Shown here: positions 1-64,000 of the stretch, piece after piece
How the letters are laid out: each line of letters begins with the position of its first letter
Numbering within the stretch: the stretch's first letter is position 1
DNA from: a virus
Reading direction: 5' to 3' (one strand)
DNA: 64,000 nt
Virus record (IMG/VR): IMGVR_UViG_3300022919_000004
Coordinates: 9,315-73,314 of that record
Notes under the pieces: model-generated
What the model saw: only the letters and a program-made list of their open reading frames with translations
What the model was told of the DNA's origin: nothing
Databases searched by the model: none
Program-made: the position numbers and the translations under genes

Positions 1-389
1 ACAACCGCTTCAGGAGTTGCATCTGACACAATGGTTTTTATAAGCGCACCAGGTGTTTTGCCTTTGTTCTCGTCGTTTGATTCAAAGTCTTTTAGGTATG
101 CCTGGTAACTTTTATAAATTTCACGTTCTTTTTTTTCGATTGGATCTAATGCCCACGTCAAAGGCGCGGACTTATTTACGCCTGGAGTTCCTACCAATGC
201 AAGGAATATATTGCACCGCTCCTTCCAACTATCAGTGACTTTGATAGAAAAAGTGTTACCGATTGCTGTTGCGGATGTGCATAAAATTGACGAAGCAAGA
301 AAATCGGGATGGAAACGGTTTGTTTCGCAAACTTCTAAGATAATATCCTGCATGTTTTTTGGGAAAAATGATAGTGGGAACTTAGACAT
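1..389 (-). CDS. DUF3987/YfjI-like P-loop replication protein (N-terminal part; runs off the window edge)
   Basis: Manually translated, absent from ORF track: MSKFPLSFFPKNMQ...WKERCNIFLALVGTPGVNKSAPL...SDATPEAV; Walker-A-like GxPGxxKS and DATPEA motif. Confidence 0.6.
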   Translation of the reverse strand, partial: MSKFPLSFFPKNMQDIILEVCETNRFHPDFLASSILCTSATAIGNTFSIKVTDSWKERCNIFLALVGTPGVNKSAPLTWALDPIEKKEREIYKSYQAYLKDFESNDENKGKTPGALIKTIVSDATPEAV

Positions 390-741
390 TTTTTGCCCCC
401 CAAACTAATAAATTATAACCTGTTGTAGCTTTATTAAGTAGGTTTGGGTTTATTAACCTCATAGCTGAAATAACAGATCTTTCAGAAAATCTCGCATCAT
501 GGTCGCTGTAACAGTGCGACACCAAATAACACTTATCAAAAACCTTTTTGTTATTGCCTTCTCTATGTTTTTTTACCCTTGTTTTTATATTTGTTGACTG
601 ACCAACATAAATTGGTATATCGCCATTAAATAGGATATAAATAAAAATAGGTTTTATCTTCGTTTCCCTGAACGTTATATGCCCTTCATCGGCAACAAAG
701 AATTCTGTTTGGGATAAATATTCAATATCTGTAATTACCAT
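382..741 (-). CDS. GIY-YIG nuclease-domain protein
   Basis: YILF...IYVGQSTNIKTRVKKH motif. Confidence 0.7.
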   Translation of the reverse strand: MVITDIEYLSQTEFFVADEGHITFRETKIKPIFIYILFNGDIPIYVGQSTNIKTRVKKHREGNNKKVFDKCYLVSHCYSDHDARFSERSVISAMRLINPNLLNKATTGYNLLVWGAKNV

Positions 742-765
742 TTGTAAAATTTTAAAGCCTAAAAA

Positions 766-924
766 TTATTTAACTATTATAAGAGTAGTGCCTTGAACTT
801 CTATTGTTTTAAGTTCCCTGGTCTTTATCAAGTAATCGATCCTTACCCTGTTGATACCAAATTTTTTGTGATATTCTGACTTAGTATATAGTCTTTTAGG
901 GTCAATGGTTATGTTTTTATCCAT
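766..924 (-). CDS. small basic DNA-binding protein (excisionase/HTH-like), 52 aa
   Basis: Manual: MDKNITIDPKRLYTKSEYHKKFGINRVRIDYLIKTRELKTIEVQGTTLIIVK; preceded by TAAATTAG-CATT-ATG. Confidence 0.5.
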   Translation of the reverse strand: MDKNITIDPKRLYTKSEYHKKFGINRVRIDYLIKTRELKTIEVQGTTLIIVK

Positions 925-1010
925 AATGCTAATTTACAAAATGTAAATCTATAAAGCAAATAAATAGTAAAAATTCTCCTTTACAGACTTTATTTCGGAT
1001 GTTGTCATAA

Positions 1011-1739
1011 CTAATGGTTGGCTTCATAGAACGCCCAACAAAATCCTATTGGGGTTATGCTTCGTAACTCTTTTGTGCGTTCTGATTTACCGCCATACAA
1101 TTTCCAGCCCGGATTTTCCTTAAATGGCGGAATAATGGGCCGCTTTACAGGATCATTGAATTTACCCCATAGCCATGTTTGTTTGTTATATGCGTTAAGT
1201 TCTAAAATTACGCTCAGCTCTTTTTTTGTCAAGTCTTCAAATTTTTTATGTTTAGCATAAAAAAATAAGATCATTTTTTCCATGCCCGGATTTGGAACAG
1301 AATAATAAAAATCACACGGATTGAATTTAAATTTAACCTTACCTAACCAAGGGTTAAGGGTGTGTATTCTACTCATCGGATTTTCGACCTGCCAAAACTG
1401 TAAAAGTCCCGTTGCATCAAAGAAATCAATAATATCCTTATTCCGTTGGACTAGCTTTTGACTGAATTGAGTACTGCCGTCATTGTCTTTTCTTGCAAAA
1501 TGCCTAGCTCCAGAAATAGCAAAATCAGTGCAGGGCGTAGGACAAATAATACCAATCTTTTCAATATAGTCACCTTTTAATTTCAATAACTCACAAACAT
1601 CAGCATAGAAATTTTTATAATCCCATGTTAAAATATCTATCCCGTGTTTTAGTTCTACCTGTTTAACAAACCAACCGTTTTGTCTGTATGGCAAAGATTG
1701 ATTGCCGGAGTGATCGTAAAGAGATATCAATAGTTTCAT
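1011..1739 (-). CDS. phage C5-cytosine DNA methyltransferase-like protein
   Basis: ISLYDHSGN (motif I-like), PTPCTDFAISGAR (catalytic PC), VENP, RSITP; ATG 1739 preferred over 1784. Confidence 0.75.
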   Translation of the reverse strand: MKLLISLYDHSGNQSLPYRQNGWFVKQVELKHGIDILTWDYKNFYADVCELLKLKGDYIEKIGIICPTPCTDFAISGARHFARKDNDGSTQFSQKLVQRNKDIIDFFDATGLLQFWQVENPMSRIHTLNPWLGKVKFKFNPCDFYYSVPNPGMEKMILFFYAKHKKFEDLTKKELSVILELNAYNKQTWLWGKFNDPVKRPIIPPFKENPGWKLYGGKSERTKELRSITPIGFCWAFYEANH

Positions 1740-1877
1740 ATATATAAACTTAAAAGCCCCTTCAAAATTTCTATAGCGTCTCACTTCTATATCCGTTTAT
1801 CATGGGTCTGATTAAAATTTCTTATTATTGTTGTGAGACGACATTACAATGATAGTTATAAAAGGCCGAATCGAAAT

Positions 1878-1893
1878 GTAGTATTGTTGTTAC
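1878..1893. promoter_or_regulatory. palindromic box GTAGTA-TTGT-TGTTAC upstream of the C5-MTase
   Basis: Matches recurring GTAACA-N4-TGTTAC; overlaps TACATTTC -7-like element on - strand. Confidence 0.55.
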
Positions 1894-1945
1894 AACTCCC
1901 TCTTAACCTCGCCTCGTTTAACCATGCCCCGGATCGAACTTTCGG

Positions 1946-2125
1946 TTAACTTCGCCCGTTTATCCCCTCGTTTCGTAAACGGTTTAGCGCATAGTCGCCT
2001 ATACGAATACGGAGCAGTTCATTTTTATGGTTCTGAGCCAATATCATTAACTGGCTTCTGATCTGCCTGTACTCGATTGACTCGGTACGCTCGGCTAAGA
2101 TTGTTGATAATAGTTTTTTAGGCAT
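1946..2125 (-). CDS. hypothetical protein, 59 aa
   Basis: Manual: MPKKLLSTILAERTESIEYRQIRSQL...; TAATG coupling to upstream gene. Confidence 0.55.
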   Translation of the reverse strand: MPKKLLSTILAERTESIEYRQIRSQLMILAQNHKNELLRIRIGDYALNRLRNEGINGRS

Positions 2126-2343
2126 TACTCTGACCCTATTTTAATGATAAATAAAACCGTGGTATGACTTGCTAACAATCTTAACCCTATTTGCTGTAAT
2201 TCGAAAACAGTAGGATTGAAAGATGATTTTTCTGTAGAATGTTCGTATTTTACAGTAATACTTGTTTTTGTTGAAGTGATAACCGTTCCGCTTCTTTTGG
2301 TTTTGTCAGAGATGATATCCCCTACTTCTGCTAATTTTGCCAT
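2125..2343 (-). CDS. hypothetical protein
   Basis: ORF track; TAATG-coupled on both sides. Confidence 0.6.
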   Translation of the reverse strand: MAKLAEVGDIISDKTKRSGTVITSTKTSITVKYEHSTEKSSFNPTVFELQQIGLRLLASHTTVLFIIKIGSE

Positions 2344-2678
2344 TATACTTTTGATTTTAAGGTTATTGTTTTTGTATTTTCTGATTCTCTTAATTTGAAG
2401 CCTTTACGGATTATTTGGTTGACCTTTCCGTACGGCAATTCTCTCACCCTGGCGATTTCCGTCATCGGTAATATACGCCCGAAATAGTCTTCCATTATAT
2501 CGCCATACGTTTGATTTAAGATAGGTTCTTTTCTCAAACCCATCTTGTATACCAATCTGCGTAAAGTATCAACATGACAGCCTATAGCCATCGATATTGC
2601 GCCGTACGTTTCGGTCTTGTAGTTCTTCATTAAATAGTCTGCGTCCTTGTCTGTGAATATGAATTTCGGTCTTGCCAT
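2343..2678 (-). CDS. HTH-containing regulator
   Basis: TYGAISMAIGCHVDTLRRLVYKMGL HTH-like; ends TITLKSKV like 44470 gene. Confidence 0.55.
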   Translation of the reverse strand: MARPKFIFTDKDADYLMKNYKTETYGAISMAIGCHVDTLRRLVYKMGLRKEPILNQTYGDIMEDYFGRILPMTEIARVRELPYGKVNQIIRKGFKLRESENTKTITLKSKV

Positions 2679-2781
2679 CTACCCCCAAAGGCCGGATCAA
2701 TGTCCAGCCGTTTGAAGTGTAAGAAGATATTTAAATTTATTTGTTTCGCCTAACTACTCTGATCCGGTTAGGCTTGCGGAG

Positions 2782-3426
2782 TTAAAATTCAAGTCGTTTT
2801 ATCTCTGATTCAATAGAGCTTTCAATACTAATAGCTTTACCCCTAGCTATAGCAGCCCATTCATTCACTGTTTTCCATACTGGCTTTGCTTTAGTGCCTA
2901 AGTTAACTACAGATTGACGACCGATAGACCTAATGAACATAGGGAATTTAGATTCCGGCCTAAATGATTCAAAATAAAGCCTTTCTAGTGTAGGTATCAC
3001 CGTAAAGTAATGCACACACTGGTGTATGTTATCGAGCGGTATCCCGCCGCCACGCAAAGACTGAACGTGTTTTTTAGGTGCCGGACATTTAATTTCACAG
3101 GCAAACTTCAAGTCTTTAGTTATCCCATCTGGAGATATACCTAAAACGCTTATATCTGACTGTAGCCATCCGCATTCTATAAAAGGTATAGATGTGTACT
3201 CTACCAATTTTTGACGCGCTACGGGCTCTAATTCTGTGCCTCTTTGCATATCTGCTGATTCGTATCCGTCTGACAATTCAAATTCTTCCAAGTGTTCCCC
3301 TATCAATTGATCTAATAGCGTGTCTGAGTCAACAAATAAACCTTTAGATGTTGAACCACCTATTTTTCTGTACCTTATGCGGTGCCATTCCTCTGTGCCT
3401 TGCACAATATCCCAATGCGCTACCAT
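2782..3426 (-). CDS. YqaJ/lambda-exonuclease family protein
   Basis: QGTEEWHRIRYRKIGGS, RGTELEPVAR, SPDG, EIKCP. Confidence 0.85.
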   Translation of the reverse strand: MVAHWDIVQGTEEWHRIRYRKIGGSTSKGLFVDSDTLLDQLIGEHLEEFELSDGYESADMQRGTELEPVARQKLVEYTSIPFIECGWLQSDISVLGISPDGITKDLKFACEIKCPAPKKHVQSLRGGGIPLDNIHQCVHYFTVIPTLERLYFESFRPESKFPMFIRSIGRQSVVNLGTKAKPVWKTVNEWAAIARGKAISIESSIESEIKRLEF

Positions 3427-3956
3427 TATGATGGAAGTGATAATTTAAGTTCATCCTTTTTAGCAAGCACAGATGGGATATTTTTTTCTGCAGGAGTTAA
3501 GGCAGTCCACACATCCGCAAGCTGTTGTTTTGTTGTTACCGATCCCAATGATTTTAACGCTGCGTCCGGTGATATTTGAGCTGGTGGGTAATACTTTTTA
3601 AACGCCACAATATGACCATGTCTTTTATCAGGCTTTGCATACATAACAAAAGGCAAACCATACCAATCTTCTAAGTAAATAGATCCACCGGATTCTTTCG
3701 TTAAGAACTCAGCGCGTCCTACATTTAAAAGGCAAGGCTTATAGATTGTTTTGCCAGTTTCTAAATCCTTTAGCCATAGACTGGTTTTAGTAATTTCCTG
3801 CTGTAGTTTTTGATCGAATGCAGGGGCATCTTCCTGCTTTTCAATACTCACTACCATTTCTTTTTTTAAGCCCTTAAGGCCGAGTAATAAATCTTCCCCG
3901 CTAATGTAGCGTTTGTCCAGGTTCTTGCGCCATGGTGTCTTTGTCTGTTCAGTCAT
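3426..3956 (-). CDS. probable single-strand annealing partner of the exonuclease
   Basis: Coupled to exonuclease; distant similarity to 45629-46132 (KT.W.K...Y/ED W.G). Confidence 0.45.
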   Translation of the reverse strand: MTEQTKTPWRKNLDKRYISGEDLLLGLKGLKKEMVVSIEKQEDAPAFDQKLQQEITKTSLWLKDLETGKTIYKPCLLNVGRAEFLTKESGGSIYLEDWYGLPFVMYAKPDKRHGHIVAFKKYYPPAQISPDAALKSLGSVTTKQQLADVWTALTPAEKNIPSVLAKKDELKLSLPS

Positions 3957-4008
3957 CTTATTTTTATTTGGTGGAGCATCATTGCTCGGTGTTCAATTCT
4001 TTACTTAA

Positions 4009-4164
4009 TTAAATCATATAAGGCTTAATAATATTGCTGATCCCATACGACAAAGCGGCACCCATTTCTTTACCTGTTTCAGTTTTAAATTCTGCCTTTG
4101 ACATTTCAATAAAATGATCGAATATTTTACTGATTAATGCTTTGTCGTGTTCTGTGTTGGTCAT
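4009..4164 (-). CDS. small hypothetical protein, premature stop relative to its homologue
   Basis: Homologue of 46134-46316; ATT TAA TTA here versus ATT GAA TTA there. Confidence 0.5.
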   Translation of the reverse strand: MTNTEHDKALISKIFDHFIEMSKAEFKTETGKEMGAALSYGISNIIKPYMI

Positions 4165-4219
4165 CTTCAAATTTACTTATTAACCCTATGATTTACCTGT
4201 TTTTGGTGTAACGTGTTCG

Positions 4220-5041
4220 TTACTGTAGTGATTTGTAGGCTGCGTAGATTTCTTCTAAATCAAGTTTGCTGTATACAAAAGATCTATCATCTGATTTAGC
4301 TACTGTATTGAACCCATTTTCTGTTACGGTAATGGTTACGGTGTTGTGCTCAAATACAATCTCCTTAGGTTTATTCTGCTCTTTACAAAACTTCTCCGCG
4401 GCTTCTTTGGTGGAGAATGATTTATGGTCGACTGTATCACGTATTGAATATGGATTAGCAACATGTAAATTTAGTGATCCGCGTTCCGTTTGAAGTAATT
4501 TAACACTCCATTTTTTAAATATTGGATTCAATTCTGCTACCCAATGCTCATCCCCCTCATAAATCGGCACGCCGTCCTCACTCGTAAGAACGAATACCGG
4601 CGGCTTGATACCTACTTCAGCGGCAAAGTCTGCGAAGTCCACTACTCTTGTTCCGTCAATAATAGTATGATAACACTCGTCTGAATACATAACAGCATTT
4701 GGTAATGTCATATCTCCTAGTGGTTCTTTTGATGACGGCGTGTGTCCAGAACACCACCTCCACCCTTTCTCCGCATAATGTTCCATCAGCAACTTAAACT
4801 CACGCTCGTTATTGACAGCTATTGCACATTTGCCTGATAGGATGCTTGCGGGTACTATTGTCGCCCAACCATGTTGGCTGTAAATAATATGATCATTTCC
4901 TGAACATCTTATTTTTTCTGTATCATCAAAATAAAATGACCCAGTAGAATCGAAAACGCTATCAATTGTTTTCGACTTAAACTTAGTGCCCTTAGGATAA
5001 TTCTCATAAGCATATTTCAGCAATTCGTGTTTCTTTTTCAT
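4220..5041 (-). CDS. multi-module hypothetical early protein
   Basis: Starts MKKKHELL; homologous to 46366-47190. Confidence 0.7.
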   Translation of the reverse strand: MKKKHELLKYAYENYPKGTKFKSKTIDSVFDSTGSFYFDDTEKIRCSGNDHIIYSQHGWATIVPASILSGKCAIAVNNEREFKLLMEHYAEKGWRWCSGHTPSSKEPLGDMTLPNAVMYSDECYHTIIDGTRVVDFADFAAEVGIKPPVFVLTSEDGVPIYEGDEHWVAELNPIFKKWSVKLLQTERGSLNLHVANPYSIRDTVDHKSFSTKEAAEKFCKEQNKPKEIVFEHNTVTITVTENGFNTVAKSDDRSFVYSKLDLEEIYAAYKSLQ

Positions 5042-5042
5042 T

Positions 5043-5204
5043 TTATCTTGTTTTAGTTGTTTCCCACTGACTATTACTAACCTTAACACACCCGCATCTA
5101 TCCAGGCAACATAAAGCTACCATAACGATTACCATTGCAGCCACGTACTGAACGAACGGTATTGGGCGCGTGTTGGTGTCTTGTTTTATGTATTGGGGTT
5201 TCAT
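5043..5204 (-). CDS. small single-TM protein, 53 aa
   Basis: Manual: MKPQYIKQDTNTRPIPFVQYVAAMVIVMVALCCL...; homologue at 47192-47356. Confidence 0.6.
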   Translation of the reverse strand: MKPQYIKQDTNTRPIPFVQYVAAMVIVMVALCCLDRCGCVKVSNSQWETTKTR

Positions 5205-5593
5205 AGGAGTTCTTGATTTTGATGGATGTTGCCGATTACTTCAGTCGTTCCGCTTATAAATGATGATGTTTGCATATCTGCCGTTGATTCATAGAAAACA
5301 ATATTTTCCTTATTTAAATCATCTTGATGCGTGTTGATTGCTAAACCTCCGGGAACGATAAACACTTTAAACTTGCGAGTACCATCGCTTAAGATATCCC
5401 CCTCATAAATCTCAACACCGTTCTTGTCTTTAAGTCCGGTGAATTGCATGACTTCTACTGGCTGACCTTGTGATAAATAAACTAAACAATCACCAGGTTT
5501 ATCATCAAATAACATTTGAGCAGGTACACCATCATATTTGCCTTTTGATGGGTGTCCTTCATGCCACGCCCTAAACTTAATTACCCTAGTCAT
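5201..5593 (-). CDS. YopX family protein
   Basis: IKFRAW...MQFTGLKDKNGVEIYEGDIL...EVIGNIHQN. Confidence 0.85.
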   Translation of the reverse strand: MTRVIKFRAWHEGHPSKGKYDGVPAQMLFDDKPGDCLVYLSQGQPVEVMQFTGLKDKNGVEIYEGDILSDGTRKFKVFIVPGGLAINTHQDDLNKENIVFYESTADMQTSSFISGTTEVIGNIHQNQELL

Positions 5594-5810
5594 TGACAGT
5601 CTCCTTTCCGGCTAAATATATAGCCCTAATCAGTGTGCCACGACATGCGTGTCTAATGGCAAAAAGCTTCTTTACCTCCGCTGGCTTTTCGCTCGGCATA
5701 AGTTTAAAATATTCATTTGATTCGATGCCTTTAAAGTTTGCATCTGCTTCCTCAAAATTCGCTATTGCTCTGTTGAGGTGTTCGATTGATTGTTTTAAGT
5801 TTTCTAGCAT
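5586..5810 (-). CDS. hypothetical protein
   Basis: Close homologue at 47522-47749. Confidence 0.7.
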   Translation of the reverse strand: MLENLKQSIEHLNRAIANFEEADANFKGIESNEYFKLMPSEKPAEVKKLFAIRHACRGTLIRAIYLAGKETVND

Positions 5811-5814
5811 GGTG

Positions 5815-6069
5815 TTACCCTTTAACTATTACTTCGTTATAAAATCTGTTAGTTACTTTTTCCCAGTTCTCATCTAGGTATTCCGAGGCTGTTTGTGTTT
5901 CGACAACTGCCGAGGTACATACCCCTGTTGCTTGCCATTCCATATTCAAGCCTAGGCATTCGATCCATTGCAGTACATCGTTTTCCAGTGCCAGTCTATC
6001 CCCCTTTTCGGTAATGAACTTGATTACCTTTGAATTTACTGCCTGTTCGGCTATTACTAATTTGCTCAT
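5815..6069 (-). CDS. first leftward early gene, hypothetical
   Basis: Starts MSKLVIAEQ; C-terminus shared with 47981-48262. Confidence 0.65.
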   Translation of the reverse strand: MSKLVIAEQAVNSKVIKFITEKGDRLALENDVLQWIECLGLNMEWQATGVCTSAVVETQTASEYLDENWEKVTNRFYNEVIVKG

Positions 6070-6178
6070 AGTGTTTTGTTTTGTTAGGACAATGTTACGG
6101 AGTATAAACGACATTACCAAATAATAATTAAAATAAAATAAATTAGTTATTATCAACTATTGTGTTTACATTTGCTTT

Positions 6179-6367
6179 ATGGAAGAATTAAAGAGCAGAT
6201 CGCAAATTAAACGTGAGACGTTGTATGCGAATATAAAAGAAAGATGGGCTTTATTATATAAGCCAGGAGAGACACAAAAAACACCTGTAGCCGAAAGTAT
6301 AGCAGAAGAGTTTGAAACGTCTCTAAGCACAGTAAACAGGATTGTAGGTAATATTAAAGGTAAATAG
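6179..6367 (+). CDS. small HTH regulator (repressor/Cro position)
   Basis: VAESIAEEFETSLSTVNRIV HTH; divergent from early operon; TACATTTG-CTTT-ATG. Confidence 0.6.
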   Translation: MEELKSRSQIKRETLYANIKERWALLYKPGETQKTPVAESIAEEFETSLSTVNRIVGNIKGK

Positions 6368-6369
6368 CG

Positions 6370-6549
6370 ATGGAGAACACATTCCACATTAGATTTCTTA
6401 TAGACAAATATCAAAAACAGATAGATAACTTAAAATGGCATATTGAAACAAACAAGCCTCAAATAGACGAACGTTTAAAATGTATGCAAAGAATTTCTGA
6501 CTTTAGTGATGTTGTTTATGATTTAAAACAGTTAACTGACCGATCATGA
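6370..6549 (+). CDS. hypothetical protein, 59 aa
   Basis: Manual: MENTFHIRFLIDKYQKQIDNLKW...; ATGA coupling. Confidence 0.55.
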   Translation: MENTFHIRFLIDKYQKQIDNLKWHIETNKPQIDERLKCMQRISDFSDVVYDLKQLTDRS

Positions 6550-6626
6550 AAACCACACACGCAGCAATAGCATTAATTTGCATCGGACTTTTGGTTTGGG
6601 TTGTGAAATATATGGAGATGATATGA
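6546..6626 (+). CDS. 26-aa single-TM microprotein
   Basis: MKTTHAAIALICIGLLVWVVKYMEMI; conserved at 48942-49022; ATGA-coupled at both ends. Confidence 0.6.
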   Translation: MKTTHAAIALICIGLLVWVVKYMEMI

Positions 6627-6949
6627 AAACAGCAGAAGAGATATTTAATGAATCTGGTAAAGCTGGTATGGCTTGTGAATTTGGGTATAATGCCGATGTT
6701 ATATCTTTACCAGTAGCTATAGAATTAGCCGAAATTTATGCTAATCAGAGTAAGTGGATAAGTGTTGAGGATAGGTTGCCGGAAGACAACAAGACTCAAA
6801 ATATTTTGATAAATGGAGACAGAAATTCAAGTCATCACATCTATTATTCAGCGGGCTACGATATAATTTACAAAAAATGGTACAATCCTTTCGGATATGA
6901 AGTAGAAGAAAATGTTACCCACTGGCAACCATTACCTAATAACCAATGA
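6623..6949 (+). CDS. DUF551-type protein
   Basis: KWISVEDRLPE...VTHWQPLP; true start 6623. Confidence 0.75.
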   Translation: MKTAEEIFNESGKAGMACEFGYNADVISLPVAIELAEIYANQSKWISVEDRLPEDNKTQNILINGDRNSSHHIYYSAGYDIIYKKWYNPFGYEVEENVTHWQPLPNNQ

Positions 6950-7116
6950 AACCCCGCACAGTAAAGGTAATATCTAAAACAGGCAAAATGTATTACCGTT
7001 GCATTAAGGGCAAACGTATGAAACGAAAAACACCAGATAAGGCATTATTTACAGAAGAGATAACTGTAGATGAATTTATAGAATTGAGATTAAAGCCCCT
7101 CCAAAACCCGGCCTAA
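6946..7116 (+). CDS. basic hypothetical protein, 56 aa
   Basis: Manual: MKPRTVKVISKTGKMYYRC...; ATGA coupling; 3' overlap with convergent gene. Confidence 0.5.
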   Translation: MKPRTVKVISKTGKMYYRCIKGKRMKRKTPDKALFTEEITVDEFIELRLKPLQNPA

Positions 7117-7296
7117 CAGATCAGTAACATTCTGTCCCAACTTCCTTGCTAAAAACGGCTTAATCAAAGGCCATACAGCAAGGAAAAGCAAACGTTTAAC
7201 CCACCCCAATTTAGCTTCTTTAGCTAGATCCTGGGGTGTTACGTTTTCTAGTAAATCCACGTCGGCAACTAGTGATTCTATTTCGGAGCGTCTCAT
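7090..7296 (-). CDS. last lysis-operon gene, amphipathic cationic 68 aa
   Basis: KLGWVKRLLFLAVWPLIKPFLARKLG; near-identical copy at 49351-49557. Confidence 0.65.
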   Translation of the reverse strand: MRRSEIESLVADVDLLENVTPQDLAKEAKLGWVKRLLFLAVWPLIKPFLARKLGQNVTDLLGRVLEGL

Positions 7297-7532
7297 TTGT
7301 CGTCCTCCTTAACTACACCTGTCATCCTGCCTAATCCCCATACAACGAAATCCAAAGCCTTTAATACAAGTGCTATTTCAAACTTTGAACTATCAGCTAC
7401 TAAATGAGTAGCAGCAACCCATATAGTGATCGCAGTTGTTAATATTGTCGTAGTCCTAAATGCGTAGGTCATCCACTTTGGCGTAACTCCTGTTATTGCC
7501 GCAGCGGTACCGAATTGTGTTTTTGTCTCCAT
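7293..7532 (-). CDS. 2-TM holin-like protein
   Basis: Two hydrophobic segments, charged C-terminus, lysis context. Confidence 0.55.
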   Translation of the reverse strand: METKTQFGTAAAITGVTPKWMTYAFRTTTILTTAITIWVAATHLVADSSKFEIALVLKALDFVVWGLGRMTGVVKEDDK

Positions 7533-7538
7533 GTTCTT

Positions 7539-8069
7539 TTATGATAATCTACTTTCTTTTACTTGTTTTATAGATAAACCTATTATTTTCATTTCTTCAT
7601 GCGTGAAATTATCCATTCTTGCTACATTACATTCTATGCAACAAGGCACACAGTTTGATCTTATGTGACCCAGGCTGTTGTTTAGTCTATCAAAACCAGT
7701 GGAAGGAAAACCACAGTAAGCGCATGCGTGTTTTCTAACTTCAAGTATGTCGTGTTTTGTTATGTCTGTTTGATGCCCTCTATCCTTATCATACTTCTTA
7801 TAAGCCGAAGCTAAACCTATAGCTCTACCCATAGGAGTAGCCCTATACGCCGCACCAATTTCCGCATGTTTAGCTTTTTGCTCTGTAGTATATGCCGCGT
7901 ACCTTCCAGTCCTTGGGTTTTTATCATACTTCGCCTTTGACCTTATTTTTTCGCAGACCCTGCACCCATACATAAAGCCTCCGGGTCTGCTTTTATCTGA
8001 ATGAAAATTTTCACTTGTTAAATCTTTTACAGTCTTGCATATTGTGCATTTTCTTTCTGTTTTTATCAT
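7539..8069 (-). CDS. HNH/His-Me finger homing-endonuclease-like protein
   Basis: CTIC...CRVC, CAYCG...DRLNNSLGHIRSNCVPCCIECN; absent from the second unit. Confidence 0.7.
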   Translation of the reverse strand: MIKTERKCTICKTVKDLTSENFHSDKSRPGGFMYGCRVCEKIRSKAKYDKNPRTGRYAAYTTEQKAKHAEIGAAYRATPMGRAIGLASAYKKYDKDRGHQTDITKHDILEVRKHACAYCGFPSTGFDRLNNSLGHIRSNCVPCCIECNVARMDNFTHEEMKIIGLSIKQVKESRLS

Positions 8070-8084
8070 CAACAAATATAATAA

Positions 8085-8112
8085 AAATCTTGGGGTTAAA
8101 CTTCCCCAAAAA
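8085..8112 (-). terminator. intrinsic terminator after endolysin
   Basis: TTGGGG-N8-CCCCAA then GATTTTT on - strand. Confidence 0.55.
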
Positions 8113-8127
8113 TAATTAATAAATTTA

Positions 8128-8577
8128 TTACGCTAGCTCAATATGCGGTGCATCCGGAAATTTTTTCCAATAAATTCCTGCTTCGATTTTTATACCCAAA
8201 CATTTAGCAGTAGCCATGATGTGAGCGGCAATAATACGAAACTCAGCATCAGCATTCCAATCTATTCTACCATTCACGAACGGAACAAAATCGATTGCGT
8301 GACCATACCCATCTGATTTAACCTGGTGATTACTTTTATTCGTCGTACCGTTCTTTTGGGTCACAATATTACCTAAAGGCTTTTTCGCGCTCCTGCCGTC
8401 CGGGTTTACTTTAGTACGTCCTAAAGCGTATAGTGCTACTTGTTCGGCCTGAGTGCGAACTCCATAAACTATTGTGAAGTCAACCGGAGTTTCCTTAATC
8501 GCTTCCATCATTACCATAACTAACCGAGGATCTACACCCTTTAATTTTGCCAGCGAACCGGCTCCGAAATTTGCCAT
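8128..8577 (-). CDS. endolysin, M15 L-Ala-D-Glu peptidase-like
   Basis: L.GVDPRL, GVRT.AEQ.ALY, SNH...GHAIDF, DAPHIEL. Confidence 0.85.
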   Translation of the reverse strand: MANFGAGSLAKLKGVDPRLVMVMMEAIKETPVDFTIVYGVRTQAEQVALYALGRTKVNPDGRSAKKPLGNIVTQKNGTTNKSNHQVKSDGYGHAIDFVPFVNGRIDWNADAEFRIIAAHIMATAKCLGIKIEAGIYWKKFPDAPHIELA

Positions 8578-8588
8578 AACCAAATATA

Positions 8589-8969
8589 CTAAATTAATTT
8601 ATAACCTCTACGTAGTAAAAAGTAGATCAATCCGGTTAAGGATACCCAAAGGATCGGAGTAACGATAATCAGTTCCGTCGTTCGCTTCAATATCTCCCGG
8701 TTAAACAATAACCCGCTTAACTGCGATATGATAAATACCAGGCAAAACATAGTAGGTACGCTCCAAATCGCCAGGGTATTATTCCATAACCAACGACCCA
8801 ACCACTTGATATACCAGAAATCAAATATAACTGTCCGTATAAGGATTTTAAGCGGCCTATAAGCCATCTTTAGCCTGCAAGTGTAATACATCAGTACACA
8901 CGTTAAAGCTACCATTAGAAGCATTGTAATTGTTGAGGCTATCATTAATGCGATCTGTTCAAAACTCAT
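8589..8969 (-). CDS. multi-TM lysis-cassette membrane protein
   Basis: About 3 TM segments; highly similar copy at 50268-50648. Confidence 0.65.
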   Translation of the reverse strand: MSFEQIALMIASTITMLLMVALTCVLMYYTCRLKMAYRPLKILIRTVIFDFWYIKWLGRWLWNNTLAIWSVPTMFCLVFIISQLSGLLFNREILKRTTELIIVTPILWVSLTGLIYFLLRRGYKLI

Positions 8970-9403
8970 GACTTATCCCCCTCGTTCTTATCATCAGTGT
9001 AATATTTTTTAACCATTGAATTAAAAGAAATCTTACTAATCTTCTCTAGTGATTGTATCAAATACACAGCCATAAAACTACAAATTATCAAATAAACCTG
9101 CAGGCCTACCGAACTAAAAGGGCGTATAGTAGAAAGCCCAGCTTCCCAAAACTTGTAGGCAGTCCATGCCATGAAGATGGTCGCAAACGCGTGTAAGGTC
9201 ACAATACCGCGTCCTAAAATACCTCCACCTGCCGCTATCATGACCATACGCAAGCCGAACCCGCACGTAATGGATACAGCACAGGCAAGTATTTGAGCTA
9301 CATCATGCGTTCCAAAACCTATGAAAAACCCCGTCAAAATCACTCCTTCCCTTATTACAGTCCCTGCCCACATAATTACTGTTTTTATTGCGTGTGTTAC
9401 CAT
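8966..9403 (-). CDS. multi-TM holin-like protein
   Basis: 3-4 TM segments, charged tail KKYYTDDKNE. Confidence 0.6.
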   Translation of the reverse strand: MVTHAIKTVIMWAGTVIREGVILTGFFIGFGTHDVAQILACAVSITCGFGLRMVMIAAGGGILGRGIVTLHAFATIFMAWTAYKFWEAGLSTIRPFSSVGLQVYLIICSFMAVYLIQSLEKISKISFNSMVKKYYTDDKNEGDKS

Positions 9404-9404
9404 A

Positions 9405-9770
9405 TCAGATATTACCGTTTTGATCTGCGCGGAATAGCGCGTATAATGTGTATGCGAATGTTATAGCGTTCAGGTAGTAAATCTGTAGGGATGGACGGGC
9501 GATTAACCCAAATTCATTAACAATAACCAGACCGGATATAATTGATAGAAAAACATAGGCGATATTACGAAACGCAATCTCAGATTTTGACTTTGTGGAA
9601 CTATTACCCATAATGAGTAAAGGGGCTACAAATACAAGCAACTCAGCATTGCGCCAAATAATCTTCCCGCTTTCATCTATGTGCCGATTATTGATACAAT
9701 AGATGTACATGTTATGGCTGCACACGTAGCATGCAGCCATAAGAGCCGTTACGATTGAGCGACTATCCAC
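9405..9770 (-). CDS. 4-TM membrane protein
   Basis: GTG start at 9770 by comparison with 51083-51448. Confidence 0.6.
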   Translation of the reverse strand: MDSRSIVTALMAACYVCSHNMYIYCINNRHIDESGKIIWRNAELLVFVAPLLIMGNSSTKSKSEIAFRNIAYVFLSIISGLVIVNEFGLIARPSLQIYYLNAITFAYTLYALFRADQNGNI

Positions 9771-9921
9771 CGATGTCTTCAATCCATTTCCAATCTGCGC
9801 CAATGCACTTCCATTTGCCTGGCCTTGGACTGCCCGCTGTAAGTGGCTTTGTGCCGCATGCAGCTAAATCGGTTTCTGGGTTTTCTTCTTCGTCTTCTGT
9901 TGGGTCTGTGTAGTTTTCCAT
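9763..9921 (-). CDS. acidic-leader Cys/Trp micropeptide, 52 aa
   Basis: Manual: MENYTDPTEDEEENPETDLAACGTKPLTAGSPRPGKWKCIGADWKWIEDIGG; homologue at 51441-51590. Confidence 0.7.
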   Translation of the reverse strand: MENYTDPTEDEEENPETDLAACGTKPLTAGSPRPGKWKCIGADWKWIEDIGG

Positions 9922-9951
9922 AATGCTTAAAGGTATAAATAATTCCTGAAC

Positions 9952-9967
9952 GCAACAATAGTGTTAC
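9952..9967. promoter_or_regulatory. palindromic box GCAACA-ATAG-TGTTAC between divergent lysis and moron promoters
   Basis: 11/12 match to consensus; perfect at homologous 51622. Confidence 0.7.
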
Positions 9968-10006
9968 AATTACTCACGTCTGGAAATTTGTATTTATGTT
10001 TGGGGT

Positions 10007-10237
10007 ATGGAAATACATAGATACAGAATAAAAGAAATTACCAAATACAATGAAACCAGATTTTACCCACAAGTTTTTATTATGAACTTTTTTGGGTTTA
10101 TTGTTTACTGGAATTTAGTACACCCTAATTATTCATTCGATGTCTATTTCGATACAATTGAAAAAGCTGAGAAATTTATTTTAGACGAAAAAACCGGGTA
10201 CACTGAGCATAAATCTAAGAAATACCACTCGATATGA
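10007..10237 (+). CDS. accessory hypothetical protein
   Basis: ORF track; TATGTTTG-GGGT-ATG; replaced by an unrelated gene in unit 2. Confidence 0.65.
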   Translation: MEIHRYRIKEITKYNETRFYPQVFIMNFFGFIVYWNLVHPNYSFDVYFDTIEKAEKFILDEKTGYTEHKSKKYHSI

Positions 10238-10425
10238 TAACCGTCCACTTCAAAACCCAACACCTAGGCCAATCGGAAATAGATTGCGATTCAATCGAAA
10301 CAGCTGAGCTTATCCCTGCAAGAGGGCGTAAACAATCTGCGGTAAATATTTTATACCTTTATAAGGATGGGAATTTTATCGCTGTAAACATTAACCAGGT
10401 AAAACGTATCACATGGTCGAAGTAA
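10234..10425 (+). CDS. hypothetical protein
   Basis: Homologue at 52059-52250. Confidence 0.7.
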   Translation: MITVHFKTQHLGQSEIDCDSIETAELIPARGRKQSAVNILYLYKDGNFIAVNINQVKRITWSK

Positions 10426-10586
10426 CATTTAAAGCGCAGACTGAGCAGGGGCATTGCGTTGTATTATACCCTGAACGCGTACTAGATCGTAACTTAGAAT
10501 GGTTGCTTGATTTCGGTACGCACACACATTTGTTTGATAAGGAATTGATTAAATCCGTAACCGTATGCCGTATTATTGCACGATAA
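10413..10586 (+). CDS. hypothetical protein, 57 aa
   Basis: Manual: MVEVTFKAQTEQGHCVVLYPERVLDRNLEWLLDFGTHTHLF...; homologue at 52238-52396. Confidence 0.65.
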   Translation: MVEVTFKAQTEQGHCVVLYPERVLDRNLEWLLDFGTHTHLFDKELIKSVTVCRIIAR

Positions 10587-10807
10587 GTTTAAGCGCTGCC
10601 GATCTGGTTAGCTCTTATCCAGTTCTGAAAATATCAGATAAGCCGGAAGATATTTACTTATTCAATTTAGGTATGCATCCACCATTTTCTCCAGGATGGA
10701 TCGTTATTGAACCGGATCAAACATTTTTCCAGGTAATTTCTCTCCTTGCAAGGATTAACGAACTCGGAATAGAATGGCGTATAAATGTAGACCCTGCAAG
10801 ATTATGA
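10565..10807 (+). CDS. hypothetical protein
   Basis: ORF track; unit 1 only. Confidence 0.5.
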   Translation: MPYYCTISLSAADLVSSYPVLKISDKPEDIYLFNLGMHPPFSPGWIVIEPDQTFFQVISLLARINELGIEWRINVDPARL

Positions 10808-10891
10808 AATACCTCATCCTATTTCTTTGCTTTATCTTTTTATTATATTTACTTAAACTCGCTTATGGCGACCATCAAAACCACCTTTAAT

Positions 10892-11023
10892 ATGAACTCT
10901 TTAAACTCCAACAACAAACCGTTATTTACTTTGCCTTTAAGTGCTGGCAAATTAGTACTTTTTATTTTCTGTCTGGCATTGTCCCTACAATTAGCTTTTG
11001 CCGTTAAAGCCTGTATGCCATGA
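10892..11023 (+). CDS. 43-aa TM microprotein
   Basis: MNSLNSNNKPLFTLPLSAGKLVLFIFCLALSLQLAFAVKACMP; homologue at 52767-52898. Confidence 0.65.
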   Translation: MNSLNSNNKPLFTLPLSAGKLVLFIFCLALSLQLAFAVKACMP

Positions 11024-11106
11024 AAGACAAACGAAAATATGCTGTAATAATAATGTGTTTCGGTAGCATACTTATTTGGGCATTTGTATTATGGTGTTTA
11101 TCATAA
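11020..11106 (+). CDS. 28-aa TM microprotein
   Basis: MKDKRKYAVIIMCFGSILIWAFVLWCLS; ATGA coupling. Confidence 0.5.
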   Translation: MKDKRKYAVIIMCFGSILIWAFVLWCLS

Positions 11107-11201
11107 TTTATGCCGTTTGCCTATTCCTGTTTTATAAGACAGGCAAACGTGTACTCAGGTCGCCTAAGTGGCATGAAGAAGATGATAGTGATTTATTATG
11201 A
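11091..11201 (+). CDS. 36-aa TM microprotein
   Basis: MVFIIIYAVCLFLFYKTGKRVLRSPKWHEEDDSDLL; same peptide conserved at the 3' end of 52895-53092. Confidence 0.55.
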   Translation: MVFIIIYAVCLFLFYKTGKRVLRSPKWHEEDDSDLL

Positions 11202-11738
11202 TCATTGCTTTAAAATTAGGAAATCAATAGTCAAATTAAGCGTACCTAATAACGGTACTGTACTGAAATTTACTGTAAATCCTGAAGCCGTTATATTACT
11301 TATCCAGCTAGGGACAGCGGCCTGCGGAGTTCTTGCTTGTACATAGACCTGAGTTGGAATAAAAGGTAAAACTGTTGTAACCCCATTAATAACATAGTTC
11401 ACATTATAAGCAGTTTGAAGTGTCACGCTACTAAATGTAACACTGCCTTTAATGGTGTTGCCATTAGCCACCCTGACCCACCTACCGGTAGCCATATTGG
11501 TCACTTTGATGGTTATAAACCCGTCATCATTAGCAGTGCTGGTATCATCCCAACGATAAACACCTCCATTACCATCTGTTGGGTTAGCCAGACCTAATAG
11601 TAAAATTTGCACTTTTGCCGTTCCACCCTGCAAGCGCATATCCGCTACAGTACCAAATGAAACAGGAGAAACAGCTACCGATTGAGCGATAGCAAAATGT
11701 ACTAAAAATAGTAACGGGAAGATTAATAACTTTTTCAT
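11202..11738 (-). CDS. signal-peptide protein with tailspike N-terminal adaptor-like domain
   Basis: MKKLLIFPLLFLVHFAIA|Q; GLANPTDGNGGVYRWDDTSTANDDGF...TGRWVR. Confidence 0.7.
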   Translation of the reverse strand: MKKLLIFPLLFLVHFAIAQSVAVSPVSFGTVADMRLQGGTAKVQILLLGLANPTDGNGGVYRWDDTSTANDDGFITIKVTNMATGRWVRVANGNTIKGSVTFSSVTLQTAYNVNYVINGVTTVLPFIPTQVYVQARTPQAAVPSWISNITASGFTVNFSTVPLLGTLNLTIDFLILKQ

Positions 11739-11740
11739 GA

Positions 11741-12814
11741 TTAGAACATAATAGGTTTAATTAACGCGGTGTATAATAACTCTTGTGATCCTGATGGAGG
11801 GGCTACGCTATAATATATGTAAATATTAGTCGCGTCTATTGTGGCATACTTAAAATTTGCAGCCTTATCAGAGTTGGCAGTAAGTAATATTAGACCACCA
11901 CCACTGAAGCCTGGTGCTCCATGTGGTATGGTTATAGTAGTGCTACTCCCGTTTCCTGTTGCTACCAAATAAACTACATAACCCGTTTCTGTATGTATTG
12001 TAGATAAAACCTTTCCGTCTACATACCTTTTGCTTGTTACCGATTCAGTTCCATAACTCGCGCTAACATCAGCATTATAATTAAGCACTCCTGTAGTAGC
12101 ATTAAGTGTTAATCTATTGAACGGCGCCAATGACCCTGCTGGACCATACGCAACCCAAAAGTTCATATTACCAGAGGCATCACCAAGTAAAGCCCATGAT
12201 TTAGTAGCGGTAGCTGCATCATTAGTATTATTCCACATATAGCCACCAGCAGCAAAATTATTAGTGGCTCCACCCCCAGCATATACGTTTGATCCAACGG
12301 TTATTGATTGAAAAAACCTGTTGTATCCATTCCATCCATTATCAGTATTAAAAATGTTGGCATAACTATTTATATACCCATTAGGATTTGATGAAAGGTA
12401 GTACGAACTATTATCATACGTGATCGTCGTTCCTGATGCCTTAATAAAGCCTGTGCCGTTCAACTGTGCTTGTTTCCCTGCTACTGTTGAGTTTGCAGCA
12501 ATCACCGTGTTAAGGTCTTGCCAGGTCTTATCCCCCCTCCAATACTGTGCAGTAGTTCCTGCTGTTATTTTAGGTTCATACGTTGCCGCCGCAAATCCCT
12601 TGCTTGCAAAAGCCTGCCAGATCGTACCATCATAAATCTGTAAATCCGCAGCAGTAGAATTAAGGTAAATCCTACCCAGAAACGGGTCTGTTGGCGCTGT
12701 GCTTAAAACCTGTATCCCGATACCGGCAGTCATTCTGAACGGTGAACTATGCGTCTGCTGTGCTTTTACCGCAAATGACGCAAGTAAAAGTAATATTGAT
12801 ATGTATTTTTTCAT
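11741..12814 (-). CDS. signal-peptide tail-fibre-like protein
   Basis: MKKYISILLLLASFAVKA|Q; GRIYLNS...YDGTIW, AGTTAQYWRGDKTW, TITIPHG C-terminal domain. Confidence 0.65.
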   Translation of the reverse strand: MKKYISILLLLASFAVKAQQTHSSPFRMTAGIGIQVLSTAPTDPFLGRIYLNSTAADLQIYDGTIWQAFASKGFAAATYEPKITAGTTAQYWRGDKTWQDLNTVIAANSTVAGKQAQLNGTGFIKASGTTITYDNSSYYLSSNPNGYINSYANIFNTDNGWNGYNRFFQSITVGSNVYAGGGATNNFAAGGYMWNNTNDAATATKSWALLGDASGNMNFWVAYGPAGSLAPFNRLTLNATTGVLNYNADVSASYGTESVTSKRYVDGKVLSTIHTETGYVVYLVATGNGSSTTITIPHGAPGFSGGGLILLTANSDKAANFKYATIDATNIYIYYSVAPPSGSQELLYTALIKPIMF

Positions 12815-12823
12815 GATTGCGTT

Positions 12824-15550
12824 TTATTGGTGATTTTCTATAAATGCTAAAATAGCCACTTCATCATAACAAGCGTCTGCGATATGTCCTGCTCCAACCT
12901 TAGTTATAAGAGTTGTTGAGTAGTTGCCCTTTGCTCTTAGGTTAGTTAAATAATTTATTGACTGGGCGATAGGTATATCTGTATCTGCGTCACCGTGTAT
13001 AGACAATAAAGGAACTGTTGACATTAGCCCAAGATTTCTATACGGCACATATTCATATATGTCAGTTATAGCCCCTGAGAAGTTGACAAAAACTACGTTT
13101 CCTGCGACATAAGACTTAGAAGCGGAATAAGTATCATAAAATGGATTTAGATATTCTGAATTTACCGGGGCTATAGTTCCTCCTCCAATTTTAACCCAGT
13201 TAATGCCATCGTCTACAGGGGTTACCCCTGTTTGGCTAACTAAAGACCTATAGGCAGTCCCAAAAGCTTTTTTTATAATATTCCCATAAGTTCCACCTGC
13301 AAAATTAGTTTCCGTATCAAATGCAGGACTTATGCCAATAACACCCTTTAATTTATCAGGGTAATTAGTCGCGAACATTACAGAGTTTAGCCCACCCATG
13401 CTAGCCCCTAATTGAAATATGCTTTTTGGATTGAGTACTGATACTGCATTATCTTGTAGGCTTTTTCTATACTTTAATCCTGTTGGCGCCCCCCAATTTG
13501 AAGAAGTTACTCCTGCTCCAAATAAGTTTGTACCTGCTGGATTATTGTAAGAGTTAAATGTTCCGTAGCATATTGATTTGCCGTTATTAAATAAAGCCGA
13601 TACAAGTCTGTTTAACCCGGTTGTTCCCGGTATTGCCCCGGCTGTAGCATTAGGATGATGATACTGTACAAGTACTTCCGATCCTTTTGGAGATATTACC
13701 ATAGACGGATAAGTCCCATCTAAACCATCATTAAGAATATTTGGTTCGTATATCGTTACTAAACCCCATTTAGGCGGGGACATAGTATTAGAAGCATAAA
13801 CGCTCTGCACTTCATATTTACCAACACTAGCGGCTGTAATTTTTATATCATTTAAATTGGTAAAAGGCGAAAAGCCCCCGCTAAGAAATGTTATCGGGTT
13901 TACCCTGTACCCTATTCTTCCATCATTATTAGGTAAGAAAACTCCCGCAGAAAACTGAGCATTCCAAGGTTTAGATATACTTTTAATGATCGCGGAAACT
14001 TTTGTTCCTGTCGATATAATGCTAAATTGATATGAATCCCCCGATACAAAAGGTGTAGAGGTATTCCCTAAGTAATAAGAAGCCCCACTATATGCCGTTA
14101 TAGCCTTGTTAGTGTTATCAAACACAAAAGAATTATTAACCCTAGCATCAGAACTCCCTTTTTGTCCAAAAGAAACCTGAAAGTTATCAGCAGTAACTGT
14201 TGCATCAGTTATTTTAACAACCATATCAATCCTAAAAGGCTTTGATGTGTCTATAAAACTTACATCTATTTCAGCAGAGGCATTTACAACATTTGGAGTT
14301 ATGCCATTAGCCGTCGCCACAAACCCAGTATTAGATGTTAATGAGTTTATAGTTATTTTTTCTTGATTTACTTCATACCTCTTAGTATACCCCATTAAAT
14401 CGGCACTTGTGGCAACACTCCCCGGCACATAAGCAGTATTCCCACTACCTGCATAAGTAACCTTAATAACCTCCCCTGAGACCATGTTTTCAGGGAATGT
14501 AATTCTACCAGTTGCAGGATCGAACGTTACATTCTTTAATGGATCACTTGTCGTGGTGTTGATCGAATAAAACGTTCCTTTGAATACCTGAGTAGGCAAC
14601 ATTGCTATTAACCTGGAATCCACAACAAAATTTTGCCCCGCTACACCGTTAATATCAATCGTATATGAAACAGCTTTATTTATGTTCTGTTGTAGCGTTG
14701 TTTCAGCCGCTGTAGCGCGACTTGTTTCTGTAGTCAGTGCAGATGCTTCAGCCAGCCCTGTTACCGCTCCTGTACGACCATTTACCGATGTTACCGGATA
14801 GTTAGGAACGTTTGCCGCTATCGCAGTCTGTACAGCTAAAGACGTTGGATAGGTAGTATTATTTGCCCCTGTTAAGGTTGTGACTTTATTAGACGAGTTT
14901 TCCTTGCCGCTAATATCCTGATCCCCTGTATTTGTTCCACTGAGATTAGTAGCAGATATAGCACCTGTAAATAATTGACCTGACACATTAGCCTTTAGAT
15001 CAATATCTGCTTTCCTCGCAACATCATTTGCTAAACTAGGTGTTTTCTGAACCTGCAAGTTTGGAGCAAAAGAAAAGGGGCTGTTTGTGCCATCTCCTAA
15101 ATGCAAATAATTAATACTTAAATCAGGATTAAAGAAGTTATGCGCAGTAGCAAGATAGTCAATCTTACCCGACCCCCAAGATAAAGATGATCCCTGAGCA
15201 GTAGGAGAGGTAATACCAAATTGAGTAACATTAGTATACGAAGAACCTGAGCCAAACCTACCTTGTAATGCCTGAAAGTTTCCATCTATCCATGCCGTTG
15301 CAGATTGCGCAGATGCACTTTGATTTTGGATATACCCGGTCCCGAATATAGGCGCATACCTAGCGTCTGATTGCGTTTTGTTGTAAAATGTATTGAATAA
15401 TGATTGATAGTAAGCCTTAGACTTCCAAACTTGCTGAACCCCCGCAACTGTTGCGCGCAAAGATGTATCTGCTGCAGCTACCCCGACCTGAGCATTTGCC
15501 CCGATACCGAAAAGCATTAAGGCAATTAGTAATTTAAATTTCATTCTCAT
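12824..15550 (-). CDS. signal-peptide tail fibre/spike with C-terminal alpha/beta-hydrolase
   Basis: MRMKFKLLIALMLFGIGANA|Q; VTSVNGRTGAV and LSGTNTGDQD fibre motifs; GASMGG, HGDADTDIP, GAGH catalytic triad motifs. Confidence 0.7.
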   Translation of the reverse strand: MRMKFKLLIALMLFGIGANAQVGVAAADTSLRATVAGVQQVWKSKAYYQSLFNTFYNKTQSDARYAPIFGTGYIQNQSASAQSATAWIDGNFQALQGRFGSGSSYTNVTQFGITSPTAQGSSLSWGSGKIDYLATAHNFFNPDLSINYLHLGDGTNSPFSFAPNLQVQKTPSLANDVARKADIDLKANVSGQLFTGAISATNLSGTNTGDQDISGKENSSNKVTTLTGANNTTYPTSLAVQTAIAANVPNYPVTSVNGRTGAVTGLAEASALTTETSRATAAETTLQQNINKAVSYTIDINGVAGQNFVVDSRLIAMLPTQVFKGTFYSINTTTSDPLKNVTFDPATGRITFPENMVSGEVIKVTYAGSGNTAYVPGSVATSADLMGYTKRYEVNQEKITINSLTSNTGFVATANGITPNVVNASAEIDVSFIDTSKPFRIDMVVKITDATVTADNFQVSFGQKGSSDARVNNSFVFDNTNKAITAYSGASYYLGNTSTPFVSGDSYQFSIISTGTKVSAIIKSISKPWNAQFSAGVFLPNNDGRIGYRVNPITFLSGGFSPFTNLNDIKITAASVGKYEVQSVYASNTMSPPKWGLVTIYEPNILNDGLDGTYPSMVISPKGSEVLVQYHHPNATAGAIPGTTGLNRLVSALFNNGKSICYGTFNSYNNPAGTNLFGAGVTSSNWGAPTGLKYRKSLQDNAVSVLNPKSIFQLGASMGGLNSVMFATNYPDKLKGVIGISPAFDTETNFAGGTYGNIIKKAFGTAYRSLVSQTGVTPVDDGINWVKIGGGTIAPVNSEYLNPFYDTYSASKSYVAGNVVFVNFSGAITDIYEYVPYRNLGLMSTVPLLSIHGDADTDIPIAQSINYLTNLRAKGNYSTTLITKVGAGHIADACYDEVAILAFIENHQ

Positions 15551-15555
15551 AATTT

Positions 15556-16422
15556 TTATAGTGTTGCTTCCCATGCGTATTTTAATGATTGACCGTCGTT
15601 ATTACTGAACGGTAAGGTTATGTAAATATTAGTTTCGTCCCAATCCTTAAAGGTCACCCCTATCATGCCGGATGCTAAATTGTTCGGGAAAGCATCTGCG
15701 TGCTTAGGTTTGCTTGTGTAACCGTGAGGTATAGTTATCAGTAGTTGACCCGTATCATTGATAGCGTAAAATCCTGCCCTATTTTCATTAGCTGTAGGCG
15801 GCATAGAATTACTGTCTGCTATGTATGGCAGTTCGCCACTCGATTGTGATGGTACATAAACGTAGGCGACCTGTACAGCATCTGCAGGAGTAACAGGCTC
15901 ATTAGGTATCGAAGTAGCCACCCCATCCAACAATAATATATTTCCAGCAGTATTCGCATATATTAAATCTATACGATTAAAATTTAAATCTGCAGGCGTT
16001 AAATCAAGCTGCGTTTGTGTTGCTTTAGAATACAGGTCACCGTCAATAGCCCATTTACCGGCGCTTACTGAAACGACCTGGCCGAATACTGATGCCTGTA
16101 ATGAAATATTACCAGTACCGAAATCAAAGCCTAAAGGTATTGATAACTCCTGAACCCAAGCCGAATTCCGGTAACGCCAAATAGCAAAATTAGAACTTAT
16201 TTGTACATACAGGGCTAAATCGGTTGCCGTTCCCGTTGGCGGCACTGCACCACCCGATATAGGGAAATCGTTTATAATTCCTAGTATCGGCTTTAGCAAA
16301 TCGGCTAATTGTAACCCGATAGAAGCTACGTCTGTAGGATCGATTGAATTTACATCGTCTTTAACGGCAACATTCGTGTTTACCTGTTGCTTGTATGCGT
16401 CTAAAAGATCTTTATAGTTCAT
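15556..16422 (-). CDS. tail-tip/fibre adaptor protein
   Basis: Position; NRIDLIYA...G...P.EP..PA; homologue at 56755-57624. Confidence 0.6.
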   Translation of the reverse strand: MNYKDLLDAYKQQVNTNVAVKDDVNSIDPTDVASIGLQLADLLKPILGIINDFPISGGAVPPTGTATDLALYVQISSNFAIWRYRNSAWVQELSIPLGFDFGTGNISLQASVFGQVVSVSAGKWAIDGDLYSKATQTQLDLTPADLNFNRIDLIYANTAGNILLLDGVATSIPNEPVTPADAVQVAYVYVPSQSSGELPYIADSNSMPPTANENRAGFYAINDTGQLLITIPHGYTSKPKHADAFPNNLASGMIGVTFKDWDETNIYITLPFSNNDGQSLKYAWEATL

Positions 16423-18300
16423 CTATGTAAATTCTTGCGTAAACTCTTCGGTAAATATACCATATTTCGGATTTAAATCAACTGTAGGATCTTGTATAAT
16501 TTCGCTTTGCTCACTTCCTGGATATTCAGGGGTAGTCAGATCAACAGATTTGCCAGCCCTATCGAACAGTTCAGTTAGTTTTCCATTTGAAAACGTGTTG
16601 TATTTAAGGTCAATATCGCCGCCCATAATCCCGAACACTTTTTTATTAAACGTCAATGATTGCCCCGGTACTTCAAAGCTGAATGTATTTAAATAGCTAA
16701 AACCTGACACGCCAGTACGTAACTTCAAGTCACCTAACCAGAACCTGAATGCCTTTTGGTAAGCCCTTAGAATTGATTTGGCCAATGCCAAGCTGAAAGG
16801 CGCAGGCGCTGCAGTTGTGCCGTACTCATACCAACCAGAAGTATAAACACCTTTGTACCTTATCGCATACAGTGAATTTAAAGGTGTATCTGCTGCAGTC
16901 CTTTGCGCATAATCACCGAATGGTATTTCTATACGATCAGGCTTTTCGGTATAAAAACCTAAGTTGGTGGAACTACTCAGTGTTCCGGTTACATCTGAAT
17001 CCGCTACCGCACTTGTTTTCGATACAGATATATCATCCATTATAATCGGGATATACCCTGTCAGTTCAGTAATGATCAACTCCGGCCTATTCAAAGCATT
17101 ACCTCCGCTCGATACAGCCTTATCATAATTCACTTTAGTAAACCCGTATATCTGCAAACTCATTAATCCCGATACCGGACATTCAGGAGCGGAAAAGTTA
17201 AACGAAAAGGTATTGGCATCTCCTTTACTGTTCTCGATCAGATTTGATACCGTACTAAGCGATGTTACCCATTCGTATGAAGTTCCGTAATCTACGTTGC
17301 GTAAATAGTAGTTACCGACCTTAATGCGTATTTTACACACATACATGGTTCCTACTGTTTGCGTTACCGTATAGCCTCCTGAATAACCACCGTCATCTAC
17401 AGTAGTAGTAACACCAGTATCCGTTTTGCCTACCCTGTATTTAACTGAAATCTTATCGCCTATCTGTATTGGTATCGGTGCCGATTGATAGTATTTACCC
17501 GCATTTGCGCGCTCATTGAATTGGATGGCGTAATTATCTAAAGGCACAAGTTCGCCTTTTGCATTGGTTACGGTACGCGGCACACGTGAAAAGTTTAAAC
17601 CGCCAAATCGCGTCCAGAAATTAAAGTTTTGACCGTCGAACAATTCAAAGTCTCCGTTATATAACAGGCTCGGTACGTTACCGAATTTAGTTAATACCTC
17701 TACCCGTTTATACGCATCTTGTATCGGCATTTCAGCGCCTGACAAAGCAATTATTTCTTTAACTCTAGGTTCCGGTTCAGGTGGCGTAGGCTCGAACGGT
17801 TCTACCTCGAAATTACCAGAAGCAAATAACCCGACCAATGATTTCGAGCGAACAAATGCTGTGTATACTTGCGGACTTAGCGCGCCGAATAGGTTGCTAT
17901 CTTGCCATTTTACTGCATCGGGGCTGTACTCATATGGAGCAGGTCCACCCGAAGTGTTAATTGTTGCCGTTCCGTTATTTAATCCCGTTCCTGTTTCATC
18001 TGTAACCGTAATCGAATTGATACGTATATCGTTAAATCCAGGATCTACAGCAACCGCCACTTTAGTAAATGTAGCGAATGGATATAAGTCAGCCCATTTG
18101 AGCGTATAGGTAAACCCAGCGGCCCATTTACGGATTAATGTATCACCTGGTGCAAAGTTTGGGTAATGCGCATCAAAGCTAACAGGAGGTGTGCCGCCAT
18201 TAGTAAGCAGTGCCGATACAGTACCCGCCAATTCATCATAAGCGATGGTTACGCCCTGATTTAATCCTGATTTATTGCCGACAAAGTTATAGTATATCAT
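16423..18300 (-). CDS. minor tail protein with SprB-like repeat
   Basis: ITVTDETG...NGTATINTSGGPAPYEYS...WQDSNLFGAL; homologue at 57625-59499. Confidence 0.6.
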   Translation of the reverse strand: MIYYNFVGNKSGLNQGVTIAYDELAGTVSALLTNGGTPPVSFDAHYPNFAPGDTLIRKWAAGFTYTLKWADLYPFATFTKVAVAVDPGFNDIRINSITVTDETGTGLNNGTATINTSGGPAPYEYSPDAVKWQDSNLFGALSPQVYTAFVRSKSLVGLFASGNFEVEPFEPTPPEPEPRVKEIIALSGAEMPIQDAYKRVEVLTKFGNVPSLLYNGDFELFDGQNFNFWTRFGGLNFSRVPRTVTNAKGELVPLDNYAIQFNERANAGKYYQSAPIPIQIGDKISVKYRVGKTDTGVTTTVDDGGYSGGYTVTQTVGTMYVCKIRIKVGNYYLRNVDYGTSYEWVTSLSTVSNLIENSKGDANTFSFNFSAPECPVSGLMSLQIYGFTKVNYDKAVSSGGNALNRPELIITELTGYIPIIMDDISVSKTSAVADSDVTGTLSSSTNLGFYTEKPDRIEIPFGDYAQRTAADTPLNSLYAIRYKGVYTSGWYEYGTTAAPAPFSLALAKSILRAYQKAFRFWLGDLKLRTGVSGFSYLNTFSFEVPGQSLTFNKKVFGIMGGDIDLKYNTFSNGKLTELFDRAGKSVDLTTPEYPGSEQSEIIQDPTVDLNPKYGIFTEEFTQEFT

Positions 18301-19442
18301 AGCACCGAACCTATTACGCGGTTAACGTCTAATATCTCCGCATTCAAAAATAAGCCTTTATAGTTGTAATTCCTTGCTCTTATCGCAGAACCCGATAATT
18401 CATTTGCACGTATAATATTCCAAACCCCATCAGCTTGTACGATGTAAGCACCCCAGCTAGTTAACACAGCCTCTAATGCTTCATAGCATGTCATCACTCC
18501 GCCTTTATCGTTAGTTAATGACAGCGGGTTAACACGCGCCATTTGAAGCGGATCGTTATCCAGTCCCGTAGGCATACCCGGGCTATACAGGTTGCATATC
18601 GTTCTTATCGGTAAATTTAAATTGGTCAGCGATAAACAATAGGCGATAATGTCAACGAAAGATTGGTATACCTCAATATCTGATCCTACTGGCAATGGAT
18701 ATGAACTTGATTTAAGCCCGCCTAATGCATCAGTAGCTGAAATAGATACAGGATAAGGAACCGACATAAAAGGTTCGGTACAGGTACTAGGAATGATATA
18801 TCCCCGGAAAACAATAGCCCCGGATCTACGAGCGGTAACCCTGAAAGCGCGTTCGTCGTTTGTGTAGAACTCCTGCAATAAAAAGTCCTCATCGCAAATG
18901 AAAGACATTTTAAGTTCTGCAGGACGGAACGGATCGAACTTGTCGTCGACCTCTTTATATGATATGATAGCCGGAGATTTGCCGCCAGTATTCAGGTAGC
19001 TAGGTGTCCCGTTATAATTTTTACTTTCTATATCCAATTCGCATTGTACGCCCTCGATATCACACCAACCATAAGCACGATAAACACCGTAAACAGGATT
19101 ACCAAAAGGACTAAACGGTACAGATGGTTCGGGTAGTGGTGTTTGGTATCCGCATTTAGTTGCGTTAATATCCGTTTCTACCCTAGCAAATGGTCGCTCA
19201 TCTGTTGCGTAAACCCTGTAATTGGTGTATGTTGATAAGTTGCAAAACTCGGTTATCTTGTCGCCGGGATTATACCGTCTGTTATTTGACTTGTAATCAG
19301 ATACCCGGTCTAAGTTCATTATTGGCTCACCTGGAGCTTCCGGGTTTGATAAGTTTCCGTTAGCGTCAATATCAACTATAGCGGTACGCCATTTAGCCAA
19401 GAAACCAGATGGCTTAACTTGAAATCGGTCTATTTGGCTCAT
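18297..19442 (-). CDS. distal tail/baseplate-region protein
   Basis: Immediately after tape measure; homologue at 59486-60652. Confidence 0.6.
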   Translation of the reverse strand: MSQIDRFQVKPSGFLAKWRTAIVDIDANGNLSNPEAPGEPIMNLDRVSDYKSNNRRYNPGDKITEFCNLSTYTNYRVYATDERPFARVETDINATKCGYQTPLPEPSVPFSPFGNPVYGVYRAYGWCDIEGVQCELDIESKNYNGTPSYLNTGGKSPAIISYKEVDDKFDPFRPAELKMSFICDEDFLLQEFYTNDERAFRVTARRSGAIVFRGYIIPSTCTEPFMSVPYPVSISATDALGGLKSSSYPLPVGSDIEVYQSFVDIIAYCLSLTNLNLPIRTICNLYSPGMPTGLDNDPLQMARVNPLSLTNDKGGVMTCYEALEAVLTSWGAYIVQADGVWNIIRANELSGSAIRARNYNYKGLFLNAEILDVNRVIGSVL

Positions 19443-21634
19443 ATTCCAGCCCTCCCTCGCGACTTTTGTTCTGCCCTGATAAGTGCATAAAGTTGACCGC
19501 CGCTGATTGCAAGCTCTGAACTAATATTTATCATGTCGTTATTGCCTCGCATCAGGCGTTCGGTTCTTCCATTTGGGATAACACTCGATCCTGTAGGTAA
19601 ATTAACTAGCTCGCGCCCTTGTTCGCCTACTACTGCTAACCCCCCGCTGAAATTATTAACCCCAGATGCAAAGCCTGGTATTTGTTTTACGCTTTGGTAT
19701 TTTGATTTACCACCTGTCGCACCTGTAGCAATTCCACCTAAAATAGAAATACCTGCTCCCGCAGCAATCATACCCGAACCACCCGCTATATTTGGTGCGC
19801 CAGATCCTGGAATAATTAAATTTTTGGCGATACCATAACCTATTTGAGCGATACCTTCTTTAATAAACATCTGCCCTAACTGACCTAAGAAACCAGCGAA
19901 AGCAGATAATAGAGCCTGACCAAATGCGTCTATCGCGCTAGTCCCTTCTGATAGTGCTACTCCTATAGAACTAAAGGCATCAGCTAAACCAGACCCTAGT
20001 GCAGTTGTAGCTAATGAACTTAACCCATCTTCAAACGTTTTTTGTGAATCTGAAGCAGCCAAAAGTAACCTTTGATATTCTGAAACGCCTAAATTTATAG
20101 CCCTTAAATCTAAATTAGGAGCCGCTACACCTGGTGCAACTGACGTAGACACTCCGGCTGACGACGATACGTTTTTAAGATCACCAGAAAAAAGTCCTTC
20201 CTGACTGTCTTTCAATTTTTGTATAGCCGAACTCGCCGGATCAAGACCTAATTTAATTAAGTCGTTTATAGCTTTTTGGTACGCATTTACTTCATTTTCT
20301 CTTTTTTCTCCAAAAGTTCCAGTAAAAACATTATCTATTTGCAGTAGCTCTATTTTTAAATCTTTAAGTACATCCTCAACACTTCTAGCTGCTTTTTCAG
20401 CACTTGGTAAATCACCTACCTTACCAGCTAAATCCGCGCCTGCTTTTACTTGATCCGTTATTTCTTTAGCTATAGCTAGATTACGCTGATCTAATATATT
20501 TGAATCTGTTTTTAGATCATTTATTTGCTTTTGGGTATCGCGTATTACTGCTTTTTGCTTTTGTTCAGCAAATGGAGCTTCACCTCCAACGCCAGATTCA
20601 GCGTTAAAGCCTATATCCTGACTTATTTTATCTAGTTTAGCGGCATTTTTAATTTGCTGCTCTTGAAGAGATAATACTTTTTGCTCATTAGCTAGTTGCC
20701 TAGAGTTATTTTGAACTAAAATATCTTGCGCAGCCCTTGCCCTAGCGGTGGCAATTATTGATAGTGTTAATTTGTCGTATGCCGTTTTAGCCCCGCCATT
20801 AAGAATAGTTTCATCTTTTAGATTTTTAAAATATTCCGGGTATTGATTTTGAAGTTGATCTACAGCATCTTTTCTTTGTTTTAAAGACACCGTTGAATCC
20901 TGGGATATAGTATACAAAGACTGTAGTTGAACTAACTCCTGTTGTGCATTCTGCGCACCTGTTAATCTGGTGCCATTAAGTATATCTAATGTTTTCTGTA
21001 ATTCCGAAACTTCCTCTTGTGCATCTATGTTAGCCTGAATATACTCTAATATTGGCCCAGCCGCAAACGCTAAAGCACTAGCAACTGTAATACCCGGTAG
21101 TATGTCTATTAAATCTTTTACGCCGCTTAAACTTTCCCCTATAGCTTCGCCTGCGGTCGCAGTTTCATTACCTAATGCGTCAAATCCCTCTTTACCAGCA
21201 TTAGACAATCTTTCAATAGCAGATTTAGTATCCTCTACTTTGGCATTATATTTAGTTAAAATAGCCGGATCAGTAGCCCCTTCAGATATTTTCTTATAGC
21301 TGTCCAATTTTATTTTAAGGGTCTCTACCAACCCGATAGTTCTACCTGTTCCCTCGGAAACCTTATTGAATGACTGAGCTATTTTCTCAACATTCTTAGC
21401 TGCAGGTGCGGCAGTGGAACTAGTATATTTTAATGCATTTCCACTATCAAGGAAGCTTTTTGATACTCCGCTAGTGCTTAATTTATTTAACGTAGATACA
21501 TTTTTATTTACCTCGCTAAAATTCTTTTTAGTCCCTGCGTTGAGTTTTTCAGACGCGGCTTCTGCTTCTTTAAGGCTTTTCTTAAAGCCGTCTATCTGAG
21601 CGGTTATTTCTACGGATAATTGAGCATCAGCCAT
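19439..21634 (-). CDS. tape measure protein
   Basis: 731 aa, Ala/Gly-rich helical, downstream of chaperones. Confidence 0.85.
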   Translation of the reverse strand: MADAQLSVEITAQIDGFKKSLKEAEAASEKLNAGTKKNFSEVNKNVSTLNKLSTSGVSKSFLDSGNALKYTSSTAAPAAKNVEKIAQSFNKVSEGTGRTIGLVETLKIKLDSYKKISEGATDPAILTKYNAKVEDTKSAIERLSNAGKEGFDALGNETATAGEAIGESLSGVKDLIDILPGITVASALAFAAGPILEYIQANIDAQEEVSELQKTLDILNGTRLTGAQNAQQELVQLQSLYTISQDSTVSLKQRKDAVDQLQNQYPEYFKNLKDETILNGGAKTAYDKLTLSIIATARARAAQDILVQNNSRQLANEQKVLSLQEQQIKNAAKLDKISQDIGFNAESGVGGEAPFAEQKQKAVIRDTQKQINDLKTDSNILDQRNLAIAKEITDQVKAGADLAGKVGDLPSAEKAARSVEDVLKDLKIELLQIDNVFTGTFGEKRENEVNAYQKAINDLIKLGLDPASSAIQKLKDSQEGLFSGDLKNVSSSAGVSTSVAPGVAAPNLDLRAINLGVSEYQRLLLAASDSQKTFEDGLSSLATTALGSGLADAFSSIGVALSEGTSAIDAFGQALLSAFAGFLGQLGQMFIKEGIAQIGYGIAKNLIIPGSGAPNIAGGSGMIAAGAGISILGGIATGATGGKSKYQSVKQIPGFASGVNNFSGGLAVVGEQGRELVNLPTGSSVIPNGRTERLMRGNNDMINISSELAISGGQLYALIRAEQKSRGRAGI

Positions 21635-21990
21635 TTATTTTTTCCTCCATCCTTCCGACTTAATAAAATCGTGGAAATTTTTAATACTGTTTAACCTGGC
21701 TTTAGTCATTTTATAGACTTTAGGTTTTGGCTCTCCTTCTATTGGCCACCATGCTTGCGCTGATTTAGGCATTTTCTTTGGGTCTCCGAAGCTTGAATAA
21801 ATCATCCAATTCAATTGCCTTTCTGAACGTTCTAGTCGTCTCAGTCTATCCCTATGACCTATGCAAAGCATAACATAGTCTGCATGAGTCATTTTACAAT
21901 ATTCCCATGGCTTAAGCCCTAATTCAGAATAAGCGAAAGCCCTAATACCCGACCAATCAATTAAGCTTTCTTTTGCTCTGCTTTTTTTTT
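21635..21990 (-). CDS. tail assembly chaperone, -1 frameshift extension
   Basis: -1 frame open from the A9 run at 21982-21990: KKSRAKESLIDWSGIRAFAYSELGLKPWEYCKMTHAD... Confidence 0.7.
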
Positions 21991-22317
21991 AACTGCGTTA
22001 AGCCTTTTTAGCAGCTCTTCCTTTGGCTTACTTTCGTTCCATGCTTTATAAATATCAGCAGTTATCTCGTTTTCGTTGGCTATTTGTTCTGCTAAAAAAT
22101 AAGCATCTTGAAATTTTGGCCTAACTTCATCAATGCAGTCAGCAAAATTACACATGCCACCAAACAAAATGTAAGCAAAAGCTTTTATATCTGTGACCTC
22201 ACCTTTACTGATAGCAGTTACGGAACTGTTAGCTATTATTTCAGTAGCAGTCATACCGAAATAAAGGGAGTGCTTAACCCCCTCTATTTCAAATGATATT
22301 TTCCCGTTACCCTGCAT
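21961..22317 (-). CDS. tail assembly chaperone
   Basis: Between tail tube and TMP; slippery A AAA AAA near 3' end. Confidence 0.75.
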   Translation of the reverse strand: MQGNGKISFEIEGVKHSLYFGMTATEIIANSSVTAISKGEVTDIKAFAYILFGGMCNFADCIDEVRPKFQDAYFLAEQIANENEITADIYKAWNESKPKEELLKRLNAVKKKAEQKKA

Positions 22318-22318
22318 A

Positions 22319-22810
22319 CTAAGCTACTGGCGCTAAATCGTCTTGATCGAATGAGGCACCGATACCAGTAATAGAAGTACTGAACGTCTGCGCTGCGTTA
22401 TCCGGGAATGAATCACCCTCTGTATCGATACGGCCTACACCATAACGTATAGTTACGCTTGTAGCTGTATTCGTACGGTCAGCAATCATCCACCACGCCG
22501 CAGCACCTGAACGCCATTGTTTATATAAAGCGTTGTGATCGATACGTAAATCGCCAACTTCAAGTTTTTGGGCTAAACCTTCCGCAGACATAGTCCACGA
22601 TTTTTCACCCGCTACACTTTCGGCAAATCCAGATTCTGAACATTTCGATGTAGCTGAAATACCAGAAGTTGAGCCGTTAAAGTCAACGCTAGTTAAACAC
22701 GCTACAGCAACGAAGTTCTCAATCGAGATTTCCGTTCCAGGTGTGTCGATGTCATCAGTGACGTTTAAAAAAAGGAGCGACTCCCTTGCATTGATAAATG
22801 GATTTGCCAT
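22319..22810 (-). CDS. major tail tube protein
   Basis: VACLTSVDFNGS...TSKCS...GEKSWTMSAEG; start MANPFIN. Confidence 0.8.
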   Translation of the reverse strand: MANPFINARESLLFLNVTDDIDTPGTEISIENFVAVACLTSVDFNGSTSGISATSKCSESGFAESVAGEKSWTMSAEGLAQKLEVGDLRIDHNALYKQWRSGAAAWWMIADRTNTATSVTIRYGVGRIDTEGDSFPDNAAQTFSTSITGIGASFDQDDLAPVA

Positions 22811-22832
22811 GTTGATCGTTTTTATTTCAAAT

Positions 22833-22848
22833 GTAACTATAATGATAC
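22833..22848. promoter_or_regulatory. box GTAACT-ATAA-TGATAC overlapping TACATTTG promoter of tail tube
   Basis: 10/12 match; last TAC is the start of the -7 element. Confidence 0.65.
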
Positions 22849-22925
22849 AAAAGTGCAATAGTTATTTTTGTAGGTTTGGATTGTCGAAAGCAATGTAGAA
22901 TTTCGATATTTAAATTTTATCGGAT

Positions 22926-23183
22926 ATGATATTAACAGAAAAACAAAAAGAAAGCTTTGAGTTAGTCGTTTTACCTTTAATAAACTGGTTGAAGTCAAAT
23001 ACTCACCCACACTGTCATGCAATAATAAATCAGACGCATGCCGAAATATCAGAAGGATTCTTTGTTTGTATAGATCCTTTAAGCGTACAAGAAACCCCTT
23101 GTTGTAATTGCAAAAACAAATTTCACTATCAAAAAATAAATGAAAGAGAGCTTTGTCAAGAGTGCGATAAACTAATAAAATAA
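22926..23183 (+). CDS. moron-like hypothetical protein with CxxC motifs
   Basis: ORF track; own terminator at 23225-23255. Confidence 0.6.
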   Translation: MILTEKQKESFELVVLPLINWLKSNTHPHCHAIINQTHAEISEGFFVCIDPLSVQETPCCNCKNKFHYQKINERELCQECDKLIK

Positions 23184-23224
23184 TAATTAAAATTGTCATT
23201 TAAATGTAATTAGTAAGTGTAATC

Positions 23225-23255
23225 AGCCCTGTCCCTCACCGTTCAGGGCTTTTTT
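23225..23255 (+). terminator. intrinsic terminator
   Basis: AGCCCTG...CAGGGCT-TTTTT. Confidence 0.7.
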
Positions 23256-23329
23256 AACCCATCTCTCCCTTTCCCATTCCACCCTAGCCCGTACCCATAC
23301 ACAGGCGCGTTTAGGCATAGGGAAACGCT

Positions 23330-23797
23330 CTATTGCGTCACTGAGAAGTTTAGCGTAATTTGTACTATCCATGTTCTTGTAGTTTGTGCGTCATAATTTA
23401 GGTTGCGTATACCTACAATGTCGTATTTCCATAGGCCGAATGGATCAGGTAATACTACACTCGCTAACCTAGCTAATGCCAAATCGCTTATTTCCTCGGC
23501 TATTTTACTACCTCCCTTGCCAGATGGGTATACCGTAGTTACCTGTAATTGAATTGAACATTCATCATTACGACCACATTTACTTCCGATACCCTCGTCT
23601 TGTGTTTGATTAAGCAATATAATGTAAGCCTCTAAGCTAAGGTTACCAACTGTTAGTATAGCCTTTTTACGCGTATCTGTTTCCTGCAAATACTCTTCAA
23701 ATGAAGCTATCTTTTGCGTTCCCGAATGGATTATGCCGCCTCCTGCATTTAAAGCCGTTGCGACCGCTGTGCGTATTGCCAGGTTTGTGTTTTTCAT
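23330..23797 (-). CDS. tail terminator-like protein
   Basis: Position before tail tube; size and beta-rich pattern. Confidence 0.6.
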   Translation of the reverse strand: MKNTNLAIRTAVATALNAGGGIIHSGTQKIASFEEYLQETDTRKKAILTVGNLSLEAYIILLNQTQDEGIGSKCGRNDECSIQLQVTTVYPSGKGGSKIAEEISDLALARLASVVLPDPFGLWKYDIVGIRNLNYDAQTTRTWIVQITLNFSVTQ

Positions 23798-23798
23798 T

Positions 23799-23814
23799 GT
23801 AGCTAAGTTGTTAC
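23799..23814. promoter_or_regulatory. box GTAGCT-AAGT-TGTTAC between TATATTTG promoter and ATG
   Basis: 10/12 match, in the 5' leader. Confidence 0.6.
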
Positions 23815-23881
23815 ATTCAAATATAGGGAATAGTTCGTAATATTGTTGTGCCGGTGTTCGGCAATTAAATCTTAGCGGAAA

Positions 23882-24055
23882 ATGAAAAAAGCAGACAAAA
23901 TTAAAGCAGAGAAAAAAGCAGATTTAGCTTTATGTAAACTTCAAGACCTATTCTATATGAATATAAACGGCAATGCGGCACGTAAACTAAATGATGCCTG
24001 TGATAAGGTTAGAGAATTGATTTCGGCGATTGAAAACTCACCCATTGAAAGATAA
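23882..24055 (+). CDS. hypothetical protein, 57 aa
   Basis: Manual: MKKADKIKAEKKADLALCKLQDLFYM... Confidence 0.55.
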   Translation: MKKADKIKAEKKADLALCKLQDLFYMNINGNAARKLNDACDKVRELISAIENSPIER

Positions 24056-24150
24056 CATTCCCGTTCCCGCTAAGTCGGGAATCTGCCAGCTCGACACCTT
24101 AACCGGTTCGGGCTTGTGGTGGTGCCGGGCTATCAAACTGGTTAAACTTT

Positions 24151-24348
24151 ATGAAAGATTTAATTATTAATTGTCAAGTAGACAAAAAAGATACTGCAAT
24201 ATTTACCCATGTAGGTAAATCACTTAGCAAAAACCATGAAACGTTAGAAGTTACTGTAAAAGAAAACGGATCTATTGCGTCTGTTCGTATCGGTAAAGAT
24301 GACGCCGTAAAATTAATAGAGCATCTAATTAAAGAGTTTGGCTTATAG
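24151..24348 (+). CDS. hypothetical protein
   Basis: ORF track. Confidence 0.6.
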   Translation: MKDLIINCQVDKKDTAIFTHVGKSLSKNHETLEVTVKENGSIASVRIGKDDAVKLIEHLIKEFGL

Positions 24349-24429
24349 AATACCCAAGCAAACTTTAAAAATGAATCTTTCTGCGCCAAACAAAGATTGC
24401 AAAGCCAACAAAACACATTTAGTATACAC

Positions 24430-24933
24430 TTAAAGTTTAAGATTTTTTAGTGCTGCTTTCAAATCCTTAACGCACTGTATTTGATATTTCAAAAAAGCAG
24501 GGAGCAAATAAGGCTGACCAATTATCGTGCCTTTACCATTACGGATATACTGAGCCGCCAAAGCGCGCCATTCAGGTGGGACTGTCGCTAAATACCTTGC
24601 TGCATCTTGCCCTGTAGAAAACTCAACCCACGCTGAAATCTCTCCTGCAGACCGTTCGACAAATACCCTCCCCTTATAACCACTTGGATCGATGCTGTAT
24701 CCTATTGCTTGACTTATAGGTGTCCATCCTAGGCCGCGTGCTATTTGCTCCTGTGTTTCAGTTCCGAATGTAGTTCTAATCGCTGCACCTGGTCCCGGAG
24801 CGTCTCGTATCGCTTCTAACTCAATATCACCTAAATTAGTTTCTATGATCTCTTTTACCTCAGTCTGGAACTTGGTAGACATACTGTTTAACGCAGATGT
24901 TAATTGACCGAAATTTGATAGGACGCGGGGCAT
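24430..24933 (-). CDS. HK97 gp10-like tail completion protein
   Basis: IELEAIRDAP...WVEFST...QPYLLPAF. Confidence 0.7.
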   Translation of the reverse strand: MPRVLSNFGQLTSALNSMSTKFQTEVKEIIETNLGDIELEAIRDAPGPGAAIRTTFGTETQEQIARGLGWTPISQAIGYSIDPSGYKGRVFVERSAGEISAWVEFSTGQDAARYLATVPPEWRALAAQYIRNGKGTIIGQPYLLPAFLKYQIQCVKDLKAALKNLKL

Positions 24934-24942
24934 TTGATAAAG

Positions 24943-24958
24943 ATAGCGATAATGTTAC
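24943..24958. promoter_or_regulatory. box ATAGCG-ATAA-TGTTAC overlapping TATCTTTA-TCAA-ATG
   Basis: One perfect half-site; same register versus the -7 element as other boxes. Confidence 0.5.
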
Positions 24959-25024
24959 CTATTTTCAATATATATTTTTAAGAATGAATTTGGTAATAAA
25001 TATATTTTTACATATATTTGTTTC

Positions 25025-25198
25025 ATGAAAAAAAGAACTTATTTCACATTAAAAGACATAGTGTCTTTTGGTAATTACCTGCTTTCTAAAGAAAGGGAAC
25101 AAAGATTTAAAGATGCATCATTAGATAATCTCGAAGAAAGATTAAGATTTGTTCATCATGCAGATATAGCGAACTGGAAATTTAATAACAATAAATAA
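25025..25198 (+). CDS. hypothetical protein, 57 aa
   Basis: Manual: MKKRTYFTLKDIVSFGNYLLSKER...HADIANW; TATATTTG-TTTC-ATG. Confidence 0.65.
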   Translation: MKKRTYFTLKDIVSFGNYLLSKEREQRFKDASLDNLEERLRFVHHADIANWKFNNNK

Positions 25199-25199
25199 C

Positions 25200-25409
25200 A
25201 TGGGAATATTTTTTAAAAAAAACAATGGCAGCCCCGGATACGAACAACCTGAAGAAATTGAAACTTTAGATAGGAAAAAGGAATTTCAGACTATGTATCA
25301 GCTTCTACAGGATGCTGAAAAATATGATAGAGCAGAAGAATACGGCGTGTCTTACGGCATGCTTGATAATTTAACTAAATATATAAAAGAATATGTTTCT
25401 ATTATTTAG
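25200..25409 (+). CDS. hypothetical protein
   Basis: ORF track, 1 nt after the previous stop. Confidence 0.6.
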   Translation: MGIFFKKNNGSPGYEQPEEIETLDRKKEFQTMYQLLQDAEKYDRAEEYGVSYGMLDNLTKYIKEYVSII

Positions 25410-25540
25410 AGTTTACGCAATTTTATTCAGAGCATATATAAGCTTTCTTTTTTATGACTTATTAGCTGGACTAGACGGTAATTACAAGCCTTATAGGCTA
25501 CAATCTAAAAAGGTTTTAAAAACTATGAAATCAATGCATT

Positions 25541-25924
25541 ATGATAACAAAAAATAATTTACAAAAAACAGTACCATCATTGCAGATACAGACATACGGT
25601 CAAATGGTAAAACTGACCAAAGGTCAAAAGGGATTACTTGATGTTATTACGAAAAGAGTTCTTTCTAAAGAAACATTAACATGGGACGATATTGTTGATA
25701 CTTACTGCAATTGCATAAGGAAAACTTATACAGGCGGTTACTATAGTGAACGAACACGAACGTATGCCTACACAGATAAGAACATTAAAGAAGAATATAA
25801 AAATTATTCTTATTGTTGGAGTGGCACATTGCGGCCTTTAATAAAAGGATGGTTTTTGACTAGTATCGGTACTTTAGTTATTAAAAACCAATTAGCAGTG
25901 ATACCTTTAATAGAAGTTGAATAA
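25541..25924 (+). CDS. hypothetical protein
   Basis: ORF track. Confidence 0.55.
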   Translation: MITKNNLQKTVPSLQIQTYGQMVKLTKGQKGLLDVITKRVLSKETLTWDDIVDTYCNCIRKTYTGGYYSERTRTYAYTDKNIKEEYKNYSYCWSGTLRPLIKGWFLTSIGTLVIKNQLAVIPLIEVE

Positions 25925-26114
25925 AAAATATTTGCGGCGTGGAGGCGGCAAACGTGTTGTTGCATACCATTGCAAAGACTGCGGATCTGTTCACGTTGGT
26001 CATGAAAGCAAAGGCCGTAAAATGTCGGCTGATAAAACAGGGAAAAACAAAATTATACACCATAACCATGTGCCTGGAGTACATAGGATAAAATTAGATG
26101 ATTATGAAAGCTAG
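25917..26114 (+). pseudogene. 5'-truncated copy of the Zn-finger gene at 27680
   Basis: Lacks the N-terminal CxxK segment; in-frame stop just upstream. Confidence 0.5.
25943..26107 (+). repeat. 165-bp direct repeat, copy a
   Basis: 5 mismatches versus 27769-27933, all third-codon synonymous. Confidence 0.9.
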
Positions 26115-26487
26115 TGAATTAAGGATTGGGAATTTAGTGACCGATGAATGGGCGCCAAAAGGCGTTTGGCCTGTAGTTAAATTCACAGATAAAAAAGTAT
26201 GGTACGGTACGTTCAATTGCCGACTAGAAAGTGCTAGACCAATCCCCCTAACAGAAGAATGGCTGTTGAAGTTTGGTTTTACTCCATCTAATCACAATAA
26301 TGCTAGCTACAAGGCTTTTGATTTTGGAATTTATAGAATATACTTATCAAAACCTAAATTTGAATTTTGGGTTTTAGATACCGACTACGAAGAAGTTGCT
26401 TACTGTAAATTACGTGATTTATCTTACGTACATCAACTTCAAAACCTACATTTTACGCTAACAGATGAAGAACTAACTATCTGTTAG
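26104..26487 (+). CDS. conserved phage hypothetical protein
   Basis: ELRIGNLV...IPLTEEWLLKFGF...YVHQLQNL. Confidence 0.7.
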   Translation: MKASELRIGNLVTDEWAPKGVWPVVKFTDKKVWYGTFNCRLESARPIPLTEEWLLKFGFTPSNHNNASYKAFDFGIYRIYLSKPKFEFWVLDTDYEEVAYCKLRDLSYVHQLQNLHFTLTDEELTIC

Positions 26488-26818
26488 GCGGGTTACTCGC
26501 AGTCGCGATAATAACCAAACTTTCCCAGTACGTGTAATCCGGTATCGCTGAAATAACCTGATAGTATGCACCACGATACTCAATTTTCATATTTTCTACA
26601 ACAACCTTATCACGCCTATCCCGAACTTCAAACTTCATTGCCGGGATTAGGCGTTCTTGGTTCGCTTCTAATGTACGCCCAGATCTTACTGGCGTTACTT
26701 TAGCAAATGTAGACCAATACGGCACTGAATTAGGATAAGATCCCCCGGCACCGTCGTCTACGTCCTCAAACCGAACGATTGTTATTTTCTGGTTTAGTTC
26801 GCCTGAATTGAATTTCAT
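26477..26818 (-). CDS. head closure (SPP1 gp16-like) protein
   Basis: GELNQKITI...DGAGG...FAKV.P..S.R. Confidence 0.8.
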   Translation of the reverse strand: MKFNSGELNQKITIVRFEDVDDGAGGSYPNSVPYWSTFAKVTPVRSGRTLEANQERLIPAMKFEVRDRRDKVVVENMKIEYRGAYYQVISAIPDYTYWESLVIIATASNPPNR

Positions 26819-27396
26819 AGGATCGGATTTCGGGAATATGATGAAACAAGTACGGCAGAAGTTTGACTGATCTGGTCTAAATCCGGCATACCTCGCATTT
26901 TGAACAAGTAGTCTACTTCTGATAGCCATGCGTTTTTTAATGCTTTAGGCAGATCGTCATATCCTGTAAGATACGTTACAGAATACATTTCGTTGCAAGC
27001 CGCTGCGTTCCATGTCCATGGTTCTACATATCCGTCATGGTAAAACCATTCTATCCCACTGCCCGAAACGCTGTTGATAGCGATACGCTTTGCCTGGTAA
27101 TTGGAAAGGGTATAAGCTGATTCGGCTATATCTCCATCCTTACCCTTAACCTCTGTTATATCTCCCGTTGGGGATAAAGGCAACTCTAACGGATACCCCG
27201 GCCACTGAACGGTTATTGAACGCTGGACTAAACCGATATTCAAGTACGCTTCTATCCTTTGACGTGCCGCTGAGATAAGCAAAGTTAGTTCGTCATCAAA
27301 TGCCGTATAATCAGCATCAATACGGGAAAAGTTCTTAACCTCCGCAAGCGTAACCGTTTCGGTGAAATCGGTATCGTCAATTATTTGGTAGCTCAT
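26815..27396 (-). CDS. head-tail connector (HK97 gp6/SPP1 gp15-like)
   Basis: VTLAEVKNFSRID...DELTLLISAARQRIE..L. Confidence 0.8.
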   Translation of the reverse strand: MSYQIIDDTDFTETVTLAEVKNFSRIDADYTAFDDELTLLISAARQRIEAYLNIGLVQRSITVQWPGYPLELPLSPTGDITEVKGKDGDIAESAYTLSNYQAKRIAINSVSGSGIEWFYHDGYVEPWTWNAAACNEMYSVTYLTGYDDLPKALKNAWLSEVDYLFKMRGMPDLDQISQTSAVLVSSYSRNPIL

Positions 27397-27406
27397 GGAT
27401 ATAAAG

Positions 27407-27422
27407 GTATCGAACTTGTTAC
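27407..27422. promoter_or_regulatory. box GTATCG-AACT-TGTTAC overlapping TACCTTTA-TATCC-ATG
   Basis: 10/12 match. Confidence 0.6.
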
Positions 27423-27472
27423 ATAAAACCAAATGAGTAATTTGTTACCTTTAGTGTAAACGAAAAAACATT

Positions 27473-27679
27473 ATGATCAGAGTTAGAAGAAATCTTAAAT
27501 ACGTATTAGGGGTTGCCTGTTTAGGCTTATTTATTGGAGTAACTATAGAGTTTTACAAAATGCTAAAGTTCTATGATTGTTCGCTGTCAGGGTACATCTG
27601 CTTTTCTTCTTTTATGCTAGCTATATTTTGTGTAATGTCAGCATTCTATTTTGATGCTTTCATAAAACGAGACGCTTAA
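27473..27679 (+). CDS. 2-TM moron protein
   Basis: Two hydrophobic segments. Confidence 0.55.
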   Translation: MIRVRRNLKYVLGVACLGLFIGVTIEFYKMLKFYDCSLSGYICFSSFMLAIFCVMSAFYFDAFIKRDA

Positions 27680-27937
27680 ATGTTCCGCCCTCAAAACCGA
27701 TGTAACGGCAAAACCGCCTACCCATCAAAAGAGAAAGCAAACGAAACAGCAAAGCACTTGAATGGATTAGGCGGTAAACGTGTTGTTGCATACCACTGCA
27801 AAGACTGCGGATCTGTTCACGTTGGTCACGAAAGCAAAGGCCGTAAAATGTCGGCTGATAAAACAGGAAAAAACAAAATTATACACCATAACCATGTGCC
27901 TGGGGTACATAGGATAAAATTAGATGATTATGAGTAG
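27680..27937 (+). CDS. small Zn-finger-like protein
   Basis: RCNGKTAYPS...YHCKDCGSVHVGH. Confidence 0.65.
   Translation: MFRPQNRCNGKTAYPSKEKANETAKHLNGLGGKRVVAYHCKDCGSVHVGHESKGRKMSADKTGKNKIIHHNHVPGVHRIKLDDYE
27769..27933 (+). repeat. 165-bp direct repeat, copy b
   Basis: See copy a. Confidence 0.9.
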
Positions 27938-28082
27938 CAGCGGAAAAATAGTAATAGGATTACAAACTTTAAGTCGTATTCTTTGGGTTTCATCAATGAT
28001 ATTGAGTGGATTTGATATTATGAAATTGTTGATTGTAATATTGTCACTGAACATTATAGCGTTAGCCAAATACATTAAATAA
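27930..28082 (+). CDS. 50-aa membrane microprotein
   Basis: Manual: MSSSGKIVIGLQTLSRILWVSSMILSGFDIMKLLIVILSLNIIALAKYIK. Confidence 0.5.
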   Translation: MSSSGKIVIGLQTLSRILWVSSMILSGFDIMKLLIVILSLNIIALAKYIK

Positions 28083-28114
28083 AAAAAGCCCGGCTATTTC
28101 ACAACTGCCGGGCT
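28081..28114 (-). terminator. intrinsic terminator
   Basis: GCCCGGC-N12-GCCGGGC with T7 on - strand. Confidence 0.7.
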
Positions 28115-28139
28115 AAACCTAAAACAAAACAAACTATAC

Positions 28140-28478
28140 CTATTTCTTTTCGCGAGCTTTACGCGTTTTAACTTCTTTCACTGGCTCGGCTTCCGCTTCC
28201 TCTTCCGGCGCTATCGTTTCATCCATCTGATTTATAATTGCCAAAGCCGCTTGTTTCTCCGCTTCAGTTGAATTCCCTGCAGCGATTCGTTCCGCTTTAT
28301 CCTGCTCAGTTTCGACAATCTCCGCGTCATCCGGTGCGATATCAGCTAATTTGTGTTCTGTCAAATAATCCGCGTCTGCCTGGCTACATTCAAATACATT
28401 TCCCGGATCGTAAATCCGGCCTGTTGGAGCAAATATAAACCTAACATTTGCCTTTACTTTTAAAGTCTCTTTTTTCAT
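28140..28478 (-). CDS. small capsid-associated protein downstream of MCP
   Basis: Position; acidic tail; TATCTTTA-TAACT-ATG. Confidence 0.55.
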   Translation of the reverse strand: MKKETLKVKANVRFIFAPTGRIYDPGNVFECSQADADYLTEHKLADIAPDDAEIVETEQDKAERIAAGNSTEAEKQAALAIINQMDETIAPEEEAEAEPVKEVKTRKAREKK

Positions 28479-28502
28479 AGTTATAAAGATATGCAATGAT
28501 AC

Positions 28503-28535
28503 GAAAAAACCCTGTAACATTTCTATTACAGGGTT
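28503..28535 (-). terminator. MCP terminator containing box GTAACA-TTTC-TATTAC (28514-28529)
   Basis: AACCCTGTAA/TTACAGGGTT stem followed by T-run on - strand. Confidence 0.75.
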
Positions 28536-28552
28536 CTATACTTATTTAGCTA

Positions 28553-29860
28553 CTATGGCTTAGTTAAAGCGGTAATAGCAGCGGCAAACGTACCTTTCAC
28601 GAACGCTGGCAACCAGTTTGATTTAACAAACAGAACGGCCCTCATTTCAGCTAAGATAGTCACTAAGTTTTTGATGAAGTCATCATTAACGTAACCGATC
28701 TGTATGTTAACGTCCTCGCGGATAGCTAAAGTTGCTTTTTTGAAGTCACCCGCAAGGAATGAACCTACAGCAACACCATTGTTAGCAACAATACGCAGAC
28801 CTGCGATAGTCATACCGTCAACTGAACTGAATGGCGGCAACAGGTAGCGTCCTTCTGCATCTTTGATTAACTGCATTGCGTAGTAATCAGCAGGGTTAAC
28901 GACAATGGTATCCCCCATGAAGTTCGCTGCAGCTAATTGAGCAACAGCAGCTACCATTACGTCGAAACGATTCGGTGTAGGCACTAACAATGCCATTGTG
29001 GAAACGGCTGCGAACGTAGGCGCAACAGTTAAAATACCTTTAAGGTTAGGGCTTGTACCATCACCAGACAGGATTTGTTCATCCAACTTCAACGCAACCA
29101 GTTCGCGCAGTTCGGTGTTAATCTCGCCTTGCAGGAACTTGATGTCTGCTAATGCTTCTTTAGATACCTTAATCCAAACCGCAATTTTCTCAACTTTTGC
29201 AGTTGCTTCTACGATGTCGAAATCAGTTTGCGGTTTAGTAGCGCCCTCATCAACAGTACCGGCCACACCAGGGTCAGCATTTTTCTGCTCAGCCCATGCG
29301 ATGTACATATTATCAGTAGTGATGATACGCACCAATTCGCGCATGAATGGTTGACGACGAACGATTCGCGCAAATTCAGGGTCCCATGAAGTAAGGCCGA
29401 TCGTACCGGTGTAGTTCGTGCTGATCTGCATCGTTCCGGCTGCTTTCATAGTGAAGTTTACAGATCCTTTAGAATTATCTTGCAAATCCTTCAGTTGCGC
29501 TTTGTTAGCTTCAACATATTCTTTCAGCTCAGCTTCAAAAGCCTTAACTGTTCCTTTATCGCCAGCTTTCAGACCAGAAACAACTTTAGCAACATTGTCG
29601 TGTTGTTTTTGCATTTCTGCAAGGATCGTTTCAAGTGCTTTCTCCTGGTTGTCTGCGGTGTCTTTCAGCTTCATTGATTTGAATGCTTTTTCGGCAATTT
29701 CAGCAATCAACTTGTTAGCTTCATCAGAACCAACTTCGGCCTTTAGCAAGGCTGCAAGGTTATGGGCCACATACTTTTGAGCAACGTCTTCCGCTGTCTC
29801 TTTTACAACTTTCATTGCCGCTTCTTTTTCGGCTAATGCTGTTTTTTCTTCTTCCGTCAT
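28553..29860 (-). CDS. HK97-fold major capsid protein with N-terminal delta domain
   Basis: KIAVWIKVSKEAL.D, LDEQILSGDG, D..KNLVTILAEMR. Confidence 0.92.
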   Translation of the reverse strand: MTEEEKTALAEKEAAMKVVKETAEDVAQKYVAHNLAALLKAEVGSDEANKLIAEIAEKAFKSMKLKDTADNQEKALETILAEMQKQHDNVAKVVSGLKAGDKGTVKAFEAELKEYVEANKAQLKDLQDNSKGSVNFTMKAAGTMQISTNYTGTIGLTSWDPEFARIVRRQPFMRELVRIITTDNMYIAWAEQKNADPGVAGTVDEGATKPQTDFDIVEATAKVEKIAVWIKVSKEALADIKFLQGEINTELRELVALKLDEQILSGDGTSPNLKGILTVAPTFAAVSTMALLVPTPNRFDVMVAAVAQLAAANFMGDTIVVNPADYYAMQLIKDAEGRYLLPPFSSVDGMTIAGLRIVANNGVAVGSFLAGDFKKATLAIREDVNIQIGYVNDDFIKNLVTILAEMRAVLFVKSNWLPAFVKGTFAAAITALTKP

Positions 29861-29865
29861 TTCGA

Positions 29866-30690
29866 CTAATTTAAAAAGTGTGAATAAAATGATTTACTTT
29901 TTTGACTGCTCGATGGCGGGTCTATTTGAGTGGATTTCTCCGGCTCAGTATTGTTTATGTTGCCTGTAACGGAATTGCTCCCTAATACGACAAGGCTTGA
30001 TTCCCGAACGTTCTTTGCTTCTTTAACTACAAAGAAATAAGGAATATATTCAAAGTCTGCTTTATTGGCAATCATTGGCAGGTATTCATCATAACGCTGT
30101 TTCTCCGTTTCGTCTGACGGGTGGTTGCTATCCATAGCAAGTTCGATAGTCACGTATTGCATCCTAACGCTTGCTTCGATCTGATCGCCTGATTCTAACC
30201 ATTCCTTAGCCTTAGCATGGACTACCTTATCTTTAGGGAACTTATAGATCAATGCCTGAGTATCTCCCTGGTATGGTTGCCCTAGTAAAGCGAATGGCAT
30301 TTTAACAACCATCATTTCAATGTATTCCTTTCTGACAATAACATCGTCAATACACAATTCGTGGTCGGCAACTAAATAGTTATTCCCTTGCTGCTCTTTG
30401 ATTGACTTATTCCAGATCCCATCAATATGTAAATCGTTGTGGCTATCCAATATCCGGGTAGTGTTCACAGCGATATAGTAATAAGCATCATCTATTTTCA
30501 AAGCCTTTACCTGATCGGAGAGTTTAAGCAAATCAAGGGATTTACAGGTTACAGCGACACCTTTATCGCATGATTTCTGTATGTCGGCCTTTTTAAGGTC
30601 GATAATGCCTTTAATGTTACCCCTGAACTCGGTGAACATTTCCTCTTTAGTTGAAAACTCGCGCTTAGGAAAATAAATGCTTTTTATCAC
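29866..30690 (-). CDS. prohead protease (HK97-like, divergent)
   Basis: DSHND...LVADH...EASVRM...ESSLVVLGSN; position before MCP. Confidence 0.7.
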   Translation of the reverse strand: MIKSIYFPKREFSTKEEMFTEFRGNIKGIIDLKKADIQKSCDKGVAVTCKSLDLLKLSDQVKALKIDDAYYYIAVNTTRILDSHNDLHIDGIWNKSIKEQQGNNYLVADHELCIDDVIVRKEYIEMMVVKMPFALLGQPYQGDTQALIYKFPKDKVVHAKAKEWLESGDQIEASVRMQYVTIELAMDSNHPSDETEKQRYDEYLPMIANKADFEYIPYFFVVKEAKNVRESSLVVLGSNSVTGNINNTEPEKSTQIDPPSSSQKSKSFYSHFLN

Positions 30691-30812
30691 TTGTTAACTG
30701 GTTTATTTATGTACTTCAGCTTTTTGCTAATAGCGTCCTTAACTTTAGGATCTTCTACGCGTTCACGTATGGCCTTTAGTTCTTGTTCGATATCTTTATC
30801 CAGCTTGCCCAT
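30687..30812 (-). CDS. 41-aa coiled peptide coupled to the protease
   Basis: Manual: MGKLDKDIEQELKAIRERVEDPKVKDAISKKLKYINKPVNK; GTGA overlap. Confidence 0.6.
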   Translation of the reverse strand: MGKLDKDIEQELKAIRERVEDPKVKDAISKKLKYINKPVNK

Positions 30813-30816
30813 AATT

Positions 30817-30832
30817 GTAACAATAATGATAC
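30817..30832. promoter_or_regulatory. box GTAACA-ATAA-TGATAC in the capsid-operon leader
   Basis: 11/12 match. Confidence 0.7.
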
Positions 30833-30862
30833 GAATATATGCAAAAGATTTGAAATGCAAAT

Positions 30863-30901
30863 AAAAAAGAAAATCCGGCCAAAATTAATTGAACCGGATT
30901 T
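30863..30901 (-). terminator. intrinsic terminator
   Basis: AAATCCGG...CCGGATTT then T-run. Confidence 0.65.
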
Positions 30902-30922
30902 GCGATCTGACGGGAATTGGAG

Positions 30923-31201
30923 TTAAGCGAATACATGGAACACTAGGCTATTGCTCATTAATACTGTATCAACGAAATTTAAAGAATATTCCCCTATGTC
31001 GAAATGTATATCATGACCTGTGCCAACTATCATTATTTGTTTAGGCTTATTGGAACATCTTGTGTCAACTAAGCACCATATGCATAATTTACCATTTTGT
31101 TCTTTTGCAGATAATACTTGAGCTCCTGCTGGCATATCTATATACTGCCCATCTTTAATTTCAATTTCATATTTGAATATTTTATTTTTTCTCAATGACA
31201 T
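30923..31201 (-). CDS. conserved phage hypothetical protein
   Basis: IFKYEIEI...MPAGAQVLS...LCIWCLVD...GTGH. Confidence 0.7.
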   Translation of the reverse strand: MSLRKNKIFKYEIEIKDGQYIDMPAGAQVLSAKEQNGKLCIWCLVDTRCSNKPKQIMIVGTGHDIHFDIGEYSLNFVDTVLMSNSLVFHVFA

Positions 31202-31220
31202 ATATTTTGTTTTTAAGTTT

Positions 31221-32057
31221 CTAACTAGCCCCCACCAATTTACCGTTAACAATCCGGCCTAATTTTACATAGCGGTTATAACGATTTGCCGTCATGATCG
31301 ACTGCGTACACCTGCAACCAATTCGATTTTTAGCAGACAAATGAACGTCCCCTGGTCTAATCGCTTGCTCTCCACCAACTATGTAAGTTTCCGACAAAGG
31401 CAATATTGTATCGTTAACTTCTTTATGTGATTCACGTTCTTTTGCGTCGTTTCTCCCTAACCAAACATGATAACCCCCGCCACCCTGTTCATCAACCCAT
31501 GACTGAGCGGCAATAGATTTTCCTAGATTAGCGATTGTCGTTACCTCGGTCCTGCTTATAGTCCCCGCCCTCATTTTAGCACGTTGCCCTAAGCCTTTAA
31601 GAAATAACCTAACCCGTCCTTCTCTATCCATATCCAAATCGGCAACATCACCTAAAGCCCTGCGTATCATTTCGACCGTAGTATCGTTTAGCTCGCGTTG
31701 TATTTGGTAAACGTACTGTAATGCGTAATCTTTCAGTTTACCGGACCAAACATCTACCAGAAAATCTATTGCGCTTGCCTTGGTTGCCGTTGGTTCGTTT
31801 TTACGCTGCCTGTAATATTCCGATTTAGCCATTTTCATGCCCGTAATCTCATAAGCGCGTTGGTATACCGGCTGCCATACGTTACGGTTGATTAACTGCT
31901 CTACCGGGATATTATCCGTCCCTTCCAGTTCAGAGTATGTTATAACCGGCTGTATAGACTGCATTATAGCTTTACGAAATAACGGCAATAGCTGTTTTTC
32001 CGCTGTCTTATGAAAACGGTTCCAGATTATTCGCTCTTCTCGGAATTCTTTAAGCAT
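31221..32057 (-). CDS. MuF/SPP1 gp7-like head morphogenesis protein
   Basis: RAGTISRTE, W....D..RESH, RPGD..LSA..RIGCRC. Confidence 0.85.
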   Translation of the reverse strand: MLKEFREERIIWNRFHKTAEKQLLPLFRKAIMQSIQPVITYSELEGTDNIPVEQLINRNVWQPVYQRAYEITGMKMAKSEYYRQRKNEPTATKASAIDFLVDVWSGKLKDYALQYVYQIQRELNDTTVEMIRRALGDVADLDMDREGRVRLFLKGLGQRAKMRAGTISRTEVTTIANLGKSIAAQSWVDEQGGGGYHVWLGRNDAKERESHKEVNDTILPLSETYIVGGEQAIRPGDVHLSAKNRIGCRCTQSIMTANRYNRYVKLGRIVNGKLVGAS

Positions 32058-32524
32058 TAGGAATCGAAATCAGCATCATGAATATAAGTAACCCATTTGG
32101 ATGACCCAAATTTCATGTATGCAAAATCTGCAGACTCTGAATAATACCCATTTGATTCTCCATGAAATTTTATGTCAACGTAGCCCTTAATGGTAGCTAA
32201 TTTGAAAAACGTGAATGTAACAGATTCTGGTTTGTAATCGCCATCAGAATTAACCTCTGACCCATATTCATTTTTTAAAGTAAAACTAGCTAAATACTTT
32301 TCAGTAAAATCATCAGAATTTATTTCTTCTGCCTTTAATATTGGTGCACCAACTAAATCTAACAAATCGCCAACAATATCATCAATAGTTACGGACTCGC
32401 AACAATCTTGATCGTGGTATAATTTATACCTGTCCCCATTTTCGCAAACAAAAATTATTTCATCTTCAATTTTATTAACTTCCGTAAATACCTTACCTAC
32501 AAGTTCGCTTATTTCATGTCTCAT
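32057..32524 (-). CDS. conserved acidic phage protein
   Basis: YHDQDCCESV.IDDIVGDL...GESNGYYSE. Confidence 0.7.
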   Translation of the reverse strand: MRHEISELVGKVFTEVNKIEDEIIFVCENGDRYKLYHDQDCCESVTIDDIVGDLLDLVGAPILKAEEINSDDFTEKYLASFTLKNEYGSEVNSDGDYKPESVTFTFFKLATIKGYVDIKFHGESNGYYSESADFAYMKFGSSKWVTYIHDADFDS

Positions 32525-32558
32525 ACACGCAATTTACAAATCTTCACTAACATACGGC

Positions 32559-32574
32559 GTAACAATTTCGATAC
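32559..32574. promoter_or_regulatory. box GTAACA-ATTT-CGATAC upstream of gene 32524
   Basis: 10/12 match. Confidence 0.55.
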
Positions 32575-32643
32575 CTAACATAAAACCTTCAGTCAGCCCC
32601 GCTTCGTATGCTGCGATCAAATCGGTAGCGTCAAGTTCTAATA

Positions 32644-34011
32644 TCATAGCCCTTCAGCGTTTGGATCCGCCTCAATTTCACCGCTCACAACGTCCTCGAT
32701 AAGCATAAGGCCAGATGCTACTAAAATAGCCTTACCAATATCGCCACCTACTGCATCATAACTGTAAATAGCTCGTTTTTCATCGACACTTAAATCAGGT
32801 TTACCAAATACTGAAGCCATAAGGGCCAAATCAGGAGCAAGCTCGGTAAACTCGGTTAAGTCATGGCAGGCGATAATATCCGGCCACCACTGTTTAATTA
32901 TAGCGTTTAGTTTCTGGTCAAACTTGCGTAGTTCGGATATAATCAGGTTCGTGACTAATGATTTATACCCTGTAATAATACTGTTTTCACTGCTTTGAGA
33001 CGCTACCGGTGTTAATGCCCAGGGGATGCCCATAATAGCGAATATATTTTTCCAGTTGTTTTCCTCAGACTTGACTAACTCCATTTCGGCAAGCGTATCG
33101 CCATAAGGGGTCACAGTAACCTCAGCGTTAGTGAATTTCATTCGCCTATTGTTACGCGCACCGGACATATCGTTCTGAATAGTCTTTTGAAGGTCTGCCA
33201 TTTCAGTAACGGTCATCTTACCGACCCGTTTACCCTCAGACGTAACGTCAACCTTAGACCCAAACAAGGTTCCACGCCCACCGTTCTCAAATGCGGCCCC
33301 CTGAGCGGTTATATTTGCTTGATTGAGTGATATATCTCCTATTGCTATTTCGTCAACACCTAGTCCCTTTAAATCGGCTATATTGGGATTCCAGTGTTTA
33401 AGGTGTAGTATCCTATCTTTCTCTATCGTGATCTGCTGCCCATTATCGCAAGTGTATAGGTAGTAAGCGACCGGGCTGAACTTCGACACATCATCTTTAA
33501 CAATGGTAATACGGTCACGATCTAGTGAGTGAACGGTAACAGGCAAGACATTACGGGATAATTCAGCGTCTAACCCCTCGAAATAAAGGAACCCATCCCC
33601 GAACTGGTAGTTATACCAAAAGTCTGCCATCCCCTCCATGCCCAAAATATCAAATAGTTCGTTTAACGGGTGGTCTTCTAATTCAGTAAGCGTCTGTGAT
33701 TTTATGAACGCTCTATTCTCGTTGGATATGGCTTTGGAATAGAACTTATTGAACTTTCGAGCTGCAGGTTTGTTTTTCGCCTGGCTAAACATAACCGGTG
33801 CCTCTGTGATCTTGCGAACGAATATATTTGCCCCAGCATAGAATATCTTATTTGAGTATGCCGATTTGTTGCTTAACCCCATCAAGCGGAATGTATTACC
33901 CATCAGCATTGATACACCCGTAGCGTAGTTCGGGAAGGTATTGTTTAACGCTTTAACCACCGGAGCCATTACAACGGAAGCTACATTTTTTAAGTAGTGA
34001 GTTAATCCCAT
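32644..34011 (-). CDS. HK97-family portal protein
   Basis: Position after TerL; ILHLKHWNP...GL, FENGG; ATG 34011 preferred. Confidence 0.85.
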   Translation of the reverse strand: MGLTHYLKNVASVVMAPVVKALNNTFPNYATGVSMLMGNTFRLMGLSNKSAYSNKIFYAGANIFVRKITEAPVMFSQAKNKPAARKFNKFYSKAISNENRAFIKSQTLTELEDHPLNELFDILGMEGMADFWYNYQFGDGFLYFEGLDAELSRNVLPVTVHSLDRDRITIVKDDVSKFSPVAYYLYTCDNGQQITIEKDRILHLKHWNPNIADLKGLGVDEIAIGDISLNQANITAQGAAFENGGRGTLFGSKVDVTSEGKRVGKMTVTEMADLQKTIQNDMSGARNNRRMKFTNAEVTVTPYGDTLAEMELVKSEENNWKNIFAIMGIPWALTPVASQSSENSIITGYKSLVTNLIISELRKFDQKLNAIIKQWWPDIIACHDLTEFTELAPDLALMASVFGKPDLSVDEKRAIYSYDAVGGDIGKAILVASGLMLIEDVVSGEIEADPNAEGL

Positions 34012-34019
34012 GCCCAAAT

Positions 34020-34035
34020 GTAACTACAATGTTGC
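34020..34035. promoter_or_regulatory. box GTAACT-ACAA-TGTTGC overlapping TACATTTG-GGC-ATG of portal
   Basis: 10/12 match. Confidence 0.65.
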
Positions 34036-34043
34036 ATAAAAGC

Positions 34044-34073
34044 AAAAAGCCAGACTACTTGCGTAAATCTGGC
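34044..34073 (-). terminator. terminator after TerL
   Basis: GCCAGA-N13-TCTGGC-TTTTT. Confidence 0.65.
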
Positions 34074-34138
34074 CTGCCTTGCTTCATCGCACTAATCCAG
34101 CTTTCATCAAATCAGCCGACTGTCACAAGGGCTTTACC

Positions 34139-35443
34139 TTACCCAGCCCCAAATTGGAAATCTTCTTCTCCATCGCTAAGTTCAAAATACATCCGCATCA
34201 TTATCGCGTCTGAATAATCCGGTGATCTACCTAACAATTCCTTAACGGCATCTTTTGGTATAATCTTCTTTTTACCGTCCTTATCCATGTCTTTCTGCTT
34301 AACCTGTTCAAGTTCTTCAATAGTTTCGGCTATCATATCACTGTCGGTAATACACCCTAAGTACATTTGCGAAGCGTTAACGATTTCTGATAGCTTGTAG
34401 TAGCATTGAGCCTTTATGTTTTCAAAGTTTTCAGAATAACGAGCTGTTGAGTTGTTAACAAAACCTTTGCACCCTAAAATATCCATAACGCCGCCACCCA
34501 CACCATCTTCATCTACTATAACATGATCCAATGGGATCATATATTCGTTACGTAAATCAGCAATTTCTTGTGCTACCCATGTTGTAGCTTTTTTAGATAG
34601 AACAACTATTTTAACTGCGCGTAATCCATCCCAAACTATGATAACGGATTTATCTTTACCAAAACGCGCAATATCGGCAGTAATATACTTCTTGCCGGAT
34701 CTAACAAATGTATTTGTCCAAAGATTGTTTATTGCATCAATGCTCATTAACGCAGCGGGATCGTCATCATATTCCCAGTTCCCATAGTAAAGACGTTCCC
34801 GGCTATTTTTCTCCATCCTAAGTAACCGCTGAACGTAGGATGCTGGTAAATATGGGTTGTCTTTTGGTAATGCCTGTATAAACTTAATGTCATTGCGCAA
34901 AACACCGTCACGACTAGGTTTATAAACTTTGGTGTATACCCAGCCTTTCGATGGGTTGCAACTGCCTAGCTGTTTAGGCATTAAATCAAACTCGTTTAGC
35001 TTATACCTGATACGCGACCCTACAACGTCCCATGCCTTATGAACAATCTGATTGCATTCGTCTACAAACGCCCTGGTAATTTCTAACGAACCTAAACTAT
35101 CAAACTCCTTATCCGATGGGTAAAGAAATAAATCTTTCAGTAGCGTATCGCTACCGTTTTTCCAGTGGATTATATTTTCCTGCGCATTGAACTTGAATTG
35201 ATTTGATACTTTATGGATATCAGCCTGTTCAAAGAAAGTATTTAGGGTTGTCTCCTTTAGTGTTTTGAGCTTTGACCTACCTAATAGCCCCCGCGAACCC
35301 GGATATTTCTGTGCCTGCTCTATTTCACGCAAACAACCTAAAGCAGTTTTACCACCTCCAGCAGCACCTCCATAGATCAACTCAGATGTTACCCGGTCGT
35401 TCAAATAGAAAACTGCATTCTTTTGCTTAGGCAGTAACGGCAT
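34139..35443 (-). CDS. terL: terminase large subunit
   Basis: YGGAAGGGKT Walker A, FVDE Walker B, SCNP, ADIARFGKD, SPDYSDA. Confidence 0.93.
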   Translation of the reverse strand: MPLLPKQKNAVFYLNDRVTSELIYGGAAGGGKTALGCLREIEQAQKYPGSRGLLGRSKLKTLKETTLNTFFEQADIHKVSNQFKFNAQENIIHWKNGSDTLLKDLFLYPSDKEFDSLGSLEITRAFVDECNQIVHKAWDVVGSRIRYKLNEFDLMPKQLGSCNPSKGWVYTKVYKPSRDGVLRNDIKFIQALPKDNPYLPASYVQRLLRMEKNSRERLYYGNWEYDDDPAALMSIDAINNLWTNTFVRSGKKYITADIARFGKDKSVIIVWDGLRAVKIVVLSKKATTWVAQEIADLRNEYMIPLDHVIVDEDGVGGGVMDILGCKGFVNNSTARYSENFENIKAQCYYKLSEIVNASQMYLGCITDSDMIAETIEELEQVKQKDMDKDGKKKIIPKDAVKELLGRSPDYSDAIMMRMYFELSDGEEDFQFGAG

Positions 35444-35861
35444 TCGGATCTTCTCCTTCTCCTAGGTTAATAATGTTGTTTACCACCGGTGCAGATTGGC
35501 TGTTATCTTTCTCAAAAACTCCAATTATCTTACCTAAACTCTCAGTTGCTTTATTTGCCCCTGAGCTGTCAAAACGATATTCACCTGTAGGAATCCCGTT
35601 ACCATTTAAAACAGGCTCAGCAGTCATGCAACGATCTGAAATATCCTTAAACCGTTCCATTACCCACGACTTAGTGATCCCTGATTTCGCGGCCATTTCA
35701 GCGCGCAAAACAGTTAAATACTCCTGAATGTCGTCACGTTGTAGTAATTGCCACCCCTGTTGCTTTGCAGTATCTTCACTAAACCCTGCGTAAATAGCTG
35801 ATTCTTTGGCGTTTAAAGTCTCGAAATATTTATCTGCGAAACGTTGATGATTTTCTTTCAT
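35427..35861 (-). CDS. terS: terminase small subunit
   Basis: FADKY...NAKESAIYAGFSEDTA...QLL. Confidence 0.85.
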   Translation of the reverse strand: MKENHQRFADKYFETLNAKESAIYAGFSEDTAKQQGWQLLQRDDIQEYLTVLRAEMAAKSGITKSWVMERFKDISDRCMTAEPVLNGNGIPTGEYRFDSSGANKATESLGKIIGVFEKDNSQSAPVVNNIINLGEGEDPNAVTA

Positions 35862-35909
35862 GGTAAAGAATAGTAAAGTACTTTGTTAATCAAAGTTAAG
35901 TATAATTTT

Positions 35910-36275
35910 TTATTTCTTTTCCTCGTACCCACACCTATTAACTAGCATATATTTAAATTGATCCAAAGAACGAGGCATAATGTAAATATACCCCAACTTT
36001 TCAACTTTATCCTGGAAAACTTTTTGATCTGTTGATTGAACTCCTATTTCTGTCTTAACCTCTACATATATGTTACTCACCTCGTTTACTATAATAAGAT
36101 CGCTAGCTCCCTTTAAAAGCCCCGTATTTGAAAGTTTCTTTGCTTCTCTTGCGTCACGCTTACCTCCATTAGGAACTGCAAAAATAATGTGCTGCGGATT
36201 ATGGTGATTCAGGCAATAATTATTGTTATACCATATCACTATTTGTTGTTGAATAAAGTCTTCTGTTATTATCAT
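35910..36275 (-). CDS. VRR-NUC nuclease
   Basis: EDFIQ...AVPNGG...GASDLI...EVKT..G.QSTDQ. Confidence 0.85.
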   Translation of the reverse strand: MIITEDFIQQQIVIWYNNNYCLNHHNPQHIIFAVPNGGKRDAREAKKLSNTGLLKGASDLIIVNEVSNIYVEVKTEIGVQSTDQKVFQDKVEKLGYIYIMPRSLDQFKYMLVNRCGYEEKK

Positions 36276-36293
36276 TTTTACGTGTTTTTAAAA

Positions 36294-36594
36294 TGTTCCC
36301 TGTTTTTTTATAAAAATAGCCTAAATTTAAGTTAACTCACTGACTACTAACAATGTTCCCTGTTTTGGTTAAAATCAACAAAAGAGTTTTATAGAATTTA
36401 TATTTTATTTTTTTATAAAAATATATTTTACTCTCTTATGTATAGTTTATTAAAAATTTAGGGAACAAGGGAACATTATATATTTTACTATTTATAAATT
36501 ATTGATTATTAATTGTTTAACTATATATTTAGAATTATTCTAAGGAGGGAACATCGAGGGAACATTAGGGAACATTTGTCTATTTTAGGGAACA
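36294..36594. repeat. 8 x GGGAACA iteron-like repeats around an AT-rich core (putative origin)
   Basis: TGTTCCC at 36294 and 36354; GGGAACA at 36461, 36469, 36547, 36558, 36568, 36588. Confidence 0.7.
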
Positions 36595-38810
36595 TACTGA
36601 AGATTTTGACTGTTTTCATTGAAATTTACATAAAGCAAAATTCCCTTTTTTAACTGCCCGACTGAAATTCGGTGTTGTTTGTATGTTAATTTGTTTTTAG
36701 TAAGCACCTCTTTCAAATCATATTTTGTTGGTTTAATTATCGAATAATTGTTAAGATATTCAAGAATTTCTCCCTGGTTGAGAACCACCGCGCGACTGAA
36801 TCGTTCGGTTTGAGATAGTGAAAAGTGATTAAAAAATATCTCCTCAACTGGCAGAACAAGCTCGTTTTCTTCGCTATTATCTTTAATGTATTGAATATCC
36901 GCTTCCGTCCTTATGATCCATTCAAAACCAGATTTTAAAAGGTTATAAGCCTCTATAATCAACGATGTCTTATCAATGGCTAACATAGTGTCATAATCAA
37001 TAGATTCAACGTTACATGGCAGAATACGCCTGTTTCCGGTAACGTCCTTTAGAACGTCTATTTCGTTGGTTGTACCGCAAAGTATTGCCCTCCTTTTAAA
37101 AGTCTTTGATTCCCTCTCGTAAGGCCTTCTTTGAGTAACTATGTTCATGTCCGAAATAGCTTTATATTCCTTAACGTCCTTAAATGCTTTGCCGCCAAAC
37201 TCATCATCAAGTACCAATAAAGCGTTACAAAGCGTGTACATTGAATCTTTGTCGTGTCCGTTGATCTTTGCCTCAACAATGTATTTATTAAGCTCTGACG
37301 GTAGTACGTTACGCAGAAAAGATGTTTTACCTGTGCCGTGTTGCTGACCGGTTAGTACCAATGTAAGCGGACAAACAAGTTTTTCGTATTTACCAGCGGT
37401 CCAGTTATGAAGCGCGCCAACTATCCATTTCTTAAAGGCCCATGTATTATAATCTTTTTGCGGGTGTATGCAGTTAGAATATTGTTCTATAAAACCTTTT
37501 GGATCTGATTTGTTTGCATCAAGAAATTCTTGGAGCGCATTAACTTTCTTTATTGAATTTGAATTTAGTACTGATCTGACATCACCTATATTTACATTAA
37601 ATTCAAAGTTCTTTTTACAGTTTAGATATATATCGTTAACCTCTGTGTCGGTAAGGTGAGTATCTTTGTTGATATAGCTGATGTTAGTTATGACATCTAT
37701 TGATGGTGTATATGTGTCAAGTATAAAATTTTGCAACTGCTCGATATCAGATATGTCCTTGTTGGCTTCTTTTGAAAAGTCTGTGTTTGATTCAATAAGC
37801 GATTTAATCAGCTCCTTATCTGAATCATTAGCGGTTATTCCATTAGCTACTTTTAAGTTAGAAACAATACTTGAAACAGTTGGTTTACCCTGGCTTTTTC
37901 CGACCTTAACACGATTTATTATAGTCTTTGTCTTTTCGCTGTATACTTCAAGTCCTGCCTCTTTACAGTAGTAATAGAACGTAGCAATAGTGCAAATACC
38001 TGATCCATTCTTCACGAACCCTCTATAATCACGCTCAGCTGACATTTCATTGTATTTCCCACCAAACTGACAAACAAACTTAAACTTTTCTAATCCTGAA
38101 TCCCCAAACTTTGAAGCAATGGCAATTCCAATACGTATATATCTAAAATAATCCTCCTGGCACAAATCCAAAGAACGGTCACGTATCTGGCCTAATAAAT
38201 TATCGAAATCGTCTTCATGAAATATATAATCTACATTTTTAGGTTCCTTGAATCGCTTAATATCTTTAGGTATAAACTTGGCTGATTTTGGGTTGTAAAA
38301 TATATCAGGATCGAAAGACAAGTAGCGAAGCCTATTCTTATTCTTGCAGCTTTGGTCAATTGTAATATCAAAATTATTAAAGTAGTACTCAGCTAAACCA
38401 AAGAAGCTATCTTCAAATTTGTTAGGATCGATTTTAACAAAAACGCAAAAGTTATCACCTGAAAATGACCTGTGTATTAAAAGCGTATGCTTATCGTTCC
38501 TTATAGAATAGTACTTTTCAGAATCTACTTGCTCGTCATCTAGATCCAGTACCATAACACCATTCATAGAGCTGATGTTCTTGGCTTCCTTTGAAAGACC
38601 AGAAATAAACGTACAGCTTGCGGTTATTAGTTTTGACTGACCTTTTAGTTTTTTATAACCATCAACATCACCAGAACTTTTCAATGACCTAGCTTTTAAA
38701 ACTAAATCTTGATTCGCTCCATGCTGAACAAAACCTATGTAGTTATCTAAGGAAATTTCACTGTTTGCAAGGGATGATTTGTTTTCGTAAAAACTGAACT
38801 TAATTTCCAT
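36585..38810 (-). CDS. primase-helicase (BT4734-like N-terminus, PriCT-like, VapE/VirE ATPase)
   Basis: LDLDD, S.SG....F, RLRYLSFDP; GQQHGTGKTSF, LDDE, RRPYER, GTTN, GNRR. Confidence 0.85.
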   Translation of the reverse strand: MEIKFSFYENKSSLANSEISLDNYIGFVQHGANQDLVLKARSLKSSGDVDGYKKLKGQSKLITASCTFISGLSKEAKNISSMNGVMVLDLDDEQVDSEKYYSIRNDKHTLLIHRSFSGDNFCVFVKIDPNKFEDSFFGLAEYYFNNFDITIDQSCKNKNRLRYLSFDPDIFYNPKSAKFIPKDIKRFKEPKNVDYIFHEDDFDNLLGQIRDRSLDLCQEDYFRYIRIGIAIASKFGDSGLEKFKFVCQFGGKYNEMSAERDYRGFVKNGSGICTIATFYYYCKEAGLEVYSEKTKTIINRVKVGKSQGKPTVSSIVSNLKVANGITANDSDKELIKSLIESNTDFSKEANKDISDIEQLQNFILDTYTPSIDVITNISYINKDTHLTDTEVNDIYLNCKKNFEFNVNIGDVRSVLNSNSIKKVNALQEFLDANKSDPKGFIEQYSNCIHPQKDYNTWAFKKWIVGALHNWTAGKYEKLVCPLTLVLTGQQHGTGKTSFLRNVLPSELNKYIVEAKINGHDKDSMYTLCNALLVLDDEFGGKAFKDVKEYKAISDMNIVTQRRPYERESKTFKRRAILCGTTNEIDVLKDVTGNRRILPCNVESIDYDTMLAIDKTSLIIEAYNLLKSGFEWIIRTEADIQYIKDNSEENELVLPVEEIFFNHFSLSQTERFSRAVVLNQGEILEYLNNYSIIKPTKYDLKEVLTKNKLTYKQHRISVGQLKKGILLYVNFNENSQNLQYVP

Positions 38811-40467
38811 AGTATTCTTCTAATTTGGTTAGGGTTTTGTTAGTTAGATGCGCTATTGTTCTGCGCCCTTCGGTCTGAATATCGCTTTTAGACAGGAGTA
38901 CAAAATAGCACTTATTAATCATTGTCTTTACTCTTTTCTGTAACTTTCCTGATGCAAGAGTATTTAAGTAAGTTGTTTTGCTCACCCTGTAGTACCTGAA
39001 CATATCAACTATTTGGCTGATCATTATTTTAAAAGCAAAATTTATATTTTCCTCTTTTTTTAATGTGTATTGATATATTTTTTCACCGTTAGGCGGTGGT
39101 ATTTTCCTAATTGGCATTAGTACATCTTCTGAAAGTGATTTTTCCTGATGCTTTTTTGGCTCCGGTAAAATAACGAATCCGCATTCCGGGCAGCAAGATT
39201 CAGTTTTCATATACATAGATCCGCATTCCGGGCAATTCTGTACATCAAATGCCTCTTGTTTCTTTGGTTTTGTAGATCCTACACCCTCTCTAAATATCTT
39301 ATGCCAATCTCGTGAAGGGTCACTAAATTCCTGGTGTCTATCAATGTTTCCTCCACCATCAACAAAAACGAAATGAGGTTTATATATTTTGTCGGTTGAC
39401 CTTGCCCCCCTACCAACAATTTGAATGTATAAGGCAAGGCTGTTTGTCGCAAAATTCATTATAATTGCTTCAACCTCCTTAACATCAAATCCCGTTGTAA
39501 AGCATCCAACATTTAACAGTACGGCATCATCTTCTTCTTTGAACCACTTGACTAATTCAGTTCTTGATCCTGACTGTTCTTTATTGACTGAATCGTACAT
39601 TCTGACGTTTATTCCAGCTTCTTTAAACTTCTCATAAACCATCAAGTTTCCTTTTGATGAACCGTTAAATATCATAGTTTTACGGCCTTTACAATAGGCT
39701 TCGTAATTAAGCACAACATTAAACACTGCATCATCATTTGAATACGCTTCGTCTGTTGATTTTGATGTAATTTCGCCATCTGATCCAGTTACTAATTTTC
39801 CAGTATCAGCGTAGTCTTTTATAAATGATAGTTCCTGAACTAAATTTCCTCTTTCTATTAATTCTTTTATAGGCGGTCCTATTATTATTTCCTCATATAA
39901 TTCGGACATAGAAAAAGGTCGGGACCATTCCTGAGTAATTTCTTCGCAACATTCTATTTCTTCATTGTAATCCTCTTTACAATGCTTGCACTTCCAAAAT
40001 TTAATGCGCTTTAGCACTACAGGCGTAGCGGTAACACCTAGTATCTTTGAAGATTTAAAGAAGTCAAAAACTTTGTCGAATAGCATTAAGTGGCATTCGT
40101 CCGCAATCACTAAATCCACGTTTTTAAAGAAAAAAGGATCTTTAACTAACCTGTTATACGCGGTTTGTATCATTGATACATAGCACTGTGAATCATGATT
40201 TAATTTTGATACTTTAGATGTTACTTTCTCGCAAGTAACTCCTATCATATTCATTGATTCTATTGTTTGCGTTACAAGTTCATTTCTGTGACACAAAATA
40301 AGGACGCGCTTACCTGTGCGTTCATTCCATCTTTTAGTAAGGAAAGAGAACACAAACGTCTTGCCCCCTGCTGTTGAAAGCTGATAGAGTATTTTATTTT
40401 TTGTCTGGAATAAGTTGTGTATTTGAGTAAGTGCTTCTTCCTGGTAATCATGAGGTTTAATTGCCAT
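38800..40467 (-). CDS. SF2 DEAD/DEAH helicase with Zn fingers
   Basis: STAGGKT, DECH, GVTATP, QIVGRGAR, CPECG. Confidence 0.9.
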   Translation of the reverse strand: MAIKPHDYQEEALTQIHNLFQTKNKILYQLSTAGGKTFVFSFLTKRWNERTGKRVLILCHRNELVTQTIESMNMIGVTCEKVTSKVSKLNHDSQCYVSMIQTAYNRLVKDPFFFKNVDLVIADECHLMLFDKVFDFFKSSKILGVTATPVVLKRIKFWKCKHCKEDYNEEIECCEEITQEWSRPFSMSELYEEIIIGPPIKELIERGNLVQELSFIKDYADTGKLVTGSDGEITSKSTDEAYSNDDAVFNVVLNYEAYCKGRKTMIFNGSSKGNLMVYEKFKEAGINVRMYDSVNKEQSGSRTELVKWFKEEDDAVLLNVGCFTTGFDVKEVEAIIMNFATNSLALYIQIVGRGARSTDKIYKPHFVFVDGGGNIDRHQEFSDPSRDWHKIFREGVGSTKPKKQEAFDVQNCPECGSMYMKTESCCPECGFVILPEPKKHQEKSLSEDVLMPIRKIPPPNGEKIYQYTLKKEENINFAFKIMISQIVDMFRYYRVSKTTYLNTLASGKLQKRVKTMINKCYFVLLSKSDIQTEGRRTIAHLTNKTLTKLEEYYGN

Positions 40468-40771
40468 ATTTAGCCTCCATTTCACGAAGTTTTAAATATA
40501 GTCTCCAATACATCATTTTACCATCCATACGAGGTAGACCAGGAACAAAAGAGCATTCCTCTTTAGCCGCATCAATGTAAGCTATATCCTGAGTAATGGA
40601 CCAAATTTTTAATCTTATTTCGCCAATATCCGGCATTAATGATTTACTGAAAAACTTAACATAATTTTCGCAACCATTGCAGACCTGTTTAATATGCGGC
40701 CCAGCATAAACGAATTTTGCTTCATCATGTAATCCGCAGATTTGGCATGAATGAGGTATCAATAATTCCAT
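40457..40771 (-). CDS. Zn-ribbon hypothetical protein
   Basis: CQICG...CNGC; ATG 40771. Confidence 0.6.
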   Translation of the reverse strand: MELLIPHSCQICGLHDEAKFVYAGPHIKQVCNGCENYVKFFSKSLMPDIGEIRLKIWSITQDIAYIDAAKEECSFVPGLPRMDGKMMYWRLYLKLREMEAKYGN

Positions 40772-40892
40772 AAATAAAATAACGAAGCCCCCAACGGAAA
40801 ACGGCATCGACTCCGTAACCATTGAAGGGCTGAATAATTTTTTAAACTAGCTGGTCGATGTTCAGCTTTTTATTAAGGTACTAATGTACGAC

Positions 40893-42107
40893 TTAATCAG
40901 GTATTAAATCAGATAATCGCCTCTTTTCCTTAATTGATTTATACTTTTCGTACGCCTCTGATTTAGGTTGTGTTTGCCCTAAGCCCTTGCAATAATAATC
41001 ATTACGCAATATGCAACGAGCCATACGTTTCCATGACGGCGCCCAGCATTTAACTTCTAATTGATGCGGTGCCTGATCTGGTATTACCCCATAACCGCGT
41101 TTCTTCCATCCAACGATAAACTTAATGAAGTTCTTTTTATAGTGGATCTGCATATTTACAGGCAAGGAACGCAAAAGGTAATTGGTATAACTTTCCCAAG
41201 TATGATTTTCAGGTTTGGTAATGTCGTTATACCCATTAATATTTCCGCGTTCCTGAATGTATAGGCTTCCCGAATTTACCCCGCTTACTCGATTAAGTAA
41301 CTTCGACCACGTATCATTTTCTAAAATATGGTATAGCCATAAGCCCCGCTTTTGGTCGTCTCCGAAAGGCTGACATAAACGCTGATTGCTTAATTTAACC
41401 CCAGCCATAGTCATCATATCGTAAATCTTATTATGTGACAAGTGTTTGTTTTTAGAATGGAATACCCAAATGTCCTCTGTGCGCCAATCGTAAATAGGGT
41501 ACACGTTAAACAGACCGGATGCAACTTTAGTCGTCCACTTATAACCGCGGTGCATTAATCCCGTTTTATCAGACACAATAGCCCGGTAACGATGTAAACT
41601 TTCATCTGCACGTATGCCTATAAAACCAGCGGTTAACGATCCGTTTGCGTACCATTTACCAAACAGAACCATAAACTCTTCAAACTCCATTTTCGGAATG
41701 TAAAAATCGTACTGCGATAAGTCGGAAGCTAATTCTGGTTTTTGTCGTACCCAAATATCTTTATTCGATTCATCCCAGCATATCCATTTAGGTTGAAAAT
41801 CGCTAACTGCATTCCTTAATAGCAATTCCCCGCAAAACCAATGCAATTCGATATGATCTTTATATAGATCAATCATTTCCCGCAAATGCTCAATCGTGTG
41901 CTTATACTGTGCTTCCAGGTCAATGATAAGTAATGCAACTTTAACACCCCTACGCATTGCCTCTTCCATTACCAGGTGTGTCATTACGGTACTATCTTTA
42001 CCACCTGAAAAGCTGATATAATATTTATCGAACTGGTCGAAAACTTTGCTAACCCGTTCTTTAGCGGCCTCTAATACCGAAACGTTTAAATATTTCTTAG
42101 TTGCCAT
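40893..42107 (-). CDS. PAPS-reductase-family (PP-loop) + DUF3440 protein, IbrA-like
   Basis: SFSGGKDS, GIRADES..R, YPIYDW..EDIW, WKRM...ILRND. Confidence 0.85.
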   Translation of the reverse strand: MATKKYLNVSVLEAAKERVSKVFDQFDKYYISFSGGKDSTVMTHLVMEEAMRRGVKVALLIIDLEAQYKHTIEHLREMIDLYKDHIELHWFCGELLLRNAVSDFQPKWICWDESNKDIWVRQKPELASDLSQYDFYIPKMEFEEFMVLFGKWYANGSLTAGFIGIRADESLHRYRAIVSDKTGLMHRGYKWTTKVASGLFNVYPIYDWRTEDIWVFHSKNKHLSHNKIYDMMTMAGVKLSNQRLCQPFGDDQKRGLWLYHILENDTWSKLLNRVSGVNSGSLYIQERGNINGYNDITKPENHTWESYTNYLLRSLPVNMQIHYKKNFIKFIVGWKKRGYGVIPDQAPHQLEVKCWAPSWKRMARCILRNDYYCKGLGQTQPKSEAYEKYKSIKEKRRLSDLIPD

Positions 42108-42108
42108 A

Positions 42109-43257
42109 TTAATACAGTTCTACTTGTCTACCAATAATTGCCGCCTCGTTTAATTCGATTTCAGCAAGCGCATTTTCTTTTAACCAAATGTTCAGGTATT
42201 TTAATGCCACTTCATTTGCTACAGCCTGTTCCTGTTCACTTAGCTTAAACCATGCTCCCGAATATTTAGAGGGCACACCTGATTTGTAGCAAACGGCAGC
42301 CTGACCTAACCAAGCGATACGGTTCATTGACTTATTAGTTAAATAATGCTCGCATGAGTGTTTCCATTCTTTAGTTAACTTTTGTAAGACTGACCCGAAC
42401 AACTCAGGGTCACCCAACACACGTACATACTCAGCTTCGCACTGTTCGTCTGACCAACCCTGTTTTTTATTCTCGTAAAACCCGGCCTTATGGCATTCCC
42501 ATTTATCGAACGTGTGGAAGATACGCGTCTGATCTGATTCATTAGGAATTTTGTATAAATCCAAAACGTCCTGCTCAACAATGTCAGATAACACTTCATA
42601 TTCCCCGGTGTATTCCGAACTTTCCCACGCTTTGCTGAAATCGTTATCTGAAAACAAATGTTCCAAACCGGACACCTGGCAAAGTCGTAATACTTCTTCT
42701 TCGTCCATACCTAACTGTTTGGAAATTCTTTGATTGGTCCAGTTACGATTTTTAAGCTCTATAACGATAGAGCTCATTGCATCGACCTGATGTTTACCTC
42801 TTGCTCTATTGTGTCGTATAGTGGACGCGATACGGTCATTCTTACCCGACTGTTCGGTACGAATGTTCACTACAGGCAAATACCCCATAACGCGCTGTTT
42901 TACTACCTTAGATTCCTTGCCAACGCGCGAACGGTGAAACCCATCTACTACCTCAATATTCGCGTCTGTTTCCCAGGCCACTATTGGTTGCGTATACCCA
43001 TCGTTTAATATTGACACCTCTAATAGCTCCATTTCCGGGCTGGCAACTTTATTAGGATTCCACTCGTTAGCCACTACCGTTTCGTTTTTTACCCACTTAA
43101 CGAAGTCAATCGGTTCGTTTTTGAACGGGCTTACTTCGTGTAGAAATTCCCGCATCCGGTTAAGGATACGGATTTTTTGTTCCAACTCGCAATGCTGCAG
43201 GTCGTCGCAGAACTCAGACATTCTGATAATCATGTAATTTTCTGAAAATTCATTCAT
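42109..43257 (-). CDS. ParB/Srx-domain protein, IbrB-like, fused to an extra C-terminal domain
   Basis: NEWNPN, DGYTQPIV, VVDGFHR, TIRHNRARGKH; C-terminal WECHKAGFY...NRIAWLGQAA. Confidence 0.85.
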   Translation of the reverse strand: MNEFSENYMIIRMSEFCDDLQHCELEQKIRILNRMREFLHEVSPFKNEPIDFVKWVKNETVVANEWNPNKVASPEMELLEVSILNDGYTQPIVAWETDANIEVVDGFHRSRVGKESKVVKQRVMGYLPVVNIRTEQSGKNDRIASTIRHNRARGKHQVDAMSSIVIELKNRNWTNQRISKQLGMDEEEVLRLCQVSGLEHLFSDNDFSKAWESSEYTGEYEVLSDIVEQDVLDLYKIPNESDQTRIFHTFDKWECHKAGFYENKKQGWSDEQCEAEYVRVLGDPELFGSVLQKLTKEWKHSCEHYLTNKSMNRIAWLGQAAVCYKSGVPSKYSGAWFKLSEQEQAVANEVALKYLNIWLKENALAEIELNEAAIIGRQVELY

Positions 43258-43308
43258 GTTATTAGGTTTTGTTTTTTATAAAGATAGGGGTAATTGTAAT
43301 CCATTGAT

Positions 43309-43324
43309 GTCACAATGTTGTTAC
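43309..43324. promoter_or_regulatory. box GTCACA-ATGT-TGTTAC upstream of the TATCTTTA promoter of ParB/PAPS operon
   Basis: 11/12 match. Confidence 0.7.
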
Positions 43325-43504
43325 TCAAAACAACTCCAATTGCCCTGTTTGCGGTTTCGGTGGTGTGTATCCCATTTTCTGCCACCTTTCAGCCATTTCT
43401 TCTTTGCTGTATATTTTGGTCAGTACAGCTTCTCTTTCGTGGATTGCCTGTTGAATATACTCGTAATCTAATAGACCAGATGCCCATTCTTGAAACGCAT
43501 TCAT
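43325..43504 (-). CDS. 59-aa protein ending GQLELF
   Basis: Manual: MNAFQEWASGLLDYEYIQQAIHERE...PPKPQTGQLELF; ATGA-coupled to MTase. Confidence 0.6.
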   Translation of the reverse strand: MNAFQEWASGLLDYEYIQQAIHEREAVLTKIYSKEEMAERWQKMGYTPPKPQTGQLELF

Positions 43505-44199
43505 AAGAATAGGGATTGTTGTATGTTATTGAAGTGTGTATGCTCATTAGTCCAAATTGCTTCTATTGTAGGTTTTGAAGATATACTTCTAATTGCTTTT
43601 ATTGGGATAAAAGGTAACCACTTAGCTTTTGTATTTTCACAAACTATAACTTGCCCAAGCCTTGATCTGCACCATTTAGAGAGATATTCGAAATCAATTT
43701 TGTTTTCCTTATAGGCATGCCCCCCAAACTGATAAGGAGGATCTATAAACCAAGTAGCATCGCGGTTTTGTAAATCCAAATAATCCATTTGTAATATATT
43801 CCAATGCTTTATTTTGAAAAGATTATCTGCAACTATTTTATATTTATTGGCTCTACCGTTTTGTTCTGCTGCAAATTTGCTCACTTTATTTCGTGGACTA
43901 GTACTCGATATACCTGCATTCATTGCCATAAAAAGAAACTCTCCCTCACTCAAATTGAAAGATCTCAGGTCATCTCCAGTTTTTAATTTTGGTAATGATA
44001 ATATATCATTTCTAGAACATTTCTGTAACCATAGCCAAATTTTTATAATTACATCATACTTGTCAATTATGGTGACATCATTATCAAAATATTTTAAGGC
44101 ATATCTAGCAGTCCCCGCAAATGGCTCAATTATAGTTTTATTTTTAGGCTTCGGATATAAATCTACAAGCATTGATTTGCTACCGTAATAACTCCACAT
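43501..44199 (-). CDS. Dam/D12-class N6-adenine DNA methyltransferase
   Basis: YYGSK, EPFAG, IDPPY. Confidence 0.85.
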   Translation of the reverse strand: MWSYYGSKSMLVDLYPKPKNKTIIEPFAGTARYALKYFDNDVTIIDKYDVIIKIWLWLQKCSRNDILSLPKLKTGDDLRSFNLSEGEFLFMAMNAGISSTSPRNKVSKFAAEQNGRANKYKIVADNLFKIKHWNILQMDYLDLQNRDATWFIDPPYQFGGHAYKENKIDFEYLSKWCRSRLGQVIVCENTKAKWLPFIPIKAIRSISSKPTIEAIWTNEHTHFNNIQQSLFL

Positions 44200-44248
44200 T
44201 TTTTTTCTTATTTATCCCGCAATATACACCTTACTATCTTATCATAAA

Positions 44249-44264
44249 GTAACAAGTCAGTTAC
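44249..44264. promoter_or_regulatory. box GTAACA-AGTC-AGTTAC upstream of the adenine MTase
   Basis: 11/12 match. Confidence 0.7.
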
Positions 44265-44470
44265 ACTAAATAAACAACCTTATCCATATCTCTCGGCTTA
44301 GTCAACCATCCATCTGGCCTTTTGACTTTCAAAGGATCATGACCGATAACGCTATGTATTCCCTGGTATCCGTAATACTGGAACTTATTACCGTATCGCA
44401 ACTCAGACATTTTAACAGCCTTGCCCGATGGTATAAATATAGGATCTGGTAAGTAGCAGGTGAAGGGCAT
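44261..44470 (-). CDS. hypothetical protein
   Basis: ORF track; TAATG coupling. Confidence 0.55.
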   Translation of the reverse strand: MPFTCYLPDPIFIPSGKAVKMSELRYGNKFQYYGYQGIHSVIGHDPLKVKRPDGWLTKPRDMDKVVYLV

Positions 44471-44700
44471 TACACTTTTGATTTTAAGGTTATTGTTTCT
44501 GTTGTTTCGGATAAGCGTTTCTTAAATCCTAAATCCAGGATACGCGCTACATGATTTTCGCTTTTACCTGTAATGTGTGCGATTTCTTTTGTTGACTTAC
44601 CGCACCCGAAAAATAATTCAAGCGCCTGAGCCTTTATTTCTGGTAGTGTTGGGCTTGTTCTGGTGGGCAATCCGCGCTTACTATATTTACGTTTTTCCAT
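44470..44700 (-). CDS. sigma70-r4-like HTH protein
   Basis: ALELFFGCGKSTKEIAHITGKSENHVARIL; ATG 44700 preferred. Confidence 0.6.
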   Translation of the reverse strand: MEKRKYSKRGLPTRTSPTLPEIKAQALELFFGCGKSTKEIAHITGKSENHVARILDLGFKKRLSETTETITLKSKV

Positions 44701-44799
44701 GCACCCCAAAAGCCGGAACAAGTCCGGCCAATTGAGTGTAAGAAGATATTTCAATTTAATTTTTACGCCTAACTATTCTGATCCGGTTAGGCTTGCGGA

Positions 44800-45642
44800 T
44801 TAAAGCTGTTCTATAAATTTACGTATGTCATCAACTCTATATTTTACCGGATCCATAACTGCACGGTCACGATCTAATTGGAAACGCTTAATCCTTAATT
44901 CTAAAGGCAAATCCGAATAAGTCATGTACTTTTTTACCTCTTGATACAAATCGTCTTCCAGCTCGTCTAAACCTAATTCGCGTACACGCTGCCATGCTTC
45001 TCGCTCAACAGTTCGTTCGTCAGCATCCATAAGCGTGTAAACCAGACCGAACCTATTTTTATCGTACAATTCCATATATCCTTGCCCCTGCCAACCGTAA
45101 GCATCAATAGGTATTTCGGTATCGAACAAAGGAAATGTTTTTTGTGACCACGAATTTTTAATGTCCTCTATTGATTCAGGCAGAACAACGTCCGCTTCGC
45201 CTGTCAGATAATCATTATACATTCTGGTATTATTCTTAACAACAGCCCCCCACCCAAAATAATCCGCAGCCAATTTGATAGATTCCGCTTCTAGCCGGTT
45301 ACCTTTATCGCAGTATTTTGATTTGAAATTTACCGAACGGTTATAAAATTCGGGTTGCTCTTTTAGCCAATCGTAAATTACCCCGATACAGGTTTTTGAC
45401 AGATGCAATTTTTCTGAATTTAGTTTCAGTAAATCTGTTTTCGATTCCATATCAGAAATAGACACGATCAATTTTTTATACGTATCCGTTTCTTTATTCT
45501 TAGTCGTTTCGGCTTTTACCCGCTTCGCTTCTAAACTCTCGATATGGTCACTATAAACGTCTCTAGGGTGCTTACTTTGTGGTTCGCTCATAATTGCTCC
45601 CAAACCAGAACAACGAGCGTAGAACGTCTTATTTAACTGCAT
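44800..45642 (-). CDS. PD-(D/E)XK exonuclease (lambda-exo-like)
   Basis: RCSGLG.IM, KGN..E, GEAD...EDIKNSW, WQGQGYM. Confidence 0.75.
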   Translation of the reverse strand: MQLNKTFYARCSGLGAIMSEPQSKHPRDVYSDHIESLEAKRVKAETTKNKETDTYKKLIVSISDMESKTDLLKLNSEKLHLSKTCIGVIYDWLKEQPEFYNRSVNFKSKYCDKGNRLEAESIKLAADYFGWGAVVKNNTRMYNDYLTGEADVVLPESIEDIKNSWSQKTFPLFDTEIPIDAYGWQGQGYMELYDKNRFGLVYTLMDADERTVEREAWQRVRELGLDELEDDLYQEVKKYMTYSDLPLELRIKRFQLDRDRAVMDPVKYRVDDIRKFIEQL

Positions 45643-46132
45643 TTTCGAGGGCTATTTTAAGCGTTTCGGTAATTGAATATTTCGTTGCCAGGAATTGCAA
45701 AGCCGCTTCCATTGTGGTCTTTTTAGATTTGATAGCCGCAGCCGTATCATTGAACGTTTTAGATTCCGTTGGCAGTTCAGGTAATAAGATAACCGGAGCT
45801 TCTTTTTTGACGCGCAAAGCATCAACACTTTCACCAAACGCCCTGATCTTAGCAACGTATAAAGTGATTAGCTTACCGTTCCAGTCCTCAATGAATGGCG
45901 ACCCGGTAGCCGCAGTAATTGCTTTAGCATTGGTAGAATTCACGATCATCGGTTTATGACCTTTAAGGTAAAGCACCATAGCCTCTTCTTTTTTGTCCCC
46001 GTTCTGAACCATTTCTTTGACGGCTTTTTCCATTTGAACAACGAGTTCGATTGATTGATCGCCAGTCATAAGTTCGTACGATCCGATGTATGATGGGTTA
46101 CGTAATTTCTTGTAGTGAGTTTTGTTTTCCAT
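45629..46132 (-). CDS. probable single-strand annealing partner
   Basis: KTHYKKL.NP.YIG, KPMIVNSTN, IEDW.GK.ITLY; adjacent to exonuclease. Confidence 0.5.
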   Translation of the reverse strand: MENKTHYKKLRNPSYIGSYELMTGDQSIELVVQMEKAVKEMVQNGDKKEEAMVLYLKGHKPMIVNSTNAKAITAATGSPFIEDWNGKLITLYVAKIRAFGESVDALRVKKEAPVILLPELPTESKTFNDTAAAIKSKKTTMEAALQFLATKYSITETLKIALENAVK

Positions 46133-46133
46133 T

Positions 46134-46316
46134 TTATTTCAATTCTTTACTTAATTCAATCATGTATGGCTTAATGATATTACTAATTCCATACGACAAA
46201 GCGGAACCCATTTCTTTACCTATTTCAGTTTTAAATTCTGCCTTTGACATTTCAATAAACTGATCGAATATTTTACGGATTAATGCTTTGTCGTGCTCTG
46301 TATCTGTCATCTTCAA
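46134..46316 (-). CDS. hypothetical protein
   Basis: Homologue of 4009-4164. Confidence 0.6.
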   Translation of the reverse strand: MKMTDTEHDKALIRKIFDQFIEMSKAEFKTEIGKEMGSALSYGISNIIKPYMIELSKELK

Positions 46317-46365
46317 ATTTACTTATTAACCCTATGATTTACCTGTTTTTGGTGTAACGTGTTCG

Positions 46366-47190
46366 TTACTGTAGTGATTTGTAGGCGTGAAGCAAATCTT
46401 CGAGGTCGGAGGGCGCGAAATTCATAGTATTGTTGCCGTCGAAAACACGAATTAAATCAGAATGTACATTAGCCGTTTTGCCTTTAAACAATTTTACCTC
46501 AATAGCCTTCGGGTTATTCTGCTCCTTTATCCATGCCTCTGCGGCTTCTTTGCTTGAGAAGGCTTTGTCTATTTCTGGATAAGAACATACAAAATGGCAA
46601 CCTCTTAAACCTTTTGTTTCAAATAAAACAAAATCACCTTTGCCCTGCGATCCTGACCTTCCGGCTCTATAATAATCATCCCCCTTATAAAGCGGCACGT
46701 TATCCTCACTCGTCATCACGAACACCGGAAGAGGAATTCCTACTTCGGCGGCGAATTGAGGGAAGTCTATCACTTGATACCCTTCGTTTTCTGCTTGTTT
46801 TTTGCTGTTTTTACCGTTACTTTGCCCGTTGTATGAATCATCGTAATATTTCACTTGCGGGTATCCACCTTTTATACTGCCTATTCCATCCTTAGTGCCG
46901 CTCATTCGCAATCCCTTACTCTCATAATGCTCCATCAGCAAATTAAACTCACGTTCGTTGTTTACCTGGATTGCACATTTTCCGGACAGGATGCTAGGCG
47001 CAACCGATTTATGAATTATACCAGCCCAATCTTTATTCATATCCATCACGGCCATATCGTTACTATCAACAATATCATCGCCATCAAATCTGAATATTCC
47101 GGTTGATGTTGATTCATATCCACCCCAAGTAAATACCGTTCCGGCGGGATAATCCCGCATAGCTTTTTCAAGCAATTCATGTTTTTTCAT
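46366..47190 (-). CDS. multi-module hypothetical early protein
   Basis: Starts MKKHELL; homologue of 4220-5041. Confidence 0.7.
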   Translation of the reverse strand: MKKHELLEKAMRDYPAGTVFTWGGYESTSTGIFRFDGDDIVDSNDMAVMDMNKDWAGIIHKSVAPSILSGKCAIQVNNEREFNLLMEHYESKGLRMSGTKDGIGSIKGGYPQVKYYDDSYNGQSNGKNSKKQAENEGYQVIDFPQFAAEVGIPLPVFVMTSEDNVPLYKGDDYYRAGRSGSQGKGDFVLFETKGLRGCHFVCSYPEIDKAFSSKEAAEAWIKEQNNPKAIEVKLFKGKTANVHSDLIRVFDGNNTMNFAPSDLEDLLHAYKSLQ

Positions 47191-47191
47191 T

Positions 47192-47356
47192 TTATCTTGT
47201 TTTAATTGTTTCAAATTGTTCCTTACAAACCCCAATAACCCCGAAATAATGCAACGCGCATAATGCTCCAAATATCAGAACCATAACCGAAACGATCTGA
47301 ACGAAAGGAACCGGTCGGGTGTTGGTGTCTTTTTTGATGTAGTGCGGGCGGTTCAT
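47192..47356 (-). CDS. small single-TM protein, 54 aa
   Basis: Manual: MNRPHYIKKDTNTRPVPFVQIVSVMVLIFGALC... Confidence 0.6.
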   Translation of the reverse strand: MNRPHYIKKDTNTRPVPFVQIVSVMVLIFGALCALHYFGVIGVCKEQFETIKTR

Positions 47357-47529
47357 GATCCACGTTTTTTAAATTCAACTGGGCATAACTCTTCTGTTAC
47401 CTTGATACCATCAGTTAAACCTGACAGGAATTTAAGCATCAGTTCTTTGTTTTCTTTAGAGGCTAAAACTTGATGACAGTTACCGTCTATCTCAACGACA
47501 ATGGCTATGGATGTAATTTCCCTACTCAC
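47353..47529 (-). CDS. hypothetical protein, 58 aa
   Basis: Manual, GTG start: SREITSIAIVVEIDGNCHQVL...; occupies the YopX slot of unit 1. Confidence 0.55.
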   Translation of the reverse strand: MSREITSIAIVVEIDGNCHQVLASKENKELMLKFLSGLTDGIKVTEELCPVEFKKRGS

Positions 47530-47749
47530 CTACCACCTCCATTCCTACTAAATTAATTGCCGTAATCAACGTAGCCCTGCAAGCGTGACGAACCGTCCAC
47601 AACTTCGCTACCTCTGCCTGTTTTTCCTGTGGCGCGAAGATCTTAAAATACTCGTTCGTTTCGATGCCTTTAAAATTTGCATCCGCTTCCTCGAAGTTCG
47701 CTATTGCTCTGTTGAGGTGTTCGATTTGTTGTTTTAGGTTTTCTAGCAT
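47522..47749 (-). CDS. hypothetical protein
   Basis: Homologue of 5586-5810. Confidence 0.7.
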   Translation of the reverse strand: MLENLKQQIEHLNRAIANFEEADANFKGIETNEYFKIFAPQEKQAEVAKLWTVRHACRATLITAINLVGMEVVGE

Positions 47750-47751
47750 GA

Positions 47752-47979
47752 TTATTTGTTTAAAGCTTTAATTAATGCGTCGGCAATTCTGACAGCTGAA
47801 TTAGCTATTTCGTTTATAGGTTCATTGCCTAGTGTCGGACTATGCCCTGTTGATAGTGCTTGCATTGCCATAGCGGCAAAGTGTTCACGCTTGGTTAGGC
47901 CGGTATGGTTACCTGCCATTGCATCGTCTCCATACATTCCGTCGATTACGCCTATTGGTGCGTTTCCGTCTGTTTTCAT
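47752..47979 (-). CDS. conserved phage hypothetical protein
   Basis: GLTKREHFAAMAMQAL motif. Confidence 0.7.
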   Translation of the reverse strand: MKTDGNAPIGVIDGMYGDDAMAGNHTGLTKREHFAAMAMQALSTGHSPTLGNEPINEIANSAVRIADALIKALNK

Positions 47980-47980
47980 C

Positions 47981-48262
47981 TTAATTCCCTCCTATTATCA
48001 CTTCATTATAAAATCTGTTAGTTACTTTTCCCCAGTTTTCATCTAGGTAGTCGGATGCTGATTGGAACTCGTAGGGTTCGCTTATCTCCTGGCCGTTATC
48101 TGTTACGTCGACTAGTTGCGAGTCTATGTTCATTTCCTGAGACCGGACGAACTGCTCAATACGTTCTGTCGGGATACTTTGGCTTTCTCCGTTCGTAAAG
48201 AAGAAAGTTGTTAAGCCTTTATATTCTTCTGTTGAAGCCAGGCCGATTGGTTTGATGCTCAT
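47981..48262 (-). CDS. first leftward early gene
   Basis: TATATTTG promoter upstream; C-terminus shared with 5815-6069. Confidence 0.65.
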   Translation of the reverse strand: MSIKPIGLASTEEYKGLTTFFFTNGESQSIPTERIEQFVRSQEMNIDSQLVDVTDNGQEISEPYEFQSASDYLDENWGKVTNRFYNEVIIGGN

Positions 48263-48386
48263 GTTGTTTTGTTTTTGTTAGGACAAATATACGAACGTTT
48301 TTCATATTGTCAATAGCAAAATGATATTATTTTATATTTATTTTAAAATTCGTGCGAAATCAAAATAATACTCTATATTTGCCTTT

Positions 48387-48548
48387 ATGGAAGAAACAAA
48401 AGAAGTTAAATTCCTGCTAAGGATCAGCAGTGATTTAAAGGCTAAAGCAGAAATGCAAGCCAAAAAAGATAAAAGATCTTTGAACAGTCATATACTAACG
48501 CTTATTGAAAGAGATGCGAAAGTAGACGATTTAATGAGGGGGAGGTAA
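48387..48548 (+). CDS. Arc-like ribbon-helix-helix regulator, 53 aa
   Basis: Manual: MEETKEVKFLLRISSDLKAKAEMQAKKDKRSLNSHILTLIERD; TATATTTG-CCTTT-ATG. Confidence 0.75.
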   Translation: MEETKEVKFLLRISSDLKAKAEMQAKKDKRSLNSHILTLIERDAKVDDLMRGR

Positions 48549-48549
48549 G

Positions 48550-48945
48550 ATGACGAACACATTAGAAAATAAAGCTAAGTTCTTTGCTCAATATTGGGGG
48601 CAGAAAGTGTTTTTTGACTTAGTATCAGAAACAATAGTAGAAAACGTTTATGAGTTTTGGTCAGGAACTATTAGATTGGCTGAATTAGATTACTTAACTC
48701 TAAAACCCCTATCATCAATTACAGCAGAGGATTTACAGGCAATCGGATTTTCGTTATCACCCCCTGTAGTTAAATTTACACCTGACAGCTATAAATGTCA
48801 TTGGGTAGCTCTGTTTGGTCAAGAGGGGTATTTAACTCTAAAAGATTTTGACTACCTCCGCTCAAAAGGCTACGCTTTGCCTTGGATGGGATTATCTGTT
48901 GGAAAGCAAATAGAATACGGATGGGTTAAACTAGCTACATCATGA
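48550..48945 (+). CDS. conserved phage hypothetical protein
   Basis: FFAQYWGQKV...LKPLSSIT...DYLRSKGYALPW. Confidence 0.7.
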   Translation: MTNTLENKAKFFAQYWGQKVFFDLVSETIVENVYEFWSGTIRLAELDYLTLKPLSSITAEDLQAIGFSLSPPVVKFTPDSYKCHWVALFGQEGYLTLKDFDYLRSKGYALPWMGLSVGKQIEYGWVKLATS

Positions 48946-49022
48946 AACCCACACACATCGCAATAGCATTAATTTGCATCGGACTTTTGGTTTGGGTTGT
49001 AAAATATATGGAGACGATATGA
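48942..49022 (+). CDS. 26-aa single-TM microprotein
   Basis: MKPTHIAIALICIGLLVWVVKYMETI. Confidence 0.6.
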   Translation: MKPTHIAIALICIGLLVWVVKYMETI

Positions 49023-49354
49023 AAACAATAATTGAAATTTTAGACGATTTGGCCGAACGTGCTAATTATGTCTCTTTCCGAAGTGCTATGATGGCAACTA
49101 TAGATGAATCAACAAAAATAATTGAAGAAGCAGCCGAAATTTATGCTAATCAGAGTAAATGGGTTGATTCGAAAGTCCAGCAGCCAGAAAATTTCAAAGC
49201 AGTCTTAATAGAAGCTGATTTTATAGGTAAAAGTCACATGGCAGAAATTGCTACCGTTGGCTGTTGGCAGCTTGATCACTGGACTACTGACAGAGATCAA
49301 GACTTAGACAAAATCGAAATAAACGTCAACAGATGGATGCCATTGCCAATTTAA
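49019..49354 (+). CDS. DUF551-type protein
   Basis: KWVDSKVQQP...VNRWMPLP. Confidence 0.65.
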   Translation: MKTIIEILDDLAERANYVSFRSAMMATIDESTKIIEEAAEIYANQSKWVDSKVQQPENFKAVLIEADFIGKSHMAEIATVGCWQLDHWTTDRDQDLDKIEINVNRWMPLPI

Positions 49355-49557
49355 ATCTCAGCCAATATATTACCCAACACATCAACAACCCTTTCCCCCA
49401 ACTTCCTCGCTAAAAACGGCTTAATCAAAGGCCATACAGCAAGAAAAAGCAAACGTTTAACCCACCCCAATTTAGCTTCTTTAGCTAGATCCTGGGGTGT
49501 TACGTTTTCTAGTAAATCCACATCGGCAACTAGTGATTCTATTTCTGAGCGTCTCAT
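49351..49557 (-). CDS. amphipathic cationic lysis-operon protein
   Basis: Near-identical to 7090-7296. Confidence 0.65.
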   Translation of the reverse strand: MRRSEIESLVADVDLLENVTPQDLAKEAKLGWVKRLLFLAVWPLIKPFLARKLGERVVDVLGNILAEI

Positions 49558-49799
49558 GATTTCGGTGCGTCTGGAATGCTGTTAGCCATTGATACGATTG
49601 CTTCGTCTTTCTTTGCGCTGGATTGACTTGACCCAAAGAAGTAGTTTAGAACCTGAGTTAATGCCGCTACGATCGCTATAATTACTTGCGGGTCTGATTG
49701 AGCCTTACCTTGAAAGTAAGTCGTAAAGAAGTAAGCAAATGATAGCACAACCACGAATAGCGCAATTGATACCTTTAATGTTTCTGTTGAAAATTTCAT
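49554..49799 (-). CDS. 2-TM holin-like protein
   Basis: Two TMs, VLNYFFGSSQSS.KKD motif; not homologous to 7293-7532. Confidence 0.6.
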   Translation of the reverse strand: MKFSTETLKVSIALFVVVLSFAYFFTTYFQGKAQSDPQVIIAIVAALTQVLNYFFGSSQSSAKKDEAIVSMANSIPDAPKS

Positions 49800-49803
49800 A
49801 ATG

Positions 49804-50256
49804 TTATTTAGCTAATTCAATATGAGGTAGGTCTGGCAAAGTTCGCCACGTCCCACCCCAGATAATAGCAATGCCCATACATTTAGCCGTAGCCATGATG
49901 TGTGCTGCTATAATACGAAACTCTGTATCTGCGTTCCAATCTATTTTACCATTCACAAACGGAACAAAATCGATTGCGTGCCCATACCCATCTGACTTTA
50001 CCTGATGGTTACTTTTGTTCGTCGTCCCGTTCTTTTGCGTTACAATATTACCTAAAGGCTTTTTAGCACTTTTGCCGTCAGGGTTAACTTTAGTACGGCC
50101 TAAAGCATATAAAGCTACCTGTTCAGCCTGAGTTCGCACCCCGTAAACAATAGAGAAATCCACCGGGCTATCTGTAATTGCAGCATTCATTAACCTGACT
50201 AAATCAGGGCGTACGCCTTTAAGTTTTGCGAGTGAAGCAGATCCGAATTTTGCCAT
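49804..50256 (-). CDS. endolysin, M15 peptidase-like
   Basis: SNH...GHAIDF...WGGTW..LPDLPHIEL. Confidence 0.85.
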   Translation of the reverse strand: MAKFGSASLAKLKGVRPDLVRLMNAAITDSPVDFSIVYGVRTQAEQVALYALGRTKVNPDGKSAKKPLGNIVTQKNGTTNKSNHQVKSDGYGHAIDFVPFVNGKIDWNADTEFRIIAAHIMATAKCMGIAIIWGGTWRTLPDLPHIELAK

Positions 50257-50267
50257 AATCAAATATA

Positions 50268-50648
50268 CTAAATTAATTTATAACCACGACGTAGTAAGAA
50301 GTAGATCAAGCCAGTTAAGGATACCCAAAGTATTGGCGTAACGATAATTAGCTCAGTCGTTCGTTTAAGTATCTCCCGGTTGAACAATAACCCGCTTAAC
50401 TGAGATATGATAAATATCAGGCAAAACATAGTAGGCACGCTCCAAATTGCCAGGGTATTAGCCAATAACCACCTCCGCAACCACTTGATATACCAGAAGT
50501 CAAATACCACCGTCCGTATAAGTATTTTTAACGGCCTGTAAGCCATTTTCAATCTGCAGGTGTAATACATCAGCACACACGTCAAAGCGACCATTAGAAG
50601 CATTGTAATTGTTGAAGCGATAATTAATGCTATTTGTTCAAAACTCAT
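50268..50648 (-). CDS. multi-TM lysis-cassette protein
   Basis: Homologue of 8589-8969. Confidence 0.65.
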   Translation of the reverse strand: MSFEQIALIIASTITMLLMVALTCVLMYYTCRLKMAYRPLKILIRTVVFDFWYIKWLRRWLLANTLAIWSVPTMFCLIFIISQLSGLLFNREILKRTTELIIVTPILWVSLTGLIYFLLRRGYKLI

Positions 50649-51082
50649 GGCTTAATCTCCTCATTCTTATCATCCGTGTAATACTTTTTGACCATTGAAT
50701 TAAATGAAATCTTACTGACTTTCTCTAGTGATTGTATCAAATACACAGCCATAAAGCTACATATTATTAAATAAACTTGAAGCCCTACCGAGCTAAACGG
50801 GCGTATGACGCTAAGACCAGAAACCCAAAACTGATAAGCTGCCCATGACATGAACACCGTAGCGAATGCGTGTAGCGAAACGATACCGCGGCCTAAAGCC
50901 CGGCCACTAGCTGCGATCATAACCATACGCAACCCAAATCCGCATGTAATTGATACCGCACAAGCAAGTATCTGAGCTACATCATGCGTGCCAAATCCAA
51001 TGAAAAATCCTGTTAAAATAACTCCCTCTCTTATAACGGTTCCGAGCCACATACTGACTACTTTAATTGCGTGTGTTATCAT
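50645..51082 (-). CDS. multi-TM holin-like protein
   Basis: Homologue of 8966-9403. Confidence 0.6.
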   Translation of the reverse strand: MITHAIKVVSMWLGTVIREGVILTGFFIGFGTHDVAQILACAVSITCGFGLRMVMIAASGRALGRGIVSLHAFATVFMSWAAYQFWVSGLSVIRPFSSVGLQVYLIICSFMAVYLIQSLEKVSKISFNSMVKKYYTDDKNEEIKP

Positions 51083-51448
51083 TTATATGTCCCCGTTTTT
51101 ATCTGCTTTAAATATAGCGAAAATAGTGTAAATCAGAGTTATAGCGTCTAGGTAGTAAATCTGTAGGGATGGCCGGGATATTAACCCAAATTCATTAACA
51201 ATAACCAGACCGGATATGATGGAAAGAAAAACATAAGCGATATTACGAAACGCTATTTCAGATTTTGATTTTGCGGAACTATTACCCATAATGAGTAAAG
51301 GAGCTACAAAAATAATCAACTCAGCGTTGCGCCAAATCTTATCCTGGTCCGCGTCAATATGAAAGTTTCTTATACAGTAAACGTATAAATTATGACTGCA
51401 CACGTAACATGAAGTCATAAGCCCGGTAACAATAGCCCTGCTATCCAC
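51083..51448 (-). CDS. 4-TM membrane protein
   Basis: Homologue of 9405-9770. Confidence 0.6.
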   Translation of the reverse strand: MDSRAIVTGLMTSCYVCSHNLYVYCIRNFHIDADQDKIWRNAELIIFVAPLLIMGNSSAKSKSEIAFRNIAYVFLSIISGLVIVNEFGLISRPSLQIYYLDAITLIYTIFAIFKADKNGDI

Positions 51449-51590
51449 CTACATTTTCAATCCATTTCCAATCTCCTTCGATGCACTTCCAGCTACCGGC
51501 ACCGTCTCCGCCTGGCAATGTCGGCTTAACCCCACAAGAATCTCTGTCAATTCTCTCTTGTTCTTCGTTTAGTTGTTCTTCTTTTTCCAT
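51441..51590 (-). CDS. acidic-leader Cys/Trp micropeptide, 49 aa
   Basis: MEKEEQLNEEQERIDRDSCGVKPTLPGGDGAGSWKCIEGDWKWIENVGG; TACCTTTA-ACTATT-ATG. Confidence 0.7.
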   Translation of the reverse strand: MEKEEQLNEEQERIDRDSCGVKPTLPGGDGAGSWKCIEGDWKWIENVGG

Positions 51591-51621
51591 AATAGTTAAA
51601 GGTAAAAAATATTTTTGATAT

Positions 51622-51637
51622 GTAACATGGTTGTTAC
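51622..51637. promoter_or_regulatory. perfect box GTAACA-TGGT-TGTTAC
   Basis: 12/12 palindromic arms between divergent promoters. Confidence 0.75.
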
Positions 51638-51676
51638 AATTACTCACATATCCGGGAAAGATAGTATGTTTGGGAT

Positions 51677-52057
51677 ATGGAAAAAAGAGACGTAAAAATA
51701 GGGATGGAAATAGTGATGACTCAAGATTATTGCACTTACATCTTAAAAGGAGAAAAATATAAAATTCTAAGAAAACAAGGAGACGAAACAGGCTCTTGTT
51801 TTGTTGTTGACCATGATGGTAAAGATAGCTATCTGGCACCATATTCAGCATATTTTGAACCAACTGACCCAGATTTTATACCATCAAAAATAAGTATTAA
51901 AGCAGAAGAGATATTAAAACAATGCACTGGAAATTCTTATGGTATAACTAACGCTATGCACCTTAAAGCCATGAAGCTATATGCCAATGCAAAATTAGAC
52001 GAAGCAGCATCTATATTTGATAATGAAAGTATCCTTTCACTCAAAGACATAATATAG
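51677..52057 (+). CDS. accessory hypothetical protein
   Basis: ORF track; TATGTTTG-GGAT-ATG. Confidence 0.65.
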   Translation: MEKRDVKIGMEIVMTQDYCTYILKGEKYKILRKQGDETGSCFVVDHDGKDSYLAPYSAYFEPTDPDFIPSKISIKAEEILKQCTGNSYGITNAMHLKAMKLYANAKLDEAASIFDNESILSLKDII

Positions 52058-52058
52058 C

Positions 52059-52250
52059 ATGATCACCGTCCACTTCAACACCGAACACCTCGGACAAACG
52101 CAAATAGATTGCGATTCAATAGAGGTCATAGAACTGATACCTGCAAGGGGTAGGAAACAGCAAGCTGTAAATGTGCTATATCTTCACTACGGACACGATG
52201 TGTTAGAGGTAAATATTAAACAAGTAAAACGTATTACATGGTCGCAGTAA
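52059..52250 (+). CDS. hypothetical protein
   Basis: Homologue of 10234-10425. Confidence 0.7.
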   Translation: MITVHFNTEHLGQTQIDCDSIEVIELIPARGRKQQAVNVLYLHYGHDVLEVNIKQVKRITWSQ

Positions 52251-52396
52251 CATTCATAGCGCAAACAGAACAAGGGCAGTGCATAGTACTTTATCCTGAG
52301 AGAGTACTAGATCGTAACTTAGAATGGTTGCTCGATTTCGGTACGCACACACATTTGTTTGATAAGGAATTGATTAAGGAGGTTAAGGTAGTATGA
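52238..52396 (+). CDS. hypothetical protein, 52 aa
   Basis: Homologue of 10413-10586. Confidence 0.65.
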   Translation: MVAVTFIAQTEQGQCIVLYPERVLDRNLEWLLDFGTHTHLFDKELIKEVKVV

Positions 52397-52470
52397 AAAC
52401 GCTTCTAGCCGCAATTCTATTAATCTATTTAATTTACCTCGTCTATGGCGACCCTAAAAACCCGCTATAA
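52393..52470 (+). CDS. 25-aa TM microprotein
   Basis: MKTLLAAILLIYLIYLVYGDPKNPL; ATGA coupling. Confidence 0.5.
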   Translation: MKTLLAAILLIYLIYLVYGDPKNPL

Positions 52471-52471
52471 C

Positions 52472-52765
52472 ATGAACTTAAAAACTTTGATTGCCACGTT
52501 CGTATTCTTTCTAATTGGTATTTTATTTGGCGATTTTGTATCAACGTCAAGGTATCATCAAAAAACATCCGTAACACCACAAGAACTAAAACAAGAAAGG
52601 TACGAAAGTAAAATGCGGGAATTAACAAATAGCATAATGCAAACCGCTAAAGGTAAAATTTACGAAATATCAAACTATAAAACTTTAACGGATAGAGATA
52701 GGCGTGATTTGATTTTCTGGAATGAAGTATATAAAAATCAATTAAACGAATTAAAAAACCAATAA
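52472..52765 (+). CDS. N-terminally membrane-anchored hypothetical protein
   Basis: MNLKTLIATFVFFLIGILFG...; unit 2 only. Confidence 0.6.
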   Translation: MNLKTLIATFVFFLIGILFGDFVSTSRYHQKTSVTPQELKQERYESKMRELTNSIMQTAKGKIYEISNYKTLTDRDRRDLIFWNEVYKNQLNELKNQ

Positions 52766-52766
52766 C

Positions 52767-52898
52767 ATGAACTCTTTAAACTCAAACAACAAACCGTTAT
52801 TTCAATTACCCGTAAAGTCTGGAAAATTCGTGCTTTTCATTTTCTGCCTGGCTATTGCACTTCAATTAGCTTTTGCAGTTAAAGCCTGTATGTCATGA
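52767..52898 (+). CDS. 43-aa TM microprotein
   Basis: Homologue of 10892-11023. Confidence 0.65.
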   Translation: MNSLNSNNKPLFQLPVKSGKFVLFIFCLAIALQLAFAVKACMS

Positions 52899-53092
52899 AA
52901 GACAAAAAAAGTAAACGCCCTTCTATGGATCGTATTTGCCGTAGTCGTTTTCTGGATACTATGGATAAACTTTGCAGCATGGTGCCTGTCATAGTTTATG
53001 CCGTTTGCCTATTCCTTTTTTACAAGTCAGGCAAACGGGTGTGTCGGTATACTAAGTGGCAGAATGAGGATGATTCCGACCTTATTGCTTGA
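52895..53092 (+). CDS. apparent frameshift fusion of two TM microprotein genes
   Basis: A7 run after GAC shifts the frame; alternate frame KVNALLWIVF...AAWCLS matches the 11020 peptide, 3' part matches the 11091 peptide. Confidence 0.45.
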   Translation: MKDKKSKRPSMDRICRSRFLDTMDKLCSMVPVIVYAVCLFLFYKSGKRVCRYTKWQNEDDSDLIA

Positions 53093-53618
53093 TTACTAAA
53101 TAATCATTTACAATGTTCAATGTACCCACTATCGGCACTGTAGTGTAATTAACTGTAAAACCAGAGCTCGTAATATTTGTTATCCAACTAGGCTGCGCTG
53201 CGGCCTGTGTACGCGGCTGCAAATATATCTGAGCGGGAACAAAAGGTAAAACAGTAGTTACCCCGTTAATAACATAATTAACAGTATAAGATGTTGTAAG
53301 GAGCGCCCCACTAAATGTAGTAGATCCTTTAATACTATTGCTGTTTCCTAATCTTAACCATCTTCCGGTACTTACCCCGTTTACTGATATTACCAAAAAT
53401 CCGTCATCTGTAGCGGTACTGGCTGCATCCCACATATACCGGCCGCCGTTGGTGTCGTAAGGAGTAAGCAAGCCGGATATTTCAACTTGCGCCCGGTCCT
53501 GAGCTGCTGTAGTTTTTAGATCTGCTCGTATACTGTAGGTTACGGGTGCCGTTCCTTGTATTTGTGCATTGGAGATTAGCGCCAAAAATAATAGAGGTAA
53601 AAGGAATAAACGTTTCAT
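53082..53618 (-). CDS. signal-peptide protein with tailspike N-terminal adaptor-like domain
   Basis: MKRLFLLPLLFLALISNA|Q; YDTNGGRYMWDAASTATDDGF...TGRWLR. Confidence 0.7.
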   Translation of the reverse strand: MKRLFLLPLLFLALISNAQIQGTAPVTYSIRADLKTTAAQDRAQVEISGLLTPYDTNGGRYMWDAASTATDDGFLVISVNGVSTGRWLRLGNSNSIKGSTTFSGALLTTSYTVNYVINGVTTVLPFVPAQIYLQPRTQAAAQPSWITNITSSGFTVNYTTVPIVGTLNIVNDYLVIKQ

Positions 53619-53620
53619 GA

Positions 53621-56600
53621 CTATTTTAATTGAATTGAATAAACGAGGTTATTTGTTCCGGTAACGGGGGCGACGGTGTAAATGATATTTATATTTGTTG
53701 CATCTGTAGTCACGTATTGGAATCCAGCTGCAGCGGCGGTATTAGCGGTTACCAGGCATATACTTGTTGACGTAATACCAGTTACCCCATGAGGTATTGA
53801 AATCGTTGTCGATGTTCCGTTACCCGATGCTGTTTTACGGATTATTTGGCCTGTTTGAGTTAATATCTGGTCGTATATATCTGACGTTATTGCAATGACC
53901 CCTATTTTACCGGCTGGTATTGAAACGGATCCCCCACCAGATACACCTTTTATGCTACCGCCAGTTCCAAAATTTATTAACTTAATAGGATCTGAACCCT
54001 CTAACACTGCTACAGTTCCAGATACATCAGGTAGAGTTACAGTTTTATTGGACCCCGTTACGGGTGCGAAGTTAAGGTATTGCTTAAAAGATGACCCCGT
54101 AGCCTGGTATTCTAAACCGGCACGTTTCACCGCAGAATATCCACCCGACCCATCGCCAAATACAGATATGCCGTTACCCATAATGGAAGTACTACTACCA
54201 CCCGCAGTTGCAACATACCCGTTTGCGCCTGTGCTTTGGAAATCGGAAGCTACTACACTACCATTTATTTTTATCTGACCTGTTTGGGTAGTGGCATTTT
54301 GATTTTGAATATAATTTACAGAACCGGAAATCCTTTGAAGTACTCCTGTAGTCGGATTAGATGTGACTAAGCTATCTGTTGACAGACCGTTGGGTTTAGA
54401 GGGTACAAAAACATTGCCGCTAGCCGTTACTGTGCCCATAACGTTAATACTTGTCAAAGGACCTAAACTAATTCTCCCATTTGCTCTGTTTACTACCAGC
54501 CAATCACCCAAAGAGTTACCTGCATCATCATACCTAGTACCGGAAAAATCTGATCCTGCGTTAGCCCCGCTTTCTGGCGTTGAAGTAACCCCAAGAGTGA
54601 ATCTTCTGGCTGCATTTGTTTGGAAAAGTATCTGCCTAGTTGTAGATGCCGAATTTCTAAGTACAAGAGTTCCATTATTACTACTCAGTGTAGATGCCGA
54701 AGTAATGCTTGCCCCTCCTGTAAAATTACCCCCTACACCTCCTGTACCACTTACATTGAAATTCGCTGTTTGCAGACTGGTTTGATTTAACACAGCTCCA
54801 GTAGTACCCCCCGTACCACCCATTGCTGTAGGCAATGAGTTTATAGATTCGATAAGTCCTAAATTAGTAGTAGCCGAAGTATTTATTACTGGTATTTTAT
54901 ATAAACCATCAGTATTCGATGGCACACTATAAAGATATGTAGTTGGAAATATTTGGTAATTTTCAGATAAATTTCCATTACTAACAATGCTATGTGTTGA
55001 CGCACCAATATAAGCATAGCTACCTGCGTCCGTTCCTTTACCTGCTGTTGGAGTAAAATAACTACTATAAGGCTTTCCAATTAGAGATACATTAATATTT
55101 AAACTTTGTGAAAAACCAGATTTAAGATTTATTATCCTAAAGTAAAACCTGCTATCCCCAAAAGATGGTGTAACTAGTTTTACTTGCAACATTATAGATT
55201 GTTGGTAGTAAACCTCCCATCCTGCGCTAAGCCCGGTTAATAGTAATGGCCGTACATTAACCCAAGTGTTCGCTGGATACCAAGAATTTATGGGTACTTT
55301 GTAAGTACGTGCTGTTGGATTATAGCCAAATCCTGAAAAAATAGGGACTTTACTAAGTGTATCTGTGCCGTTCAATGTTATGTCGATAAAATCGGATATA
55401 TTTTTACTGTATGACAAATACCCAATTTCGATATACTCGTTTATTGTTGCTGATGTAGTTCTATTTACTGAATAGTGACTAGGATTATTTTTTATATAAG
55501 ACGCACTCAATACCCCTGTTATGTCTGCATCTCCATAAATCTCTAATGAATTAAAGGCTGAATATTCTGCGCTAGCTATAATTTTATTACCCAAAACGTT
55601 AGGATGAACACCATCAGCTTGCAAGAGTTTAACACCTCCATTTTTAGTTGTTATATCTAATAAATCAATATATTTTAAAGAATAGTTTAACGCTGTTTCT
55701 TTAGTTGCTTGTACATATGCCTGGTGTCTAGCAAGACTAGAAACATAAGGTGTTGAATATGAGTAATTAGAAATAAATGGAGGTGAGGTTAATATTATTT
55801 TAGACGAGGCCCATCCCTTTGATAAAGCGTTATTTATAATTGTTACGTACGCCGATTTAAAACCAGAGACGGTATAAGAACCACTATTTATTAAAATATC
55901 ATTTGTGCCTAATGATATAATTAAAAAATTATTACCTTTTATATAATTAGGAATTAATGCTAATTGTGTAAGTATAGAGCCCCCATAAGATGTAGGACTC
56001 CCATTTTGCATAGACATACCTGTAACTGATTTATTAATCTCAACAGCATTCAATCTATTGGCTAAAACGGTAGTGTGGCGGGTTAGAGTATCCTGCAATC
56101 CATACCCTTTATCTATAGAATCTCCTATAAAAATTAGTGTATCCACTTTATCTACGGTTTGGCCTATAGAAACAGAATTACTAGTTGTATTACCCAAATC
56201 GGTCACACTTTGAAGTGTTGGGGTTGGTATAGCGGCTATTTTACTATTAACCTGTTGTAGAGTTGTCAAATCTGCATTACTTGTTGCATCTGTGCCACTA
56301 ATCCTACCATCTGGATAGAAGGTATTTACCGTAGAGCCGCCTACCGTGCGGATTATTCCGGCTCCCGAATTTTGTTCGATTAAATTATTTAGTCCCGATG
56401 AAGCTAAATTAAGTCGCGTAATTATGGTGTTACCATAAAAACCAGATCCGTTAAAGAGCCCATACCCTAAAACGTTACCAGAAGAATTACCTATTAGTAT
56501 GTTAGTACTTGCTGTATTTCCCCGTATCAATACCGATTGTAGATCATTAGCCCCAAACAGCCCGTCTATCTGTACCTTATTATAATAAAGACCAAAAGCC

Positions 56601-56749
56601 GTTTTATAATATTCAAAGTTTTTCCATATTCTTACCTGCCCATTTACTGTAGCGCGTAACGACGTATCAGCTGCAGCCACCCCGACCTGAGCTTTAACCC
56701 CAACACCTAAGAGTATTAAAGCGAATAGTAATGTAATTTTTATTTTCAT
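53621..56749 (-). CDS. signal-peptide tail fibre/spike with SGNH/GDSL hydrolase domain
   Basis: MKIKITLLFALILLGVGVKA|Q; FIGDSI, LGTND, DGVHPN; C-terminal TISIPHG domain as in 11741-12814. Confidence 0.75.
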   Translation of the reverse strand: MKIKITLLFALILLGVGVKAQVGVAAADTSLRATVNGQVRIWKNFEYYKTAFGLYYNKVQIDGLFGANDLQSVLIRGNTASTNILIGNSSGNVLGYGLFNGSGFYGNTIITRLNLASSGLNNLIEQNSGAGIIRTVGGSTVNTFYPDGRISGTDATSNADLTTLQQVNSKIAAIPTPTLQSVTDLGNTTSNSVSIGQTVDKVDTLIFIGDSIDKGYGLQDTLTRHTTVLANRLNAVEINKSVTGMSMQNGSPTSYGGSILTQLALIPNYIKGNNFLIISLGTNDILINSGSYTVSGFKSAYVTIINNALSKGWASSKIILTSPPFISNYSYSTPYVSSLARHQAYVQATKETALNYSLKYIDLLDITTKNGGVKLLQADGVHPNVLGNKIIASAEYSAFNSLEIYGDADITGVLSASYIKNNPSHYSVNRTTSATINEYIEIGYLSYSKNISDFIDITLNGTDTLSKVPIFSGFGYNPTARTYKVPINSWYPANTWVNVRPLLLTGLSAGWEVYYQQSIMLQVKLVTPSFGDSRFYFRIINLKSGFSQSLNINVSLIGKPYSSYFTPTAGKGTDAGSYAYIGASTHSIVSNGNLSENYQIFPTTYLYSVPSNTDGLYKIPVINTSATTNLGLIESINSLPTAMGGTGGTTGAVLNQTSLQTANFNVSGTGGVGGNFTGGASITSASTLSSNNGTLVLRNSASTTRQILFQTNAARRFTLGVTSTPESGANAGSDFSGTRYDDAGNSLGDWLVVNRANGRISLGPLTSINVMGTVTASGNVFVPSKPNGLSTDSLVTSNPTTGVLQRISGSVNYIQNQNATTQTGQIKINGSVVASDFQSTGANGYVATAGGSSTSIMGNGISVFGDGSGGYSAVKRAGLEYQATGSSFKQYLNFAPVTGSNKTVTLPDVSGTVAVLEGSDPIKLINFGTGGSIKGVSGGGSVSIPAGKIGVIAITSDIYDQILTQTGQIIRKTASGNGTSTTISIPHGVTGITSTSICLVTANTAAAAGFQYVTTDATNINIIYTVAPVTGTNNLVYSIQLK

Positions 56750-56754
56750 ATTGT

Positions 56755-57624
56755 TTATAGTATTGCTTCCCATGCGTATTTTAATGACTGCCCATCGTTA
56801 TTGCTAAAGGGCAAAGTTATGTAAATATTTGTTTCATCCCAATCCTTAAATGTGACACCTAACATGCCGGCCGCTAAGTTGTTTGGGAAAGCATCAGCGT
56901 GTTTAGGCTTGCTTGTGTACCCATGAGGTATAGTTATAATAGTTTGACCGGTATCATTGATAGCGTAAAAGCCCGCCCTGTTTTCGTTGGCCGTTGGCGG
57001 CATTGAGTTTGAATCTGCAATGTATGGCAATTCGCCACTCGATATGGAGGGAACGTACACGTAGGCTACAATAACCGAATTGGCAGGTGTAACAGGTTCG
57101 TTTGGCGTTGGGCTTGCTACCCCGTCAACCAAATCTATAACACCTGAACTGTTGGCGTAAACCAAATCAATACGATTAAAGTTCGCGTCTGCAGGGGTTA
57201 AGTTTAATTGCGTTTGGGTAGCCTTACTGTATATTACGTTATTAACAGCCCATTTACCAGCCGAAACAGAAACTACCTGACCAAATACCCAAGCCTGTAA
57301 TGATATGTTGCCAGTACCGAACGTAAACCCTAAAGGAACCGAAAAGTCTTGTGACCATATGCCGTTGCGCTTAGTATAATGAGTATAGTTTGAGTTTATT
57401 TCTGTGTACGTATCAAGATCAATACCGTTAGCATTATCAGGAGGTACAGCCCCGCCAAACTTAGAAAAGTCATTGATAGTTCCTAATGGAGCCTTTAGCA
57501 ATTCAGCCAAATTTAACCCGATTAAAGCTACGTCTGTAGGATCAATGGAATTCACAGTATCCTTAATGGCAACCGCGTTGTTTACCTGCTGTTTGTAAGC
57601 GTCTAATACGTTGTTGTAATCCAT
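56755..57624 (-). CDS. tail-tip/fibre adaptor protein
   Basis: Homologue of 15556-16422. Confidence 0.6.
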   Translation of the reverse strand: MDYNNVLDAYKQQVNNAVAIKDTVNSIDPTDVALIGLNLAELLKAPLGTINDFSKFGGAVPPDNANGIDLDTYTEINSNYTHYTKRNGIWSQDFSVPLGFTFGTGNISLQAWVFGQVVSVSAGKWAVNNVIYSKATQTQLNLTPADANFNRIDLVYANSSGVIDLVDGVASPTPNEPVTPANSVIVAYVYVPSISSGELPYIADSNSMPPTANENRAGFYAINDTGQTIITIPHGYTSKPKHADAFPNNLAAGMLGVTFKDWDETNIYITLPFSNNDGQSLKYAWEAIL

Positions 57625-59499
57625 CTATGTAAATTCTTGTGTGAACTCGTCTGTAAATATACCATTTATCGGATTTAAATCAACGGTTGGGTCTTGTATA
57701 ATTTCAGACTGTTCCGAACCTGGATAATCCGGGGTCGTAATATCAACCGATTTACCCGCACGATCAAACAATTCAGCTAGCTTTCCGTTCGATAGCGTCC
57801 TGTACTTTAAATCAATTTCGCAACCCAACAAACCGAATACATGCGCATTAAAATCGTTCTGATCCGGCACCTGAAAACTGAATGTAGTTAAATAATTAAA
57901 ATCTCGCGCCTGTTGCCTTAACTTCAAATCTCCGTACCAGAACCTAAAAGGCTTCTGATATGCTCTTAAAATTGATTTAGCGAGGGCAAGACCGAACGGT
58001 ACAGGCGCGGTTGTTGTGCCGTATTCGTACCACCCTGTAGTGTAGCCGAAAATGTTCTTTAGTGCATATAGTGAATTTAGCGGACTGTCCGCCTCTGTTC
58101 TTTGCGTGTAGTCTCCGAATAAGATTTCTATACGTTCCGGTTTTAATGTGAAGAAGCCTAAATTAGTCGAACTCGAAGCGGTGCCGGTAACATCTGAATC
58201 GGCAACTGCGCTCGTTTTAGCTACGGATATATCATCCATAATAATAGGCATATATTCCGGCAATTCGGTAATGATTAGTTCTGGCCTGTTCAGCGCATTA
58301 CCTCCGTTGGTAGTTGCTTTATCGTAATTGACCTTAGTGAACCCGTAAATCTGCAATACCATATTGCCTGATACCGGGCATTCAGGCGCGCTGAAATTAA
58401 ATGAAAATGTATTAGCGTCGCCTTTACTATTTTCGATTAGGTTAAGTACCGTACTAAGTGTCGTAACCCATTCGTACGATGTGCCATAGTCAACGTTACG
58501 TAAGTAATAATTTCCCAGTTTTATACGCATCTTACACACATACATTGTTCCTTTTACCTCTGTAACCTCGAAACTGTTCGACCCGCCCGAAGTTAATACC
58601 TGAGTTTTAACCCCTGTATCGGTTTTGCCTACCCTGTATTTGAAGCTAGGTTTATCGCCTACCTGTAATGGTATGGGTGCCGACTCGTAATATTTACCTG
58701 CATTAGCGCGCTCGTTAAACTGTATAGCATGATTATCTAAAGGCACCAAAACGCCCTGAGCATTGGTAACGGTACGAGGTACACGCGAAAAGTTTAAGCC
58801 CCCGTAACGCGTCCAGAAATTAAAGTTCTGACCATCGAATAGCTCGAAATCTCCGTTGTACAGCAAGCTAGGAACAGAACCAAATACGCTAACAACTTCG
58901 ACGCGTTTGTATGGATCTTGAATATCCAGCTCGGCACCTGACAAAGCAATTATATCGTTATCTCTCGGTGCGGGTGTATCCGGTTCCGGTGCGGACGGCT
59001 CTACTGTAAAATTTCCTGTAGCCGTTAAACCTGCCAATGATTTCGATCTAACGAATGCCGTATAGGTTTGAGGCGACAAGGCACCGAATAAATTGCTATC
59101 CTGCCAATCAATCGCATTAGGACTGTACTCGTATGGAGCTGACCCGCCCGAAGCGTTAATTACCGCCGTTCCGTTGTTTGGTCCTGGTGACGTTTCGTCT
59201 GTTACGGTAATCGAATTGATTGCAATATCATTAAAGGCCGGGTCAACGGGTGTAGCTACTTTGGTAAACGAAGCAAACGGATAATAGTTATCCCAAAGTA
59301 ATGAGTACGTAAATCCAGCAGCCCATTTGCGGATAAGTATGTCACCTTGTACATGATCCGGGTAAACCGCATCGAATGAAACAGGCGTGCTACCTCCGTT
59401 TGTTAAGATAGCCGAAACTGAATTGCCTACTTCATCATAAGCAATAGTTACGCCCTGACGCAGCCCCGATTTTTCACCAACAAAATTATAATATATCAT
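57625..59499 (-). CDS. minor tail protein with SprB-like repeat
   Basis: Homologue of 16423-18300. Confidence 0.6.
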   Translation of the reverse strand: MIYYNFVGEKSGLRQGVTIAYDEVGNSVSAILTNGGSTPVSFDAVYPDHVQGDILIRKWAAGFTYSLLWDNYYPFASFTKVATPVDPAFNDIAINSITVTDETSPGPNNGTAVINASGGSAPYEYSPNAIDWQDSNLFGALSPQTYTAFVRSKSLAGLTATGNFTVEPSAPEPDTPAPRDNDIIALSGAELDIQDPYKRVEVVSVFGSVPSLLYNGDFELFDGQNFNFWTRYGGLNFSRVPRTVTNAQGVLVPLDNHAIQFNERANAGKYYESAPIPLQVGDKPSFKYRVGKTDTGVKTQVLTSGGSNSFEVTEVKGTMYVCKMRIKLGNYYLRNVDYGTSYEWVTTLSTVLNLIENSKGDANTFSFNFSAPECPVSGNMVLQIYGFTKVNYDKATTNGGNALNRPELIITELPEYMPIIMDDISVAKTSAVADSDVTGTASSSTNLGFFTLKPERIEILFGDYTQRTEADSPLNSLYALKNIFGYTTGWYEYGTTTAPVPFGLALAKSILRAYQKPFRFWYGDLKLRQQARDFNYLTTFSFQVPDQNDFNAHVFGLLGCEIDLKYRTLSNGKLAELFDRAGKSVDITTPDYPGSEQSEIIQDPTVDLNPINGIFTDEFTQEFT

Positions 59500-60652
59500 T
59501 ACCCTTATTTAATACCGACCCAATTACGCGATTTACTTGCAAATTCTCGCCCCTCAAAAATAAGCCTTTATAGTTATAGTTCCGTGATCTGATCACATCA
59601 TTACTCATTTCATTTACACGAACGAAATTCCACATACCATTTGCCTGTACTATATAAGCACCCCATGCAGTCGCAACAGCTTCTAAAACGGCATAGCAAC
59701 TAAGTGTCGCGCCCTTGTCATCAACTAAGCGTAATGGGTTAACTTTCGCCATACTAAGCGGGTCATTGTCTAATCCGGTAGGCATATAGGTATCGTATAG
59801 GTTGCAAATCGTTTTAATATCCAAATTCAAATTGGTAAGTGAAAAGCAGTAAGCCAATATATCTACGAACGATTGATAAATCTCAACATTAGAACCTACA
59901 GGCACCGGGTATGTACTCGATTTAAGACCCCCTAAAGCATCCGTTGCAGAAATAGTCACTTCGTATGGTGGCGCAGAAAACGGTTCCCTACAGCTACCCG
60001 GAATGATGTAACCCCGGAATTGTAACACCCCCTCTGTTACTACCGAAACACGAAACGCACGTTCGTCACTTGTATAAAATTCCTGTAATAGAAAGTTTTC
60101 ATCTGATATAAATGATAACTTACATTCCATTGGCCTTATCGGGCTGAACTTATCGTCTACCTCTTTGTACGAGAATACTACAGGTGATTTACCGCCCATT
60201 CGCAATACGCCAACTTCACCTGTATAGTTTTTGCCCTCTATTGAAACGGTCGTATTACGCCCCTCGATGTTGCAGAATGAATATGTCTTATACGTTCCAT
60301 AAACAGGATCGCCAAAAGGACTATAAGGAACTGACGGTTCAGGTAGCGGTGTTTGGTATCCGCATTTAGCCGCGTTAATATCCGTTTCTACGCGAGCAAA
60401 AGGACGCTCGTCTGTTGCGTAAACCCTGTAGTTCGTAAACGTAGATAGATTACAAAACTCGGTTATTTTATCGCCTGGATTATAACGCCTGTTATTTGAC
60501 TTATAATCTGAAATCCGGTCTAGGTTCATCACCGGTTCGCCTGGCACTTCGGGGTTAGATACATTTCCGTTAGCATCAATAGCAACCGAAGCCGAACGCC
60601 ACTTAGCAAGGAAGCCTGTTGGCTTAACTTGAAAACGATCTATTTCGCTCAT
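59486..60652 (-). CDS. distal tail/baseplate-region protein
   Basis: Homologue of 18297-19442. Confidence 0.6.
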   Translation of the reverse strand: MSEIDRFQVKPTGFLAKWRSASVAIDANGNVSNPEVPGEPVMNLDRISDYKSNNRRYNPGDKITEFCNLSTFTNYRVYATDERPFARVETDINAAKCGYQTPLPEPSVPYSPFGDPVYGTYKTYSFCNIEGRNTTVSIEGKNYTGEVGVLRMGGKSPVVFSYKEVDDKFSPIRPMECKLSFISDENFLLQEFYTSDERAFRVSVVTEGVLQFRGYIIPGSCREPFSAPPYEVTISATDALGGLKSSTYPVPVGSNVEIYQSFVDILAYCFSLTNLNLDIKTICNLYDTYMPTGLDNDPLSMAKVNPLRLVDDKGATLSCYAVLEAVATAWGAYIVQANGMWNFVRVNEMSNDVIRSRNYNYKGLFLRGENLQVNRVIGSVLNKGNDIL

Positions 60653-62994
60653 ACCCCAGCCCTCCCACGTGAACGTTCTTCTGCGCGAATAAGTGCGTAT
60701 AGTTGGCCTCCGCTTATAGCAAGCTCTGAACTTATATTGATCATTGAGTTACCACCACGCATTAATTTCTCCGTTCTGCCATTAGGTATAACACTCGATC
60801 CAGTAGGTAAGTTAACCAGTTCTGGGCCCCTTTCCCCTACTAGCGCAAGACCACCCCCAAAGTTATTAACCCCGTTAGCAAAGCCGGGGATTCTTTTAAC
60901 ACCATTATATTGATCATCTTGTTTTCCTTTGCCAGACGCAAACGCGCCAATAGCAGCACCTGCCACCTGTAAAGCTATACCGGCCGCTATTGCAGCAGGA
61001 CCGGCTATAAGCCCAGCCCCTGGTATTAACGCTGCTGCATCTAACTTGCTTTTTAAAATTGCTGCTGCACCGTAGGCAACTAGTAGTTTACCGTATTCAG
61101 ACAAGAACCCGCCAAAAGAAGCAAGCAGGCTTTTACCAGCCGCCTCTAAAACGTTTCCTCCGCTAACCAAAGCTTCCCCGATAGCACTCCCTATATTAGA
61201 TATTCCACTATTTATGAAAGACTCAGCTAGTTTATCAAGCGAATCAGTTAATTCTTCAGCTTTCAGCGTATCTGTCAGCTCTTTGTATTTTGATTTAAAT
61301 TGATCAAGCGATACTCCTCCTTGATCAAATGAATTATTAAGAGTTTCTATAGCCGCTTTAGTATCGTTTATAGCGGCCCCAGCATCAAATAAATCGAAGT
61401 TTTTTACAAAATCACTTTTATTTATTTTTGATGAGGCAGAAGGAGTGAACAGTTCATCGAAAAGCTGCCTGGTTTCTGGAACTGCTTTTTCAAAAACCTT
61501 TTTGCTAGCTTCTATTTTGTCTGAGGCTTCCTTAGCTAGTCTTTGTGGGAGTATTGATTTAAAAAATGAATCAGCTTTTCTTTTTACGTCTTCTGAGAAT
61601 AACCCATACTGTTCCTCTTTTAATTTAATTATTTCCTTATTTAGTGGGCTAAACCCTGATTCTATAAGGTTATTTATAGCTTTTTGATAAGCTGATATTT
61701 TTTTATTAGAAACTTCACTAAAAGTCAAATCCAAAGAATTATCAGCTTGTAATATATCTACATTTAGTTCTTTTAAAACTTCTGCTAATGTTTTGATATG
61801 CTTCCCTTTTTTTTCGGTAGGCAAATCACCGACCTTACCAGCTAAATCAGCTCCTTTTTGAACTTGGTTAGTAATCTCTGTTTGTAATTTTAGATTTTGT
61901 TGCCCCAGCTTAATAGAGTCGGTTCTTATATCATTTATTTGTTTCTCTGTATCTCGTACAATCCCTTTTTGCCTAGCCTCTTCAAATGGCAATGCCCCAC
62001 CGGTACCAGTCTCCGCATTAAAACTAGCATCCTTTTTTCGTATATCGCCTAACTTGGTTTCGTTTTTAAGTTGTTGTATTTGAAGGTCTGCAATTTTTTG
62101 CTCATTAATTAGTTCCCTTTTTGAGTTGGTTGTAATTATGTCGATAGCGGCCCTAGCTCTAGCTGTAGCAATTAATGAAACAGTTAACTCTCTATATTTT
62201 TCTGATGCAGCACCAGTTAAAAAGGCTTCGTCCTTTATATTTTTAAAATACTCTGGATATTTCTTTTGCAAATCGTCTACAGCTTGACCCCTTTGTTTAG
62301 ATGATATAATATTATTTTGTGTTATATCATACAAAGCTTTTAATTCAGCTATTTCCTCCTGTGACTTTTGAGCCCCTAAAAGTCTTGCCCTAGTTACAAC
62401 ATCAAGCGACTCGGCGTATTCTTCGGCTGCTTTTTTTGTTCTTTTTAATGCGGCCTCCCCTTTCTCAGTTTCTTTATTTGCTCTTTGTTGGTATTGCTGG
62501 TAAAATAAAACAGCAGCAGATACAACCGATAAAGCTATACCTATACCAGCAGGGCCAATTAATGACTGACCTAAAGCACGAAATGCCGCCCCATTTGACC
62601 CCGTTTCTTGCCTTAACCTTTGAAATGATTCTAATAGCGGGTTTAAGTTATTTTGTATACCAATAAATCCGAAAGGTGCATCCTGAGCAACACGACCTAA
62701 ATTAGTTAGCGCAAATGCCGCTTGATTGGAACCTACTGATAAACGTGATAATTGTTGGGGAGCGGCTGAAACGGTAGCTTGAAGCCTTGTTAACGAAATT
62801 TGTCCAGCGGCTAATGATCTTTGAAACCCGGATAAATTCAGCCTGTTAACATTGGCAATATTTTGGGATATGTTGTTAGACATTGCCGTAACAACACCGT
62901 CAGTTCTTGAAGATGCTGAAGCGGCCTGTGTAAGTGCATTTACAAACCCATTGACCTGCGCACTAAGTTCTACGGATAATTGAGCGTCAGCCAT
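60649..62994 (-). CDS. tape measure protein
   Basis: 781 aa; GRVAQDAPFG motif; middle and C-terminus shared with unit 1. Confidence 0.85.
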   Translation of the reverse strand: MADAQLSVELSAQVNGFVNALTQAASASSRTDGVVTAMSNNISQNIANVNRLNLSGFQRSLAAGQISLTRLQATVSAAPQQLSRLSVGSNQAAFALTNLGRVAQDAPFGFIGIQNNLNPLLESFQRLRQETGSNGAAFRALGQSLIGPAGIGIALSVVSAAVLFYQQYQQRANKETEKGEAALKRTKKAAEEYAESLDVVTRARLLGAQKSQEEIAELKALYDITQNNIISSKQRGQAVDDLQKKYPEYFKNIKDEAFLTGAASEKYRELTVSLIATARARAAIDIITTNSKRELINEQKIADLQIQQLKNETKLGDIRKKDASFNAETGTGGALPFEEARQKGIVRDTEKQINDIRTDSIKLGQQNLKLQTEITNQVQKGADLAGKVGDLPTEKKGKHIKTLAEVLKELNVDILQADNSLDLTFSEVSNKKISAYQKAINNLIESGFSPLNKEIIKLKEEQYGLFSEDVKRKADSFFKSILPQRLAKEASDKIEASKKVFEKAVPETRQLFDELFTPSASSKINKSDFVKNFDLFDAGAAINDTKAAIETLNNSFDQGGVSLDQFKSKYKELTDTLKAEELTDSLDKLAESFINSGISNIGSAIGEALVSGGNVLEAAGKSLLASFGGFLSEYGKLLVAYGAAAILKSKLDAAALIPGAGLIAGPAAIAAGIALQVAGAAIGAFASGKGKQDDQYNGVKRIPGFANGVNNFGGGLALVGERGPELVNLPTGSSVIPNGRTEKLMRGGNSMINISSELAISGGQLYALIRAEERSRGRAGV

Positions 62995-63351
62995 TTTTAT
63001 TTTTCCTCCATCCCTCTGACATTATAAAGTCATGGAAATTTTTAATTCTGTTTAAGTAGGCTTTATTAACTCTTATCGGTTTAGGTTTTGGTTCGCCCTC
63101 GATCGGCCACCATGCTTGCGCTGACTTTGGCATTTTCTTTGGATCTCCGAAGCTGGAATAAATCATCCAGTTAAGTTGGCGTTCCGACCTTTCGGCAGCT
63201 AATTTACGCTGCTTATACCCTATACAGATCATAACGTACTCTTTCTCTGTTAGGTTGGCGAATTCGCTTGGTTTTAGTTGTAATTCTCCATACGCGTAAA
63301 GTTTAACCGCTTCCCAATCTACTGGCTTAGGTTTTCCTCTGCTTTTTTTTT
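62987..63351 (-). CDS. tail assembly chaperone, -1 frameshift extension
   Basis: -1 frame open from the A9 run at 63343-63351: KKSRGKPKPVDWEAVKLYAYGELQLKPSEF... Confidence 0.7.
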
Positions 63352-63678
63352 ACCTGCGTTAAGCCTGTCGAGTAGTGTTTTGCTTGCTTGGCTTTCGGTA
63401 TAACAAGAAACGACTTTCTGACCTAATTCGTCATCTGATGCTAAGTGTTCAGCTATTTCATAGGCTTGCTCATATTCAGGACGGTCGGAATCAGTGCGGT
63501 CTGCCTGGTTACATAGCCCACCGTAAACAATGTAAGCTACCGAAGTCATAGCTGGTATCTTACCTTTAGATAAATGCAAATACGTTTTTTCTGCTATAAT
63601 CTCCGCAGCAGTCATACCGAAATAAAGGGAATGTTTAACCCCCTCTATTTCAAATGATATTTTACCGTTACCCTGCAT
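63319..63678 (-). CDS. tail assembly chaperone
   Basis: Homologue of 21961-22317. Confidence 0.75.
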   Translation of the reverse strand: MQGNGKISFEIEGVKHSLYFGMTAAEIIAEKTYLHLSKGKIPAMTSVAYIVYGGLCNQADRTDSDRPEYEQAYEIAEHLASDDELGQKVVSCYTESQASKTLLDRLNAGKKKAEENLSQ

Positions 63679-63679
63679 A

Positions 63680-64000
63680 TTAAGGCGTTACAGGGGCTAA
63701 ATCGTCTTGATCGTATGAAGCACCAATGCCAGTAATAGAAGTGCTGAACGTCTGCGCTGCGTTATCAGGGAATGAATCACTTTCGGTATCAATACGGCCC
63801 ACTCCATAACGTATAGTTACATTGGTAAGTGCAGGGGTTCTGTCAGCAATCATCCACCATGCCGCAGTACCTGATCGCCATTGCTTATATAACAAGTTGT
63901 GATCTATACGTAAATCACCTGCTTCTAAAGCCTGAGCTAGACCTTCAGCGGACATTGTCCATGATTTTTCACCAGCTACACTTTCGGCAAATCCTGAATC
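63680..64000 (-). CDS. major tail tube protein (C-terminal part; start beyond the window)
   Basis: Homologue of 22319-22810. Confidence 0.8.
   Translation of the reverse strand, partial: DSGFAESVAGEKSWTMSAEGLAQALEAGDLRIDHNLLYKQWRSGTAAWWMIADRTPALTNVTIRYGVGRIDTESDSFPDNAAQTFSTSITGIGASYDQDDLAPVTP

Follow-up and report, generated by a model that had tools for sequence, protein, structure and literature searches.

Tailed-phage morphogenesis is cytoplasmic in every case known to us. Why, then, do three fibre-like genes at the end of a tail operon, in a 64,000-nucleotide stretch of viral DNA (hereafter the window), start with what look like secretion signals?

Three distal tail genes and their leaders

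The three genes, gpA, gpB and gpC, are indeed present where the earlier note had placed them, as consecutive minus-strand open reading frames (ORFs) that begin 5, 9 and 2 nt, respectively, after the preceding gene. The first, gpA (12824-15550), encodes a 908-aa distal fibre protein, as judged from its ORF, Pfam matches and mosaic homologues, and alternative ATG starts at 15574 and 15544 would both keep its signal. It is followed by gpB (11741-12814), a 357-aa fibre protein, and gpC (11202-11738), a 178-aa mini-fibre of family PF27114 (Phage_tail_beta), an assignment taken from homologues and precomputed Pfam annotation. Immediately upstream of gpA, on the same strand, lies p288 (15556-16422), a 288-aa tail protein without a signal. 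The best explanation, to which we give roughly an even chance, is that gpA, gpB and gpC are exchangeable distal host-recognition proteins of an uncultured, siphovirus-like Bacteroidota phage, made as Sec preproteins.

All three N-termini combine a basic n-region and an uncharged hydrophobic core with a predicted cleavage site, ANA↓Q in gpA (residues 1-20; 15491-15550, minus strand), VKA↓Q in gpB (residues 1-18) and AIA↓Q in gpC (residues 1-18). They are thus of the canonical Sec/signal-peptidase-I (SPI) type with Gln at +1 (the Bacteroidota Q-rule), which two papers describe as a Bacteroidota-specific signature of SPI substrates (PMC5837995, PMC10653852). When all 149 window ORFs of at least 60 aa were ranked with a crude home-made signal scorer, gpA, gpB, gpC and their two counterparts in a second unit of the window (unit 2) filled five of the first six ranks (the unit-2 gpC with 4.47, the other four with 5.0-5.5), next to an 81-aa membrane protein (4.46), and the remaining ORFs scored at most 3.7. 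Motifs and ranks together bear out the claim of the earlier note that all three genes carry signals cleaving at A-x-A↓Q.

The pattern of conservation is centred on the predicted cleavage site. The MKK, hydrophobic, small-residue↓Q layout was found in 30 of 30 aligned gpC homologues, the sequences themselves diverging and conservation of the +1 Gln being at least 90%. Across five anchor-bearing proteins the signals diverge and the sequence from +1 on (QVGV..ADTSLRATV) is nearly invariant; conservation of the gpA anchor starts exactly at the predicted cleavage site, and three gpC homologues without a signal (L012, L014 and L017) have their first residue at the predicted +1. Use of a downstream start had been considered as well, but comparison of units 1 and 2 revealed no in-frame start near the cleavage site common to both.

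The signals also follow the distal set through its rearrangements. On one phage backbone this set is split into two, three, three or four genes, encoding 908, 357 and 178 aa in unit 1, 1042 and 178 aa in unit 2, 1306, 346 and 194 aa in a third locus (L025), and 320, 395, 503 and 178 aa in a fourth (L027). In unit 2, a single 1042-aa counterpart (53621-56749, minus strand; signal VKA↓Q) has an N-anchor like that of gpA, and a 178-aa gpC homologue (53082-53618, minus strand; signal SNA↓Q) is 54% identical to gpC. Across the four partitions, a signal with Gln at +1 is present on 12 of 12 distal polypeptides, as against none of the backbone tail proteins. Given signals on all outer fibre proteins and on no inner tail protein, the fibres probably reach maturity outside the cytoplasm and are added to the virion only around lysis. 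Against such a route stand Flavobacterium phage 11b and Cellulophaga phi18:1, the isolated phages closest to this one in the tail core, whose fibres lack signals.

The earlier note had proposed export to either the periplasm or the surface, and export as such fared better than the surface destination. For export speak the SPI signals, the near-invariant +1 Gln, the conservation boundary at the cleavage site, the signal-less homologues starting there and the presence of a signal on every polypeptide, so that export of the distal proteins is, at the level of sequence, well supported. Secretion as T9SS cargo or as surface lipoproteins, to the cell surface or into vesicles, where the proteins would serve as displayed adhesins or decoys, might be expected from the wide use of both pathways in the Bacteroidota, the host phylum, and the ...IKQ ending of the gpC homologues presumably recalls some T9SS C-terminal domain endings, a resemblance judged by eye. 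However, no T9SS C-terminal domain model matched (NCBIfam E up to 1; Pfam E up to 0.01), the hydrophobic core is not followed by a lipobox cysteine, and the C-domain fold of gpC is that of an H-type lectin or fibre tip, all of which makes a surface fate very improbable.

Alternatively, the leaders may not be used for export at all, the proteins being cytoplasmic or tethered to the inner membrane and entering usual tail assembly with the leader kept or cut by another protease. This would agree with what we know of tailed-phage morphogenesis. In addition, the gene following gpC has lost its signal in two loci (L007 and L009) through an in-frame deletion of 30 nt, which, together with the signal-less homologues, indicates that leader and export are dispensable for the folds. 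The leaders nevertheless have all features of SPI substrates, including the host-specific +1 Gln, whose conservation would have no reason unless cleavage and cyclisation occur. Moreover, their sequences drift freely with the physico-chemistry retained, and the positive-inside n-region would place the body outside the membrane. We therefore regard unused leaders as distinctly unlikely.

Fibre, esterase and lectin-like modules

From N- to C-terminus, gpA consists of the signal peptide, a conserved N-anchor (mature residues 21-65; 15356-15490, minus strand), fibre repeats (residues ~170-390; 14381-15043, minus strand) and a C-terminal module (residues 388-908; 12827-14389, minus strand) made up of a beta-sandwich and an alpha/beta-hydrolase serine esterase. 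Identity to the unit-2 fibre is 55% across the first 65 aa, with none detected further on, as expected of a virion anchor, and the anchor is accompanied by a signal in five of five relatives. The repeat stretch, with VTSVNGRTGAV at residue 253, yields dozens of short high-identity matches in diverse proteins. The C-terminus matches PF00326, PF12146 and PF00561, and the AlphaFold2 (AF2) model of the module (pLDDT 88, pTM 0.91) retrieved S9-type hydrolases and carbohydrate esterases with Foldseek (E ~1e-12). Its predicted catalytic triad is Ser717, Asp856 and His889, with a GASMG elbow; in 26 sequences the Asp and His are invariant and the Ser is at least 90% conserved. The same module occurs behind ordinary fibre N-termini in signal-less fibre proteins (P0092-P0099). 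In the 1042-aa fibre of unit 2, an SGNH esterase replaces the alpha/beta hydrolase and the C-terminal domain resembles that of gpB, the C-terminal 81 aa of gpB being 49% identical to the C-terminus of that fibre.

Neither gpB nor gpC was found by Pfam or Foldseek to contain an enzyme domain. Minor-tail-protein motifs occur in gpB, which has AGTTAQYWRGDKTW at residue 85 and tblastn matches to mycobacteriophage minor tail proteins and a Janthinobacterium phage protein, and whose closest homologues (P0037-P0039) likewise bear signals. For gpC, with DGNGGVYRWDD at residue 55, matches were obtained to PHROG 38440 ('tail spike protein') and, by tblastn, to tailspike and tail-fibre genes. Foldseek searches of PDB, BFVD and AFDB with its AF2 model (pLDDT 82.5) related the N-domain (residues ~26-89) to the neck domain in tailspikes of known structure (6c72; E 5.8e-4, rmsd 1.4 A, 70 columns) and the knob (residues ~95-176) to the tip of AP22 gp53 and to H-type lectins. 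For the bodies of the three proteins, the fibre or tailspike character that the earlier note had read from these motifs is supported. Its tailspike-like segment in gpC is real, although not as the particle-binding adaptor that had been supposed, since it corresponds to the tailspike neck domain, which lies ahead of the beta-helix.

A predicted dock on p288 and the route to the virion

No signal was seen in p288 by ORF inspection or with the home-made scorer, and the protein is 77% identical between units 1 and 2. A complex model of three copies each of p288 and gpA(21-65) scored 0.83, against 0.00 for the best control, with gpA residues 21-27, 32-35 and 39 placed on the C-terminal knob of p288 (residues ~215-288; 15559-15780, minus strand), where residues 227, 252-257 and 270-276 form the predicted interface. 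In calibration, 51 of 78 solved complexes attained this mark, as did 2 of 108 mismatched pairs, and in a blind set of neighbouring genes 7 of 44 passed, figures that are a rough guide for this multi-copy job, unlike the calibration jobs, and for a score that expresses model confidence. Three runs shared at least 97% of contacts, with partner pLDDT of at least 88, and searches for sequence relatives of p288 or the gpA anchor in the PDB found none. In five loci the QVGV anchor and the p288 knob occur together, and in two neither is present. The newly made gpA N-terminus is accordingly predicted by the model to dock on the p288 knob, and an uncleaved leader would extend residues 21-27 of that interface, a further point against unused leaders.

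A second line of evidence comes from Cellulophaga phage phi10:1 (NC_021802.1), an isolated siphovirus of Bacteroidota whose tail-core proteins gp087 and gp088 are homologues of p731 and p381. Like gpA-gpC, its gp091-gp095, which include pectate-lyase-type and 'tail fiber' proteins, carry five consecutive Sec-type signals with Gln at +1 in the same slot of a homologous tail core, between baseplate and lysis genes; unlike them, they have no detectable sequence homology to gpA, gpB or gpC, and neither a p288-type knob nor a QVGV anchor was seen in that phage. In its GenBank record, gp091-gp094 carry the annotation of virion proteins identified by MS/MS; the record is silent on the signals, and we found no paper mentioning them. 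The annotation is equally compatible with cytoplasmic assembly, and hence with unused leaders. Together with the docking model and the co-occurrence of knob and anchor, it favours the earlier note's suggestion that the proteins join the virion at or after lysis.

The lysis cassette (8128-9803, minus strand), identified from ORFs and PF13539, comprises three multi-pass membrane proteins, among them putative holins, and a Peptidase_M15_4 endolysin that has no signal. This composition implies that holin-type lesions permeabilise the inner membrane ahead of release, and an endolysin of this kind would need such lesions anyway. We propose that the fibres are exported and processed and then attached at lysis to tails built in the cytoplasm, an idea about which our confidence is evenly divided. 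The cytoplasm would be the site where, late in infection, the tail tube, the baseplate and the p288 adaptor are assembled. Host Sec would translocate the distal proteins, and signal peptidase I would expose their Gln, probably turned into pyroglutamate by a host glutaminyl cyclase. After cleavage the fibre proteins would fold in the periplasm, and once holin-type lesions form and the compartments mix, the new gpA N-terminus could dock on the p288 knob and arm the particle. The particle esterase (alpha/beta-hydrolase in unit 1, SGNH in unit 2) and lectin-like knobs may then bind a glycan on the surface of the next host and deacetylate it. The signals, Q-rule, domain folds, modular pattern and predicted interface are read from sequence and models, and from them we infer export, cleavage, the time and place of attachment, and the substrate.

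The earlier note had also offered action on the host envelope, and the two fates could coexist, as the esterase may strip receptors in the periplasm of the dying cell. Envelope action could even be the sole role, the proteins being exported but absent from the virion and binding or deacetylating envelope glycans from the periplasm. Receptors would thereby be destroyed or masked, sparing progeny from loss on debris or blocking superinfection, or else the envelope would be loosened at lysis, and the particle would depend on p288 and p625 to recognise its host. Consistent with this, the signals look genuine, esterases of unrelated folds stand at the locus in both units, a pattern that receptor-destroying enzymes would be expected to show, p288 lacks a signal and has a terminal knob of its own, the genes adjoin the lysis cassette, and Porphyromonas gingivalis phage genes with Q-rule signals have been interpreted as envelope modifiers (PMC10367356). 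On the other hand, the genes are packed in a late tail operon and not set apart like lysogeny genes, gpA has its conserved N-anchor with a predicted dock on a tail protein, gpB and gpC lack an enzyme domain, other phages use the same modules as signal-less fibre parts, and the phi10:1 proteins in this slot carry a virion annotation. Export would also be unnecessary for a soluble enzyme set free at lysis. We consider a purely envelope-directed role unlikely, and prefer attachment of exported fibres at lysis.

Comparison with known systems

We found no precedent in the literature for exported parts attaching to cytoplasm-built tailed virions; if true, such attachment would be a route of fibre maturation undescribed for tailed phages. 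Multi-gene fibre sets with an adaptor and exchangeable distal parts include T4 gp34-gp37 and lactococcal BppU-BppL, which, as generally known, share with the present set a conserved proximal adaptor, conserved distal N-termini with swapped bodies, tips that are trimeric and rich in beta structure, and enzyme modules differing between host serotypes. They differ in that, to our knowledge, all their parts are produced and put together in the cytoplasm, without a secretion signal on any of them. Late phage proteins sent through host Sec before lysis include spanins and signal-peptide or SAR endolysins, but these are lysis effectors that stay in the envelope, neither structural nor receptor-binding modules.

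The P. gingivalis phages possess SPI-signal genes exposing Gln, interpreted as use of the host Sec pathway (PMC10367356); in contrast to gpA-gpC, these are of unknown function, are discussed as outer-membrane modifiers and are not described as fibres with a docking partner. WceF of Pantoea stewartii (PDB 6tgf; PMC7949094) is a tailspike-fold trimer with an export signal and an extracytoplasmic glycan target, and its neck domain superposes on the N-domain of gpC (rmsd ~1.7 A, 67 columns). It is, however, encoded by a chromosomal, non-phage gene of an exopolysaccharide cluster, bears a Tat signal (folded export) instead of a Sec signal, and has the beta-helix that gpC lacks. The MAT fibres of Bdellovibrio bacteriovorus (PMC10769870), tail-fibre-like trimers in which the signal peptide leads directly into a conserved, beta-rich N-domain with variable parts distal to it, are cellular proteins on the predator's own surface or vesicle and not on a virion; they nevertheless show that fibres of such a kind can be exported and fold outside the cytoplasm.

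Signal peptides in the distal fibre slot

In unit 1, one of the two related phage units of the window, the distal fibre slot follows tape-measure-, Dit- and Tal-like genes in a minus-strand operon that runs p731 (tape-measure-like, 19439–21634), p381 (Dit-like, 18297–19442), p625 (Tal-like, 16423–18300), p288 (a signal-less tail protein, 15556–16422), gpA (908 aa, 12824–15550), gpB (357 aa, 11741–12814) and gpC (178 aa, 11202–11738). The assignments of p731 and p381 are backed by PHROG and phage matches. The gaps p288/gpA, gpA/gpB and gpB/gpC measure 5, 9 and 2 nt, and a scan of 9700–16600 returned no strong terminator between gpA, gpB and gpC; sigma-70 promoter and terminator counts over that interval were at shuffle level, the sigma-70 model being uninformative for Bacteroidota promoters. 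On the 3′ side of gpC lie three small plus-strand ORFs, with a lysis cassette of three membrane proteins and a Peptidase_M15_4 endolysin without a signal beyond them.

The earlier note had proposed that three consecutive fibre-slot genes start with signal peptides ending at A-x-A|Q-type sites, and this held up. The N-termini of gpA, gpB and gpC consist of a basic n-region, an uncharged hydrophobic core and the sites ANA|Q, VKA|Q and AIA|Q, respectively, and their unit-2 counterparts, a 1042-aa fibre (53621–56749) and a 178-aa gpC homologue (53082–53618), have VKA|Q and SNA|Q. Scored with our own simple scheme (charge, core hydropathy, −3/−1 rule and Gln at +1), these five proteins took five of the six top places among the 149 window ORFs of at least 60 aa. 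Four of them scored 5.0–5.5 and the unit-2 gpC homologue 4.47, next to an 81-aa membrane protein at 4.46; all remaining ORFs stayed at or below 3.7, and no further tail protein scored at all.

PMC5837995 and PMC10653852 describe Gln at +1 as a Bacteroidota-specific mark of signal peptidase I substrates, which an inner-membrane-associated cyclase converts to pyroglutamate. Among 30 aligned gpC homologues this Gln is conserved in at least 90%, while the leader (the signal peptide) drifts in sequence and keeps its layout; the single gpC homologue found among species-representative genomes is in a Bacteroidota metagenome-assembled genome. The same holds for the N-anchor, the QVGV element right after the predicted cleavage site (gpA residues 21–65): in five proteins of the phage group the leaders differ widely, and from +1 onward (QVGV..ADTSLRATV) the sequence is nearly invariant. 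The boundary of conservation thus coincides with the predicted cleavage site, and the leaders appear to be real, separable export modules.

Other ways of accounting for these N-termini were considered. A downstream start could yield signal-less isoforms, but no start-like in-frame codon near the cleavage site is common to both units, which makes a conserved signal-less isoform unlikely. Targeting through the type IX secretion system (T9SS) or as lipoproteins was considered and found no support. T9SS C-terminal sorting domains (TIGR04183, TIGR04131, PF18962) gave no match at E up to 1 for NCBIfam and up to 0.01 for Pfam, and no Cys lies at or near the cleavage site of any of the five window proteins. 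A lipobox with Cys at +1 marks SPII lipoproteins, such as the exclusion proteins Llp and Cor. With neither sorting domain nor lipobox, the default destination would be the periplasm.

Several further features of the locus were recorded. The small plus-strand ORFs (76, 63 and 80 aa, 10007–10807) occupy the interval between tail operon and lysis cassette, run opposite to the surrounding genes and returned no family match; a second copy of the region lies at about 52059–52377, and from one unit to the other the 63-aa ORF shows about 80% conservation. Just past the endolysin, a cysteine-rich 178-aa protein (7539–8075) with paired CxxC motifs looks by eye like a zinc-ribbon or HNH-type protein, and had no Pfam match at E up to 0.01. 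Residues 97–126 of p625 give a sub-threshold match to the SprB repeat (E 2e-4, 21.3 bits, cut-off 28), and the related locus L025 shows the same weak match, which hints at a gliding Bacteroidota host or at mimicry of a gliding adhesin.

One tail backbone with differing distal sets

The source is an IMG/VR virus record of 77,222 bp, of which the window covers 9315–73314. The two phage units, related and distinct, lie head to tail, with collinear blocks offset by 41.2–42.3 kb at 64–94% nucleotide identity. Possible readings of the record are a tandem double prophage and a chimera assembled from two strains that occurred together; its CheckV call of '100% complete' is possibly misleading. Among the relatives, many are single contigs of about 40–44 kb.

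The locus offers a natural experiment: on one common backbone (p381, p625 and p288, with the same lysis genes), the fibre set comes as two or three genes in the window and as three or four in relatives. The distal proteins measure 908, 357 and 178 aa in unit 1, 1042 and 178 aa in unit 2, 1306, 346 and 194 aa in L025, and 320, 395, 503 and 178 aa in a further related locus, L027. A signal with Gln at +1 is present on 12 of these 12 distal polypeptides and on none of the backbone proteins. By our scorer, the five signal-bearing window proteins and 12/12 distal proteins of the backbone all show the layout of Sec signals, an n-region with positive charge and an uncharged hydrophobic core some 8–15 residues long.

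The unit-2 fibre joins the gpA N-anchor (55% identity over 65 aa, none beyond) to the C-terminal 81 aa of gpB (49%), so that one putatively exported chain there corresponds to two such chains in unit 1. Between the units, nucleotide homology ends at 11490 and picks up again at 15447, which bounds the swapped cassette. The pattern is repeated in more distant loci (L003, L004, L006–L011, L013, L015, L016, L018 and L019), where the order is one to three fibre genes with signals, a gpC homologue that also has one, and the lysis genes.

Leaders can also be missing. In two contigs from different samples (L007 and L009, 10513–10560), the gene after the gpC homologue carries, relative to L008 (10513–10590), a 30-nt in-frame deletion that takes out the hydrophobic core and the cleavage site of its signal peptide and makes it a natural signal-less allele. 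The gpC homologues of L012, L014 and L017, which sit in other tail backgrounds, have no leader and start exactly at the predicted mature N-terminus, with 49–58% identity over the rest of the protein; a 149-aa AlphaFold DB cluster representative has the same signal-less form. Since such homologues and the 30-nt leader deletion exist, export is dispensable for the folds. The L017 protein (153 aa, 9977–10438) belongs to a different phage and lies among fibre-type and small ORFs, none of them with a signal, a context in keeping with an ordinary virion role of gpC-type proteins elsewhere. Separately, the relative L029 (7001–11013) mixes the two routes: first comes a 316-aa p288 homologue that has the knob and a further 30 aa, then a signal-less 539-aa fibre and, third in the row, a 473-aa protein with both signal and QVGV anchor.

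Predicted folds of the distal proteins

The AlphaFold2 model of gpC (pLDDT 82.5) comprises the leader helix and two beta domains, and PF27114 (Phage_tail_beta) is precomputed for gpC and all 35 homologues. The earlier note had likened a gpC segment to tailspikes and labelled it an adaptor. Structure search with Foldseek upheld the likeness: the N-domain superposes on the neck domain of solved tailspikes, among them Fri1 gp49 (6c72; E 5.8e-4, rmsd 1.4 Å), the K2-2 tailspike and CBA120 TSP2, and also matches bacterial WceF. The adaptor label had to be dropped, as this neck precedes the beta-helix and is not the particle-binding head domain. At the sequence level the N-domain aligns with residues 137–198 of a 720-aa Pseudomonas siphophage tail-fibre protein. 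Foldseek likens the C-domain to H-type lectins and to the fibre tip of AP22 gp53. Against 2ce6, 2cgy and 4q56 the probabilities are 0.98–0.99 and the TM by target is about 0.45. H-type lectins are six-stranded sandwiches of the Helix pomatia agglutinin type, with the sugar site at the trimer interface. Given a neck-type N-domain and a fibre-tip or lectin-like C-domain, gpC reads, as modelled, as a tailspike minus its helix, that is, a neck plus a knob.

The protein gpA is a mosaic of the anchor (residues 21–65), fibre repeats (about 170–390) and a 520-aa module modelled as a beta-sandwich with an alpha/beta-hydrolase (pLDDT 88). The module resembles S9-type hydrolases and carbohydrate esterases (Foldseek E about 1e-12) and matches PF00326 (E 3e-10). 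The triad Ser717, Asp856 and His889, with GASMG as the GxSxG nucleophile elbow, is conserved in 26 relatives, and by predicted fold and triad the C-terminus of gpA is a serine esterase of the alpha/beta-hydrolase type. The same module also stands behind ordinary signal-less fibre N-termini in the proteins P0092–P0099. In the two units this fibre position is occupied by esterases of unrelated fold, the alpha/beta-hydrolase of gpA (12827–14389) and, in the unit-2 fibre, one of the SGNH/GDSL hydrolase type (about 55550–56150). As for gpB, short motifs are held in common with actinophage minor tail proteins, and its nearest full-length homologues are also signal-bearing.

To the eye, the C-terminal domains of gpC, gpB and p288 are similar (ITIPHG, a TNIY-type strand, an ...IK ending), and a single family was considered and rejected: when hhalign compared the gpC profile with gpB and p288, only the signal or nothing aligned, and in BLAST the p288 knob had no more than the hexapeptide in common with gpB. 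A link between C-terminal domains is established solely for gpB and the unit-2 fibre.

Predicted docking, a proposed two-compartment assembly and known systems

Complex prediction with three p288 and three gpA(21–65) chains scored 0.83, and the best of three controls 0.00. At the 0.83 mark the tool's calibration stands at 51/78 solved complexes and 2/108 mismatched pairs, counts that hold only roughly for a multi-copy job. At least 97% of contacts are shared between the runs, partner pLDDT is at least 88, and recall of a solved complex is unlikely because no PDB sequence relative of either protein was found. In the model, gpA residues 21–27, 32–35 and 39 contact p288 residues 227, 252–257 and 270–276, which form the C-terminal knob, so that the interface takes in the very N-terminus that cleavage would create. 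The knob and the QVGV anchor are both present in unit 1, unit 2, L025, L027 and L029 and both absent from L019 and L030, where the p288 N-domain runs into a different C-terminus, although these loci are related and the count is not one of independent cases. A conserved N-anchor with variable distal parts is what gpA displays; its binding to p288 is a prediction of the model.

A comparable arrangement occurs in an isolate. Cellulophaga phage phi10:1, with homologues of p731 (gp087, E 8e-22) and p381 (gp088, E 3e-15), has five consecutive proteins in the fibre slot, all with a signal and Gln at +1, and gp091–gp094 are marked in the sequence record as virion proteins by MS/MS. These proteins are analogous, not homologous, to gpA, gpB and gpC. 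Together, the modelled docking, the co-occurrence of knob and anchor and the phi10:1 annotation favour a virion role.

We propose a cytoplasmic origin for tails and p288, with export, cleavage and periplasmic folding of the distal proteins. Since the endolysin lacks a signal, a holin must breach the inner membrane; particles and fibres would then share one still-enclosed volume, in which the gpA N-terminus could dock on p288, and the esterase and lectin-like knobs would act on a surface glycan of the next host. Export might bring pyroglutamate-linked extracytoplasmic stability (PMC10653852); it might also keep esterase and lectin activities out of the cytoplasm, strip receptors from the dying cell, or leave particles armed solely at lysis. 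We further entertain, as rather improbable, a checkpoint in which cleavage, perhaps with cyclisation of Gln21, makes the sole N-terminus that fits the p288 knob and arming requires holin lesions, the periplasmic esterases meanwhile stripping receptors from the envelope of the dying cell; it would amount to a two-compartment morphogenesis of tailed phages, widespread in Bacteroidota phages.

Two other reasons for export found no support in this phage. The sequon D-(S/T)-(A/I/L/V/M/T) of the Bacteroidota general O-glycoprotein system is enriched in exported proteins; gpA, gpB and gpC contain 0 against about 5 expected from shuffles, and the unit-2 fibre 5 against 3.5 expected. Disulfide formation finds 2 cysteines in gpA, 0 in gpB and 0 in gpC.

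To our knowledge, all virion parts of the tailed phages described in textbooks are built in the cytoplasm. If the proposed route is true for a large group of Bacteroidota phages, virion assembly would span two compartments and need SecYEG, signal peptidase I and possibly glutaminyl cyclase, which would add to the host factors and to the points where resistance can arise. Any annotation pipeline that sets signal-bearing proteins aside as non-structural would then overlook these phages' receptor-binding proteins, a loss that matters when hosts are predicted for gut, soil and marine viromes, and the pair of p288 knob and neo-N-terminus would offer a concrete docking rule for fibre swaps, open to test.

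Among isolated phages no close relative was found (no nucleotide match and no gpA protein match). Of the isolates, phage 11b and phi18:1 come closest in the tail core, and their fibres are signal-less. Our literature search found no description of Sec signals on the tail fibres of tailed phages, and the nearest cases in print are the Q-rule signal genes of P. gingivalis phages, of unknown function (PMC10367356), the exported, tailspike-like WceF (PMC7949094) and the exported, phage-like fibres of Bdellovibrio (PMC10769870).
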